Shown here piece after piece: positions 1 through 64,000 of a DNA stretch of 64,000 nucleotides. The DNA lies in the NCBI GenBank assembly GCA_964016885.1, contig OZ024746.1, positions 48,980,001-49,044,000 of the forward strand, read 5' to 3'. This DNA is from Eledone cirrhosa (Eukaryota). The notes beneath the pieces were generated by a model that was not told the DNA's origin, searched no databases, and saw only the letters and a list, made by a program, of their open reading frames with translations. The position numbers and the translations under genes were made by a program. Each line of letters opens with the position of its first letter. Positions within the stretch are counted from its first letter, which is position 1.

Positions 1-690
1 CGCACTTATACCTCGTATGAGGGTCCCTTTATTTCCGTCCCACCTATTTTATTTCTATTATTATTATTTATTTTTTTATTCTACATTATATATATATATA
101 TATATATATTTTTTAAATTTATTTATCTATTCTTTCACTTATTTGCTTATTTATTTATTTATGTATTTCTTTAGCCTAGCTATAGCGAGAGACTTATGTC
201 TTAGTAACCAGATTTTGCTTTTTTTTTTTCTCTCTCAGTACCTTTTATAGTTTTACCTTTCATTGTTCTACTTACCGTTTCGACCTCCTCCCCCTCCCCC
301 TCCCCAGTATCCTCTTTGACCTCACACCCAGCTGTAGCTGGCACTACCAACGCATGAATGGGTCTACTCCACCCCCTCTCCCTTTTTCCCCTACCGGCCG
401 GTTTAGCTACCCCTTCCCCTACCAACTTGCCATCACAGATTTACTACTAACTTGTGATGTGACCAATCCTGGTGATTATCTCTTTGACCATATATGGAAT
501 TACCCCTTGATAAGTTCGGCTATTTAAATACCAGAATAAATTTTCATTCAGTACAGAATTAGCCGTCGAAACGGCTTGAGCTCAGCCGTCGGGGTCTTAT
601 TTGTTCCTATTACCCACTCTACTACCCTAAGTATTGAGTACTTTGGTGCGTTATGGTCCACCTGGTTCCTTACCACATTTCCTTCGTTAT
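1..690 (+). repeat. Upstream pseudo-LTR (direct repeat)
   Basis: Near-identical to 3594-4271, differing by small indels in simple repeats. Confidence 0.92.
502..595 (+). ncRNA. Type I hammerhead ribozyme, U3-A8 core variant
   Basis: acccc-TTGATAA-g..cggcta/tagccg..c-GAAA-cggct/agccg-TC-ggggt: three helices, GUC cleavage triplet. Confidence 0.85.
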
Positions 691-780
691 CTAGCTCCTA
701 TCCCCGTAGTAGAGCACTTTCCGACCTTACCACACCGTATCCAGACTTTTCCTCTAAGCTCAATTTCTTTCACCCGCACC

Positions 781-2927
781 ATGCGAAAACACAATATCGA
801 CTTCTCTACCAAGAACATCCCAATCCCACCGAAAAAACTTTACCTTCGGATGCTCACGCAAAAAATCGATCTATTTGCGAAAAGACTTAGATGGAGAACT
901 TTTTTCTACGACAGATGCTGCGACAATCAGGACTTCGGTACCAAGGAGAGATTCGGATTTATTACCTACAAATCTCCCCCCCCCCCCCCGAACCCTTTGC
1001 TCTCACCCTTCGAGAATGACCTCTTCCAACTGGTCAAGAACCTTAAATTCAAACCCAGACACAACCGATTCCTACAAAAACTCCGTAGCAACTTAACAGA
1101 GTATGATAATACCAATGACATCATGGTGCATTCGGATAAAACTGGGATGGGAACCTATACTTTGTCAACCCCGACAGATACCACACACTGATCAGGAGCA
1201 GCCTAAACTCCACCTATAAAAAGGCTAACCACTCATGCATCGAGGACATTAATCGAGATGGACAACAAATTACCTCTAGCCTCGGGGTCGCCGACCGCAC
1301 CGAACCCCTAGACCCACGGACACCCTACTTCACACTGAAGGACCACAAATCCGATTTCGACCGTAAACCATCTATCAGGCTTATAAACCCAACTAAGTCC
1401 GACATAGGGAGAATCAGCAAAAAAATCTTAGACCACGTGATACCAAAAGTCAAGCAACACGCCTGACTTAGCCTATGGATCAACACCTAGGAAGTTATCT
1501 CATGGTTCAGCAATTTGGAGGATAAACGAGACACTAAATTTATCCAGTTCGACATAGAGAGCTACTATGCTTCAATCACCTTACCGCTACTTACTGCCGC
1601 CTTGGACTTCGCCGAAGCACTTGTACCCATCACCGACCAGGAAAGAAAAATCATCCTCCACGCCAGGAAGACAGTCTTACTCTTTGACAACTCCAAATGG
1701 ATAAAAAGAGCTCCTGACTCACCCTTCGACGTCAGCATGGGCGCTACGGATTCGGCGGAGGTCACAGATCTTATAGGATTATTCCTTATAGCCAAACTCA
1801 CCGATATGTTTCCTGCTTTCGGTGGTGGATTGTACCGTGATGATGCGCTCCTTACCCTTAAAGGGTACAACCCCAGTAGTACAGATCGGGTCCGCAAACA
1901 ATTAATCAGCTTCTTCCGCGACTGGGGATTTAAAATAACCCTACAAACGTCCCTGACCCGAGTTAATTTCCTGGACGTTACCCTCGATCTCAATAATGAC
2001 CTGTATTACCCATACAGGAAACCCAATAACAACGTGCACTACATCCACCGCCGATCTAACCATCCTAGGAACATCACCAACAACCTGGTCAAAGACATTT
2101 CCCTCCGTATATACCGTTTGTCAGCTAATGAGAAGATATTCGATGAACATGCGCCTTACTACAACCAGGCCCTTAAGCGGAGTGGTTTCCGGGAGGAAAT
2201 ATCCTACTGTCCAGCTCCCATTAGCAGAACCAGCAGGCGACACCGCCGCTCACGTAATTTAACATGGTTCAATCCTCCCCATAACGCCGAGGTGACAACT
2301 CCCATCGGGAAAATTTTCTTTAGGCTCATTGAAAAACACTTCCCACCACAACACCGCTACCACAACATAATTAACACAAATACCATCAAACTCTCTTACA
2401 GCACTACACCTAACTTCGCACAAAACATCGTCTCCTCCAACAACAAAAAACTCAACCCCGATGGAAGAAACAACCTAAATAGCACTGGAGAGCCGACCAG
2501 GAGGTGTAACTGTCCTGATAGATCCAGTTGCCCCCTCGACAACAGATGCAGAGACCATAATGTGATCTACCAGTGCAACGTTAGGACGGACACCTCTAAC
2601 AAAGCTTATATAGGATTAACCGCATGCGACTTCAAGACCCGGTTATACCAACACAGACTTACCTTCCGAAACTCGGCGCGGCGTCACGCCACTACACTTT
2701 CGGGCCACATATGGGACCTCATGGACAACAACATCAACTATGATCTCACTTGGAAATTACTGTCCAGAGCCAATTTATGCTCGGAGGAAACATTACAAAT
2801 GCTGTTTTCGACGGACCAACTCCTCAACAAGAAAGATGAACTGGTTACTGCATGTAAACACCGATTACGTAGGACTTACCTCGCCCTCAAACCCCACAAT
2901 GACCCGGGGGGTAGACTAGGGCTATAA
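781..2927 (+). pseudogene. PLE polyprotein (RT + C-terminal GIY-YIG endonuclease), disrupted
   Basis: N-terminus FSTKNIPIP; FDIESYYASI, DVSMGATDSAEV, LYRDDALL, FLDVTLDL, WFNPP, CNC..CPL..C, VIY..YIG motifs; 5-bp duplication frameshift near 1145; in-frame TGA 1464 and TAG 1488. Confidence 0.9.
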
Positions 2928-3593
2928 CACCCCACTTGCCTATTTTGTAATGGGTAACCCCTGCTTGCCAATGGAGACGTAAGACTTTCTTTTACATTCT
3001 TTTATCGCTTCCTCTATATTTCCCCCTTCCCCCATCCCTCCCTAGTCATTCTACCCCAGTTCCCTTTCTTTGTCGTCGTCTATTTCTCGCCCACCCGAGG
3101 TAGCCCATCGGTCCCTTGTAGCTTCAGCACCCCCACCCCCTCCCCTATTCTATGATAGATTTGGCTGACCCCTCTTTTTATAGCAGAGGTGTTAGACTTC
3201 GGATACTCGCCCCCTTCTCCGACCGCTGTCCCTTTTTTCCGTGCCTTCTATATTTCTTAGTGGCATCTTTGCTTTAATTTCTCGTTTATCCAGTATTTCT
3301 TTCTACTTTTACCCTTTTTTTTTGGGGGGGGGGGGGTGTTCCTGTATTAATTTTTACTTCGTACGATCTTTCATGTAGCTTGTATAAGACTTTTTGTTTC
3401 GTGGCGGTACCCTTAGAGTTAGCACTAGTATTTTTTTGCGGGACCCTGAATTATATTCTCGTACTAGTTTACTTTCTTGCACTGGGTGGTTGCTGGCCCT
3501 GTAATTGGGGTAGAAACCTTTATTATTTTCGTGGTAGTCTCTTTAGTATTCTGCCCCCCCCCCCCCTTTGTTGACCCGTCACCGTACGATACA

Positions 3594-4267
3594 CGCACTT
3601 ATACCTCGTATAAGGATCCCTTTATTTCCGTCCCACCTAGTTTATTTCTATTATTATTATTTTTTTTTTTTATTCTACATTATATATATATATATATTAT
3701 TTTTTTATTGATTTATCTATTCTTTCACTTATTTGCTTATTTATTTATTTATGTATTTCTTTAGCCTAGCTATAGCGAGAGACTTATGTCTTAGTAACCA
3801 GATTTTGCTTATTTTTTTTCTCTCTCAGTACCGTTTATAGTTTTACCTTTCATTGTTCTACTTACCGTTTCGACCTCCCCCCCCCCAGTATCCTCTTTGA
3901 CCTCACACCCAGCTGTAGCTGGCACTACCAACGCATGAATGGGTCTACTCCACCCCCTCTCCCTTTTTCTCCTACCGGCCGGTTTAGCTACCCTTTCCCC
4001 TACCAACTTGCCATCACAGATTTACTACTAACTTGTGATGTGACCAATCCTGGTGATTATCTCTTTGACCATATATGGAATTACCCCTTGATAAGTTCGG
4101 CTATTTAAATACCAGAATAAATTTTCATTCAGTACAGAATTAGCCGTCGAAACGGCTTGAGCTCAGCCGTCGGGGTCTTATTTGTTACTATTACCCACTC
4201 TACTACCCTAAGTATTGAGTACTTTGGTGCGTTATGGTCCACCTGGTTCCTTACCACTTTTCCTTCG

Positions 4268-4271
<4 letters not shown>
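3594..4271 (+). repeat. Downstream pseudo-LTR (direct repeat)
   Basis: Near-identical to 1-690; ends ccttcgtta then (TA)n. Confidence 0.92.
4083..4176 (+). ncRNA. Type I hammerhead ribozyme, U3-A8 core variant (second pseudo-LTR copy)
   Basis: Same motif as 502-595, offset 3581 bp. Confidence 0.85.
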
Positions 4272-4301
<30 letters not shown>

Positions 4302-4305
<4 letters not shown>

Positions 4306-5655
4306 TTTACGTATCGAGAAAGAGAAAAAAAGGGGAGATAGGTGATACATATAGTTATTTGCCAAGTAGCGTATGCCAAAGGTGCTCGATACTAGTGCCG
4401 GCAGTATTAAATATTGGAAGTGTTAATATTTAGTGGGCTAGAGAGTTAGCAGAGCGTAAGCACGTGGGAAAGTAAAAAATCGGAGAATAGACCGTTAAAA
4501 CATGTTTATTTAAAATATCACCTACGTACGTTTCGCCCAGTTGGGCTTCTCAAGGGCATAAATAATCACAAGTGTTCCTTATATTGTTCGGAAAGAGTTT
4601 TTGGGGTTAAATCCACATCAAGGTTCATTGCTCGCAAAAATATCTTGTGTTGATTTTGCTGCAGGTCAAGGGAGGTAACTCTCGCCGGTGTTAGGGCAGT
4701 CTTTCCCGGACAAATTTTTTATTTCTTTTTTTTCCGCATCCGTTTGTCTGAGGCTGGGTCTGGTATGCAAGGATTGTTTCCTGGGTGTTATTTTGCAGCG
4801 CCTGTCCGCCGGGGTGATAAGACTTGTTGCAGGGAGATCCAGTGTACTATTTCACTCTTCATCCTTAACCCATCTGAAGAAGGATATTTTTAAGCGATGT
4901 GTACAACTTATCGCTGTTTCAGCTCTGGTGTTTCAGCTCGTGGGGTGCAGTTATGATGTGGTAGAGCTCCATGAGGCAAATATCGCATTTCCTCTTGAAG
5001 TTGTACGGTGCAGCCCTGCCGACAATCTCCCAGTGCGTGGAGAAGCTGATGCTTAAGTCCTTTAGTGATGTGATGTAGTCCGCGAGCGAAGTGGAGTGCC
5101 TTACTTTTCTATTTGTGAAAGAGTGGAGATGTGTTCGAAACCTAATTTTGAACGGGCCGGAGGTGGCCCCTATATAATATTTAACGCTATTGTGGCTAGT
5201 AATAGTGCATCTATATATAACCCTATCAGTCAAGCAGTATCCTCTAAGGGGGCAGCGTCCTCTGTCGCGGCAGTTGCAATTTCTGTCGCGGTTCCGTCTA
5301 TTTCTCACGGTAAGGCTATCATTGTTGCTGCCTACGTTGTTACCTACGCTACCGCAGCTGTTGTTAGCACCATTACAACCCACAGCACGCGGGGTGGTGC
5401 GATTGTTATTCCGCACGTCATGTTCTGCATGTTCACCAGTCATTTCGCGGTTATTCTGGTTGCGTCTGCGGATGCCGTTGCCAACACTATTGGATGCTGC
5501 CAGGGAGTTGTTAAGGCCGATATAGTTATTGTCAGGTGTCGGTGCGTCTGTGTCGAGGTGCTGTGTCTTGGTGATCTTACTGTGGTTCGTTGTTCCTATG
5601 ATGTCTGCTAGGTTAGGAGTAGTAGAGAAGGATATTTTTATATTGTTCCTATTAT
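4302..5655 (-). mobile_element. 5'-truncated Naiad-type PLE (second family): GIY-YIG end plus 3' UTR
   Basis: [50 protein letters not shown]; (TA)n on both sides. Confidence 0.88.
4519..4558 (-). ncRNA. Minimal HHR-like motif, U3-A8 core
   Basis: Minus strand gccc-TTGAGAA-gccc aact gggc-GAAA-c gtac g-TA-gg; stem I only about 2 bp. Confidence 0.6.
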
Positions 5656-5671
5656 GTATATATATATAGAT

Positions 5672-6025
<354 letters not shown>

Positions 6026-6076
6026 ATATATATATATATATGTATATAAATACATATGATGTATTTAAGTATGATG

Positions 6077-6181
<105 letters not shown>

Positions 6182-6874
6182 ATGTGTGTGTGTGGATCAT
6201 ACTTAAATACATCATACCAATGTAAATATTTTAAATATAATTTCTGATATGTTTTTTGTTATTGTTGTTTTTTTTTGTACATACACAACACAAATAAACA
6301 ATGGTCAAATATATTTATTTTCCTGGTGTCTTCTAATTGTAGGTCGTATCGAACCTGTAAAATACGAAGATAGCCCACAGGTAAATTCGTTGTCGCTTGA
6401 TCATTTTTAGTGACCTACAAGAAAAGAAGACAAAATAATCTATGTAATTAGACCAGTAACTGGACAAAAATACACAGAAAGTTGATGTTAAGATGTTAAC
6501 GTAGGAAACAATATAGAAAAGAAAGCGAATGATAGATATCTGTTTGAAGTTCATTTTAGAAATGTATTTGGAGAATCAGCAACAAAGATTATTTGAAATA
6601 GAAATTTAATTATAGAAGCAAATACATAGACAGAGGTACGTTCGTTCAGCTTTAGAGTGACACCTAGACAAAAATTGGTATGTAAGGATATTTCCACAAG
6701 GTACGTCTTTAAAAAACACCTTCATACAAGATCAATAATTACATCATGAAAATGAAAATTACATTAAACGCGGACAGAGAGAGAGACATAGCCAGATAGA
6801 AAGATTGAGAAAAAAGAGTAATAAACACATATGCTAACACACATACTCACACACATATGTATATATGTATACAG

Positions 6875-6905
<31 letters not shown>

Positions 6906-6920
6906 GCGTGTGTGTGTGTG

Positions 6921-7002
<82 letters not shown>

Positions 7003-7019
7003 TATATGTACATATATAT

Positions 7020-7051
<32 letters not shown>

Positions 7052-7052
7052 G

Positions 7053-7902
7053 AATTAATAAAGTAATGAATAAACAAAGAAACAGTTCCTTATATTAAAG
7101 AAATTCATCATTTTACGATCGTTTCTAGGATATATATGTGTTAGTGTTGGTATGCATATTCTATAGATCTATGTAAAATATTTATACAAACTATCAGAGG
7201 GAATATACATACCTACACATATATATGCTGTCTTCAGGAATAATGATATTTGTTTACTGAAAAAAACAAAGATTTAATACAATAGGTCTGTTTGGGAACA
7301 GATTTTGAATTGACTAATAGAAAGATAGTGAAGGTCAAGATAGTAATATAGTAGTAAAAGAACCTTAATTTATGGGTAGAGGGAGGTAGATTTCAGTTTT
7401 GGATGGAAAAGAATATTATAAATGAAAGATTATTTTAGGGATGAAAATAGGTCGTATGCTAACCTCAGAAATAATTATAATTATTTCTGAGGTCAGCATA
7501 CGACCTATTTTCATCCCTAAAATAATCTTTCATTCATAATATTCTTTTCCATCCAAAACTGAAATCTACCTTCCTCTACCCATAAATTAAGGTTCTTTTA
7601 CTACTATATTACTATCTTGACCTTCACTATCTTTCTATTGGTCAATTCAAAACCTGGTCACAAACAGACCTATTGTATTAAATCTTTGTTTTTTTCAATA
7701 AACAAATATCATTATTCCTGAAGAGTGCATATATATGTGTAGGTATGTATATTCCCTCTGATAGTTTGTATAAATATTTTACATAGATCTATAGAATATG
7801 CATACCAACACTAACACATATATATCCTAGAAACGATCGTAAAATGATGAATTTGTTTAATATAAGGAACTGTTTCTTTGTTTATTCATTACTTTATTAA
7901 TT
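7053..7902. repeat. 850-bp palindrome with one HHR in each arm
   Basis: Arms of ~425 bp are reverse complements about centre 7477/7478, with scattered mismatches. Confidence 0.92.
7709..7850 (+). ncRNA. Type I HHR with ~100-nt stem II (mirror copy at 7105-7246, minus strand)
   Basis: tcattatt-c-CTGAAGA-g..atatatatgtgt/acacatatatat..-GAAA-cg at cg-TA-a-aatgatga; first stem I pair mismatched. Confidence 0.65.
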
Positions 7903-8039
7903 TATCTTGACTCTGTTTTCCGTTAATTTTCACCGAAATCAGTTTTTGAATGCATCTTCTCTTTTCATGATATCCGGATTACATTGAGTTCTTCATACGG
8001 ATTGGACACTACCGTAAATTTTTGGTAGATTTATCTACA

Positions 8040-8130
<91 letters not shown>

Positions 8131-8134
<4 letters not shown>

Positions 8135-8305
8135 CGTTATAACGAAATCCCGGGGTATAAAAAAGTTCGTTGTAACGAAAAATTGTTTATAAAGAAATCG
8201 ACCGAAAGAAATCGACCGTTTGTTTGTTATTACCTTGCAATTGAAAAATATTTCGTGATACTGAAAATAATTCGTTATAATGGTATTCGTTATAACGGAA
8301 TTTTA

Positions 8306-8308
<3 letters not shown>
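8131..8308. mobile_element. MITE, probably Tc1/mariner-pogo derived
   Basis: Terminal inverted repeats attccgttataacgaa / ttcgttataacggaat, internal ttcgtt(a/g)taac sub-repeats, lies in (TA)n. Confidence 0.65.
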
Positions 8309-8361
<53 letters not shown>

Positions 8362-9228
8362 CGTACATATATATATATGTGTGCATGTATGTATATATAT
8401 ATACACATACTACTGTCCGTCTGTATACATATATGTATGTACGTGTACATACTTATATTTAAGTAACAGCCGTACTTTGAGTGGGAAATGAAATATCGTT
8501 TCATTTTTTCCGTTTACCGTTTTCGGTGCACCCGGCCGATTAACCCACTGGATATGCAAATTGGGCTACTCAGCCGTTAATATGCATAAGGTAAGTATAC
8601 ACGTTCAACAATCTGTCAGGAAGGTATACAGTGCTGACGATAGCTAATAACCTTGAAACTAGTACAGCGTTCCTTTGTCAGTGTTGAACAAACGAGCAAC
8701 GATGGTTGCTAGACACTACGGCTTAATACGGGTTGTTTGTTTACAAACACACCGAGCATTATAATAAATGTTCGGTGAATCCATACGTACATATATATAT
8801 GTGTGCATGTATGTATATATATATACATACTACTGTACGTCTGTATTCATATATGTATGTACGTCTACATACTTTTATTTAAGCAACAGCCGTACTAAGA
8901 GTTGGAAATAAAATTTTGTTTCATTTTTTACGGTATCGTTTTCGGTGCACCCGGCTGATTAACCCACTCGATATGCAAATTGGGCTATTCAGCCGTTAAT
9001 ATGCATAATGTACGTATATACGTTCAACAATCTGGCAGGAAGGTATACGTTGCTGACGATAGCTAATAAGCTTGAAATTTGTACAGTGTTCCTTTGTCAG
9101 TGTTGAACAAACGAGCAACGATGGTTGCTAGGCACTGCGGCTTAATACGGGAGGTTTGTTTACAAACGCACCGAGCATTATAATGAATTTTCGGTGAATC
9201 CATACGTACATATATATATGTGTGCATG

Positions 9229-9264
<36 letters not shown>

Positions 9265-9274
<10 letters not shown>

Positions 9275-10913
9275 AATATAGACATAGAATATTCGAAAAT
9301 ATTCTGTATGTTTATAATAAACATTTTGAAGACCTAATCGCTATAGAATAGAATACGTCACGTATTACAATTAGATTCTCGATAAAAGCAAGGGAAGTAA
9401 TCTACGCGTTTCATTCTTGTTAGAAATCATCAGGACTACATATCCAGTGCTTTTATCGAGAATGACACAGCTAGAGACTTATAGAATACTTAGCTGTGTA
9501 CAGGAACTGGTTTGAAAGAGCGGTTGCCGGTCCGGCAGAAATTAGAAATTGGAATAAATGCTCTGAAATAGCGATATATATGTGAATATAGACATAGAAT
9601 ATTCGAAAATATTCTGTATGTTTATAATAAACATTTTGAAGACCTAATCGCTATAGAATAGAATACGTCACGTATTACAATTAGATTCTCGATAAAAGCA
9701 AGGGAAGTAATCTACGCGTTTCATTCTTGTTAGAAATCATCAGGACTACATATCCAGTGCTTTTATCGAGAATGACACAGCTAGAGACTTATAGAATACT
9801 TAGCTGTGTACAGGAACTGGTTTGAAAGAGCGGTTGCCGGTCCGGCAGAAATTAGAAATTGGAATAAATGCTCTGAAATAGCGATATATATGTGAATATA
9901 GACATAGAATATTCGAAAATATTCTGTATGTTTATAATAAACATTTTGAAGACCTAATCGCTATAGAATAGAATACGTCACGTATTACAATTAGATTCTC
10001 GATAAAAGCAAGGGAAGTAATCTACGCGTTTCATTCTTGTTAGAAATCATCAGGACTACATATCCAGTGCTTTTATCGAGAATGACACAGCTAGAGACTT
10101 ATAGAATACTTAGCTGTGTACAGGAACTGGTTTGAAAGAGCGGTTGCCGGTCCGGCAGAAATTAGAAATTGGAATAAATGCTCTGAAATAGCGATATATA
10201 TGTGAATATAGACATAGAATATTCGAAAATATTCTGTATGTTTATAATAAACATTTTGAAGACCTAATCGCTATAGAATAGAATACGTCACGTATTACAA
10301 TTAGATTCTCGATAAAAGCAAGGGAAGTAATCTACGCGTTTCATTCTTGTTAGAAATCATCAGGACTACATATCCAGTGCTTTTATCGAGAATGACACAG
10401 CTAGAGACTTATAGAATACTTAGCTGTGTACAGGAACTGGTTTGAAAGAGCGGTTGCCGGTCCGGCAGAAATTAGAAATTGGAATAAATGCTCTGAAATA
10501 GCGATATATATGTGAATATGTTTATTATAAACATACAGAATATTTTCGAATATTCTATGTCTATATTCACATATATATCGCTATTTCAGAGCATTTATTC
10601 CAATTTCTAATTTCTGCCGGACCGGCAACCGCTCTTTCAAACCAGTTCCTGTACACAGCTAAGTATTCTATAAGTCTCTAGCTGTGTCATTCTCGATAAA
10701 AGCACTGGATATGTAGTCCTGATGATTTCTAACAAGAATGAAACGCGTAGATTACTTCCCTTGCTTTTATCGAGAATCTAATTGTAATACGTGACGTATT
10801 CTATTCTATAGCGATTAGGTCTTCAAAATGTTTATTATAAACATACAGAATATTTTCGAATATTCTATGTCTATATTCACATATATATCGCTATTTCAGA
10901 GCATTTATTCCAA

Positions 10914-10921
<8 letters not shown>
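9265..10921. mobile_element. 310-bp HHR-containing tandem element (retrozyme-like family C): 4 units minus strand plus ~1.3 units inverted
   Basis: Units start 9271, 9581, 9891, 10201; inversion near 10518; HHRs at 9397-9439, 9707-9749, 10017-10059, 10327-10369 (-) and 10713-10755 (+). Confidence 0.92.
10713..10755 (+). ncRNA. Minimal type I HHR of family C
   Basis: gtagtc-CTGATGA-t ttct aaca agaa t-GAAA-cgcg-TA-gattac. Confidence 0.9.
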
Positions 10922-10963
<42 letters not shown>

Positions 10964-12611
10964 TACTGTACGTCTGTATACATATATGTATGTACGTGTA
11001 CATACTTATATTTAAGTAACAGTCGTACTAAGAGTGGGAAAGCAAATTTCGTTTCGTTTTTTGCTTTTATCGTTTTCGGTGCACCCGGCCGATTAACCCA
11101 CTCGATATGCAAATTGGGCTAATCAGCTGTTAATATGCATAAGGTAAGTATACACGTTCAACAAACTGGCAGGAAGGTATAAGTTGCTGACGATAGCTAA
11201 TAAGCTTGAAACTAGTACAGCGTTCCTTTGTCAGTGTTGAACAAACGGGCAACGATGGTTGCTAGACACTGCGGCTTAATACGGGATGTTTGTTTACAAA
11301 CACACCGAGCATTATAATAAATGTTAGGTGAATCCATACGTACATATATATATCTGTGCATTATGTGTATATATATACATACTACTGTACGTCTGTATAC
11401 ATATATGTATGTACGTGTACATACTTATATTTAGGTAACAGCCGTACTAAGAGTGGGAAATGGAAATTCGTTTCATTCTTTCCGGTATCGTTTTCGGTGC
11501 ACCCGGCCTATTAACCGACTCGATATGCAAATTGGGCTACTCAGCCGTTAATATGCATAAGGTAAGTATATATGTTCAACAATCTTGCAGGAAGGTATAC
11601 GTTGCTGGCGATAGCTAATAAGCTTGAAACTAGTACAGCGTTCCTTTGTCAGTTTTGAACAAACGGGCAACGATGGTTGCTAGACAGAACGGCTTAATAC
11701 GGGATGTTTGTTTACAAACACACCGAGCATTATAATAAATGTTCGATGAATCCATACGTACAAATATATATGTGTGCATGTATGTATATATATATACACA
11801 CTACTGTACGTCTTTATACATATATGTATGTACGTGTACATACTTATGTTTAAGTAACAGCCGTACTAAGAGTGCGAAATGAAATTTCGTTTCATTTTTT
11901 CCGTTTATCGTTTTCGGTGCACCCGGGCAATTAACCCAATCGATATGCAAATTGGGCAACTCAGCCGTTAATATGCATGAGGTAAGTATATACGTTCAAC
12001 AATCTGCCAGGAAGGTATACGTTGCTGGCGATAGCTAAAAAGCTTGAAACTGGTACAAGGTTCCTTTGTCAGTGTTGAACAAACGCGCAACGATGGTTGC
12101 TAGATACTACGGCATAATACGGGATGTTTGTTTACAAACACACTGAGCATTATAATAAATGTTCGGTGAATCCATAAGTACATATATATATGTGTGCATG
12201 TATGTATATATATATACATACTACTGTACGTCTGTATACATATATGTATATACGTGTACATACCTATATTTAAGTAACAGCCGTACTAAGGGTAGGAAAT
12301 GAAAATTCGTTTCATTTTTTCCGGTATCGTTTTCGGTGCACCCGGCCGATTAACCCACTCGATATGCAAATTGGGCTACTCAGCCGTTAATATGCATAAG
12401 GTAAGTATATACGTTCAACAATCTGCCAGGAATGTATACGTTGCTGGCGATAGCTAAAAAGCTTGAAACTAGTACAGCGTTCCTTTGTCAGTGTAGAACA
12501 AACGAACAACGATGGTTGCGAGACACTACGGGATGTTTGTTTAGAAACACACCGAGCATTATAATAAATGTTCGGTTAATCCATACGTACACATATATAT
12601 ATATGTGCATC

Positions 12612-12659
<48 letters not shown>

Positions 12660-15651
12660 TATACTACTGTACGTCTGTATACATATATGTATGTACGTGT
12701 ACATACTTATATTTAAGTAACAGCTGTACTAAGAGTGGGAAATGAAATTTCGTTTCATTTTTTCCGTTTATCGTTTTCGGTGCACCCGGCCGATTAACCC
12801 ACTCGATATGCAAATTGGACTACTTAGCCGTTAATATGCATAAGGTAAGTATATACGTTCAACAATCTTGCAGGAAGGTATACATTGCTGCCGATAGCAA
12901 ATAAGCGTGAAATTAGTACAGCGTTCCTTTGTCAGTGTTGAACAAACGAGTAACGATGGTTGCTAGTCACTACGGCTTAATACGGGATGTTTCTTTACAG
13001 ACACACCGAGCATTATAATAAATGTTCGGTGAATCCATACGTACATATATATATGTGTGCATGTATGTATATATATATACATACTACTGTACGTCTGTAT
13101 ACATATATGTATGTACGTGTACATACTTATATTTAAGTAACAGCCGTACTAAGAGTGGGAAATGAAATTTCGTTTAATTTTTTCCGTTTATTGTTTTCGG
13201 TGCACCCGGATTAATACGGGATGTTTGTTTACAAACACACCGAGCGTTATAATAAATGTTCGGTGAATCCATACGTACATATATATATGTGTGCATGTAT
13301 GTATATATATATATACATACTAGTGTACGTCTGTATATATATATGTATGTACGTCTACATACTTATATTTAAGTATCAGCCGTAGGAAGAGTGAGAAATG
13401 AAATTTCGTTTCATTTTTTCCGTTTATCGTTTTCGGTGCAACCGGCCGATTAACCCACTCGATATGCAAATTGGGCTACTCAGCCGTTAATATGCATAAG
13501 GTAAGTATATACGTTCAACAATCTGGCAGGAATGTATACGTTGCTGACGATAGCTCGTAAGCTTGAAACTAGTACTGCGTTCCTTTGTCAGTGTTGAACA
13601 AACGAGCAACGATGGTTGCTAGACACTACGGGATAATACGGGATGTTTGTTTACAAACAGACCGAGCATTATAATAAATGTTCGGGTAATCCATACGTAC
13701 ATATATATATGTGTGCATGTATGCATATATATATATATACATACTACTGTAAGTCTGTATACATATATGTATGCACGTGTACATACTTATATTTAAGTAA
13801 CAGCCGTACTAAGAGTGGGAAAATACATTTCGTTTCATCTTTTCCGGTATCGTTTTCGGTGCACCCGGCCGATTAACCCACTCGATATGCAAACTGGGCT
13901 GCTCAGCCGTTAATATGCATAAGGTAAGTATATACGTTAAACAATCTGGCAGCAAGGTATAAGTTGCTGGCGATAGCTTAAAAGCTTGAAACTAGTACAG
14001 CGTTCCTTTGTCAGTGTTGAACAAACGAGCAATGATGGTTGCTAGACGCTACGACATAATACGGGATGTTTGTTTACAAACACACCGAGCATTATAATAA
14101 ATGTTCGGTGAATCCATACGTACATATATATATGTGTGCATCTATGTATATATATATATATATATATATATACATACTACTGCACGTCTCTATACATATA
14201 TGTATGTACGTGTACATACTTATATTTAATAACAGCCGTACTAAGAGTGCGAAATGAAATTTCGTTTCATTTTTTCCGTTTATCGTTTTTGGTGCACCCG
14301 ACCGATTAACCCACTCGATATGCAAATTGGGCTGCTCAGCCGTTAATATGCATAAGGTAAGTATATACGTTCAACAATCTGGCAGGAAGGTATACGTTGC
14401 TGACGATAGCTAGTAAGCTTGAAACTAGTACAGCGTTCCTTTGTCAGTTATGAACAAACGAGCAACGATGGTTGCTAGACACAACGGCTTAATACGGGAT
14501 GTTTGTTTACATACACACCGAGCATTATAATAAATGTTCGGTGAATCCATACGTACATATCTATATGTGTGCATGTAAGTATATATATATACACACTACT
14601 GTACGTCTGTATACATATATGTATGTACGTGTGCATACTTATATTTAAGTAACAGCCGTACTAAGAGTGGGAAATGAAATTTTGTTTCATTTTTTCCGTT
14701 TATCGTTTTCGGTGCACCCGGCCGATTAACCCATTCGATATGCAAATTGGGCTACTCAGTCGTTAATATGCATAAGGTAAGTAAATACGTTCAACAATCT
14801 GGCAGGAAGATATACGTTGCTGACGATAGCTAGTAAGCTTGAAACTAGTACAGCGTTTCTTTGTCAGTGTTGAACAAACGAGCAACGATGGTTGCTAGAC
14901 ACTACGGGGTAATACGTGATGATTGTTTACAAACAGCCAGAGCATTATAATAAATGTTCGGGGAATCCAAACGTACATATATATATGTGTGCATGTATGC
15001 ATATATATATACATACTACTGTTAGTCTGTATACATCTATGTATGTACGTGAACCTACTTATATTTAAGTAACAGCCGTACTAAGAGTGGGAAATGAAAT
15101 TTCGTTTCATCTTTTCCGGTATCGTTTTCGGTGTACCCGTCCGATTAACCCACTCGATATGCAAATTGGGCTACTCAGCCGTTAATATGCATAAGGTAAG
15201 TATATAAGTTCAACAATCTGGCAGGAAGGTATACGATGCTGACGATAGCTAATAAGCTTGAAACTAGTACAGCGTTCCTTTGTCAGTGTTGAACAAACGA
15301 GCAATGATGGTTGCTGGACACTACGGCTTAATACGGGATGTTTGTTTACAAACACACCGAGCATTATAATAAATGTTCGGTGAATCCATACGTACATATA
15401 TATATGTCTGCATGTATGTATATATATATACATACTACTGTACGTCTGCATACATATATGAATGTACGTGTAGATACATATATTTAAGTAACAGCCGTAC
15501 GATGAGTTGGAAATGAAATTTCGCTTCATTTTTGCCGTTTATCGTTTTCGGTGCACCCGGCCGATTAACCCACTCTATATGCAAATTGGGCTACTCACCG
15601 TTAATATGCATAAGGTAAGTATACACGTTCAACAATCTGGCAGGAAGGTAT

Positions 15652-15694
15652 ACGTTGCTGACGATAGCTAATAAGCTTGAAACTAGTACAGCGT
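15652..15694 (+). ncRNA. Representative intact minimal type I HHR of family A
   Basis: acgttg-CTGACGA-t agct aata agct t-GAAA-ctag-TA-cagcgt; palindromic stem III, GUA triplet. Confidence 0.9.
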
Positions 15695-16254
15695 TCCTTT
15701 GTCAGTGTTGATCAAACGAGCAACGATGGTTGCTAGACACTACGGGATAATACGGGATGTTTGTTTACAAACAGACCGAGCATTATAATAAATGTTCGGT
15801 GAATCCATACGTACATATATATATGTGTGCATGTATGCATATATATATATACATACTACTGTACGTCTGTATACATATATGTATGTACGTGTACATACTT
15901 ATATTTAAGTAACAGCCGTACTAAGAGTGGGAAAATACATTTCGTTTCATCTTTTCCGGTATCGTTTTCGGTGCACCCGGCCGATTAACCCACTCGATAT
16001 GCAAATTGGGCTGCTCAGCCGTTAATATGCATAAGGTAAGTATATACGTTAAACAATCTGGCAGCAAGGTATAGGTTGCTGGCGATAGCTTAAAAGCTTG
16101 AAACTAGTACAGCGTTCCTTTGTCAGTGTTGAACAAACGAGCAACGATGGTTGCTAGACGCTACGACATAATACGGGATGTTTGTTTACAAACACACCGA
16201 GCTTTATAATAAATGTTCGGTGAATCCATACGTACATATATATATGTGTGCATC

Positions 16255-16292
<38 letters not shown>

Positions 16293-17114
16293 CTACTGCA
16301 CGTCTCTATACATATATGTATGTACGTGTACATACTTATAATTAAGTAACAGCTGTACTAAGAGTGGGAAATGAAATTTCGTTTCATTTTTTCCGTTTAT
16401 CGTTTTCAGTGCACCCGGCCGATTAACCCACTGGACATCCAAATTTGGCTACTCAACCGTTAATATGCATAAGGTAAGTATACATGTTCAAAAATCTGGC
16501 AGGAAGGTATACGTTGCTGACGATAACTAATAAGCTTCAACCTAGTACAGCGTTCTTTTGTCAGTGTTGAACAAACGAGCAACGATTGTTGTTAGTCACT
16601 ACGGCTTAATACGGGATGTTTGTTTAGAAACACACTGAACATTATAATAAATGTTCTGTGAATCCATGCGTACATATATATTTATGTGTGTATGTATGTA
16701 TATATATATACATACTACTGTACGTTTGTATACATATATGTATGTACGTGTACATACTTATATTTAAGTAACAGCCTTACTAAGAGTGGGAAATGAAATT
16801 TCGTTTCATTTTTTTCGGTATCGTTTTCGGTGCACCCGGCCGATTAACCCACTCGATATGCAAATTGGGCTACTCAGCCGTTAATAAGCATTAGGTAAGT
16901 ATATACGTTCAACAAACTGGCAGGAAGGTATACGTTGCTGACGATAGCTAATAAGCTTGAAAGTTGTACAGCGTTCCTTTGTCAGTGTTGAACAAAACGA
17001 GCAACGATTGTTGCTAGACACTACGGCTCAATACGAGATGTTTGTTTACAAACACTCCGGGCATTATAATAAATGTTCGGTGAATCCATACGTACATATA
17101 TATATGTGTGCATG

Positions 17115-17178
<64 letters not shown>

Positions 17179-18122
17179 CTACTGTACGTCTGTATACATA
17201 TATGTATGTACGTGTACATACTTACATTTAAGTAACAGCCGTACTAAGAGTGGTAAATGAAATTTCGTTTCATTTTTCCGTTTATCGTTTTCGGTGTACC
17301 CGGCCGATTAATCCATTGGATATGCAAATTGGGCTACTCAGACGTTAATATGCATAAGATAAGTATACACGTTTAACAATCTGGCAGGAATGTATACGTT
17401 GCTGACGATAGCTAATAAGCTTGAAACTAGTACAGCGTTCCTTTGTCAGTGTTGAACAAACGAGCAACGATGGTTGCTAGACGCTACGGCTTAATACGGG
17501 ATGTTTGTTTACAAACACACCGAGCATTATAATAAATGTTCGGTGAATCCATACGTACATATATATGTGTACATGTATTTATATATATATATATATATTA
17601 CTGTACGTGTGTATACATATATGTATGTAGGTGTACATACTTATATTTAAGTAACAGCCGTACTAAGAGTGGGAAATGAAATTTCGTTTCATTTTTTGCG
17701 TTTATCGTTTTCGGTGCACCCGGCCGATTAACCCACTCGATATGCAAATTGGGCTACTCAGCCGTTAATATGCATAAGATAAATATATACGTTCAACAAT
17801 CTGGCAGGAAGGTATACGTTGCTGAAGATAGCTAATAAGCTTGAAACCAGTACAGCGTTCCTTTGTCAGTGTTGAACAAACGAGCAACGATGGTTGCTAG
17901 ACACTCCGGCATAATACGGGATTTTTGTTTACAAACACACCGAGCATTATAATAAATGTTCGATGAATCCATACGTACATATATATATGTTTGCATGTAT
18001 GTATATATATATATATACTACTGTACGTTTGTATACATATATGTATGTACGTGTACATACTTATATTTAAGTAACAGCCGTACTAAGAGTGGCAAATGAA
18101 ATTTCGATTCATTTTTTCCGTT

Positions 18123-18156
<34 letters not shown>

Positions 18157-18159
18157 TGA

Positions 18160-18480
18160 ATATATTTCTGACCAGGAATGCCTTTTGTGAAAATCAGTCA
18201 TATGGAACTATTGTCATCTTGCCTGACGGTTTGAACTTTACAAAACCACCTGCCTCTTTGAGGTCAAATACCAACCCTACTACCATCTACAAACTGACCA
18301 ATGAGAATCAAGACTATTCCTGCTGACAACATTAATTTATTCCTAAAAATCTCATGTGTCGCAAGGCTCTTAATCCATCAACACTATAAACACAGAGTTG
18401 GCATATTTAAGAACTGACTAACCGCCTGATGAGGTCATAGCCATTCAATGGCTATCATTGAAATATATATAGCAGTAAAT
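18160..18480 (+). mobile_element. Degenerate PLE 3' fragment with HHR (18421-18476)
   Basis: PDGLN motif typical of the PLE GIY-YIG C-terminus, followed by accgc-CTGATGA-g..atagcca/tggctat..GAAA-tatata-TA-gcagt. Confidence 0.6.
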
Positions 18481-18517
18481 AAAAGATTATGAGTTCATGC
18501 AATTGACTTATGTTTCG

Positions 18518-19437
<920 letters not shown>

Positions 19438-19757
19438 ATACTCTTAGTATTTTGATACTTTAGTTACCGATCTTCGGCCATGCGGGCAGTCTGCCTTGAA
19501 TGATTTTAGTCAATCATAACTAAGATGAGGAATATAAAGATGCAACAAATAAAAAACTATATTTTCTAGTGTTATGTATATATAAGCACAGGCACGTACA
19601 CATGTACACTCGCACATGCACTTGCACAAATACACACTCATATTCGAACAAGAACAACATTAACAACAAAGACTGTCACAATGGCAGTCCGAAAAGGTAT
19701 ATATATATATAGAGAGAGAGACAGAGATAGATAGATAGATAGGTAGATAGATAGATA

Positions 19758-20270
19758 ACTTTCTTTTTATTTGCCACCAGGGCATCAAAAGTGGGACTTT
19801 GGGGGGAGTTTACATAACAAGGCGTCCTCAATACGGAGGAGGCAATAACAAAGTATAAAAATAAAATACAATATAAAAAATAAATTTTATAACAAAATCC
19901 TCCATCGGGAGGAGGCGCCTTGGGGGGTCGCACACACACCCGAAAAAAAGTGTGCAACCCTCCTCCTCAGGAGCACAGAGAGGGGGTGCTCGCTTGATCT
20001 TTCCTCTACCTCACCTATAGTCTGATGTAGAGTGAAGGCCCATTCACACGGGCCATTCTCGCCACTTTCACCCATCTTTCATAAAAACGGCTGGGGTGCA
20101 GCACCTCTCACTTCATCCTGATCCTTCTTCCGAAATGATATCAGAAGAAACGGACCAGTTGTTGGCCAGAGAGAAATGTTTCAGACCTCAGTCCTTTCAG
20201 ACGCGACCACCATACAACCTCTTTCGTCATGGCTATTACGTACAGAAACACCGCCTCTCCTTCGTTTAAG
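19758..20270 (-). mobile_element. Tx1/L1-like LINE, 3' fragment
   Basis: EGEAVFLYVIAMTKEVVWWSRLKG matches ORF2 C-terminus; 3' end gtggcaaataaaaagaaa; flanked by (GATA)n. Confidence 0.85.
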
Positions 20271-20274
20271 TAGG

Positions 20275-20336
<62 letters not shown>

Positions 20337-20385
20337 GAGAGAGATAGAGAGAGATAGAGAGGGTGGAGAGAGAGAGATAGATATA

Positions 20386-20695
20386 TTTCTTTATTTGCCA
20401 CAAGTGCGCACAAGAAAAGGGGACAATACAAAGACACATGCCGGTGATTTTACATACGGGCGTGTAAAAAAACAAAAAAACAAAAAAAAACAATTATAAC
20501 AATCGAAATACCCAATAGGGGGGGGGGGGGGGCGCCACAAATGGGTTGTTTAATACCCCGTCGATAGAACAGCCCTCAACTTCAGGAGCGTGTTGTGCAA
20601 GTGCTATAACCCTACAGGCTTATAAACAGAGAAAGCCCAATCACTCGGGCCATTTTCGCTTCATTCACCCACCTTTCAGTAAATTTACTGGGGTG
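20386..20695 (-). mobile_element. Tx1/L1-like LINE, short 3' fragment
   Basis: Same 3' terminus (gtggcaaataaagaaa) and ORF2-end homology. Confidence 0.75.
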
Positions 20696-21044
20696 GGAAG
20701 AGATAGATAGATAGACAGATAGATAGAAATATATAGAGAGAGCAGGGGAGAAATAGATAGATAGATAGAGAGAAAGAGAGCTAGGGAGAGAAAGATAGAT
20801 AGATATGTTTCTTTATTAGCCACAGAGGCACAAAAGAAGGAGACACATACAAAGGGGGAAGTTTACATACAATAAAAACGTGTAAAATGTTATCACAAAT
20901 GCAATTTAAAAAGTTAGTCGATTTTCCCCAATAGGGGGAGACAGTTTATATGGGTAACACATACCCCCCAAAAAATGTGCAACCCTCATCTGCAGGAGTA
21001 CGAAGAGTTTGTACTCCTTTCCTCTCCTCCTCCTTTTCCTCAAC

Positions 21045-24000
21045 CTACAGGCTGATATAGAGAGAAGGCCCATTCACTCGGGCCATTCTCCCCACTTTCA
21101 TTCACCTTTCATAAAACTTGCTAGGGTACCGCACCTCTCTCTCCATCCTGATTCTTCGTCCAAAGTGGTATTTGAAAAAAGAATCAGTTGTTGGCCGGAG
21201 AGAAAGGTGTCTGACCTCAGCCCTTTCAACCTTGTCCACCATACAACCTCTTTCGCCATAGCTATCACACAAAGGAAAACCGCCTCTCCTTCGTTTTTGA
21301 AGGAGGGTGGCGGTTTGATCATGACAATGGACTCGGTGGTCAACCGGATTGGTCCCACCCGCGACAATAGTCGTTCTACATAGCCCCACAGGTCAGTGAC
21401 GCCCGGGCAGTGTATGAATGCGTGCGCGACGGTTTCTTCGTCTCGCACGCACCTCGGACAGATCTTTTTTGCAGGGTCCCTGCCCGGGCGCCCATGTCTG
21501 TAGAGCTTGTCTCGAACTGGTAGAGCTCCTCGGTAGCACTGCCAGGCCAGGGACTTTTGGAAGTTGTCCATCGGTCCCGGGCGGAAGATCCTACCGAACA
21601 GACTGGCCAGTTCATCTTCCTCTACGCCTAGAGTTTCACCGAGCGCGTCGTCGCACTTGCTGCGGATCAACCCTATATAGAATGACGAAGTGGAGTCTCC
21701 ACTGATCGCCGGGTCCGCCTGCCAGAGGGCTGTGAGCGCCCGAGCACATTCGATGTGCCAGTTGCCCATTTTCCTCGGTCTTTTCTTGACCCAGTACTGC
21801 AGTTCGGTCAGCGAGACGAGTCGTGGGAAGGCTCGCCTCACGAACGGGCCCCACACCCGTTGTCCGGTGAGGAATACGTAGAGATGCCGCAGCCAGAGCG
21901 CGTGTTTGCGCATCGTCAACCACGGCATCCCCAGCCCTCCGTTAGAAGGGTGTTGGCAGCAGATGGATCTTCTCACCAAAGGAGCCCGCCTCTTCCAAAG
22001 GAATTGGAAGAGCGCGCGCTCCATTTTGGCGAGCGTTTTGGCTAGACAAGGCACGACGGTCAAGCGGTAGTAGATGGCGGACGCTATAAAAGTGTTCGCC
22101 ACCTCCGCTCGACCTTTCAAGGATAGTTGCACTCGGCCCACTTCTAGGTGAGTGCAAACACCTTGGCCGTCACTTCGTTCCAGTTCTTCTCCACCTGGAG
22201 GTCCGGACCAAACCAGACACCGAGTAGCTTTACCGGTCCTTCCGTCCAGCGTCCGACGACGCCATCCGAAGGCATCGGTTTGCCTCTCCACGATCCGAGT
22301 TCCAAACCGATGGACTTGTCTCGGTTCAGCTTCGCTCCTGTGAAACTTTCGTATTCCTTCAGTAAGGTGCCGACTTCCTCGATTTGCGAGGAGCTCGACA
22401 CCATTACCGTTACGTCGTCGGCGTAGGCCGACGCCGCTTTCCGCAGTCCCGGTTCCAGTGGGATGCCCTGCAATAGCTCCAACTTCCGCAGTAGTGGCTC
22501 GAGAGTCAGTACGTACAGAAGGGAGGAGAGAGGGCATACCTCTCAAATGGATCGCGTAATATGGAACGGCTCCGAGAGGTAGCCGTTCACCTTGACCCTT
22601 GAGCAGATATTGCTGCTGTGCACTGCAGCAATCCAGCCCCTGAACACGGGTCCGAAGCCTGCCGCCTCGAGCACCGCATCCAGGTAACGATGGTCAACCC
22701 TATCGAAGGCCTTAGACTTATCCAAGTTCATCAGGGCCCCACCGAAGCCGGGTTTACACACTACCCTCTCTATGATGTATCGCATGAGGTGGAGGTTGTC
22801 GTGTATGGACCTGGTCGGGATTGCGCATGTCTGCGCTTCTCCCACCAGGTTCTCGACGACAAGCGCCTGCCTCTTTGCCAACACCTTGGCCAAAATCTGT
22901 AACTCTGTGTTTAGCAGAGTTATGGGCCGGAAGTTGCCTATGTCATCCCCCTTATTTTCGTCCTTCCTGACTAGTGTGACTACGCCCCCGGTTACAGAAC
23001 TGGGAATTCTCCCGTTCTGTTGCCAGTTGCAGTAGACCGCTTCCAGGAGACCGGAGAATAAGTCCGGCATTGCTACGTAAAATTCCTAGGGTAGACCGTA
23101 GAGACCTGGAGATTTGCGTTCTCCGCATTGGCTCAGCGCGTCCCCTATCTCAGCGGCTGAAATCGGCTTTTCGCAGGACTTTGCCACACTGTCCGAGAGT
23201 CGCGGTAGGCCGTCGAGGTATGGACCGAAATCCATAGCCCCTCCCGGCGCGCCGCCCCGCCCGAACAGTTGAGCAAAATGCCGCTGAAAGGCCGCACACA
23301 TCTGCTTCGGCTCACGTATCACTCGTTCGTTTTGGTCCTTCAAAGACCGAATCGTGGACCTGTTGCTTTGCCTCCGCAACTCGGGCCCAGCTAACAGCTT
23401 TGGCTCCCTCGTTTCCCAGAGCACGTATTTTGCTTCTGACAACGCAGCCCTCGTGCTTTGCATCGAAGAACTGGTCCAAGGCCGTTCTCGTTGCTAGCAC
23501 GCTAGCTACGTTGCCACTTCTAATTGCCTCTTCTACTTTATCTACCAGTACCTTCTAACGCTAATTCTTTACTAAAAATTAACGAGTCTAATCTAACTGC
23601 CCTCTTGAGAGAGTACCACCATCTGTTGTTGACAATGGGCCCTGTCAAGTGCTGTTTAACTAAAGTGCTAATCCGTCTACTGAAGGCTTTGCTTGTCGGT
23701 AACGACAAGTTCAGCTTCCAGTAGCCGGGTCCTTGTCTATGGGTTCTATCAAGGTTGGCCATGCAGGTCACTAGTTTGTGATCTGAATAGGCAACCATGA
23801 ACATTTGCGGACAGCTTAACATGTCTCTATCCTTATTTCTAACTAGAACCCTATCTAGGTACGATCTAGATGTTCCGCTATGATTAGTCCACGTCCACAG
23901 TGGCACAGTCGGAAAATCTAGTCGATATCTATCGGCCAGGTCAAATCGGTCGATTAACTGTTTGAGGCTGTTACACCCCCCTTTATCGGGACATGCTCCC

Positions 24001-24473
24001 ACATAGTCCCAACGTGCATCAAGGATTCCATTCCAGTCCCCCACTAAAAGCAAGGAGCGGGACGTTCCCAGAAAAGTCTCTAGACGTTTGAAGAAGTCTG
24101 GCCGCGGTGTCCTGGATGGGGCATATGCGGCCACCAGCCTGAAGGCTCCACCTTCACTACCGTCAACGTCTAGGACCACCAGTCGACCCCCCGGGTCCAG
24201 ATGTACTGTCTGTGTTACGAGGCCCAGGTGTTTCCGCATCAAAACGGCAACTCCACCCCCACCCCCCGGTTGACAGAGAGATGCGTAGATCTCAAAGTCA
24301 TCGAAGATGGGGGCCAGCTGTCGCTCGCTGTGGATCCTGGACTCGCAAATGGCTACCACATCCATACTGTGCGACCTGAGGTCGTTTAAGAGTTTGCCCT
24401 GTTTCCAGGGCATCCCCAGGCTACGTACGTTCACACATCCAACTCTTATATGGGTTGTGTTGGTGCTGAAACC
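21045..24473 (-). pseudogene. LINE ORF2 (APE endonuclease, RT, C-terminal Zn finger), frameshifted
   Basis: NVRSL, ICES, AYAP, GDWN, SYLDR, SDH; KSPG, NFRPITLLN, KAFDRV, AYADDV; CPRC..ETVAHAFIHC. Confidence 0.92.
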
Positions 24474-24491
24474 TTAAAAGAGGAAAAGAGA

Positions 24492-26430
24492 TCACTCACC
24501 CTTCGTCTCCTGGGGACCAGGCTTTACGATTTCCATGGGGGTGTTGGAGCGGTTGTCTGGGTGGGTGGTGGTGTCTTGCGGGGTGGGGACGGAGATGTTT
24601 GGTGGGGTGGGGTCTGGTGGGATGGGATGGCGGTGTCTGGCGTAGGGAGACATTTGAGAAGGACACGGTTAAGTGGTTTCACGCAGGAATTCCCCACATC
24701 CTTTTCAAATGTTTCTTTTAGGGACCTATAAGTTTGTATAGGGACCCTAATCAGTTTTAGGTTCAATTTTTTGTTATTTTTAATAGAGTGGGCGAAAGTT
24801 TTCCCTTCGGTTTTCACTGAAGGGTTGTTCGTGATGGTCTCCATTAGTGTTTTGTTTTCAGTGTTTATGTAAGTGTAAGTGTAATTTTCTTGTGTTGTGT
24901 TTGTTTTTGTCTGTAGTTCTTGTGTGTGCTTTCGTTTTGTTGTAGGTATTTTGTTTTCAGGAGGTGGGGGTTTTGTTTGTGATGTTTTTGTTGTTTGTGT
25001 TGGTAGTTGTATGTTTGTGGTAGTGTTTGCTGGTCTTTTGCTTTTGTGATGTCTTTTCTTTCTTTTCGAGCGATGGGGTTCTCCCTCGTCTTCACTGGGT
25101 GATGGCGAGAGAGCCTCATCTGTTGTATCGTCTGTGTGATTGGGGAGGGGTATGTCTTGGGGAGCTGTTGTGTCTGTGTGTGATTTTGCAGTGGTTTTAG
25201 GTGGAGTGGGGTTGGGTGGGACTGTGTTTGTTGTGGTTATTTTTGTGTGTTGGTGTTGTTGTTGTTGTGGTGGTGTTGGTGGTTGTGTTGTTTTGATGGG
25301 TGTCGGCAGAAGAGCCTTTTTTTGACTCATTAATTTAGGACAGGAAGCCCTCAGGTGACCCCCTGCTAAAGCAATGGTAACATGAAGGCCGCATACCCTC
25401 AACCGAAAAGTTTATGAAGGTGAGTCCGTCCAGGAGTACACGTTGTGGGATCATAGCTATCCGCTCTGGGCTCATTTGCACCAGAACTTCAACGCTAGTC
25501 CCATTGAATACATCTCTGGGCGACTTTCCTACTGACAGTATTCTGTCTTCATCAAAATTGATGAAGCCGCACAATATCCACCATATGTTCACCTTTGGTG
25601 TGACACTCGTGATTTTAATCTTTTGTGTCCTTTTTCCCATGTATGTAGGGAAAAATGTATACAGGTTGGATACAATTGGCGACACAGAGTAATTTTGGGC
25701 CGTCAATTGATCCTTCATGAGTACCGAAATACTCCCAAAGAGTTTGCTTCTTTGAATGAATGAAATATCATTCATTGAATTTTTGAAAACCAGTTCAATT
25801 TTTTCTGTGACAATTGGACTGGTTTTCGGGTAGAATTGGAAACTGTCCTAAAAACTATCGTTTTGAGAGCAGTTTCCTTGCGAATTTCTACCGGAGAATT
25901 GATGCTGAAAGCACCATTTTTTTCGAAAGTGACATATCTCCTAGCGTCCTTTAAAAGTTATTCGGCATTTGTTATGTCGAGATATGTCAGATTCTCCTTT
26001 TTCTGAACTGTCTGTGCAAAGGAGATTTTTGGTTTCTTTGTGGAATTATCCGTGTTGGTGGTGTTGTCATTATTGTTCTTATTGTTGTTGTTATTCTTGT
26101 TGTCACTGATGTTGATATTATTCGTATTTTCCTTGGTGTTGGTGTTGGTGTTGTTGTTGTCTTTGATGCTGTTGTTATTGGTGTTGTCTTTATTTTTTTC
26201 TTTGTTGTTGTTGTCATTGTTGTTTTTATCATCATTATTGGTGTTGTTGTTATTTTTGTTGTCATTGAACTGTTTGGTGTCAATTGTGTTGTTTGGATAT
26301 GAATTTGTTTTTACAATTTCATTTCGTCTTTCCATCTCCATAGTATCTAGGGAAGAAGACGATGTTGACTGCGAACTATGTAGTCTTTCCGACTCTCAAC
26401 CACCATTATCGTTGAACACAGCGTTCATAA
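24492..26430 (-). pseudogene. LINE ORF1 (gag-like), frameshifted
   Basis: Asn-rich N-terminus, KISFAQTV, CYHCFSRGHLRASC CCHC knuckle split by a frameshift, Pro/Thr-rich tail. Confidence 0.75.
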
Positions 26431-26755
26431 CGTAATCAAACTTCTTACGATATTTTTTCCAAAACTCGATGGACAAAAAATTTTTCGAACAAATATTTCG
26501 CCCCTGTAGGGGCGAAAATGAGTTGACCCACCACCTGAGGCTCCAGACGGGGGGTCAAGTTACACAATAATATAAAATTTAACTGAAAACTCACTTTTTT
26601 TTCTTACATAAAGTAACGGAAACTTCTCCGCGAAGGTACACACGTCTGGTAGAGAGAGAGATAGATATATAGACAGATAGATAGAAATAGAGAGAGCAGG
26701 GGAGAAATAGATAGATAGAGAGAAAGAGAGCTAGGGAGAGAAAGATAGATAGATA

Positions 26756-27770
26756 TGTTTCTTTATTAGCCACAGGGGCACAAAAGAAGGGGACAAATAC
26801 AAAGGGGGAAGTTTACATACAATAAAAACGTGTAAAATGTTATCACAAATGCAATTTAAAAAGTTAGTCGATTTTCCCCAACAGGGGGAGACAGTTTATA
26901 TGGGTAACACTTACCCCCCAAAAAATGTGCAACCCTCATCTGCAGGAGTACGAAGAGTTTGTACTCCTTTCCTCTCCTCCTCCTTTTCCTCAACCTACAG
27001 GCTGATATAGAGTGAAGGCCCATTCACTCGGGCCATTCTCGCCACTTTCACCCCCCTTTCATAAAACTTGCTGGGGTACAGCACCTCTCTCTCTCCATCC
27101 TGATTCTTCTTCCAAAGTGGTATTTGTAAAAAAGAATCAGTTGTTGGCCGGAGAGAAAGGTGTCTGACCTCAGCCCTTTCAACCTTGTCCACCATACAAC
27201 CTCTTTCGCCATAGCTATCACACAAAGGAAAACCGCCTCTCCTTCGTTTTTGAAGGAGGGTGGCGGTTTGATCATGACAATGGACTCGGTGGTCAACCGG
27301 ATTGGTCCCACCCGCGACAATAGTCGTTCTACATAGCCCCACAGGTCAGTGACGCCCGGGCAGTGTATGAATGCGTGCGCGACGGTTTCTTCGTCTCGCA
27401 CGCACCTCGGACAGATCTTTTTTGCAGGGTCCCTGCCCGGGCGCCCATGTCTGTAGAGCTTGTCTCGAACTGGTAGAGCTCCTCGGTAGCACTGCCAGGC
27501 CAGGGACTTTTGGAAGTTGTCCATCGGTCCCGGGCGGAAGATCCTACCGAACAGACTGGCCAGTTCATCTTCCTCTACGCCTAGAGTTTCACCGAAAAAA
27601 ATTTTCAAACGAATATTTCGCCCCTGTAGGGGCGAAAATGAGTTGACCCACCACCTGAAGGTCAGACGGAGGGTCAAGTTACACAATAATATAAAATTTA
27701 ACTGAAAACTCACGTTTTATTCTTACATAAAATAACGGAAACTTCTCCGCGAAGTTACACACGTCTGGTA
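26756..27770 (-). mobile_element. Internally deleted copy of the same LINE (5' ~175 bp fused to 3' ~840 bp)
   Basis: 27595-27770 matches 26475-26650; 26756-27594 matches 20806-21641. Confidence 0.9.
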
Positions 27771-27870
27771 GAGAGATAGATAGATAGATAGACAAATAGA
27801 TAGAAATAGAGAGAGAGAGCAGGGGAGAAATAGATAGATAGATAGAGAGAAAGAGAGCTTGGGAGAGAAG

Positions 27871-27924
<54 letters not shown>

Positions 27925-27925
<1 letters not shown>

Positions 27926-30575
27926 TTCTTTATTTACCATAAAGGCATAAAAAGAAGGGACAAATACAAAGGGGGAGCTTACATGAAATCGAGTAAAAAG
28001 GGTATAAAATGAAAATAATCGAAAACAACCTCAAAAGGGAGGGGACGTGATGGGGGTTGCACACACCCCCGAAAAAGTGTGCAATCCTTTGCCCGGGGAG
28101 CACATGGAGAAGGTGCTCCCCTCTCCTTCACTTCTTTACCTACAGGATGGTATACAGAGAAGGCCCATTTACACGAGCCATTCTCGTCCCTATCACCCAC
28201 CTTTCATAAAACTGCTTGTGGCCAAGCACCTCTCTCTCCATTCTTATCCTTCTTCGGAAGAAGTAGACCAGACTATGGCCAGAGAGGATGTTGCCTGACC
28301 TCAGACCTTTCAATCGTGTCCACCAAACAACCTCTTTCAACATGGCTATTACGCACAGAAAAACCGCCTTTGCTTCCTTTGTGAAGAGGGGGGGGGGCGG
28401 CTTGATTGTCACCACGGACTCGGCAGTCAATCGAATCGGCGCCACCTGCGACAGTAGTCGTTCGGCGTAGCCCCACAGATCAGCCACGCCCGGACATTGC
28501 ACCAATGCGTGCGCAACGGTTTCTTCGTGACGCACACATCTAGGGCAAATCTTTTTCGAGGGATCCTTGCCCGGGCACCCGTGTCTGTAGAGCCTCTCTC
28601 GAACGGGTAGAGCCCCCCGGTAGCACTGCCAGGCTAATGACTTCTAGAAGTTGTCCATTGGTCCCGAGCCGAAAGTCCTACCGAACAGGCTGGCTAGTTC
28701 GTCCTCTTCCATGTCCAGCGACTCTCCAAGGGTGTCATCGCTAGCCACCAGCCCTCTATAGAATGATGAGGTGGATTCTCCACCGATGGCCTGGCCCGCT
28801 TGCCAGAGAGCCCTGAGCGCCTGGGCACACTCAGTGTGCCAGTCTCCCAGTTTTCCGGATCTTTGCTTGACCCAGGACTGCAGCTCGGTGAGCGAGACGA
28901 GTCTCGGAAAGGCTCGTTTCACGAACGGAGCCCACACCGGTTTACCAGTGAGGAATACCTGCAGGTGCCGTAGCCTTAATGCGTGCCTACGCATCATCAA
29001 CCATGGCATCCCCAGCCCTCCTTTCGAAGGTTGTTGGCAGCAGATGGATCTTCTCACCATAGGAGGGAGCTTCTTCCACAGAAATTGGAAGAGCATGCGT
29101 TCCATGGTGGTGAGTGTTTCCTTAGGTCAAGGCACGACAGTCAGGCGGTAGTAAGTGACGGACGCTATGTAAATGTTCACCACCTCCGCCCGACCTTTTA
29201 GGGACAGCTTACACTTGGCCCATTTCTTGGTTAGTGCAAACACCTTGTTCGTAACCTCGTCCCAGTTCTTTTCCACATGGAGGTCCGGTCCAAACCAAAC
29301 CCCAAGCAACTTCACCGGGCCCTCAGTCCAGTGTCCGACGACACCGTCGGGAGGCATCGGTCTGCCTCTCCACGTTCCGAGTTGCAGCCCGATGGATTTT
29401 TACCGGTTCAGTTTCGCTCCTGACAACCTTTCGTAATCCTCCAGTAAGGTACCGATCGCCTAGATCTCCGAGTCGGTCGATACCATTACTGTTACGTCAT
29501 CAGCGTAGGCGGACACCGCTTTGCTCAATCCTGGTTCCAGGGGGATACCCTGCAACAACTCCAACTTCCTCAGTAAAGGCTCGAGAGTCAATATGTACAG
29601 AAGGGAGGAGAGAGGGCACACCTGTCGAATGGATCGTGTGATTTCGAACGGCTTTGAAAGGTAGCCGTTCACCTTGATCCTAGAACAGTTGTGGTTGCTA
29701 TGTAAGGCAGTGATCCAGCCTCTGAAAACAGGACCGAACCCAGCCGCCGCTAGCACCGCATCCAGGTAACCATGGTCGACCCTATCGAAGGCCTTAGACT
29801 GATCCAAGTTGATCAGGGCCCCACCGAAGCCGGGTTTGTTGCCAACCCTCTCTATGATGTATCGTATGAGGTGGAGGTTATCGTGAATGGACCTGGATGG
29901 GATAGCACATGTCTGCGCATCTCCCACCAGGCCACCCACGACAAGCGCCAACCTTTTTGCTAACACCTTGGCCAAAATTTTTAACTCTGTGTTTAGCAGA
30001 GTTATGGGCCGAAAATTATTTATACTATCCCCCTTGTTCTCGTCCTTTCTCACCAGCGAGACTACGCCCTTGGCTACAGAACAAGGAATTCTCCCGTTCT
30101 GCTGCCAAATGCAGTAGACCGCTTCGAGGATTTCGGAGAAGAAGACCGGCATTGCTAAATAAATTTCGTAAGGTATACCATCGAGACCTGGAGATTTGTG
30201 TCTGCTGCATTGGCTCAGCGCATCCCCGATCTCATCAGCCGAGATTGGTCCCTCGCAGGACTCGAGAGACGCGGCAGGCCGTCGAGGTATGGACCGAAAT
30301 CCACGTCCCCGCCCGGACCCTCGCCTCCCCCGAATAATCGGGCAAAGTGCCTTTGAAAGGCCTCGCACATCTGCTTAGGTTCCCGGATCACCCGTCCATC
30401 CTCGTCTTGCAAAGACCGGATGGTGGATCGATTTCCACTCTTAGCTTCTGTCACGCGGACCCAGCCAACGGCTTTGGCCCCCTCATTACCTAGAGCACGT
30501 ATTTTACTTCGAATGACGCAGCCTTCGTGCTTTGCATCGAAAAACTGGTTCAAGGCCGTCCTCGATGCCAGCACT
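27925..30575 (-). mobile_element. 5'-truncated Tx1/L1-like LINE, sister subfamily
   Basis: KSPGLDG, NFRPITLLNTELKILAK, DQSKAFDRV, AYADDV; frameshifts; (GATA)n on both sides. Confidence 0.9.
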
Positions 30576-30637
<62 letters not shown>

Positions 30638-31639
30638 GAGAGAGCTGGGGAGAGATATTTAGAACAAAATCATCACAAATTAGTTGATATATTTTTGATA
30701 ATGTTTAAAAAAAAATGTAATCGATTTAAATGAATGTAGAATGAAATGCCATGATTTTCAAGAGTGATTAACAATATGTATTAAAAAAACCGCCATGAGA
30801 TTAAACACGGCAAGCGAGTTATAGTCATGAATAACGTCATCTATATTTCATATGCTCACGAATTACTTTAAAGAAGAGTGCATTCATCCGCCCAACTGTT
30901 GATGAAACGTGTTTGAGCCGTTTTTCATTTGCGGTAAATGCCATGTCAATACACTTGCGATAGAACTGCCTGGTAAAACAAACAGTATAATTACCACACA
31001 AATCCGTAATCAATATAAAACAATAGATAATCTCGATGTTTTTAAAAAGGAAGAATAACTCTTTGACCTAACAGAATAATATGGTTCTTTAGTAAATAGA
31101 ACAAACACAAGAGTGGCAGCCATATAATAACATCGTTTATAATGAGTTTAGAACATCAGCCTAGGGTGAAATCTAATTAATATAGAGTATATTTAATCAA
31201 GACCATGAATATTTTTCCGCTGAAGTGCAGCCTTAATCGATTTCATGCTTATGCAAGAATTCAGTAACATAATAGTAGAAAAATAAGATTGTTTGACGCG
31301 GCCTGACTTTCTGAAGGCCATTACTGGTGTGAGAGGGGTAAAAGTCTTACAACACGGGAAACTATAAACAATTTACACAGATGACACACAGAAAACTAAT
31401 ATACGTATACGAAAGGACATTTGAAATAGGATGTTTAAACATTAACTAAAATGGTAACGATTATCTTCTTAGCAATTAAATAACTGGAAATGAATGCATA
31501 GTACGACAACTTGCCAATCTTTAATAGATTTTGTCAATGTTACCTTGACTTTAATTATCCATCATAGAGAAAAAGCTGTGACCAAATAGTTGGAATTTAA
31601 ATTGATAATTATTTGTGTATGATTCCACTGACATCCACC

Positions 31640-32274
31640 TTCTGTGCTGTATCAACGCTTCATAATTTATCATGGGCAACGTAATTTAGGTTTTCTGTAT
31701 CTCCACTATCCCTGCACCTTCTTCCTAGTGACTTCGCTTAGAGCTTACAGTTCTGAGTTCAAATGAATACGTAAACTAAATATATGAGTGGGATCTTATT
31801 CTATCAATCATATATCTGTGTAAATATTGGCCAACTCTGTCATGCCTTGATTTATAATCTACTGGTGCTTACATCCTGAGATTAAATGGTCAATACAAAA
31901 TCGGCACTTTGGATCTACTTCATTTATCATCACATTGGCTCCATAGTTCAGAGTTAATAAGATTTATTAATTAGTAATATTATTACCATGTCCTCCCTCA
32001 GGATTGATCTTAATTCGTTGGTTTAGTCGAGTTGTAGACCATATCCAGTGGAGGTAAGTATCATGACGTTGTTTCCCTTTTTTCAATTTATATCTAATTC
32101 CTTCCGTATTATCCTAGCCGTCCCATGCAAACAGGTTTTCTGTAACATTTCTACCATAAGATTCAGTTTCAGTTTTTTTTATCAATATTTGTGATTGTCC
32201 TTAAGCCGCCAACGTCTACTGGTATCATTCCACCTTTTTCATCTTCCACATTCTTAATATTTCATATTTCAGGG

Positions 32275-32275
<1 letters not shown>
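31640..32275 (-). mobile_element. Old degenerate Dong/R4-like LINE remnants
   Basis: Patches similar to 37150-37800 (e.g. atattggccaactctgtcatg, aatcggcacttt). Confidence 0.55.
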
Positions 32276-32328
<53 letters not shown>

Positions 32329-32329
32329 G

Positions 32330-35300
32330 TTGTTATTCCTTGAATCTCAGTCATTGATGTTGGTTAACTGGAAAGTCCGTTGGATTGAATATCAAGCCAC
32401 TACCTGCAGCCTCAGATATTCAGGACGTATCGGAGGGTTCTTGCTGTTCCAAGCAAGCATGCCTTTTGAAGCGTTCCAAAAAGCGTGAAGGGGCCGATTT
32501 TCTTTAACCATCCCTGGAAACTTTTGGAGATAGTCCCCAGTGCGCCTATGACAATCGGGATCACTTTGACTTCATGGCAGTTCCAAATCCTTTTCACCTC
32601 CCACTTTAGGTCCTGGTATCGGTTAATTTTCTCCCTCTCCTTCTCTTGCACTCTCGTGTCGAACGGGCAGGCAACATCCACAATCAAACACGATCTTTTT
32701 TCTTTGTCCACAACCACCAGGTCAGGTCTATTGTGTTCCAGTTTTTTGTCCGTCTGTATCCTAAAATCCCACAGCACCTTCACCTGATTGTTCTCCATCA
32801 CCGCCTCTGGCCTATGCTCATACCATTTCTCAGAATGTGGTAGATTGTTTACTTTGCATAGGTGCCAGTGGATCACCCTGCCCATCACATCGTGTCTCCA
32901 GCCCTTATAGTGGGTCTGGGCTAGGTGTTTACACTCGGACACAATGTGAGCCACAGTCTCCTCTCTCTCTCCACAGATCCTGCACAGTGGGCTAGCCTCC
33001 TCCTTGTAGATATGGTGCTTCAACCACTTCGTTTTGAGGGCCTGCTCCTGCGCAGCCATTAGCATTCCTTCTGTAGCCTTTTTGAGGTCTCCTCTTCTCA
33101 ACCAGTTCCATGTCTGTGGATCTCTAAATTCAGTTTTCTCAAAGAAGGTACTATGAAGGGATTTTCCCTTAAGGCTGCTCTTCCTCCTTGATGTTATTTC
33201 CTCCTTGGACATCCCCTGGCCTACTGTCCCCTCCTTCAGTACAGTTCTGAGCATTGGCTCCTTACTATAGGTCACGTATTTGTATAGGTTGTTTTTCTCC
33301 ATCTGAACACAGTCCTCTATGCTGATAAGACCTTTTCCACCCTCAGATCTCCTTAGGTAGAGTCTATCGACATCACTCCTCTTGTGGAACATGTTGTAGA
33401 TAGTCAATAGCTTCCTAGTCTTCCTATCCATTTCTTTTTGTTCAGCAACATTCCATCGGGAATTTACTGCGCTTATGGCATTTCTGCTGTTCAGATGTGA
33501 CTTCAATACGCTCCTTACTCTCCGAATGTATTCAGTTCTTAACAATTCCTTCATTTTTTTGTTCTTTATGCCATCAGCCTCCAGAACGCCCAAATACTTG
33601 TATCCTTCCTCAGAGTCAATTTCCTTTATCATCTCACCTGTTGGTATCTGGATCCCGTTACTTCTGCTCAACCTACCCCTCTTCATCACAATGACTCCAC
33701 ATTTACCAATACCAAACTGCATACATATATCACTGCTGAAAATACGGACAGTGTCAACAAGCACATCCAACTCCTTCTCACTTTTCCCGAAGAGCTTAAG
33801 ATCGTCCATGAAGAGGAGGTGATTGATGGTAAGCTCTCCCCTTCCCAACTTGTATCCTGCTCTCACTTTTCGCAGCATAATGGTCAAGGGCATCAGGGCA
33901 AGGACAAACAACAGAGGGGACAGGCTATCTCCCTGGAAGATACCTCTCTTGATCTTCACGCTTCCCAAGGATACTCCAGTTGATGTCAACTCTGTCTCCC
34001 AGGACCCCATACTCCTGCCTAGCAACTGTCTGATGTTATCTGCCACCCTGAAGATCTCCAGGCTTTTGGTGATCCAGGAATGAGGCACCATGTCAAATGC
34101 CTTTCTGTAGTCTATCCATCCCATGGCAAGATCAGTGTGTCTCCTCCTGCAGTTCCCCATTACCATCTTATCAATAAGCAACTGGTCCTTTGTACCACGT
34201 GACTTCTTTCGGCATCCTTTCTATTCGTCCGGTAACAAGTTGTTTGTGTGGAGGTGATGGTAGATTTCCTCAGACACAATGCTCGTCAACAGTTTCCACA
34301 TTACGGACAGACATGTGATAGGTCTATAGTTGGTAACATCATTACCCTTGATTCGGTCTTTCATTATCAGAACTGTGGTACCTTTTGTCAACCACTCTGG
34401 CACCTCACCCGACACCAAGCAGTCATTGAACATGGCCGTCAGCTTCGGGTGGAGGGATGTTAAATGTTTAATCCAATACCCCTGCACACCATCTGGGCCT
34501 GGTGATTTCCAGTTGGTTAGTTTTTTGGCCTGCCCCTTAAGAGTTTCAACTGTGATACTCAAATCAGTTTGTTGCTGTGCCTGCTCACCGATCTCCCTCT
34601 GTACTGTCTCAATCCACCCTGCCTGGGCATTGTGTCTAACATCCTGCTCCCATATTCCTCTCCAGAATGTTTTAGCTTGTTCCGCCCCAGGGATCAAGTC
34701 GTTGCCTCTTTCTTTCCCCTCAAGCTGTCCAAACAGCATCTTCTGGTTGTTGTCGAACATGCGGTTCTGTTTATACTGACTGACTCTGTTCTCGTATCGC
34801 CTGATTTTGGCACTCTTTGCTACAATGCGTTGCTTCAATTCCTCTATGATAATATTTAGCTTTTTACTCCTAGTTTTGTATTTTATTTCCAGTCTATTTT
34901 TAGTGCCTATGTTTTTTAGTGTCCCATTCAGTAGTGACTCAAGCTTTCCTATGTCATTTCTCATTTCCCCGATTTGCCCACTCAGTCGCTTCTTCCACCA
35001 CGGCTCTGCTCTTTCTTGTCTGTTGTTTCCTCTCGCTTTTATACCAAGTAGTTTCCTCACCGTATTTGCTGTTGCTTTGAGGATATTGTTGCACTGGTGA
35101 AGACTCCTCGCCTCAAGGTATGGGATGACTTTGTTTACCTTAGCTGTTGTTTCTTTTAACTTTTTCCTGTCTACAAATCTTAGGTTCATAGGTCACCCAC
35201 TATCATTGTTCAATTCATCTACCACTAGATTTAGGATGTCAACCGAATCTTGTCCTAGCCCGTCAGCATTCATCTCCTCAGTGGCCGTATCTCTGTTCCA

Positions 35301-35900
35301 GGTATTATTTATCTCAGTATTCAGATCATTGTCTGCTTCGGGTGGTTCCTCCGTTCTCAGGACCTCCTCACCTTCATTTCCCACCGGCTCGCTTGTCTGG
35401 CATACTACACCCGCCATCTCCAAGCCATTCTCTCTGCTCAGTTCCTCCAGTTCCAGCTCGCTTATCCACCCATTAGTTCTTATTACCCGAGCCTGCCCGG
35501 CCAATTTTTGTTCATCTAATTTAAATAAACCAATCTCGTTCCAGATGTTATGCATCCGTCTCCTGTAGCCCCTCTCCTTGGGGTTACTTTTCAGGTAGCA
35601 TTGCATAACAGTTCTATTCAATTCTTTCGTCCAGTTGGTTCTGGCCCCTTTCCTTCTTCTTCTTCCTCCAACATCAGCAGTATTTGGTTGACAGTCAGGT
35701 TCCTGCTGCTGAGCCAGGGGCCACCTGTTGGGTGAGAGTCTGTCACATGACGTTCTAGTCTCCATTTCACCGTTATTCGAACTGTTTATGTTCGATATTT
35801 AAACACTCTTATCTAGGATCGGCGAATGTATGTTTACATAGCCATCTGTGGATCCGCCATCCCACTTGGCCCTTGTGTGGCATTATCACCACGCTGTATA
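32330..35900 (-). mobile_element. Near-full-length Dong/R4-clade non-LTR retrotransposon
   Basis: Single RT-RLE ORF; 3' end abuts (AAT)n at 32275-32328, the known Dong-type target. Confidence 0.9.
32412..35765 (-). pseudogene. RT + CCHC + restriction-like endonuclease ORF with two in-frame stops
   Basis: NYRPITCL, DYRKAFD, QGDSLSP, FMDDLK, CRIC..H..EC, RH, PDLVVVD..VDVACP; TGA at 35193-35195 and TAG at 34221-34223 in one frame. Confidence 0.92.
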
Positions 35901-36856
35901 CGAACACACATAAACAAACAAACACACGGGCAGAAAGGGCCCCAAAAATGAATAAGCATAAGTTTCATTGTAATGTAGTATTCGAATGTCTGACTTAGTT
36001 TTTGTTTTTTAAGTTTTACTTTTTCCCCCCTCTTCTCTGTCCGTCCGCCTGCTTCTCTCTTCATTCTTATTTTCTTTACGTTTTTGGGGTTTTTTTTTTG
36101 TTTTTGTTTTTCTCTGTTTGTTTTTCTCGTTTTTTGCTGTTGTTGCTGTGCTGCTTTGGTTTTGTTGTTTGTTTTTTCTTTTTTCTTTTGAGTCTATCTA
36201 TATATTTTGATGCCTTCCTCTTTGTTAGTAGTAGGGATTCTATAATGTGGAAGTAGTAGTAGCAGCCAGCAGGGAGAAGTGGGAGAGGGCGGCGTTGGCG
36301 ATACTGAGACAGTGGTGGTGGTGATGTCGATACCGAGGCAGTGGTGGCGGTGATGCGACCGTATTACTGTAGTGATGGTGCTGTAGCGGTGGCAGCAGCA
36401 GTGAAGGAGTCAAGGGGTGGTGGCGGCGGTGATGGGATAGTGGTGGTAATGATGGCCGTAGTGAGCGGTGGCGGTGAAGGTGAAAATGGTGTTGTGTTTA
36501 GTGTACACAGATGATGGGGTGGGTGGTGTATCTAGTTTCTGGTGTTGGTGAGTTTAGCTGTCCTATATAGTGTAGCCAGAGGAGAGGAGGGGGGGGGGTT
36601 CTTCTTCTTCCATTTATAGCCATTTTTTTTTTTGGATATACAGTGTACAATACAAAGTTGAATATTTGAATATTTGAGCCTTATAACAATATATTTTGGG
36701 TCCGAATTTTTTGGGGCTCAAGCCGGGTGCTTTACGTAGCATTTGTACTAAGAGTTGTTATTTCACAAATGATTTAAATATGTTAAAAATTCAAAACTTA
36801 CGGGAGCGATTTCATGACCTCCGTCACCTCGTGCGTCTTATTCCCTTATATTCTTA

Positions 36857-36928
<72 letters not shown>

Positions 36929-36929
<1 letters not shown>

Positions 36930-38281
36930 TTGTTCTTATTTTCCTTCATTATTGTTTCTGAGATATATGCCGAGTGTCTTCCCGACACCTAGGGCAAATA
37001 AATTCACAGTGTGCATTGGTAAGCCAGTTAATACAGCACATAGATTATAATTAGAAAAAAAAAACAAAAAAAAACAAACATATATACTCATGTGCATATG
37101 CATATGTAAATACAAGGAGGGATATCAGTCTTACAGAGATAGTGCTCTTCTCAATACGTGTGCAATACCAGTCAAAACAATGTTTTGCCCCTCATGCAGA
37201 GAGGGCAAACCAGGAATCATTCGCAAAAATTGTTCTGTTCCTTTCTTGATCATACCCAGTCCTCCCACAATCGGTGGTATTGTAACGGCCTTGAGGTGCC
37301 ACATTTTCTCAATTTCAATAAGCAGATCTTTATATTTTCGTAGCTTGTCAAACTCTTTTGCCGCGATATTGTGATCACATGGGACGCTCATATCTATCAA
37401 CAAACAGACCTTGTTATGTTGATCTTTTATAATGATGTCAGGTCTATTTGCTTTTATGGTCCTGTCAGTATGTACAGGAAAGTCCGAGAGAATTGTTACT
37501 TTTTCTCCTTCAGTTACAGCCTCAGGGTGATTGTTGTACCACTTGTTTTCAGCTTTGATTTTGTAATGCCGACATATTACCCAGTGTAGATATTGGCCAA
37601 CTCTGTCATGTCTATATTCGTATTCTACTGGTGCTAAAACTTTACATCCAGAGACTAAGTGATCCACTGTTGCAACACCGGCATTGCAGAATCGGCACTT
37701 TGGTTTTATTCCGTTTCTCCTCACATTGGCCTGGTAATTACGAGTCAATAAGCTTTGATCTTGGGCAGCTAAGATGAAGCCTTCACTCTCCGCCTTTAGC
37801 CCTGAACTACGTAGCCACTGACGGGTGTGCTTTTGGTCAACATCAGCTTGCTTGCTACGGGCCACATATTTGCCATGCAGAGGTTTGTGCTCCCAATTTG
37901 ATGCTAATTGTCCTTGCCCTTTTACTTTTGCCAGTGATTTTATGTGCTTAGCAACATCAGTTGCATCGGTTTCTTTAGTCTGTCCAGCCTGGGTATCAAG
38001 CATGAGATCAGTAGCATATTTTTTGCTCTCCTTCAAGATAGAATGAAGCATCTTACTTCTCTCATGCTTTTCAACAAGTTTCAGCATATAGTCCTTAGAT
38101 GTTTCAAGGTATTTGGCCAGACCAATGATGGTGGTCTTGTAAGCAAGTTCAAATTGGATCAGGCCACGGCCTCTCTGAGTTCTAGGAAGGTAAAGACGAT
38201 CCACATCTGCTTTTGGGTGATGCATCCTATTACAGGTCAGTAGCTTACGGACTTTGGTGTCGATTCTTTTGATTTTACTCA
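36929..38281 (-). mobile_element. 5'-truncated Dong/R4-clade LINE, second family
   Basis: HHPKADVDRLY, AAQDQ, CRFC..H..GC, RHD, RPDIIIKD..IDMSVP; (AAT)n on both sides. Confidence 0.9.
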
Positions 38282-38312
<31 letters not shown>

Positions 38313-38313
<1 letters not shown>

Positions 38314-38524
38314 GGGCGGTGGACTGGCAGAATCCGTAGAGCGTCGGACAAAATGCTTAGCGGCATAGAGTTATGGCCCTTTACATTCTGAGTTCAAATC
38401 CCACTGAGGTTAACTCTGCCTTTCATCCTTACGGGGTCGATAAAATAAAGTACCAACTGGAGTTGATATAACCGACTTTCCTCCTCCTCTTCAAATTGCT
38501 GGCCTTGTGCCTATATCAGAAACC
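38313..38524 (+). mobile_element. tRNA-derived SINE
   Basis: A/B-box-like tggcagaatc and gagttcaaatccc; core gcctttcatccttacggggtcgataaaataaagtacc shared with other copies. Confidence 0.85.
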
Positions 38525-39180
38525 ATTATTATTATGACAAATGATATGTCGCTAAACATTGGACTTTAGAGAGTCACGTCCATCAACTGCAGTTAGGTTT
38601 CCAATACCAGAGAGACAGTTGATGCGTTTTAAAGATAATGTTAGAGTATAGAGTGAATATTGTAATTAAGGTTTGTCAACATTTCCATCCACCCATGGAA
38701 GAGAAGAGTAAATAATATATTTACTCCTGCACGCTGCTGTCGTCGATTATAAGTAGACGTTTAATTTGAATATAATGAAAGCAAAATATTACTTAGAATC
38801 ATTGTATCCAATACCACAGATGTCCATATATAAGTGGCTTGCTATTGATTGATTTATCAATATTTAATATAAATTGAGATATATTATTCAAATATAACAA
38901 TGTAATAAGTGTGTTGAGGTGAAATCAATCAAGTGTGACATTGGGAATCTTAGACAAAATTTGGTTTTGATGTTTTGATATTGGCATGGTTAAAAGGATG
39001 TTTTAGAATTTAAAATAGTGATATGGTAAAATGTCTGATGTGGAATATCTTCCAATAGGTTATGAATACAACAACACGTGCACCTCTGTAGGGTGAGGGT
39101 GCTTATGTGATGGCGACGTCAGTGGATGGTTCTGACTATATTTATGACGATTTTGTAAGTATTATTTCAGATTGTTTATA

Positions 39181-39475
39181 TAAATATAAATTCAGCGAGA
39201 ATCGTATTTCGGCGAGTAGAAATAAGCAAAACTCAATTTCCGATTTGTGTGGCAAACCCCCCAAGGACCAAAAGAGACCAGAGCAATAAACATATGTTAT
39301 AAAGGCCATATAATGATCGAACAAGGATATCACTTTCTCAACAGGTATTTTGTTCTACGCCAGCGTTTTGAATCACTCAGTGTTTTGAAAGCACATGTGT
39401 AACGGTACAGGGGAGAAAACCCCAGATTTTGGCAAATGAATTCAGTATGTGTAATCGATGCAAAAACTGCATAAA
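39181..39475 (-). mobile_element. Family X partial copy lacking the middle ~200 nt
   Basis: Reverse complement aligns to 39655-39815 joined to 40005-40130. Confidence 0.7.
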
Positions 39476-39486
39476 TATATATATAT

Positions 39487-40122
39487 AATTCCTAAGCCGA
39501 AATACGATTCTCGCTAATTTATATTTGTATTAATCTCCAGAGTCTAGCTATTGACCAGTTAATTTTCTTGATTTTTTTAGTTGATTTTATTAACTGATGA
39601 ATAGCTTATGTTAACTTTAACCATTCTGTCGAGAGCTTTATTAGATTTGTGATGTTTTGCATTCTTGCAATATTATACACAACTGAATTCATTCGCCTAA
39701 AATAAGTGTTGCCTCCTTTGCTGAACTCCACGGGGTCAGTAATAGTCACACTTTGAATTAGCAGTTGAACTAAAACCTGTTGATAAAGTGGCTTCCTGGT
39801 TCAATCATCTTGCCAGAAGCCTAACATTATTTATATAAGCGGACAGTACTTGATTTAGGACTCGCAGAAACCCAAATACTGGATTTTACCAACCTTCCAG
39901 AGGTCCGGGTAAATTTTCAATCACATATATTTTTATTATTTGACCCCGAATTACTTGGTCGTTTCTTTGGGTGTGCGAATGTTTGTTTAACCATCGTCTC
40001 AGTGTTTTGGCCTTGAACGTATGTTGTAGCTCAGGTTCAACTGAATCATCGAGCGTTTGCCACACATCTCGGAAGTTGTTTTTCGTTAATTCCTAAGCCG
40101 AAATACGATTCTCGTTAATTTA

Positions 40123-40130
<8 letters not shown>
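39487..40130 (+). mobile_element. Family X full ~601-bp unit with ~40-bp terminal direct repeat
   Basis: cctaagccgaaatacgattctcg at 39491 and 40092; collinear motifs with the 615-bp array; (TA)n flanks. Confidence 0.8.
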
Positions 40131-40149
<19 letters not shown>

Positions 40150-40166
<17 letters not shown>

Positions 40167-40211
40167 AGTATGTATGTATACGTACATACAAATATGTATA
40201 CAGACGCACAG

Positions 40212-40252
<41 letters not shown>

Positions 40253-40680
40253 CGGGCACACATATATATATATGCACGTATCAGTTTACCGAACATTTAT
40301 TATAATGTTCGCTTTGTTCGTTTGTAAACAAACGAACAGCCTGATTTACGCCGTACAGTGTGTAGGCAACCACGTCACCTTTTTGTTCAACACTGACACA
40401 GGAACGATGTACTAGTTTCAAGCTTGTTAGCTATCGTCAGCACCGTATACCCTTCTGCCAGATGGTTGAACGTCCGAAAGTATATACTTTCCTGATGAAA
40501 ATTAACGGCTGAGCAGCCTAATTTGCATATCGTGTGAGTTCAGTCGGCCAGGCGCACCGAAAACGATAAATGGAATAGAATGAAACGAAATTTCATTTCT
40601 CACTCTTAGTACGGCACAAACTTAAATGTAAGTATGTATGTATACGTACATACATATATGTATACAGACGTACAGTAGTA

Positions 40681-40770
<90 letters not shown>

Positions 40771-41198
40771 CAGGCACACATATATATATATGCACGTATC
40801 AGTTTACCGAACATTTATTATAATGTTCGCTTTGTTCGTTTGTAAACAAACGAACAGCCTGATTTACGCCGTACAGTGTTTAGGCGACCACGTCACCTTT
40901 TTGTTCAACACCGACACAGGAACGATGTACTAGTTTCAAGCTTGTTAGCTATCGTCAGCACCGTATACCTTTCTGCCAGATGGTTGAACGTCCGAAAGTA
41001 TATACTTTCCTTATGAAAATTAACGGCTGAGCAGCCTAATTTGCATATCGAGTGAGTTCACTCGGCCAGGCGCACCGAAAACGATAAATGGAATAGAATG
41101 AAACGAAATTTCATTTCTCACTCTTAGTACGGCAATTACTTAAATGTAAGTATGTATATATACGTACATACATATATGTATACACACGTACAGTAGTA

Positions 41199-41266
<68 letters not shown>

Positions 41267-41704
41267 CAGGCACATATACATATATGCACGTATCATTTTA
41301 CCGAACATTTATTATAATGTTCGCTTTGTTCGTTTGTAAACAAACGAACAGCCTGATTAACACCGTACAGTGTTTATGCAACCACGTCGCCTTTTTTCTT
41401 TTTTTTTTTGAAATTTGCATATCACTCGGTATGCAAATTAGGCTGCTCAGCCGTTAATTTTCATAAGGAAAGTATATACTTTCGGACGTTCAACCATCTG
41501 GCAGAAAGGTATACGGTGCCGACGATAGCTAACAAGCTTGAAACTAGTACATCGTTCCTGTGTCAGTGTTGAACAAATAGGTGACTTGGTTGCCTAAACA
41601 CTGTACGGCGTAAATCAGGCTGTTCGTTTGTTTACAAACGAACAATGCGAACATTATAATAAATGTTCGGTAAAATGATACGTGCATATATATATATGTG
41701 CCTG

Positions 41705-41746
<42 letters not shown>

Positions 41747-42985
41747 TACTACTGTACGTCTGTATACATACATGTATGTACGTATACATACATACTTACA
41801 TTTAAGTAAGTGCCGTACTAAGAGTGAGAAATGAAATTTCGTTTCATTCTATTCCATTTATCGTTTTCCATGCGCCTGGCCGACTGAACTCACACGATAT
41901 GCAAATTAGGCTGCTCAGCCGTTAATTTTCATAAGGAAAGTATATACTTTCGGACGTTCAACCATCTGGCAGAAAAGTATACGGTGCTGACGATAGCTAA
42001 CAAGCTTGAAACTAGTACATCTTTTCTGTGTCAGTGTTGAACAAAAAGGTGACATGGTTGCCTAAATTTCGTTTCATTCTATTCCATTTATCGTTTTCGG
42101 TGCGCCTGGCCGACTGAACTCACTCGATATGCAAATTAGGCTGCTCAGCCGTTAATTTTCATCAGGAAAGTATATACTTTCGGACGTTCAACCATCTGGC
42201 AGAAAGGTATACGGTGCTGACGATAGCTAACAAGCTTGAAACTAGTACATCGTTCCTGTGTCAGTGTTGAACAAAAAGGTGACGTGGTTGCCTAAACACT
42301 GTACGGCGTAAATCAGGCTGTTCGTTTGTTTACAAACGAACAAAGCGAACATTATAATAAATGTTCGGTAAACTGATACGTGCATATATATATATGTGTG
42401 CCGGTATGTATATATAAATATATATGCATACTACTGTACATCTGTATACATATATGTATGTACGTATACATACATACTTGCATTTAAGTAAGTGCCGTGT
42501 AAGAGTGAGAAATGAAATTTCGTTTAATTCTCTTCCATTTATCGTTTTCGGTGCGCCTGGTCGACTGAACGATATGCAAATTAGGCTGCTCAGCCGTTAA
42601 TTTTCATAAGGAAAGTATATACTTTCGGACGTTCAACCATCTGGCAGAAAAGTATACGGTGCTGACGATAGCTAACAAGCTTGAAACTAGTACATCTTTT
42701 CTGTGTCAGTGTTGAACAAAAAGGTGACATGGTTGCCTAAACACTGTACGGCGTAAATCAGGCTGTTCGTTTGTTTACAAATGAACAAAGCGTACATTAT
42801 AATAAATGTTCGGTAAAATGATACGTGCATATATATGTGTGCCTGTATGTATATATATATATATATATGCATACTACTGTACGTCTGTATACATATATGT
42901 ATGTACGTATACATACATACTTACATTTAAGTAAGTGCCGTATTAAGAGTGAGAAATGAAATTTCGTTTCATTCTATTCCATTTA
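40150..42985. repeat. HHR-containing tandem units (family B, sister of family A): minus arm 40150-41395, plus arm 41430-42985
   Basis: acggtg-CTGACGA-tagct aaca agctt-GAAA-ctag-TA-catcgt (e.g. 42211-42253); about 6 HHR copies; unit ~445 bp plus variable (TA)n. Confidence 0.9.
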
Positions 42986-45558
42986 TATATATATGCATAT
43001 ATGTACATACGTCTGTGGGTATATATATATGTATATGTGTGTGTTTGCGTGTGTAAGTGTCTGTGTGTGTGTGTGTCCGATCGCGCCCGCGTGTGTGTAT
43101 GTGTGTGTGTGTGCTTGTGTGTGTATATTATAGAGACTGAGATAGCGAACATTTGATTGCGTTGGGTTCATCACTCCTGCGATGTAGAAGAAAGTATATA
43201 ACTATATTGCCGACCAATGACACAGCATGTGGAGGTGCATAGCCTAGTGGTTAGGCTACTAGGCTTACGAACATATTGACTCTCTAGCATGCTGTATTAG
43301 TCTATTTATCATAATTGGACTGCTATCAAAAAGCTTCTTTTTTATTATAAAGTTGCTGCTTCAGAAGAAGGTTTTACAGGCATGAACGGAGTTTGTTTTG
43401 GCTTTTATATCAATTTATTCATTTGATATTCAAAGCCTGGTGAATTAATTAATTAATTAATTAATTAATTAATTAATTAATTAATTAATTAATTAAGGTA
43501 GATTTGACCTTAATACTGGAATTATTCCAATATAACTTTCTATCGTCTTTACAACTTCAGTCACTATATACGTTTTAACAAATTTTAAGATACTATGCGG
43601 GAAGTAGATGTTACTTAGAGAGCTGAGAGCAGGATTAAGATACTCTTGATCTATGTATGCAAGCCGGTTTCAGTTTCCCTTGCGTCATATATATGTTATA
43701 GGAAATGTCTTAATCATCAAGTATTTCCATTTCTCTAGTATAAATATCAACCATCAATCCGTCGTAATAAACACGCCACATGGTGGTTTTAAATCAGGTA
43801 TCATACTATGGTATGATTATCATGATATTATGATGTGCTTCATTGTTCACCAGCTTGACATATTCCTATTTCAACTGTTGATTTATGTTCACGCATTTCT
43901 AGACATTCAACAATGATTCGAGAATTAGCCAAGCTTCAAAGGATATGATAATTTCCATGATTTAAAAGCAAAGAACGGCTGCACACAAGAAATCGTCAGA
44001 AAATACAGTAAATGTGCAAAGTTAAATGTAGTAAGATTTCATTTCCAGCAAGATATTTAATCTATACCAAATACCAGTAGGCGGTCAGACTTATCACTAC
44101 TTCAGAGCTAGATCGTTCGTGTTAGCGGAAAAAGTGCTGATTATGACTAATCATAGGGATTTAACGTTCTCCAAGTCGGAAGAACTTACTTGTAAAATCA
44201 GTGACTAAAGCAAATATATTCTTTTACTGGTTTCAGTCATTGTACTTCGGTCAAACTTGGCTAAACATTTCCAGAAATAAGTTGTTTATATCAACTCCAG
44301 TATATATTATAACATTAAAGATATGTTCTTTTTTCAGACTACATGCGTAACATTCGGAAAGTTTGGTCACGGTGTTATCTGTTTATACTTCCGCCTTGTC
44401 CTTTCCCGCTCTTATTGTGCAAAACATCATTGTGCAATTTAGTGTGGATCCACATCCCGTTGCCGCTGCTCCTCCATAGGTTTGGATAGTCAACACTTGC
44501 TTACGTCATCAGGTGTACTCTGAAAGAGATGAATGGCCTGCTGTTACAAAATACTCCAACAATGCATATAGTCACAATATCACTTCAACCCCTGCATCTA
44601 CAATTAACTGCAATTACAATCACATCGTCTATTGCTCTCAGGAGAAACCGCAAAGTGACAGGCTTCATACTTCACCAGATGCTTCATAATAGCTCCCATT
44701 ATTCAGCCGCTTGTTATGCTGCGTATGTGTATCTTCATATATATATACTGTTTTTCTACACACTGCTGTTCATTGCAATCACCAATACCTTTGCTTATAA
44801 TAACACACGCTTTCCTTAATTTGGTGTTATGTCATTTTATTTTTTTTATACGTCTAAGTGCAGTCTTTCTTTTATATATGTTTTTCACCGCATCTATCAT
44901 ATGTTTAGTTTCCAGGGTTGTTTCTGCTACCTCACCAGCTCTTTTATTCTCCATTACATTCCTGTCAATATTATCTATTGGTCCACACTAGCAATGGGAT
45001 TCACTGAATCATATAACATCTTGAGAAAAAGGGCTTTACTACTTTAAACTTTTACACTAGCATAGTTAAAGTAATACTATATAACATAACAACTTTAATG
45101 CATAGTGTGTGTTCGACATACATACTCATATATACAAACACACACACATTCACACACACATATATATTTTGATATGCATTGGTGTATAACAATATGTGCA
45201 TCCGTGTGTATGGGTGGGTATGTGTGCATATGTGTTTTGGAAGGTTTAGGTTATTTCCAAGGGTATCTGCATGTATTGTGACTTTGTTTTTTTATTTTAT
45301 ATTGATACATAGAACTATACATTTGCTGAAAGAAATATGAGCGATAAGTGAACAACCGAAGCTTCCATACGCTGTGTAGATGTTTCGTCCTACTTTAGAT
45401 CATAATGCGAAAGCAAACATCCATTTTTTTCTACTTTGGCCATTATCCTGGTAAGAGTTTCCGATGGCATTCAGTTATTTACTGCACTTTTCCATTAAGA
45501 TAGAGCAGTCGCTGCAATATATGATACACGTGTCCATCTCCCCCTCTCTCTCTCTCTC

Positions 45559-45683
<125 letters not shown>

Positions 45684-45722
45684 GTATCTTTTTATATACG
45701 TATGTACTCACACATGAATGTA

Positions 45723-45783
<61 letters not shown>

Positions 45784-46049
45784 TAGTGTGTATATATATA
45801 TATATATATACATACATACATGTGTGTGGCTGTGTTTGTTTGTCTATCGGTGTGTATGTGTGTATGCGTGTGTATGTTTATGTGTATATGTGTGTGTATG
45901 TATGAGTGTCTGTATGTGTGTATGTGTAAAAGTGACTATATACCAATTCTCCAGGCTGAGTAATAATACACAAAATAAGAAAAGCGTTATGTGCCGAAAG
46001 AAATTCCCACAACTTTACAAAGTTTCCTATGTACACTTATATAAATAAG

Positions 46050-46375
46050 TTAATAATTGTTTCTACTTTAGGCACAAGGCCAGCAATTACCCAGTGCATT
46101 ACTGGTACTTTATTTTATCGACCCCGTAAGGATGAAAGGCAAAGTCAACCTCGGTGGGATTTGAACTCAGATCGTAAAAGTTAATAATTGTTTCTACTTT
46201 AGGCACAAGGCCAGCAATTACCCAGTGCATTACTGGTACTTTATTTTATCGACCCCGTAAGGATGAAAGGCAAAGTCAACCTCGGCGGGATTTGAACTCA
46301 GATCGTAAAGGGACGTAACTATGCTGGAAAGCATGACGTCCGACCCTCTACGGATACTGCCAATCCACCGCCCTA
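46050..46375 (-). mobile_element. tRNA-derived SINE with tandemly duplicated 3' 131 bp
   Basis: 46048-46178 repeated at 46179-46309; same core as 38313-38524. Confidence 0.85.
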
Positions 46376-46883
46376 AAAGTTAATAATGTTAATGGACGAC
46401 CTCTGCTGTTTTCACACTGTCTATTTAGTTCCTTCGCTCATTGAAGTATATTCTCATTGAATTAGTGTATTCATCGCTGAGCATTCCCCATATACGAGTA
46501 CACATTACGTACTCCAGTCTGCGATAAAGTTGGACTTTTCAATTAGAAATAAAATCAATCCGACAAGGTTTAACACATTTTCACTCCTATATCCCGAGTC
46601 AACATAAGGATATGGTATATAAATCTTGCTCAAGATACACAAAGACCGGGATCAAATGAATGCGAAACAAACTTCTAAATCACGCAGCCCTGTAAAAATT
46701 CATAGGCTATGAATTCGTAGGAGTGTTGCTAGAGCTGCGAAATATTGCATGCATTGATTTCAACTCTTCTTATTAATAACTGCATTGTTTCTTTCCAGGG
46801 ACTATGTTGAAAGATGAATCTAATTTGGTCATTCCATGAGAGTGTCTTGATTAACCTATGAATTTTTCAGTCAACTCTCGTAT

Positions 46884-47065
46884 AAGGTGGATTGGCAGTA
46901 TCGGTAGAGGGTCTGACACCATGCTTTGCAGCAAAGAGTTATGGCCCTTTAAGGTCTGAGTTCAAATCCGGTCGAGGTTAACTTTGCCTTTCATCCTTAC
47001 GGTCGATAAAATAAAGCACCAGTAATACACTGGGATAATTGCTGGCCTTGTGCCAAAAGTAAAAA
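46884..47065 (+). mobile_element. tRNA-derived SINE
   Basis: Same head, core and tail as 38313-38524. Confidence 0.85.
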
Positions 47066-47311
47066 AAAATTATTCATATATGTATGTATGTTCTTCTGGT
47101 TTTATAATTTCACAAAGTTTTACCAATAGAGAGAGAGTCGGTTTCTAACATAGACACAAGACTCTCTCATTCGAATTTACACATCAACTAGGTAGATATG
47201 TATGTATGCATGTGTAGATATGGATGTTATTGTATGTGTGGATGTGTATGTTTTGAGTTGTATGTGTGCATGTGTATATGCTTTGTATCTGTACATGTGT
47301 ATATGCAGTTA

Positions 47312-47705
47312 TTAGATGCAAACGTTTTGGAATGTTTTACATATTTTTACTGTTCCATTAATGGATTGTACTTGTAGTTTCCTAACTAGTTGTGTTCTTT
47401 CTGTTCCTGTGAAGCCTAGCTTCTCAAGATTTGTATTGAGGTAGTTACTAACATATCCCAGTGCCCCATTAATCACAGGCATAAATCTGAAGGTGTAATC
47501 AGGGTGGAGTATCTGCAGATTTCTCATCAGTTCTGCATAAATATTCTCCTTTTCACTAATCTTTGATATTATATTGGCATCTGCTGGGCAGCTAATTTCC
47601 ATTACTGTGCATATTTTCTTCTCCCTGTCCCATATCATAATATCTGGTCTGTTATGCCTGCATTTTATTGGGGTTTTTACTGGAACATTCCACCAGTACT
47701 CTTTC
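47312..47705 (-). mobile_element. RLE-LINE C-terminal fragment
   Basis: HNRPDIMIWD..VMEISCP..KENIY..GALG restriction-like endonuclease motifs. Confidence 0.8.
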
Positions 47706-48054
47706 ATATTATGTATGTATGGATGTATGTATGTATGGATAGGTGTTTGGATAAGTGGATGGGTGGATGAATCTATACTTACACGTGTGTGTGAATGTGT
47801 ATGCATTTGTCTATCATATTTAACTATGCTCGAGAGCTGCATATATTCCCATTGTCTGTTGAGGTCTTTGCAGAATAATGCAGGCATTTATAATTCTTTA
47901 GTGATTTCGAATTATTGTGTCGCCTGATTATGCCTGATATAATATCATTTTAGTGATTTTGATGTTTCAACGTTTAGTGTATATATATTGAACATCCGTC
48001 GGTTCTGCCTACAAATGTTCCAGTTGTTCGATCAATGGAACAACATATGTGTGC

Positions 48055-48089
<35 letters not shown>

Positions 48090-48770
48090 CGCGCGCGCGT
48101 GTGTGTGTGTGTGTGTGTGTATGTATGTCTGTCTGTGTGTCTGTGTGTCTGTGTGTCTGTGTGTATCTTTGTGTCTATGTGTGGGGGTCTGGATGGGTCT
48201 TTATGTTTGTGTATATGTTTCTGTGTGTGTTTAAGTTTTTTGAGTGGTTCGGCACAAAGATTTGAAAAAACAAAAATACGTAGCCGGTCAACATGTTTAA
48301 TTAAGTCAACGGGTAGCCCCAGTATGACCACTGTATGTCATTTAGGTTGTTGCATGTGTTTGTCATAAATAGTGATTTCTATCATTTCTCCTCGAAGGTG
48401 AAGCTGCAATAATAGCTGTATTCTGTATGTACTTGCTTGCTGAATTTGAGTTTCATAACGCTATTAATGGAGCGTGAAGGAGGCCTGTCTTCATGTAGTG
48501 TATTAAAGACGAATCAGTTTAATACAATTCACACTTCTCAAATCTATGATACGATTGATGTTAAGCGTGTGGAGTTGTCACGAAACCAATTGTTATGTAT
48601 TTCGATTTCCAAAATTTTTCTGGAGGCATTAGCAAAATCTAAAAACTGGAATAATTCTCGCTTTGCTGGCAGCCCTCCACCGTCTACTCATACGGAAATC
48701 ATAATTTTCCCTTATGCGTGTGTGTGTGTGGGGGGGGGGGGGGGGGGGGGGGGTTGTATGGGGGGGGGGT

Positions 48771-48812
<42 letters not shown>

Positions 48813-49709
48813 CATTGAAGAACAAATGAAAATAGGAAAATCTACGTTGTCGCACGCTCCGCCTGAAACAGCAGCTAAATCATCTTTGACTCTCAACCTA
48901 CCATCATTGTAAAGCTAAGTTACATTAAATAATAAAAACCTAGATGTATAAGCAGGCTGTATAGTTACAGATGAAATGCTTTTGATAATCAGATTTACTT
49001 ACTCAGGGCCGACATGAAGCCTAAAGCTGGACAACAACATAGGAAATTGAGCAACCTATGTCAAACTGAATACATAATTCTGTATTTATTTACAGGGCAA
49101 AAATCAATTCTCATATCATTTTTACAGATCAAGATAGAAATATCATTTTATAAAAAATGAAGTTTCCTTCGTTGTATTATATATACACTGTGTATATATA
49201 TATGTATGCATACATACACACATTGATGCATGTATATGTGAAAGAACGTATGTGTGTGTATATGTGCATGTATGTTTTAGAGAAATTATTTACGTTTAAG
49301 AAGGAACATACTCTTGTAAGGGTTTTTCGAATTTTTCTCGCTCGTTTCTGTTCCTTCTCTTTTCTTCTAGTCTTTCATTTTTTTTCCTTTTGTAACTATA
49401 TGAACTAAATAAAATTTAGTAATAATTTTGGCATCAATCCAGGTCGGCAGCAGAACTGCACTATTGCGAAAACTAAAGAAAGAATGATAAACATATATAA
49501 TAGGAGCAAAGCCTAAGGGGAAGATAAAAGTAGAGAGACTCGAGAATAAAATAAATTCATTCCTATTGTATGGAGATAATATGCAAAGGTTTACATTCTC
49601 ACAAACCTCCCGTCAGTCAGCGATGCCACATCCGCGCGCACGCGTGTGTGTGTCTCTGTCTGTGTGTGTGTGTTTTTTGTGTATCTGTGTGTGTGTGCAT
49701 GTGGGGATT

Positions 49710-49790
49710 TGTGAAGGCACATGGCTTAGTGGTTAGAGTGTTGTGCTTGCAATCGGGAGGATGTGAGTTCGATTCCTTGATCAAATGATG
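49710..49790 (+). mobile_element. tRNA-derived SINE head (different family)
   Basis: tggcttagtggttag A box and gagttcgattcc B box without a complete acceptor stem. Confidence 0.6.
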
Positions 49791-50494
49791 GTCCAGGAAT
49801 ATATATATTTATATATTATATATATTGTTTAAAATGTTATTTTATGTGTTGTGTATCTGTGTGTATGCTTGTGTGTGAGTATGTCTTTATGTCTATAGTG
49901 TTTCTTGTTTGTCATGTTGAAAGAGCGGCACTATTTTAGGTACGGTGTGATGTGTGTTGGAGGCGAGGCCGGTATCGTGGAATAAGGCAGATAAATATTG
50001 GCTGAATATTGATTATGGATATCTGGGCCTGGTAAACGTGGGGATAATTGGTGCAGGCAACCTCTAAAGACCTCGTGCTTGGTATGGTATAATAAGATCA
50101 TGGCAAATGCCGTGATCTTATAATAGTATTTATATATAGAACTTAAAATGGTAACAGGATATTTTGTGATCTCCGTGCTACTGAAGCCCTGGAAAACCTC
50201 TGCGATATGGGGCGTATCTTCAACAAAAACTGATTTTGGATTTTCAGGATAGGATATGCAAGACCTTTTCCTCTCTCAGCTCCACACTGCACCCAAACGA
50301 GTAATATTGATCTTCACACTAATAAAAAAAACTTATGGAGTACATTTAGAAGTTGTAGCAAGATGCGGATCTTAAAATTTGAAACATTGTATTTCGGCTT
50401 TTAAGATTTAACTTTTCATTATTGGTAATATAGTTGGAATATATTCGCGTATGTAAATGTATGTATATGTGGCTGTGTGTGTGTATATAAGAGT

Positions 50495-50526
<32 letters not shown>

Positions 50527-50846
50527 CTATATATATATATATATACATATATGTGTGTATGTGTGTGTGCGTACTAGGTAAACATCTTGTCGAGTCACAC
50601 AACGCCGAATGTTAGAATCATCTAACTGTCCAGATTACTCATAACCTCTACTTGGATTAAATATATATATATGGGTTAGTTTCAGAAGATCCCGTTAAAG
50701 GTGAAAGCAGCGATTCTTTGCTTAAACTTTAATCTGTTATTTTAATAAATATATATATATATATATATATGATGGACTCTGTTGTCGCTTCCATTGCATG
50801 AGGGCCAAGAAGTTTTACATTTTTAATCCCCACTCTTGTGAGACAT

Positions 50847-50925
<79 letters not shown>

Positions 50926-51240
50926 TCCATCATTATTGTATGGTGTAAGTATTAGTATATTCGAATATTTGGTCTAGTTAATAAGCTGTATATACAGTTA
51001 ATTAACCTAAATTTTACTCTATCTAATAAATGTGTATGCTTGCAACTGAAGTTCTACTTTACGTTCTCTCGGTCATCCGTCAGGAATATCAGCATATCTC
51101 AGTTTCTGATGATCCATTGAAAGGGTGAGGTATATATATATATACATACATACATACTTATATACATACATACATTCATACATACATACACACAAACAGA
51201 CACACACACACACGCGCGCGCACACATATATATATATGTA

Positions 51241-53335
51241 TATATATTAGAAAGATCGAGTATCGAAAAATCGGCGCACGAGTTAACGAAAAACGAAATC
51301 CGATATGAGCGGCAGAGGGCTCAATAATTCAGATGAATCAGAGCTATAACTATCGTTAAAATACCGTCACATATAGAACAAGTCTACAATCAACCATACG
51401 ATTTAAAATCGATAAAGGAAGATTCGGGCCAAACAGATAAAAAATATCAATAAAACAATACGTCAATAATTTAAATGAATGTAAAATCATACCCGGACCC
51501 ACTAGAAAGGTGTTAAATCTAGCTTCATGGGTTTCTGTAAATCCTTAGACAGTACTCTATCAGCTCACATATAAATATAAAAGCCTACTAGAATAAGTGG
51601 AATGGAGTTTACGTCGTCAACGAGTTTTATCCTGGCGGCAAAGGAGTCAACTAGCGGTGAAAAACGCACATGGCATTAGACAAGGGAGATGACCCCTATA
51701 TCCGCGAAAATAATTCGAGTGAATGTGGAAATACACATATCGAATTAGAGTGCTCAATAGACATGTTAAAATAAAACAAAAGCTATTCATCACTCAATAG
51801 AATCGACAAAATATGAGCAATAAAATTAACTGGTGGATAGCTATGTCCAGAGCTAAATATATTAGAAAGATCGAGTATCGAAAATTCGGCGCACGAGTTA
51901 ACGAAAAACGAAATCCGATATGAGCGGCAGAGGGCTCAATAATTCAGATGAATCAGAGCTATAACTATCGTTAAAATACCGTCACATATAGAACAAGTCT
52001 ACAATCAACCATACGATTTAAAATCGATAAAGGAAGATTCGGGCCAAACAGATAAAAAATATCAATAAAACAATACGTCAATAATTTAAATGAATGTAAA
52101 ATCATACCCGGACCCACTAGAAAGGTGTTAAATCTAGCTTCATGGGTTTCTGTAAATCCTTAGACAGTACTCTATCAGCTCACATATAAATATAAAAGCC
52201 TACTAGAATAAGTGGAATGGAGTTTACGTCGTCAACGAGTTTTATCCTGGCGGCAAAGGAGTCAACTAGCGGTGAAAAACGCACATGGCATTAGACAAGG
52301 GAGATGACCCCTATATCCGCGAAAATAATTCGAGTGAATGTGGAAATACACATATCGAATTAGAGTGCTCAATAGACATGTTAAAATAAAACAAAAGCTA
52401 TTCATCACTCAATAGAATCGACAAAATATGAGCAATAAAATTAACTGGTGGATAGCTATGTCCAGAGCTAAATATATTAGAAAGATCGAGTATCGAAAAA
52501 TCGGCGCACGAGTTAACGAAAAACGAAATCCGATATGAGCGGCAGAGGGCTCAATAATTCAGATGAATCAGAGCTATAACTATCGTTAAAATACCGTCAC
52601 ATATAGAACAAGTCTACAATCAACCATACGATTTAAAATCGATAAAGGAAGATTCGGGCCAAACAGATAAAAAATATCAATAAAACAATACGTCAATAAT
52701 TTAAATGAGTGTAAAATCATACCCGGACCCACTAGAAAGGTGTTAAATCTAGCTTCATGGGTTTCTGTAAATCCTTAGACAGTACTCTATCAGCTCACAT
52801 ATAAATATAAAAGCCTACTAGAATAAGTGGAATGGAGTTTACGTCGTCAACGAGTTTTATCCTGGCGGCAAAGGAGTCAACTAGCGGTGAAAAACGCACA
52901 TGGCATTAGACAAGGGAGATGACCCCTATATCCGCGAAAATAATTCGAGTGAATGTGGAAATACACATATCGAATTAGAGTGCTCAATAGACATGTTAAA
53001 ATAAAACAAAAGCTATTCATCACTCAATAGAATCGACAAAATATGAGCAATAAAATTAACTGGTGGATAGCTATGTCCAGAGCTAAATATATTAGAAAGA
53101 TCGAGTATCGAAAAATCGGCGCACGAGTTAACGAAAAACGAAATCCGATATGAGCGGCAGAGGGCTCAATAATTCAGATGAATCAGAGCTATAACTATCG
53201 TTAAAATACCGTCACATATAGAACAAGTCTACAATCAACCATACGATTTAAAATCGATAAAGGAAGATTCGGGCCAAACAGATAAAAAATATCAATAAAA
53301 CAATACGTCAATAATTTAAATGAATGTAAAATATA
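51241..53335 (-). repeat. Family X tandem array: 3.4 near-identical 615-bp units
   Basis: Units start 51246, 51861, 52476, 53091; only isolated substitutions seen; TA repeats at both ends; strand inferred from G-U pairing. Confidence 0.9.
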
Positions 53336-53481
53336 TATATAAACAAAATTCAATGAGTATATCAAAGAATGAGTTTTACAGTAGATTGTAAGCACTCTAC
53401 GAAAAAAATAATTTTCCGGAGTTATTCATATTAGAATATAAATATTATAAAATAGATGTTCTTTTGATCAATTACATCTTA

Positions 53482-53529
<48 letters not shown>

Positions 53530-53568
53530 TATATATATAGAGATAGAGAGAGAGGAGAGAGAGGAGAG

Positions 53569-53664
<96 letters not shown>

Positions 53665-53995
53665 GGAGACATGTGAGTGCGTGAGTTTTTATATGAGAGT
53701 ACATAGTATGAGTGTGTGAGCCTGTATTTATTTGTGTACACACTGAAACTGCTTCATTTGGTTTATGAAAGTTTTAAGTTTCCTTTGTTTGGATTTTTTC
53801 ATTAATTCTTCTTTATCTAACAGATTTCTACCTTTCCTATCTATTTATTATATCCAATAATTTGAACAAAGCAGAGTATACAGAAGAGACAATGTACCGT
53901 GAAATCCACTTACACTGAAATAAAGATAATTTTTGTAGAGCATCAAGTGATACAATGAAGTGGAATACACACACTCATATATATGTAGTAATATA

Positions 53996-54491
<496 letters not shown>

Positions 54492-54526
54492 TATATAATA
54501 ACTTGTGTGTTACACCTCTATTCTTT

Positions 54527-54568
<42 letters not shown>

Positions 54569-54569
<1 letters not shown>

Positions 54570-54810
54570 TACCACAACTCCTTCGTTATATATATATATA
54601 TATAACCAAGGAGTTGTGGTACGGAACAAGATGCATCATAATGCACCAGAGTACTCAATACTTAGGGTTAATCCAGAAATAGCCGTCTAAACGGCTTGAG
54701 CTCTGCCGTCGGGGTCATACTTTTTTCCTATTTCCCACTCTACTACCCTAAGTATTAAGTACTCTGGTGCGTTATGGTCCATCTCGGTCCTTACCACAAT
54801 TTCTTTGTTA
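54569..54810. mobile_element. Short derivative of the Naiad pseudo-LTR 3' end with an inverted arm
   Basis: 54675-54810 resembles 555-690; 54603-54668 is the inverse of its 3' part; 54569-54590 is a further 3' tip. Confidence 0.85.
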
Positions 54811-54889
54811 TATATATATATATATATATATATCCAGGAACACTTATAGATAGAAGCCTCCAATATCTATATTCCTTATATATGTATGA

Positions 54890-54954
<65 letters not shown>

Positions 54955-54959
<5 letters not shown>

Positions 54960-55270
54960 ATACTTTGGGAGGGTCATGTTGCCAATAAGAAACACACGCA
55001 CCAGTTGCTTTCACTTCAATTTATTATATATTTATAAATTTACAAATTTATAAATTTCTGGTTGGTTGGTTGGTTCCACAACCAGATAGTTGTTTATATA
55101 TAGTCATAGTTCTTTATGACTATATATATAAACAACTATCTGGTTGTGGAACCAACCAACCAACCAGAAATTTATAAATTTGTAAATTTATAAATATATA
55201 ATAAATTGAAATGAAAGCAACTGGTGCGTATGTTTCTTATTGGCAACATGACCCTCCCAAAGTATAACAA
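54955..55270. repeat. ~315-bp near-perfect palindrome
   Basis: Arms are reverse complements about a 6-nt loop at 55109-55114. Confidence 0.9.
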
Positions 55271-55325
55271 TATCGGTTTCAACACACGATTCCAGATAAA
55301 GAATCTTGCTAAACAAATTCAGAAA

Positions 55326-55376
<51 letters not shown>

Positions 55377-55442
55377 GAAAAGTATAGAAATTGTTGTAGC
55401 GAGAAGCTAACAGTATTCCATAACATATATATATATATATAT

Positions 55443-57668
55443 AAGAATTAAAATACTAGAGTGTGTTGGAGTTAAACACCCTCTTCATATTATAGAAATG
55501 ACAGTATAAGATATAGCTCAATGTAATTAAACAGAGCCGAAGAATTATAAAAAATAAACCAAAGAAGCCTTCAATACATCAAAAGTCTTTATTAGCCAAC
55601 AATGTTTCGTCCTATTAAGGACTGATAAGGGCAAGTAAAGCTACAAGAAGCACTATCGGCCAATACAAGCCAAAAACTCAGAAGAATATGGAGTATACAT
55701 CTATTAAAGCTTAGGAAAGATATCAAGGAAAAGTTGGCTAAGATTAAGAGTGAGCTGTTACAAACATAGATATAGACCAAATAGCAAGGAAGTGATTAAC
55801 ATGTTGAACCCACATTGTAAATATTGTATAATGCAAAAACTTGAAACACAAATGGTAATATAATGCGAGAATTACAGTACGATATAGAATATAATATAAT
55901 ATAATAGATGGTGATAATAAAAAGCTTAATATATGTTTATATATATCTATACATATATACATTAGTACAAATACAAACTAACACTTATTAAGTATTTAAA
56001 TATATATATATATTGTTTACAGTATAATATAATAAAGATAAAAATAAGAATAAAGATAAAAATAAAAATAAAATATAATATTTTATTTGCATAAACAATA
56101 TAAAAACATTATAATAACATTATAATAACAATATTATAATATATTGGCATCAAAAGATATACAAAATTACATAATATATATAATTCAAGGTTAACAAATA
56201 GTATACAGTTTTACACAGGGTAAGAAAAAAATCATATAGAACTAAATTGTGTTGAAAAAATTGTGTTGAAAAAATATCCATGCCATTGCAACAAATACAC
56301 GGAGGTCAAGTCATTTTACATTGGCATAAATATTACCAAAATATCACAAAATATTACAAAATATAACAGAACAGTACTTCAAATAACATATATTAAAATC
56401 TATAATACGATTACATAAAAATGATATGGTATAACAACGTTAATATCAAATATCAAACAGAGTCTAAGGAAATGCTTAATATATATATTTACGTGGTTGA
56501 CATACACAGACATGTATTAATGAAATTACATGAATCCGACAGACAGCGTGTGGTAGTAAAAAAATAAATTAAATAAACCGAAGATCGAAAAACAAAAACA
56601 AGTATATTTACTTAGGTGTCACAAGCGGTTAAGTAAAAGAAAAGATAGAAATGTAAGCGGAGAATTGACTAGAAAACCTTTTTAAATTAATTAATATTAA
56701 AAGTATTTAAAATACATATTTAGTCACTTCAAAATTGGCTAGAGTTTAAGTCATCAAAAACGTATAAGTTTGAGATATTTCAATAAAATTATCAAGAATA
56801 GAGTAAAATATTCTCCGTTCAGTCGAATAACGTTACCAAATAAAAGGACTCTAAATAGAACTATGGTAGACCAATGGGAACAGAAAGAAGAGAGGTTATG
56901 GTGGATAGGAAGGAGCATAAAAGTAAAATCAATATATTATATAATATCATAAAAGGAGCATAAAGTTGAAATTTATATATAGTATAATAGAAGGGGCGGA
57001 TATTAAGTGTGTAGAGGAGCAGGTACATTAGTTGAATGAGACTCCAACCAAAGTATTTAATAAGATATAAACTCATAAGGTGTTAGTAGTGAAACTATAA
57101 TAATACTTAAGAAGATAGATAGGGTATGGTAGCCAAAAGACTATGGAAACTAAAATCGAAAGGCTGTAAAAAACTAATAATAATAAAGATGATGGTAATC
57201 AAAATGAACCTAAACAAAAAAGATAAGGAAATATAGCAGCTAATGGATACGATTTAAACTACCAGAACTTTTAGGTCTATAATAGAAGAAAGAATTAGAA
57301 ATGGCCTGGGGGCAGGAAGAACATATCTCAGACTTTCTATTAAGCAAAACTTCCCTAGAGAAAATTATAGAGTGGGTCTCTAGGATACAGAGATTACAGA
57401 ATTTAGTGTGTGTTGATAGGTTATTAGAGCGTGCTACTATACGCCAATTAAGGCTATATGGCATGCCAGCCCCTTTAAGATCCCAGATATGGTGTGCTAA
57501 AGAAGTAGAGTTCTTAAACTTAACATGCTTAAAATTAGAGATATGAGAATTAAACCTAGTTTTAAAAGTATTAGATGTGGAGCCTATATATGTGCTATTA
57601 GAAGAATTAGTCTTAACTTCACAAGCATAAACAATGTTCCTAGAGAGGCAGTGACCATTTAAAGGCAT
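55443..57668 (-). mobile_element. 5'-truncated Naiad-type PLE (third family): GIY-YIG C-terminus (57240-57668) plus probable ~1.8-kb 3' UTR
   Basis: PLNGHCLSRNIVY..YIGST..FKTRFNSH..CNLCILE..LLNRKSE; decayed HHR at 55594-55633; 3' boundary inferred from (TA)n. Confidence 0.75.
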
Positions 57669-57680
57669 ATGTGTGTATAT

Positions 57681-57718
<38 letters not shown>

Positions 57719-58394
57719 CACTTCCTCCTGTGCGTGATCCTAATACGTGATCTCTGTGTTTGGTTTGTTTTATTTATTCAATTATAGACATATGTATACA
57801 CACTGACACACACACACGCACACACACACACACACACACACGCGCACCCCCCCCCATATATATATATATGTACAGAGAGGAAGAAAATAGGAGGTACGAT
57901 TGTGATAGGTATTTGCATTGATTGATAAATAGAAAGATATGTAGTTTTAATTCAGGACTCTATGTTTAACGTATTTATACTTACACTTGCATGTACACAT
58001 ATATATATTTAAGATGATTAATAAAAATATTCTTTTCTTGTACATACATATCTATATTTGTTTATTCACTCAAATTTAGAAAGCTTATATTTATTCCGGT
58101 ACGCATCACGTATATTTATTTAACTTTGCCATTCATATTAAGTATATACTCACATATACTTACGTACACTAACGTATATTCTTATCTTTATGTTTGGGTG
58201 GCTATACTTACACATACACGCATATATTTCAAAGTTGATAGTCTGACATCATAAATCCGAATATTGCTTATAAGAAATTGTTCTTTGGTGGTGCAATTGC
58301 CACTTCGGTTTTTGTCTTTCAGCTGTTGCTCAATATAATCCTTTAATTCATTGTTGTACGTACATGATCACTGATAAATTGTTTTATGTACTGC

Positions 58395-58435
<41 letters not shown>

Positions 58436-58799
58436 TTGAGATTTTTTCATGGGGAGGGGGATTTGGTATTAATGTATGAACAATGTTATTTAGATAACCA
58501 CGAAGTCGTGTTAAACGTGGGCTTACTGTATTTTCACACCCTAAATTCATTACGAGTTTTAACTTATGAATCACGCTCAGTGAGAATTTCTGAAGCAATA
58601 CATTTTTAAAGTATATAGCACATATATAGTTCTCTGCTTAATATTAAAAGTGTTTTGTCTCTTTATATAGAAGTTTAGTGTCTAGCAACGTAAATTTTGT
58701 TCATTTTATTGAGCCTGTCTTAAAATTGTATTCGCACTACGACGTTTCTCTTAAATATTCATTTCATAAGAACATATCAATAAAACAGTGAAAACTGCC

Positions 58800-58831
<32 letters not shown>

Positions 58832-58899
58832 GTGTGTATTGGCTAAGAACAAAACAAAAACAAGGAGTGCAGTTACGAAGATTAGGTATTAGGTTCACG

Positions 58900-58959
<60 letters not shown>

Positions 58960-58963
<4 letters not shown>

Positions 58964-59460
58964 TATGTACACGTACATACATATATGTATACAGACGTAC
59001 AGTAGTATGTATATATACATACATGCACACATATATATATGTACGTATGGATTCACCGAACATTTATTATAATGCTCGGTGTGTTTGTAAACAAACATCC
59101 CGTATTATGCCGTAGTGTCTAACAACCATCGTTGCTCGTTTGTTCAACACTAACAAAGGAACGCTGTACTAGTTTCAAGCTTATTAGCTATCGTCACCAA
59201 CGTATACCTTCCTGCCGGATTGTTGAACGTATATACTTATCTTATGCATATTAACGGCTGAGTAGCCCAATTTGCATATCGAGTGGGTTAATCGGCCGGG
59301 TGCACCGAAAACGATAAACGGAAAAAATGAAACGAAATTTCATTTCCCACTCTTAGTACGGCTGTTACTTAAATATAAGTATGTACACGTACATACATAT
59401 ATGTATACAGACGTACAGTAGTATGTATATATTTATATACATGCATGCACACATATATAT
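58960..59460 (-). mobile_element. Dispersed ~1.2-unit copy of family A
   Basis: Reverse complement of the 420-bp unit with ~80-bp terminal redundancy; core reads GTGACGA (C3G). Confidence 0.9.
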
Positions 59461-60087
59461 TGCTGGCCTTGTGCAAAAGGTAGAAACAGTTAATATATAT
59501 ATATAAATATATATATACAGATATATATATATATATACAGATATATATAACAAAGCGGAGGAGTATGGTATATATGTTGGGAAGAGATTATAACAGAGTA
59601 TATAATATAAGTAGGTATTGCACCAATAACAATATAAACTTTGGCTTTAACATATGATTGGTTGTTAATATACTGGTTTCAGATCGTTACAATCAGATAT
59701 CAATTGTCGTTAACTCATTAACTTATTTAGTTACTCGTTCAGTAAACGAGTAACTAAATACTACAAAGTATTCAATCCATTACACCATTTACCATTAGAA
59801 GAATTCGAGATTGATTTAGCTGCTTTTACTAGCAAAAATAACGACCCTGTCAAGACGAATTCCACTTTGGTTCGACTTTATCATCTAGATCAAGCATCGA
59901 TAAGTGACCCCTTGCTACATTCTTCAAAGAAAACGATAAACTGTTTTATATATCATGAGGTATGTTCAATAATCGATTTTTATTGAACCTTTCCGCTCGG
60001 AAACTAATCAACCCATTACGCTATCATGATATCAAGAAGAAAAAATTTCGATAATGTTTTGGCTGTCATTTGAAGAAAAGTTATGAG

Positions 60088-60157
<70 letters not shown>

Positions 60158-60178
60158 AATATATATATATATACAGAT

Positions 60179-60334
<156 letters not shown>

Positions 60335-60664
60335 TAAATATACATGTATGCATATATACATATATACATATATATATATGTGTATGCATATATACATATA
60401 TACATATATATATATATATGTATGCATATATACATATGTTTGTGTGTGTGTGTGTTTTATGTATATATGTATTTTTATAGTGTTGTTATGAGTTCAGATA
60501 TGTATGTATGCCAAATTACATAGAAACCGTTCCTATATCACTAAATGCACTGGAATGTTTGAAACATAAACCATTATCTGATTCCTCGTGTTTGTTCCTA
60601 AATATGGTTATGGTCAGTATATACATTATTGATATTATTGTTGAACCATGACACATAATCCATT

Positions 60665-60877
60665 ATGGATTGGCAGTATCTGTAGAGCGTCAGACACCAT
60701 GCTTTGCAGCGTAGAGTCATGGCTATTTACGTTCTGGGTTCAAATCCCTCCGAGGTTAGCTTTGCCTTTCATCCTTACGGGGTCGATAAAATAAAGCACC
60801 GTTAATGCACTGGGGTCGATTTAATCGACGCTCCCTTCCTCTTCAAATTGCTGGCCTTGTGCCTTAAATAGAGACAA
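60665..60877 (+). mobile_element. tRNA-derived SINE
   Basis: Same core as 38313-38524. Confidence 0.85.
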
Positions 60878-61404
60878 TTATTGAGTAGATATCTTATCAA
60901 AATGTATTCCTGCCATGATCATCTCGTCCTTCTCTAACACATTGCACGTATCTATGTCTAATTTATCGACAATATCTGTTGAATAATGTTTTTCAACTCA
61001 ATTACATAATGTAAAGCCCTATTGTATTTCGCCTTAGTATGCGTTGGTATTGTTATTGTTTAGCTCCTGTTCAATCTACATTGAAGTCACATATGATCAG
61101 AAATATTTCACACAAGATCATTTAATTTCTAAGCTTATAATTGTCCATGGTCAATAATCTGTTTAGATTTATATCCGTTCATATTATGCAATACGCGTTC
61201 CGTTTGTATAATTAAGATACTAGGTTGTTATTTGCTGGAAAGTTGATGTTTATTTGTAGCAGATACTTTAGACACATGGAGTCCCCCTCCTTGGCTAGAG
61301 ATGGTTTACAAAAACTAATTTTAGGAGGGGAAAAGAAACCATTGTATGAACAAGAGGAAGTCATATATAGCCTAATACCAGTCAACAGAATCAGTATTAA
61401 TATA

Positions 61405-61581
61405 ATTGTTTCTACTTTTGGCACAAGGCCAGTAATTACCCCAGTACTTTATTTTATCGACCCCGTAAGGATGAAAGGCAAAGTTAACCTCGGCGGGATT
61501 TGAACTTAGAATGGCAAGGGCCGTGACTTTATGCGTTTAAGCATGGCGTCCGACCCTCTACCGATACTGCCAATCCACCAA
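61405..61581 (-). mobile_element. tRNA-derived SINE
   Basis: Reverse complement of the same core. Confidence 0.85.
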
Positions 61582-64000
61582 GGCTCAAATATCGAACCTT
61601 GTGATTATAACTAGAATGATTACTTCTTGAGTCAAGGTTTTTAAATAAGCCGTATACTTTTGATTTTCATAAAATGTTGAATAGGTAAAAGATTGCAAAT
61701 AAACTCCAGTACGGTTGTTTTAAGTAAACGTTGGAGGACCCTTGTGGCGTGGTATGAAATGCCTTGTAGTATTTTTTCTTGCTGTCAGCCTTTTAAGTTC
61801 AAATGCCACTGATGCCGTATTTTCCTTTCACAAATCTGCGGGTGAGAAATAACCACCAATGAAGTATAGAACCTAGTTTTCTATCTCGATTGTTTTCTCT
61901 CGGTTAGAATTGTCTACATTGCGGAGGTGATATACAGAGTCCCTTCCTTCAGAAATAGAAAAGTATTGAGCCGAGAGAGGGTGCTAGCAAAATCTCCTCA
62001 TAGAGAAAACTGATATACTATGAGAAACATCCCCAAATTTACTGATGTGCTGTAAAAATGTGAACAGAAATAAAGAATAAAAATAAAGAAGGAAATTTAG
62101 ATATAAAACATAAATTGTTGTACATAGACATTTAGAGATTTTGTAGTACAGAATGTGTCATGCCTATGAGATTTTTTGCATAAGAATTGCAGAGAATGTG
62201 ATAGATTCAGAAGTATTTTATTTATGTACTAGAAAGTGAGCAATGTATTGACTTTGTTTTCTTGAAATTTGTAGTATGTGCATTTTGAGATTTGCCAGCT
62301 AGAGATTATTGAACGAGACAGATTAGATTGTCGAACTTTCCCCAGATTTACACTAACGCAAACAAAGAAATTACATTATTTAGTTAAAAATAGCCAGGCT
62401 TGGAAACATTCCATGATCTCTGTCTCTCTCTTCCCAGTCTCCTTCTCTCCTCCACCCACTGTCTTTCTCCCTCTCTCTCCTCATTTTTCCTCCTCCTCCT
62501 CATCATCATCACCATCACCCCTCTTCATTTTCCTCCCTTCCCTCTCCTCCTCCGCTTGATCATCATCATCATCATCATCATCATCCCCTCCTCCCTCGTT
62601 GTCGTCGTCGTCATAGTAGTAGTAGTGGTTGTTATTGTTTTTGTTGATATTCTTGCTAACTTTTATATATTTTTATAACTATTGCGTCGCCCCGCTCTGT
62701 TTATTTTTCCTTCGTATGTTGTGTTGCTAATACTGTGTTTAATATTACCCAGTATGTTTTTATATTCGTACATTTCTCTTGGAATTCGGATTTAGACACA
62801 TTTAAGTTCATATTAATTTCATAAATATTAATACTTTTTTTTCAAATTCAAATACTAATTGTGAAAGAGCGAGTAATAGTCACCCGAGAAGGAGAAAAGA
62901 GCACGAAAGAGATTTGTAAAAGCAAACTAAATCCGGAATATTATTAATTCCTAGAGTAGATAGGAGAGAAAATAGACAAATCTATTTATAACTTAAAGAA
63001 TAATACGTTGTTTATATACTGGCGGTAAACTAGCTAAACAGTCTAGATTGCTTTCTGGCTGGAACATCATAAAATGGAAAAAGAAAAATTCTTGAATGTT
63101 GGGAAAGGATAAATTGACTGATTCAATATATCGATAAATTTCACTATTACATCACTTGGATATTTTCCAGGTGGATAATGATGTAATAAGGTAGGACGAG
63201 AGATGGCTGGAAAACAATAAAAGTTGAATACATGATAAATATCTAAATAGTGAATAATATACAAAAGTAACTTATACTTGAATAAACTACCATTCTGATA
63301 CTAAAATTGAACGTATAATGTAATTATGTTATATTCATATACAATATTATATTATATATTTAGATAAATAAGTTTAGAAATGTTCATGGTATAACAATAT
63401 ATCTGTTAGTGACTGGCCACCTTCTGCTTCGTGTGAGGATGTGATTTTGTTGATCTCCTGGACATTAATGCATTATTTATAATTAATTTATCGGATTTCG
63501 AAGAATCATACGCAAGGCATGATCCAAATTAGATGCTGCAAATTATCCAGACTGGCTTTCAATTATATGGGCGATGTCTAAAGTTTCGGTCTACATTTTA
63601 TAACACATTATAAATTATATTCAGGATTCAATGAATAATAGAACTTAAAACCTATGAATGATATATCTTGTGCAATAAAACCATGAATGCTGAATTCACA
63701 TTTATTTTATGGACTTTCATATCTCCCACGTTACATCTTAAATAACGAAAAACAATATTTTGTTAGATTACAGTGCTTGTTAAAATATGTTAACATTGAT
63801 TTAGGTAATAAACGTAAAACTTTTTATATAATGTTGTCGTATATAATAATGTTCGGAATGGAATATTATATTACATACTTACACGGCAATAAATAGACTA
63901 CCAGACAAGAAGCTATTGCAATTATATATATATATTTATATATATATATATATTCATATATTTTATCCAACCTCTCTATTTCGGCCTATATATGAATATA

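Follow-up and report, generated by a model that had tools for sequence, protein, structure and literature searches.

A putative type I hammerhead ribozyme in a tandem, non-coding retroelement family of Eledone cirrhosa

Among described systems, the animal non-LTR retrozymes come closest to the repeat family reported here, which we call family X. In the portions of PMC7229834 and bioRxiv 10.64898/2026.07.22.740005 available to us, these elements, like family X, consist of non-coding units arranged head to tail, each carrying one type I hammerhead; low GC content and a location beside Penelope-like elements (PLEs) are also shared. The 601–615 bp units of family X fall within the 51–972 bp range that the accessible part of that preprint gives (Li, Clavereau & Pollet 2026), while exceeding the 170–400 nt retrozyme RNAs covered in the corresponding part of Cervera & de la Pena 2020 (PMC7229834). 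The ribozymes in the same portions have short canonical helices, whereas family X combines a U3 core and a mismatch at 10.1/11.1 with a 78–80-nt stem II domain and a 35-nt stem III. By its tandem layout and lack of coding capacity, family X would belong with the animal non-LTR retrozymes, a class characterized by unit-length linear and circular RNAs; our placement is drawn from genomic DNA.

The ribozyme itself is closest to the hammerheads in the pseudo-LTRs (pLTRs) of PLEs, which share the type I topology and (TA)n targeting of family X in what we could consult of PMC8557442 and PMC4209133. In the accessible portion of the S2 table of Craig et al. (PMC8557442), 10.1/11.1 mismatches are common in Hydra-clade hammerheads, U·U being common and C·A occurring in PLE-X1_cBra. 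The U3–A8 covariant is found in schistosome Cercyon PLE hammerheads in the available part of PMC4209133, and the large helix III of fungal PLE ribozymes resembles that of family X in the same portions of these two papers. The consulted sections of PMC3088659 treat U3–A8 as a known natural covariant and list U·U at 10.1/11.1. In contrast to family X, all 34 of the 34 rows seen in the S2 table have a core beginning CUGA and a stem II domain of about 54 nt at most, and PLEs carry an ORF, which family X lacks. A halophile hammerhead variant with U3 and G8 carries an insertion in the available text of PMC7151607; the accessible part of PMC3088659, section 9, gives no rate for it.

U3·G8 in PLE hammerheads was not found in the literature searched for that term. 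The union of a U3 core, a long stem II, and a long stem III in a retrozyme was likewise not found in the literature searched, although supplements and subscription papers could hold it, and a search for hammerheads with octopus or cephalopod Penelope returned no paper on family X.

Family X and its candidate partners

The window, by which we mean the whole 64,000-nucleotide stretch analyzed, is AT-rich animal repeat DNA with numerous (TA)n runs as well as LINE fragments and tandem arrays. Family X is represented by four insertions, X39, X39inv, the X51 array, and X5.8 (Table 1). X39 and X51 are homologous, with 59.5% identity over 625 aligned positions, and the motifs GAAACC, GGUC, and CGGGU are identical between them at 15/15 positions. 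Three other blocks of at least 12 identical nucleotides lie in the unit, near 39554, 39595, and 40078. The 615-nt unit folds better than 20/20 shuffles (z −2.6). All four copies share their 3′ end, which lies in an AU-rich patch that meets a TA run; in X39inv this run is short. In the 601/615-nt unit the longest stop-free sense frame is 62–63 codons, and a tblastn search with the Hydra proteins of the window found no match in family X. Two features of a non-LTR retrozyme are present: consecutive tandem units, three at 615-bp spacing, each with a type I hammerhead motif, and a lack of coding sequence.

Table 1. Positions of family X copies, their predicted hammerheads, and a neighboring PLE in the window
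Feature	Position	Strand	Remarks
X39	39486..40118	+	one 601-bp unit plus repeated end, between (TA)n runs
X39inv	39177..39477	-	third subfamily, internally deleted
X51 array	51239..53332	-	3.4 head-to-tail 615-bp units, between (TA)n runs
X5.8	5790..6024	-	post-cut segment only, starting 9-10 nt past the cut position, 10-nt duplication, between (TA)n runs
X39 type I hammerhead motif, whole	39775..39910	+	descriptor match
X39 stem I 5′ strand ACCUG	39775..39779	+	partner is 39906-39910
X39 core U3 U4 G5 A6 U7 A8 A9	39780..39786	+	U3-A8, covariant of C3-G8
X39 stem II domain, 80 nt	39787..39866	+	A·A mismatch at 10.1/11.1, then GUG/CGC, UCC/GGA
X39 GAAA core, stem III, GUC	39867..39905	+	predicted cut after 39905
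X39 stem I 3′ strand CGGGU	39906..39910	+	first letters of predicted cleaved RNA
X51 hammerhead 1	51491..51625	-	core UUGACGA (U3·G8), C·A at 10.1/11.1; predicted cut after 51496
X51 hammerhead 2	52106..52240	-	descriptor match; predicted cut after 52111
X51 hammerhead 3	52721..52855	-	descriptor match; predicted cut after 52726
Hydra-clade PLE	1..4270	+	broken ORF 631-2927; pLTR hammerheads 502-595, 4083-4176

The blocks AGCUAU and AUAGCU, at 39554–39607 of the window, are both fully conserved between X39 and X51 and close a hairpin in the X51 fold; they could serve family X as a promoter or as an element recognized by the RT. Near 39594, a conserved UGAUGA was rejected as a ribozyme core, no GAAA layout following it.

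The family also occurs in sequencing data: 17 of the 24 runs listed, from 13 studies, contain at least part of the array, and eight hold half or more of its words; none of the listed runs with array sequence is recorded as RNA. Of four runs compared in detail, X11 alone, from another organism, covers the whole unit including the ribozyme. Its 615-nt tandem joint is present in one contig; contig ends near 51484 were left out because unitig ends are ambiguous. Over the ribozyme, runs X12 and X13 gave no depth, their matches being mostly short, AT-rich, and of low identity; X18, of which about 1% was read, yielded 0 reads.

These data bear on whether family X could consist of 5′-truncated pseudo-LTR pieces of an autonomous PLE located outside the window, with the hammerhead kept. 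In the available part of PMC8557442, PLEs normally show partial tandems, (TA)n targets, and pLTR hammerheads. However, X39 and X51, though 40% divergent, have a common unit junction and a length of 601/615 nt, family X carries no coding trace, and the same joint recurs in another organism's run, so that we assign this explanation a low probability. The 3.4-unit array might instead have grown at the DNA level, by unequal crossover or assembly collapse, in which case its length would be uninformative on ribozyme speed. Its units are 99.7–99.8% identical, with differences at only 1–2 positions, as such growth would predict, and the accessible portion of bioRxiv 10.64898/2026.07.22.740005 considers how retrozyme satellites may expand at the level of DNA. 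The clean (TA)n bounds of the array, the fixed 3′ end of the family, and a 5′ end beside the predicted cut speak against DNA-level growth, which we consider improbable.

The PLE at the start of the window offers a candidate for the type of autonomous partner that family X may use. Its ORFs read RWR, DKT, and CNCPDRSSC, and with RWK-like, DKT, CxCX5C, GIY-YIG, and (TA)n features it conforms to the Hydra clade, described in the available part of PMC8557442 by RWK-like and DKT motifs, a CxCX5C linker, a C-terminal GIY-YIG, a pLTR hammerhead, and (TA)n insertion. Its pLTR hammerheads have the UUGAUAA core of X39 (U3–A8) and a long loop II. Among 89 relatives of the PLE protein, the four named to species are from Argonauta (2), Octopus, and a ctenophore, at 37–41% identity. 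Because family X and the Hydra pLTRs in the window share no nucleotide homology, the partnership is suggested by the shared target, end anatomy, and core.

Further Hydra-type sequence is present in the window. A second fragment (4303–5650, minus strand) comprises a GIY-YIG end and lies tail to tail with the first element at one (TA)n; it holds a hammerhead-like motif at about 4515–4558 with a UUGAGAA core, a palindromic stem III, and a weak stem I. At 54570–54810 (minus strand) the first Hydra pLTR recurs as a short inverted-truncated fragment whose GAAA is damaged, and a third Hydra-type endonuclease fragment lies at 57270–57683 (minus strand), where the descriptor finds no hammerhead.

The hammerhead motif and its support

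X39 and X51 contain the elements of a type I hammerhead: a core with a 3–8 pair, GAAA … GUC, and stems I–III meeting at a junction with stem I open. In both families the 5′ half consists of five letters that pair with CGGGU, the core, and then letters that pair with GGAY..C. In X39, ACCUG followed by UUGAUAA lies about 80 nt upstream of the 3′ half; in X51, ACUCG precedes UUGACGA and the stem II domain is 78 nt. The GAAA … GUC segment (G12 A13 A14, A15.1–U16.1, H17) is present in X39 and in 3/3 X51 units, and stem III of X39 is formed by ACC/GGU plus the CUGGA/UCCAG hairpin. Stem I has 5/5 pairs in each family, its pairing being kept despite two one-sided changes. The G10.1–C11.1 closing pair, usual but not universal in type I hammerheads, is absent (A·A in X39, C·A in X51), and in both a G–C pair comes after the mismatch. 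As to further complementarity, the two families offer only 5–6-bp AU-rich stretches, at positions they do not share.

The 3–8 pair is the known covariant U3–A8 in X39, X39inv, and run X11, and the wobble U3·G8 in X51, where it occurs in all three units of the window. X39inv supplies a third subfamily, with a UUGAGAA core at 39341–39335 together with the stem I 5′ strand and the start of stem II. Comparison of the three subfamilies shows variation only at position 7 (U, C, or G) and position 8 (A or G); with the X39inv core included, position 7 is therefore free while 3–6 and 9, the other five core letters, are fixed, the usual hammerhead pattern. Six differences from the window are listed for run X11 between 51551 and 51641. 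One of these, seen in two contigs at full depth, changes G8 to A and so gives U3–A8 in the 615-bp family; another alters the mismatched 10.1 letter, and none touches any further core letter. A C3U change alone, the single U3·G8 variant, strongly impairs a hammerhead. Our literature search on C3U/G8A and U3–G8 impairment yielded nothing useful.

A descriptor scan of the window located the motif at 39780 and in 3/3 array units, against a background of 0.18 matches per shuffled 64-kb window (60 shuffles) and of 7/3000 and 3/3000 shuffled units. When the 3′ half was kept constant and the 150 nt upstream were shuffled, a 5′ half to match it appeared by chance in 6/40,000 and 11/40,000 trials. Over 18 hammerhead pairs in two families, 34 of the 36 cells pair, with one double change and five one-sided, whereas 19–49% pair in slid controls. 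The covariation shuffle control was not significant, 133–240 of 500 shuffles reaching the observed values, because there are only two full sequences. RNAalifold recovered stem I alone from the X39 and X51 pair, and MAFFT did not align four different hammerheads in register.

Rfam gave no hammerhead match at X39 or X51 with E up to 10, while a short control motif matched Hammerhead_HH9 (RF02275) at E 0.009, under its gathering score; the long stem II likely explains the miss. Every one of the matches listed from the whole-window Rfam scan (150 of 378) was to a microRNA model, and most of these fell on TA or inverted repeats. Since the motif escapes both Rfam and short-loop CUGANGA descriptors, long-armed ribozymes may be undercounted.

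For the 166-nt X51 region, the unconstrained MFE structure is the hammerhead three-way junction, with pairing probabilities of about 0.93 for stem II, up to 0.8 for stem III, and about 0.2 for stem I; the stability of the region is no better than that of shuffles (z −0.62). Stem I weakens with context, to 0.04 in 291 nt and about 0 in a circular monomer. For X39, a constrained 161-nt fold puts the hammerhead about 10 kcal/mol higher than the MFE, and a 291-nt fold 18, with probabilities of about 0 for stems II and III. X39 is accordingly predicted to misfold, and this copy (at 39858) has probably decayed.

Other placements of the ribozyme core and cut were tried and set aside. The sequence CUGAUAGA, inside the X51 stem II arm, has no stem I partner as a core and is not conserved in X39. 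GUA at +6 as the cleavage triplet, with ACCC/GGGU as stem III, leaves only three stem I pairs in X51 and gives no match in X39. Outside the window, a pattern for the 3′ half matched 74 metagenome loci, which we attribute to chance because 0/74 were similar to family X by blastn and 0/74 had the upstream core and stem I. The full-hammerhead pattern found nothing in viral contigs and two matches in prokaryote genomes, both GC-rich and, by eye, without stems.

An earlier pseudoknot reading

A first-pass annotation of this DNA had read 39858..39935 as a conserved pseudoknot whose order recalls an HDV-like nested one, while observing that L3 and J4/2 do not fit the HDV consensus. The letters on which it drew are in place: GGACU at 39858–39862, CAGAAACCC at 39865–39873, a hairpin at 39879–39900, and AGGUCC–GGGU at 39901–39910. 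A matching minus-strand motif likewise occurs in each of the three 615-bp units (51491–51545, +615, and +1230), and the hairpin changes in a truly compensatory way, CUGGA/UCCAG becoming CUAGA/UCUAG. The structure nevertheless extends over 39775–39910; the annotated interval takes in its 3′ half alone and missed the 5′ half 80 nt upstream; the GGACU from which it starts sits inside the X39 stem II domain.

The pseudoknot helices themselves fared poorly. GGAY/GUCC and ACCC/GGGU are fully complementary in both families (18/18 cells), yet 0/9 pairs change on both sides. As ViennaRNA cannot fold pseudoknots, each proposed helix was scored alone, and GGAY/GUCC had a pairing probability of at most 0.05 in 6/6 folds. 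ACCC/GGGU reached 0.13–0.8 in X51, depending on context, and 0.7 in the 291-nt fold. A further helix, proposed to covary from AAAUA/UAUUU to AUGAA/UUCAU, finds a 5-bp partner even in shuffled tails (48% and 11% of them) and is broken by one of the three array units.

HDV-like ribozymes also mark the 5′ ends of retroelement RNAs and have a superficially similar order of short helices, in the part of PMC6326823 available to us. However, family X lacks the 3-bp P3 with a 7-nt L3 and the C-R-R-A J4/2 that the same part describes, and HDV cuts at the opposite end of its motif. A descriptor built on these features (3-bp P3, 7-nt L3, J4/2), as given there, matched neither family, whether strict or relaxed with J4/2 kept. 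The HDV-like P1/P2 pairs show no double changes (0/9), the candidate P2 being at chance level, and no Rfam HDV family matches. A conserved RNA structure is retained from the earlier reading, and the nested HDV-like fold is not. An HDV-type cut would, moreover, precede GGAY, some 57 nt upstream of where the 5′ ends are observed, and a pseudoknot leaves the upstream UUGANRA and stem I complement unexplained at the chance rates given above. That an HDV-like or other nested pseudoknot of GGAY/GUCC and ACCC/GGGU acts here as a ribozyme or block is, in our estimation, highly improbable, its complementarity and the context-dependent ACCC/GGGU pairing notwithstanding.

The conserved pieces all fit a type I hammerhead instead: GGAY supplies the 3′ strand of stem II, GAAAC belongs to the core, GUC serves as cleavage triplet, and CGGGU forms the 3′ strand of stem I. 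ACCC/GGGU is plausibly a competing register that excludes stems I and III, and not a second pseudoknot stem; in X51, slipping of ACCC onto the downstream GGGU destroys both.

Copy ends, a possible mechanism, and neighboring repeats

The 5′ ends of the copies may relate the predicted cut to insertion. As the first-pass annotation had noticed, the array and the shortest copy begin close to the motif: the array starts at 53330–53332 and X5.8 at about 6024, and each lacks 8–10 nt after GUC. In the other two of the four copies the 5′ end is not near the cut, falling about +182 (X39, counted from the cut position in the preceding unit) and +350 (X39inv) after it. By a hand estimate, at least two of four ends would fall in a 12-nt window of a 600-nt unit with p of about 0.002. 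Of the 615 positions, 132 would allow an AT/TA joint, three of them in the 12-nt window. The inversion junctions of other hammerhead elements, inspected by eye, lie away from their cuts in 3/3 cases. The earlier suggestion of an RNA processing site thus survives as the likely one, because two of four ends lack only 8–10 nt after the predicted cut, while that of an RT-blocking structure loses weight, since the array extends across three internal copies of the motif.

Family X is a non-coding tandem element of about 600 nt, and we consider it likely that its putative type I hammerhead cuts the RNA after GUC, whereupon a PLE RT would copy the cut RNA into (TA)n. Tandem transcripts would self-cleave to give 5′-OH ends starting CGGGU and possibly circles. 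A Hydra-clade endonuclease would nick (TA)n, and internal priming from the nick, at a short AU-rich patch, would fix the 3′ end. The RT may then extend as far as the 5′ end that a ribozyme has made on a multimer with uncut inner ribozymes, or jump template. Joining of the cDNA end to (TA)n could use an AT microhomology close by, at the cost of 8–10 nt, and other copies would truncate earlier. Extension to a ribozyme-made end followed by microhomology joining to (TA)n is the simplest model for the observed 5′ ends. U3·G8, the 10.1/11.1 mismatch, and the competing ACCC/GGGU register would likely slow cleavage.

The main rival to cut-defined 5′ ends is a stall at stem I. A hammerhead-derived fold that no longer cuts would then serve as an RT signal or stop, the 5′ ends marking a stall just 3′ of stem I, and ends 3–5 nt 3′ of stem I are as expected from such a stall. 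The U3·G8 of 3/3 array units, the 10.1/11.1 mismatch, a stem I that is weak or absent in wider folds, and the low in vitro activity of PLE minimal hammerheads (in the accessible part of PMC4209133) would suit a non-cutting fold. On the other hand, the catalytic core letters are kept across families of 60% identity, with changes only at 7 and 8, and the array was copied through three internal motifs; we regard a purely structural role as quite unlikely.

If the hammerhead does cut, its peculiarities might themselves be functional. ACCC/GGGU, the slip register, is kept across the 40% divergence between X39 and X51. Family X could be a retrozyme family of cephalopod type whose hammerhead is slow by design and switchable: the U3·G8 or U3–A8 core, the 80-nt stem II arm, and the conserved slip register would let multimers survive while one cutting ribozyme sets the 5′ end of the insertion, a proposal to which we give a low probability. 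Were it true, 5′ ends across the genome would be direct genomic evidence that hammerhead cleavage defines the PLE template end, and a class of long-armed U3 hammerheads would have been missed by current searches. The function of hammerheads in endonuclease-bearing PLEs is stated to be still unclear in the available part of Craig et al. 2021 (PMC8557442). With two of four copies starting 8–10 nt past the cut, family X provides a cheap genome-wide test of whether cleavage sets the template 5′ end. The kind of element is already known, and to a specialist family X is a useful variant and no surprise.

Other hammerhead elements occupy the window. A 310-bp tandem unit in (TA)n at 9264–10920 comprises four minus-strand units followed by an inverted copy, each unit with a minimal type I hammerhead (CUGAUGA, U·U at 10.1/11.1, palindromic stem III, GUA; Rfam HH9 E 0.009); the inverted arm ends about 40 nt beyond the other arm, like a PLE 'tail'. 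A 419-bp family at 8358–9248, 10924–18125, and 40250–42980, with many decayed copies, has minimal hammerheads with CUGACGA, U·U, a palindromic stem III, and GUA, and is likely a second retrozyme family. Family Y (18680–19360, minus strand) carries a type I hammerhead with CUGAUGA, A·G at 10.1/11.1, and a 49-nt stem II domain; its cut is predicted after 18762, it has a 5′ inversion, and a 38-nt patch is common to it and X5.8 (79%).

Broken LINE copies with Pfam matches to endonuclease and RT lie at 21000–30400, 32412–35800, and 37131–38393 (all minus strand). C-terminal fragments beside (TAT)n runs look like R4/Dong-type restriction-like endonuclease elements, and the SINE at 38.3 and 46 kb is presumably an Octopus repeat. 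Long near-perfect inverted repeats adjoin (TA)n at 54090–54500, 54960–55270, and 7080–7890, and are probably inverted-truncated insertions of other TA-targeting elements.

Follow-up and report, generated by a model that had tools for sequence, protein, structure and literature searches.

A split, variant hammerhead fold in tandem non-coding units of Eledone cirrhosa points to a Penelope-dependent retrozyme

In a 64 000-nucleotide stretch of the Eledone cirrhosa genome (the window, numbered here from its first letter), a tandem array of ~600-base non-coding units and several diverged relatives, together called family X, lie in TA repeats, and the question they raise is how such a unit is processed and spread. 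A preliminary description of these copies took them to be structured, non-coding and organized like retrozymes, but found no hammerhead in them and suggested a different or unknown self-processing RNA. From the sequence comparisons given below we conclude, with a probability of roughly three in four, that family X is a young, non-coding, Penelope-dependent non-LTR retrozyme, which likely self-cleaves, circularizes and enters (TA)n by way of a Hydra-clade enzyme. We regard it as a variant of the non-LTR retrozymes, not as a new ribozyme class.

Results

Family X in the window and genome-wide

The copies of family X in the window are as follows.

51242–53332 (−): subfamily A tandem array, period 615, 3.4 units, 98.5% self-match; fixed 3′ end at ~51245, 5′ end in the fourth unit, 8 bases behind its predicted cut
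39487–40130 (+): subfamily B copy, a single 601-base unit plus a 44-base redundancy
39181–39475 (−): subfamily C copy, 5′-truncated, with an internal deletion of ~190 bases
5790–6025 (−): subfamily D copy that starts 7 bases behind the predicted cut and reaches the fixed 3′ end

The tandem array and the terminally redundant 601-bp unit are thus as first described, and the two partial copies, which sit within TA runs as had been stated, match the 601-bp unit at 70–82% and are therefore homologous to it. The longest ATG frame in the subfamily A array has 47 amino acids, in keeping with the earlier view that no credible ORF is present.

Genome-wide, family X comprises at least seven subfamilies, the representatives of which are 47–88% alike and have units of ~594–624 bases. 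A subfamily A query gave 151 matches of ~100% identity in 21 scored loci of 373 candidates; for subfamilies B, C, D and G the first-look candidates numbered 3810, 3638, 3251 and 2269, respectively, of which 40 were scored each, and these figures are not copy numbers. Further variant groups (E, F, H and B′) were found in flanks and in 400 kb adjoining the window, the latter holding four family X loci. The 15 subfamily A arrays examined contain 2–14 near-identical units each, with 99–100% identity between the units of one array and exact junctions in arrays of up to 14 units.

Copies of family X, read on the T-rich strand, have one fixed 3′ end, which runs into TA repeats, and variable 5′ ends. 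This fixed end was seen in 14 of the 15 subfamily A arrays (the 15th extended beyond the retrieved stretch) and in the listed B and D loci. A fixed 3′ end combined with variable 5′ ends is the signature of target-primed reverse transcription, and its occurrence on the T-rich strand identifies that strand as the RNA, as had been proposed from G-U pairs; the ribozyme descriptor introduced below also matches that strand, and gave no match on the opposite one. Family X therefore consists of dispersed, TA-inserted, terminally redundant and tandem non-coding units with one hammerhead each and with neither an LTR nor an ORF, which bears out its earlier characterization as a structured, retrozyme-like element and agrees with the definition of non-LTR retrozymes.

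At four loci (L034, L036, L051 and L130) the last few bases before the TA run are repeated in short form, which suggests repeated abortive priming at the fixed end. A small TA-flanked element lies at 54956–55328 of the window; at a second locus (L006:1400–1444) the beginning of this element is joined immediately 5′ to a subfamily A array, and at locus L027, ~320 foreign bases stand 5′ of the array. Both fusions are possible template switches.

The window also holds more conventional elements. Arrays of ~410–420 bases at 8358–18125 (+) and 40274–42983 have a canonical type I hammerhead core with a short stem II and are ordinary retrozymes with TA-rich tracts within the unit. At 9264–10519 (−) there is a 310-base array of 4.1 units, 100% identical to one another and with a canonical hammerhead, an inverted part of which lies near 10719; a piece resembling the junction of this array also occurs 5′ of a D copy (locus L087). 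Broken reverse transcriptase frames, all on the (−) strand, are found at 21098–26395, 27048–30658, 32412–35798, 37131–38393 and 47312–47887, and we take them to be LINE-type reverse transcriptases of at least two kinds.

The hammerhead region

Every full unit of family X, we are highly confident, holds a type I hammerhead fold that is split and non-standard. In the subfamily A array its parts are as follows.

51491–51632 (−): variant type I hammerhead of the 3′-most unit
51625–51621 with 51495–51491 (−): stem I
51620–51614 (−): core positions 3–9 (U3, G8), with an extra base at 51613
51612–51604 with 51544–51537 (−): stem II, with an extra A at 51536
51535–51532 (−): G12 to A15.1; stem III closes at 51500–51497
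51496 (−): C17; predicted cut between 51496 and 51495
51632–51629 with 51603–51600 (−): putative loop I–loop II helix
52106–52247 (−): hammerhead of the second unit, core start 52235, C17 at 52111
52721–52862 (−): hammerhead of the third unit, core start 52850, C17 at 52726

Three helices surround the core and stem I is the open one, as in type I hammerheads. An eight-pair stem II encloses a long insertion, stem III is extended and capped by a hairpin, and the cleavage triplet is a standard one ending in C17. The two halves of the core lie 85 bases apart, which is why the fold was overlooked. The preliminary description was right that the canonical core string is absent (our first scan, for a canonical core with a strict stem II, likewise found no match in family X), but a complete variant hammerhead is nevertheless present in all three full units of the array. 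In the subfamily B copy of the window the hammerhead region spans 39760–39918, with the predicted cut after 39905 and mismatches in stems II and III, while the subfamily C copy has lost the 3′ half of the ribozyme and retains the 5′ half only.

A descriptor of the motif matched these three units (cores at 51620, 52235 and 52850) and none of 1000 shuffles, and in strict form it matched eight of 18 representative copies, the rest carrying stem mismatches. Since the descriptor was written after the motif had been seen, the real test is an alignment of 15 copies from nine variant groups. In this alignment 10 of 11 core columns are invariant, compared with 17 of 156 elsewhere: U4, G5, A6, A9, G12, A13, A14, U16.1 and H17 are the same in all copies and A15.1 in 14 of 15, and the canonical C3-G8 is replaced by U-A in 12 copies and by U-G in three. 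Pairing is kept in 93% of cells over the hammerhead stems (97%, 90% and 93% for stems I, II and III, respectively), compared with 25–48% in slid controls, and double-sided changes number 24, against 6.6 in shuffles, a count that is not to be read as a probability because the copies are related by descent. In stem II, six of the eight pairs have changed on both sides.

The U3-A8 covariation is natural and active in hammerheads, and loop–loop pseudoknots are common among them, by the account in PMC3088659; for Penelope-like hammerheads, PMC4209133 describes U3-A8, a stem II of seven to eight pairs and an extra base after A9. A helix of 4–9 pairs between loops I and II is predicted in all nine groups of family X, with a sequence that differs per group; it could also belong to the inactive fold.

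The foot of stem II departs from the standard form, in that pair 10.1–11.1 does not directly adjoin A9 and G12. An extra base (A or C) lies between positions 9 and 10.1, and on the other strand every copy has an additional A between 11.1 and 12, directly before G12, which produces an A-A or C-A apposition; the next pair beyond the extra bases is G-C in 11 and A-U in two of the 15 copies. In the part of PMC3088659 that deals with the foot of stem II, only U-U is named as a tolerated mismatch, and the ribozyme may, on its sequence, therefore be slow; the extra A is the main doubt about its catalytic speed. A literature search on mismatches at 10.1–11.1 returned no paper. Activity of the hammerhead, and the formation of circles, are predicted, and we consider both probable.

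A TA-flanked element of more than one unit at 18676–19355 (−) of the window has a canonical hammerhead core (match at 18835–18762) together with one additional purine in either strand at the base of its long stem II; it is a second family with the same oddity. Pattern scans of metagenome sequences (73 loci) and viral contigs (32), of which 100 of 105 were scored with the RNA model, gave a best E-value of 0.039, a chance match given its broken stems.

The suggestion that the unit is processed by a new, non-hammerhead ribozyme can be examined against the same alignment. Structure and conservation extend to some 450 bases outside the hammerhead as well, and a comparison with Rfam, which the preliminary description had proposed, gave no match to the unit, with 0 matches over the window at the gathering threshold and five in an E-value scan of 51200–52600, all due to chance; both results would suit such a ribozyme. 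However, the columns with the highest conservation in the region coincide exactly with the hammerhead core, and other known folds fail on conserved positions. In a group II domain V reading, which calls for an invariant catalytic triad five pairs away from a 2-base bulge, the first and second positions of the catalytic triad vary among subfamilies and pair 628–657 is G-C in 12 copies and A-U in three; for group I P7, the hairpin ribozyme, HDV-like ribozymes, twister and telomerase CR4/5, positions that are needed also vary among subfamilies. These readings were judged by eye from consensus features, with pair counts for domain V only. An early idea of a pseudoknot was dropped as it rested on a private change in the subfamily B copy of the window. 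We find processing by such a ribozyme scarcely credible: where a different or unknown self-processing RNA had been envisaged, the region holds a type I hammerhead with the U3-A8 covariation in its core.

Other conserved helices

Outside the hammerhead, three features of the unit bear on how the RNA might be used, each given here for one unit.

51319–51344 (−): bulged hairpin lying upstream of the fixed 3′ end and forming part of a three-way junction; present in every unit
51752–51853 (−): second bulged stem, closing a multi-helix domain; repeats each unit
51425–51429 (−): alternative partner of the stem I 3′ strand, 66–70 bases behind the cut; repeats at +615, +1230 and +1845

The bulged hairpin has three invariant or near-invariant pairs followed by a 2-base bulge on the 3′ side, and the second bulged stem lies directly downstream of the unit junction, the probable priming site; a bulged stem does, as reported, occur twice per unit. 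The preliminary description listed covarying helices on the T-rich strand, and three of them stand: the bulged hairpin (98% of cells paired, three of seven pairs changed on both sides), the helix around (c/g)tgatga (92%, three of six) and the first bulged stem (85%, three of seven). A small 3-pair hairpin is near-invariant, so that it is conserved rather than covarying, and the helix closing the three-way junction is 47% paired, being out of register in the MAFFT alignment and visible by eye only. The (c/g)tgatga stretch itself lies inside a helix and is no part of the hammerhead core; it is not conserved in subfamilies C, D and G.

The alternative partner of the stem I 3′ strand is conserved at 20–70 bases behind the cut, and its helix is 95% paired, none of the pairs having changed on both sides in the 12 rows that cover it in the alignment. 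In predicted folds of circular RNA, by a model of pseudoknot-free pairing, stem I has a probability of 0.0 in five of five monomers, and in four of the five the downstream partner occupies the 3′ strand of stem I. Fragments ending 12 bases behind the cut have a predicted stem I probability of 0.11–0.83, and for subfamily B the best predicted fold of such a fragment is the hammerhead. The downstream partner is thus a predicted off-switch for the ribozyme in full-length RNA. According to PMC7229834, most animal retrozyme circles leave the hammerhead unblocked.

Neighbouring Penelope-like elements

Two Penelope-like families with a C-terminal GIY-YIG domain occur in the window, and each is a candidate mobiliser.

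502–716 (+): Hydra-type Penelope-like element 1, pseudo-LTR, with a second copy at 4083–4268; U3-A8 hammerhead with its core at 507–513 and predicted cut after 590; bulged hairpin at 617–638, fixed-end site near 690 and bulged hairpin at 695–714
4303–4560 (−): Hydra-type Penelope-like element 2, 3′ end; compact U3-A8 hammerhead with its core at 4553–4547; bulged stem at 4454–4385 and fixed end at 4303

Both families carry R-W-K or R-W-R, D-K-T and CxCX5C, which PMC8557442 gives as marks of the Hydra clade together with insertion in (TA)n and the presence of hammerheads. Element 2 has open frames of 927 amino acids elsewhere in the genome, and all 12 loci of element 1 either end at the fixed site or read through it.

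Each of the two elements has a fixed end before TA runs with a U3-A8 hammerhead upstream of it, and the hammerhead of element 1 resembles that of family X in its long loop II, in the extension of stem III and in having an alternative partner farther downstream. Bulged stems stand before and after the fixed end in elements 1 and 2 and in family X; the downstream stem of element 2 has just one pair above its bulge. Bulged stems on both sides of the end together were found in none of 1000 shuffles, and a strict test of 15 family X monomers found them on both sides in seven, on one side in seven and on neither in one. Family X therefore shares its (TA)n target and the cis-architecture of its fixed end with both local autonomous families.

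Extended homology was sought as well. A profile comparison with the elements of the window gave no match of family X to element 1 or 2, and the RNA covariance model reached only an E-value of 1.1 with the element 1 ribozyme. Family X copies fused to a Penelope-like frame with no TA run between them were not encountered; the protein matches in the loci fall in the flanks, and a Pfam search gave no match for the two Penelope-like frames.

Two further pieces in the window are of this kind, namely a short TA-flanked relative of the element 1 pseudo-LTR at 54605–54808 (+), running from the 3′ part of the ribozyme to the fixed end, and the remnant of a third GIY-YIG-coding Penelope-like element at 57240–57773 (−), which ends in a TA run at ~56489.

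Genomic traces of cleavage and repeated copying

If the RNA is cut where predicted, some copies might begin there, and we counted TA-flanked 5′ ends from −2 to +20 of the predicted cut. In subfamily B, six of 20 such ends (30 loci) fall within this interval (p 7e-5 against a uniform spread), and in subfamily D nine of 15 (20 loci). The cluster is absent in subfamilies C (one of 12, with a query that favours long copies) and G (one of seven) and weak in A (two of 20). Subfamily B is better evidence than D, for which the query began near the cut site, favouring short copies, and several copies share a small duplication. Among eight loci chosen without a score (four in the window and four in flanks), three start ~7–16 bases behind the cut. 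Microhomology may contribute to the cluster, since the predicted cut site is TA-like, and a second cluster of 5′ ends lies at another TA-like site, at +110 to +118.

Of the 15 subfamily A arrays, seven have A and eight have G at core position 8, and no array contains both; in one array the three scored units share a private change. Such uniform alleles are what the copying of a single circle would give and fit one template being used many times over, although a multimeric transcript of homogeneous sequence would leave a similar picture. The U3-G8 arrays are as young and mobile as the U3-A8 arrays. In one 14-unit array (L314, G000:C1:44273000-44282900), a G-to-T change at unit position 310 is present in five of 13 scored units, a mosaic that could have arisen if a single damaged base of the template was misread at random from pass to pass, or that could reflect gene conversion or an assembly error. 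Contigs of three other sequencing runs hold close relatives, tandem or circular and with A at position 8, and are no evidence of expression; contigs of one run presumed to be RNA cover only 51330–51476.

These traces can be set against two other accounts of the arrays. Were the hammerhead attenuated or dispensable, the same element and mobiliser could produce arrays by template switching from linear read-through transcripts, which would be terminally redundant, and the 5′ clusters would mark stalling at the ribozyme structure or TA microhomology. The non-standard stem II foot in 15 of 15 copies, the mobility of the U3-G8 arrays and the second 5′ cluster all accord with this, and there are precedents: cleavage by the hammerhead is described as not needed in vitro for an anole Penelope-like element (PMC11167929), and non-autonomous Chlamys elements without a hammerhead are described as forming head-to-tail arrays (PMC8557442). 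However, copies only 47–62% alike have the whole core unchanged, whereas their stem II covaries, a pattern that suggests selection for catalysis, and the exact junctions of arrays of up to 14 units also tell against this account, which we consider unlikely.

Amplification at the DNA level, by Helitron-like rolling circle or satellite expansion with the RNA structure as inherited baggage, would likewise yield units 99–100% identical within an array, and unequal exchange could give a variant in five of 13 units. It is opposed by the single fixed end with a variable opposite end, by G-U-rich pairing on one strand, by short copies whose 5′ ends lie at the ribozyme and by an end architecture held in common with reverse-transcriptase-coding elements, and we regard it as very improbable.

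Discussion

For a Penelope-dependent retrozyme we propose the following cycle. The ribozyme would fold and cut while the array is being transcribed; once the downstream partner had been made, it would capture the 3′ strand of stem I, switching the ribozyme off and keeping a monomer circle closed, the closure itself being perhaps the work of a host ligase such as RtcB, by analogy with known retrozymes. A Penelope-like enzyme would bind the two bulged stems that flank the short TA-like stretch, nick (TA)n and prime there. On cut linear RNA, reverse transcription would stop after ~220–250 bases; on circular RNA the enzyme would roll and give long arrays.

Among known elements, the metazoan non-LTR retrozymes are close in organization. 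As they are described (PMC7229834; bioRxiv 10.64898/2026.07.22.740005), they are, like family X, non-coding tandem repeats with one type I hammerhead per unit, low GC and dispersed arrays, for which a circle and a Penelope-like mobiliser have been proposed. The family X unit, at ~600 bases, is larger than the ~170–400 given for invertebrates and axolotl (PMC7229834); a retrozyme survey reports unit sizes of 51–972 (bioRxiv 10.64898/2026.07.22.740005). Family X differs from the retrozymes of PMC7229834 in its non-canonical core, split by a long insertion, and its conserved blocking helix, and from metazoan retrozymes in that cis-elements common with a specific autonomous clade are visible. The survey argues for a Penelope origin of retrozymes from distribution and phylogeny, using canonical descriptors (bioRxiv 10.64898/2026.07.22.740005), and such descriptors, as given there, would likely miss family X.

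The hammerhead itself resembles the U3-A8 hammerhead of Schistosoma Cercyon elements as described in PMC4209133, which has a stem II of 7–8 pairs, a short stem I, an extra base between 9 and 10.1 and a purine–pyrimidine pair at 10.1–11.1. Compared with that account, stem III is long and predicted to be monomer-competent in family X, whereas it is minimal and dimer-dependent in Cercyon; family X further has a large domain as its loop II, an additional invariant A before G12 and a predicted Watson–Crick helix between loops I and II.

Hydra-clade elements, by the description in PMC8557442, share with family X a (TA)n target, a partial-tandem structure and a hammerhead upstream of a fixed internal 3′ end, and those of the E. 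cirrhosa genome share in addition the U3-A8 core and paired bulged stems; what sets family X apart is the absence of an ORF and of extended homology with either of the local families. In the anole Poseidon system, as reported in PMC11167929, reverse transcription starts at a fixed internal site downstream of the hammerhead, which is comparable to family X, as is the need for RNA 3′ of the start site, and the enzyme is predicted to be a dimer. The start site of Poseidon is described there as not homologous to the target, whereas here each fixed end is located within a few TA-like bases, so that priming by microhomology seems likely. No description of family X was found in the literature on octopus or cephalopod retrozymes and Penelope ribozymes; supplements, such as file S2 of PMC8557442 on Hydra hammerheads, may hold related motifs.

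A wider reading, which as a whole we put forward tentatively and with more doubt than conviction, would take the two bulged stems around the priming site, common to family X and both autonomous Hydra-type elements, as recognition sites of a dimeric Penelope-like reverse transcriptase, framing a telomerase-like internal template, and the 600-base circle as a switchable parasite of that enzyme. The split, pseudoknotted hammerhead would cut once in transcription and then be locked by the conserved helix, and animal genomes would contain a large class of such split U3-A8 hammerheads that has been overlooked; if true, this class would possibly extend to Penelope-like clades reported to lack ribozymes.

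So far, the case that Penelope-like elements mobilize animal retrozymes has been built on their co-occurrence, on hammerheads present in both and on phylogeny. The E. cirrhosa genome contains a retrozyme and intact autonomous elements with a concrete recognition architecture in common at the priming site, one that can be tested, and young family X arrays keep traces of one template copied repeatedly. The family, with thousands of candidate sites, contains a form of hammerhead that is missed by Rfam and by standard descriptors, and it has a conserved ribozyme-blocking helix of a kind previously thought to be mostly absent from animal retrozymes.
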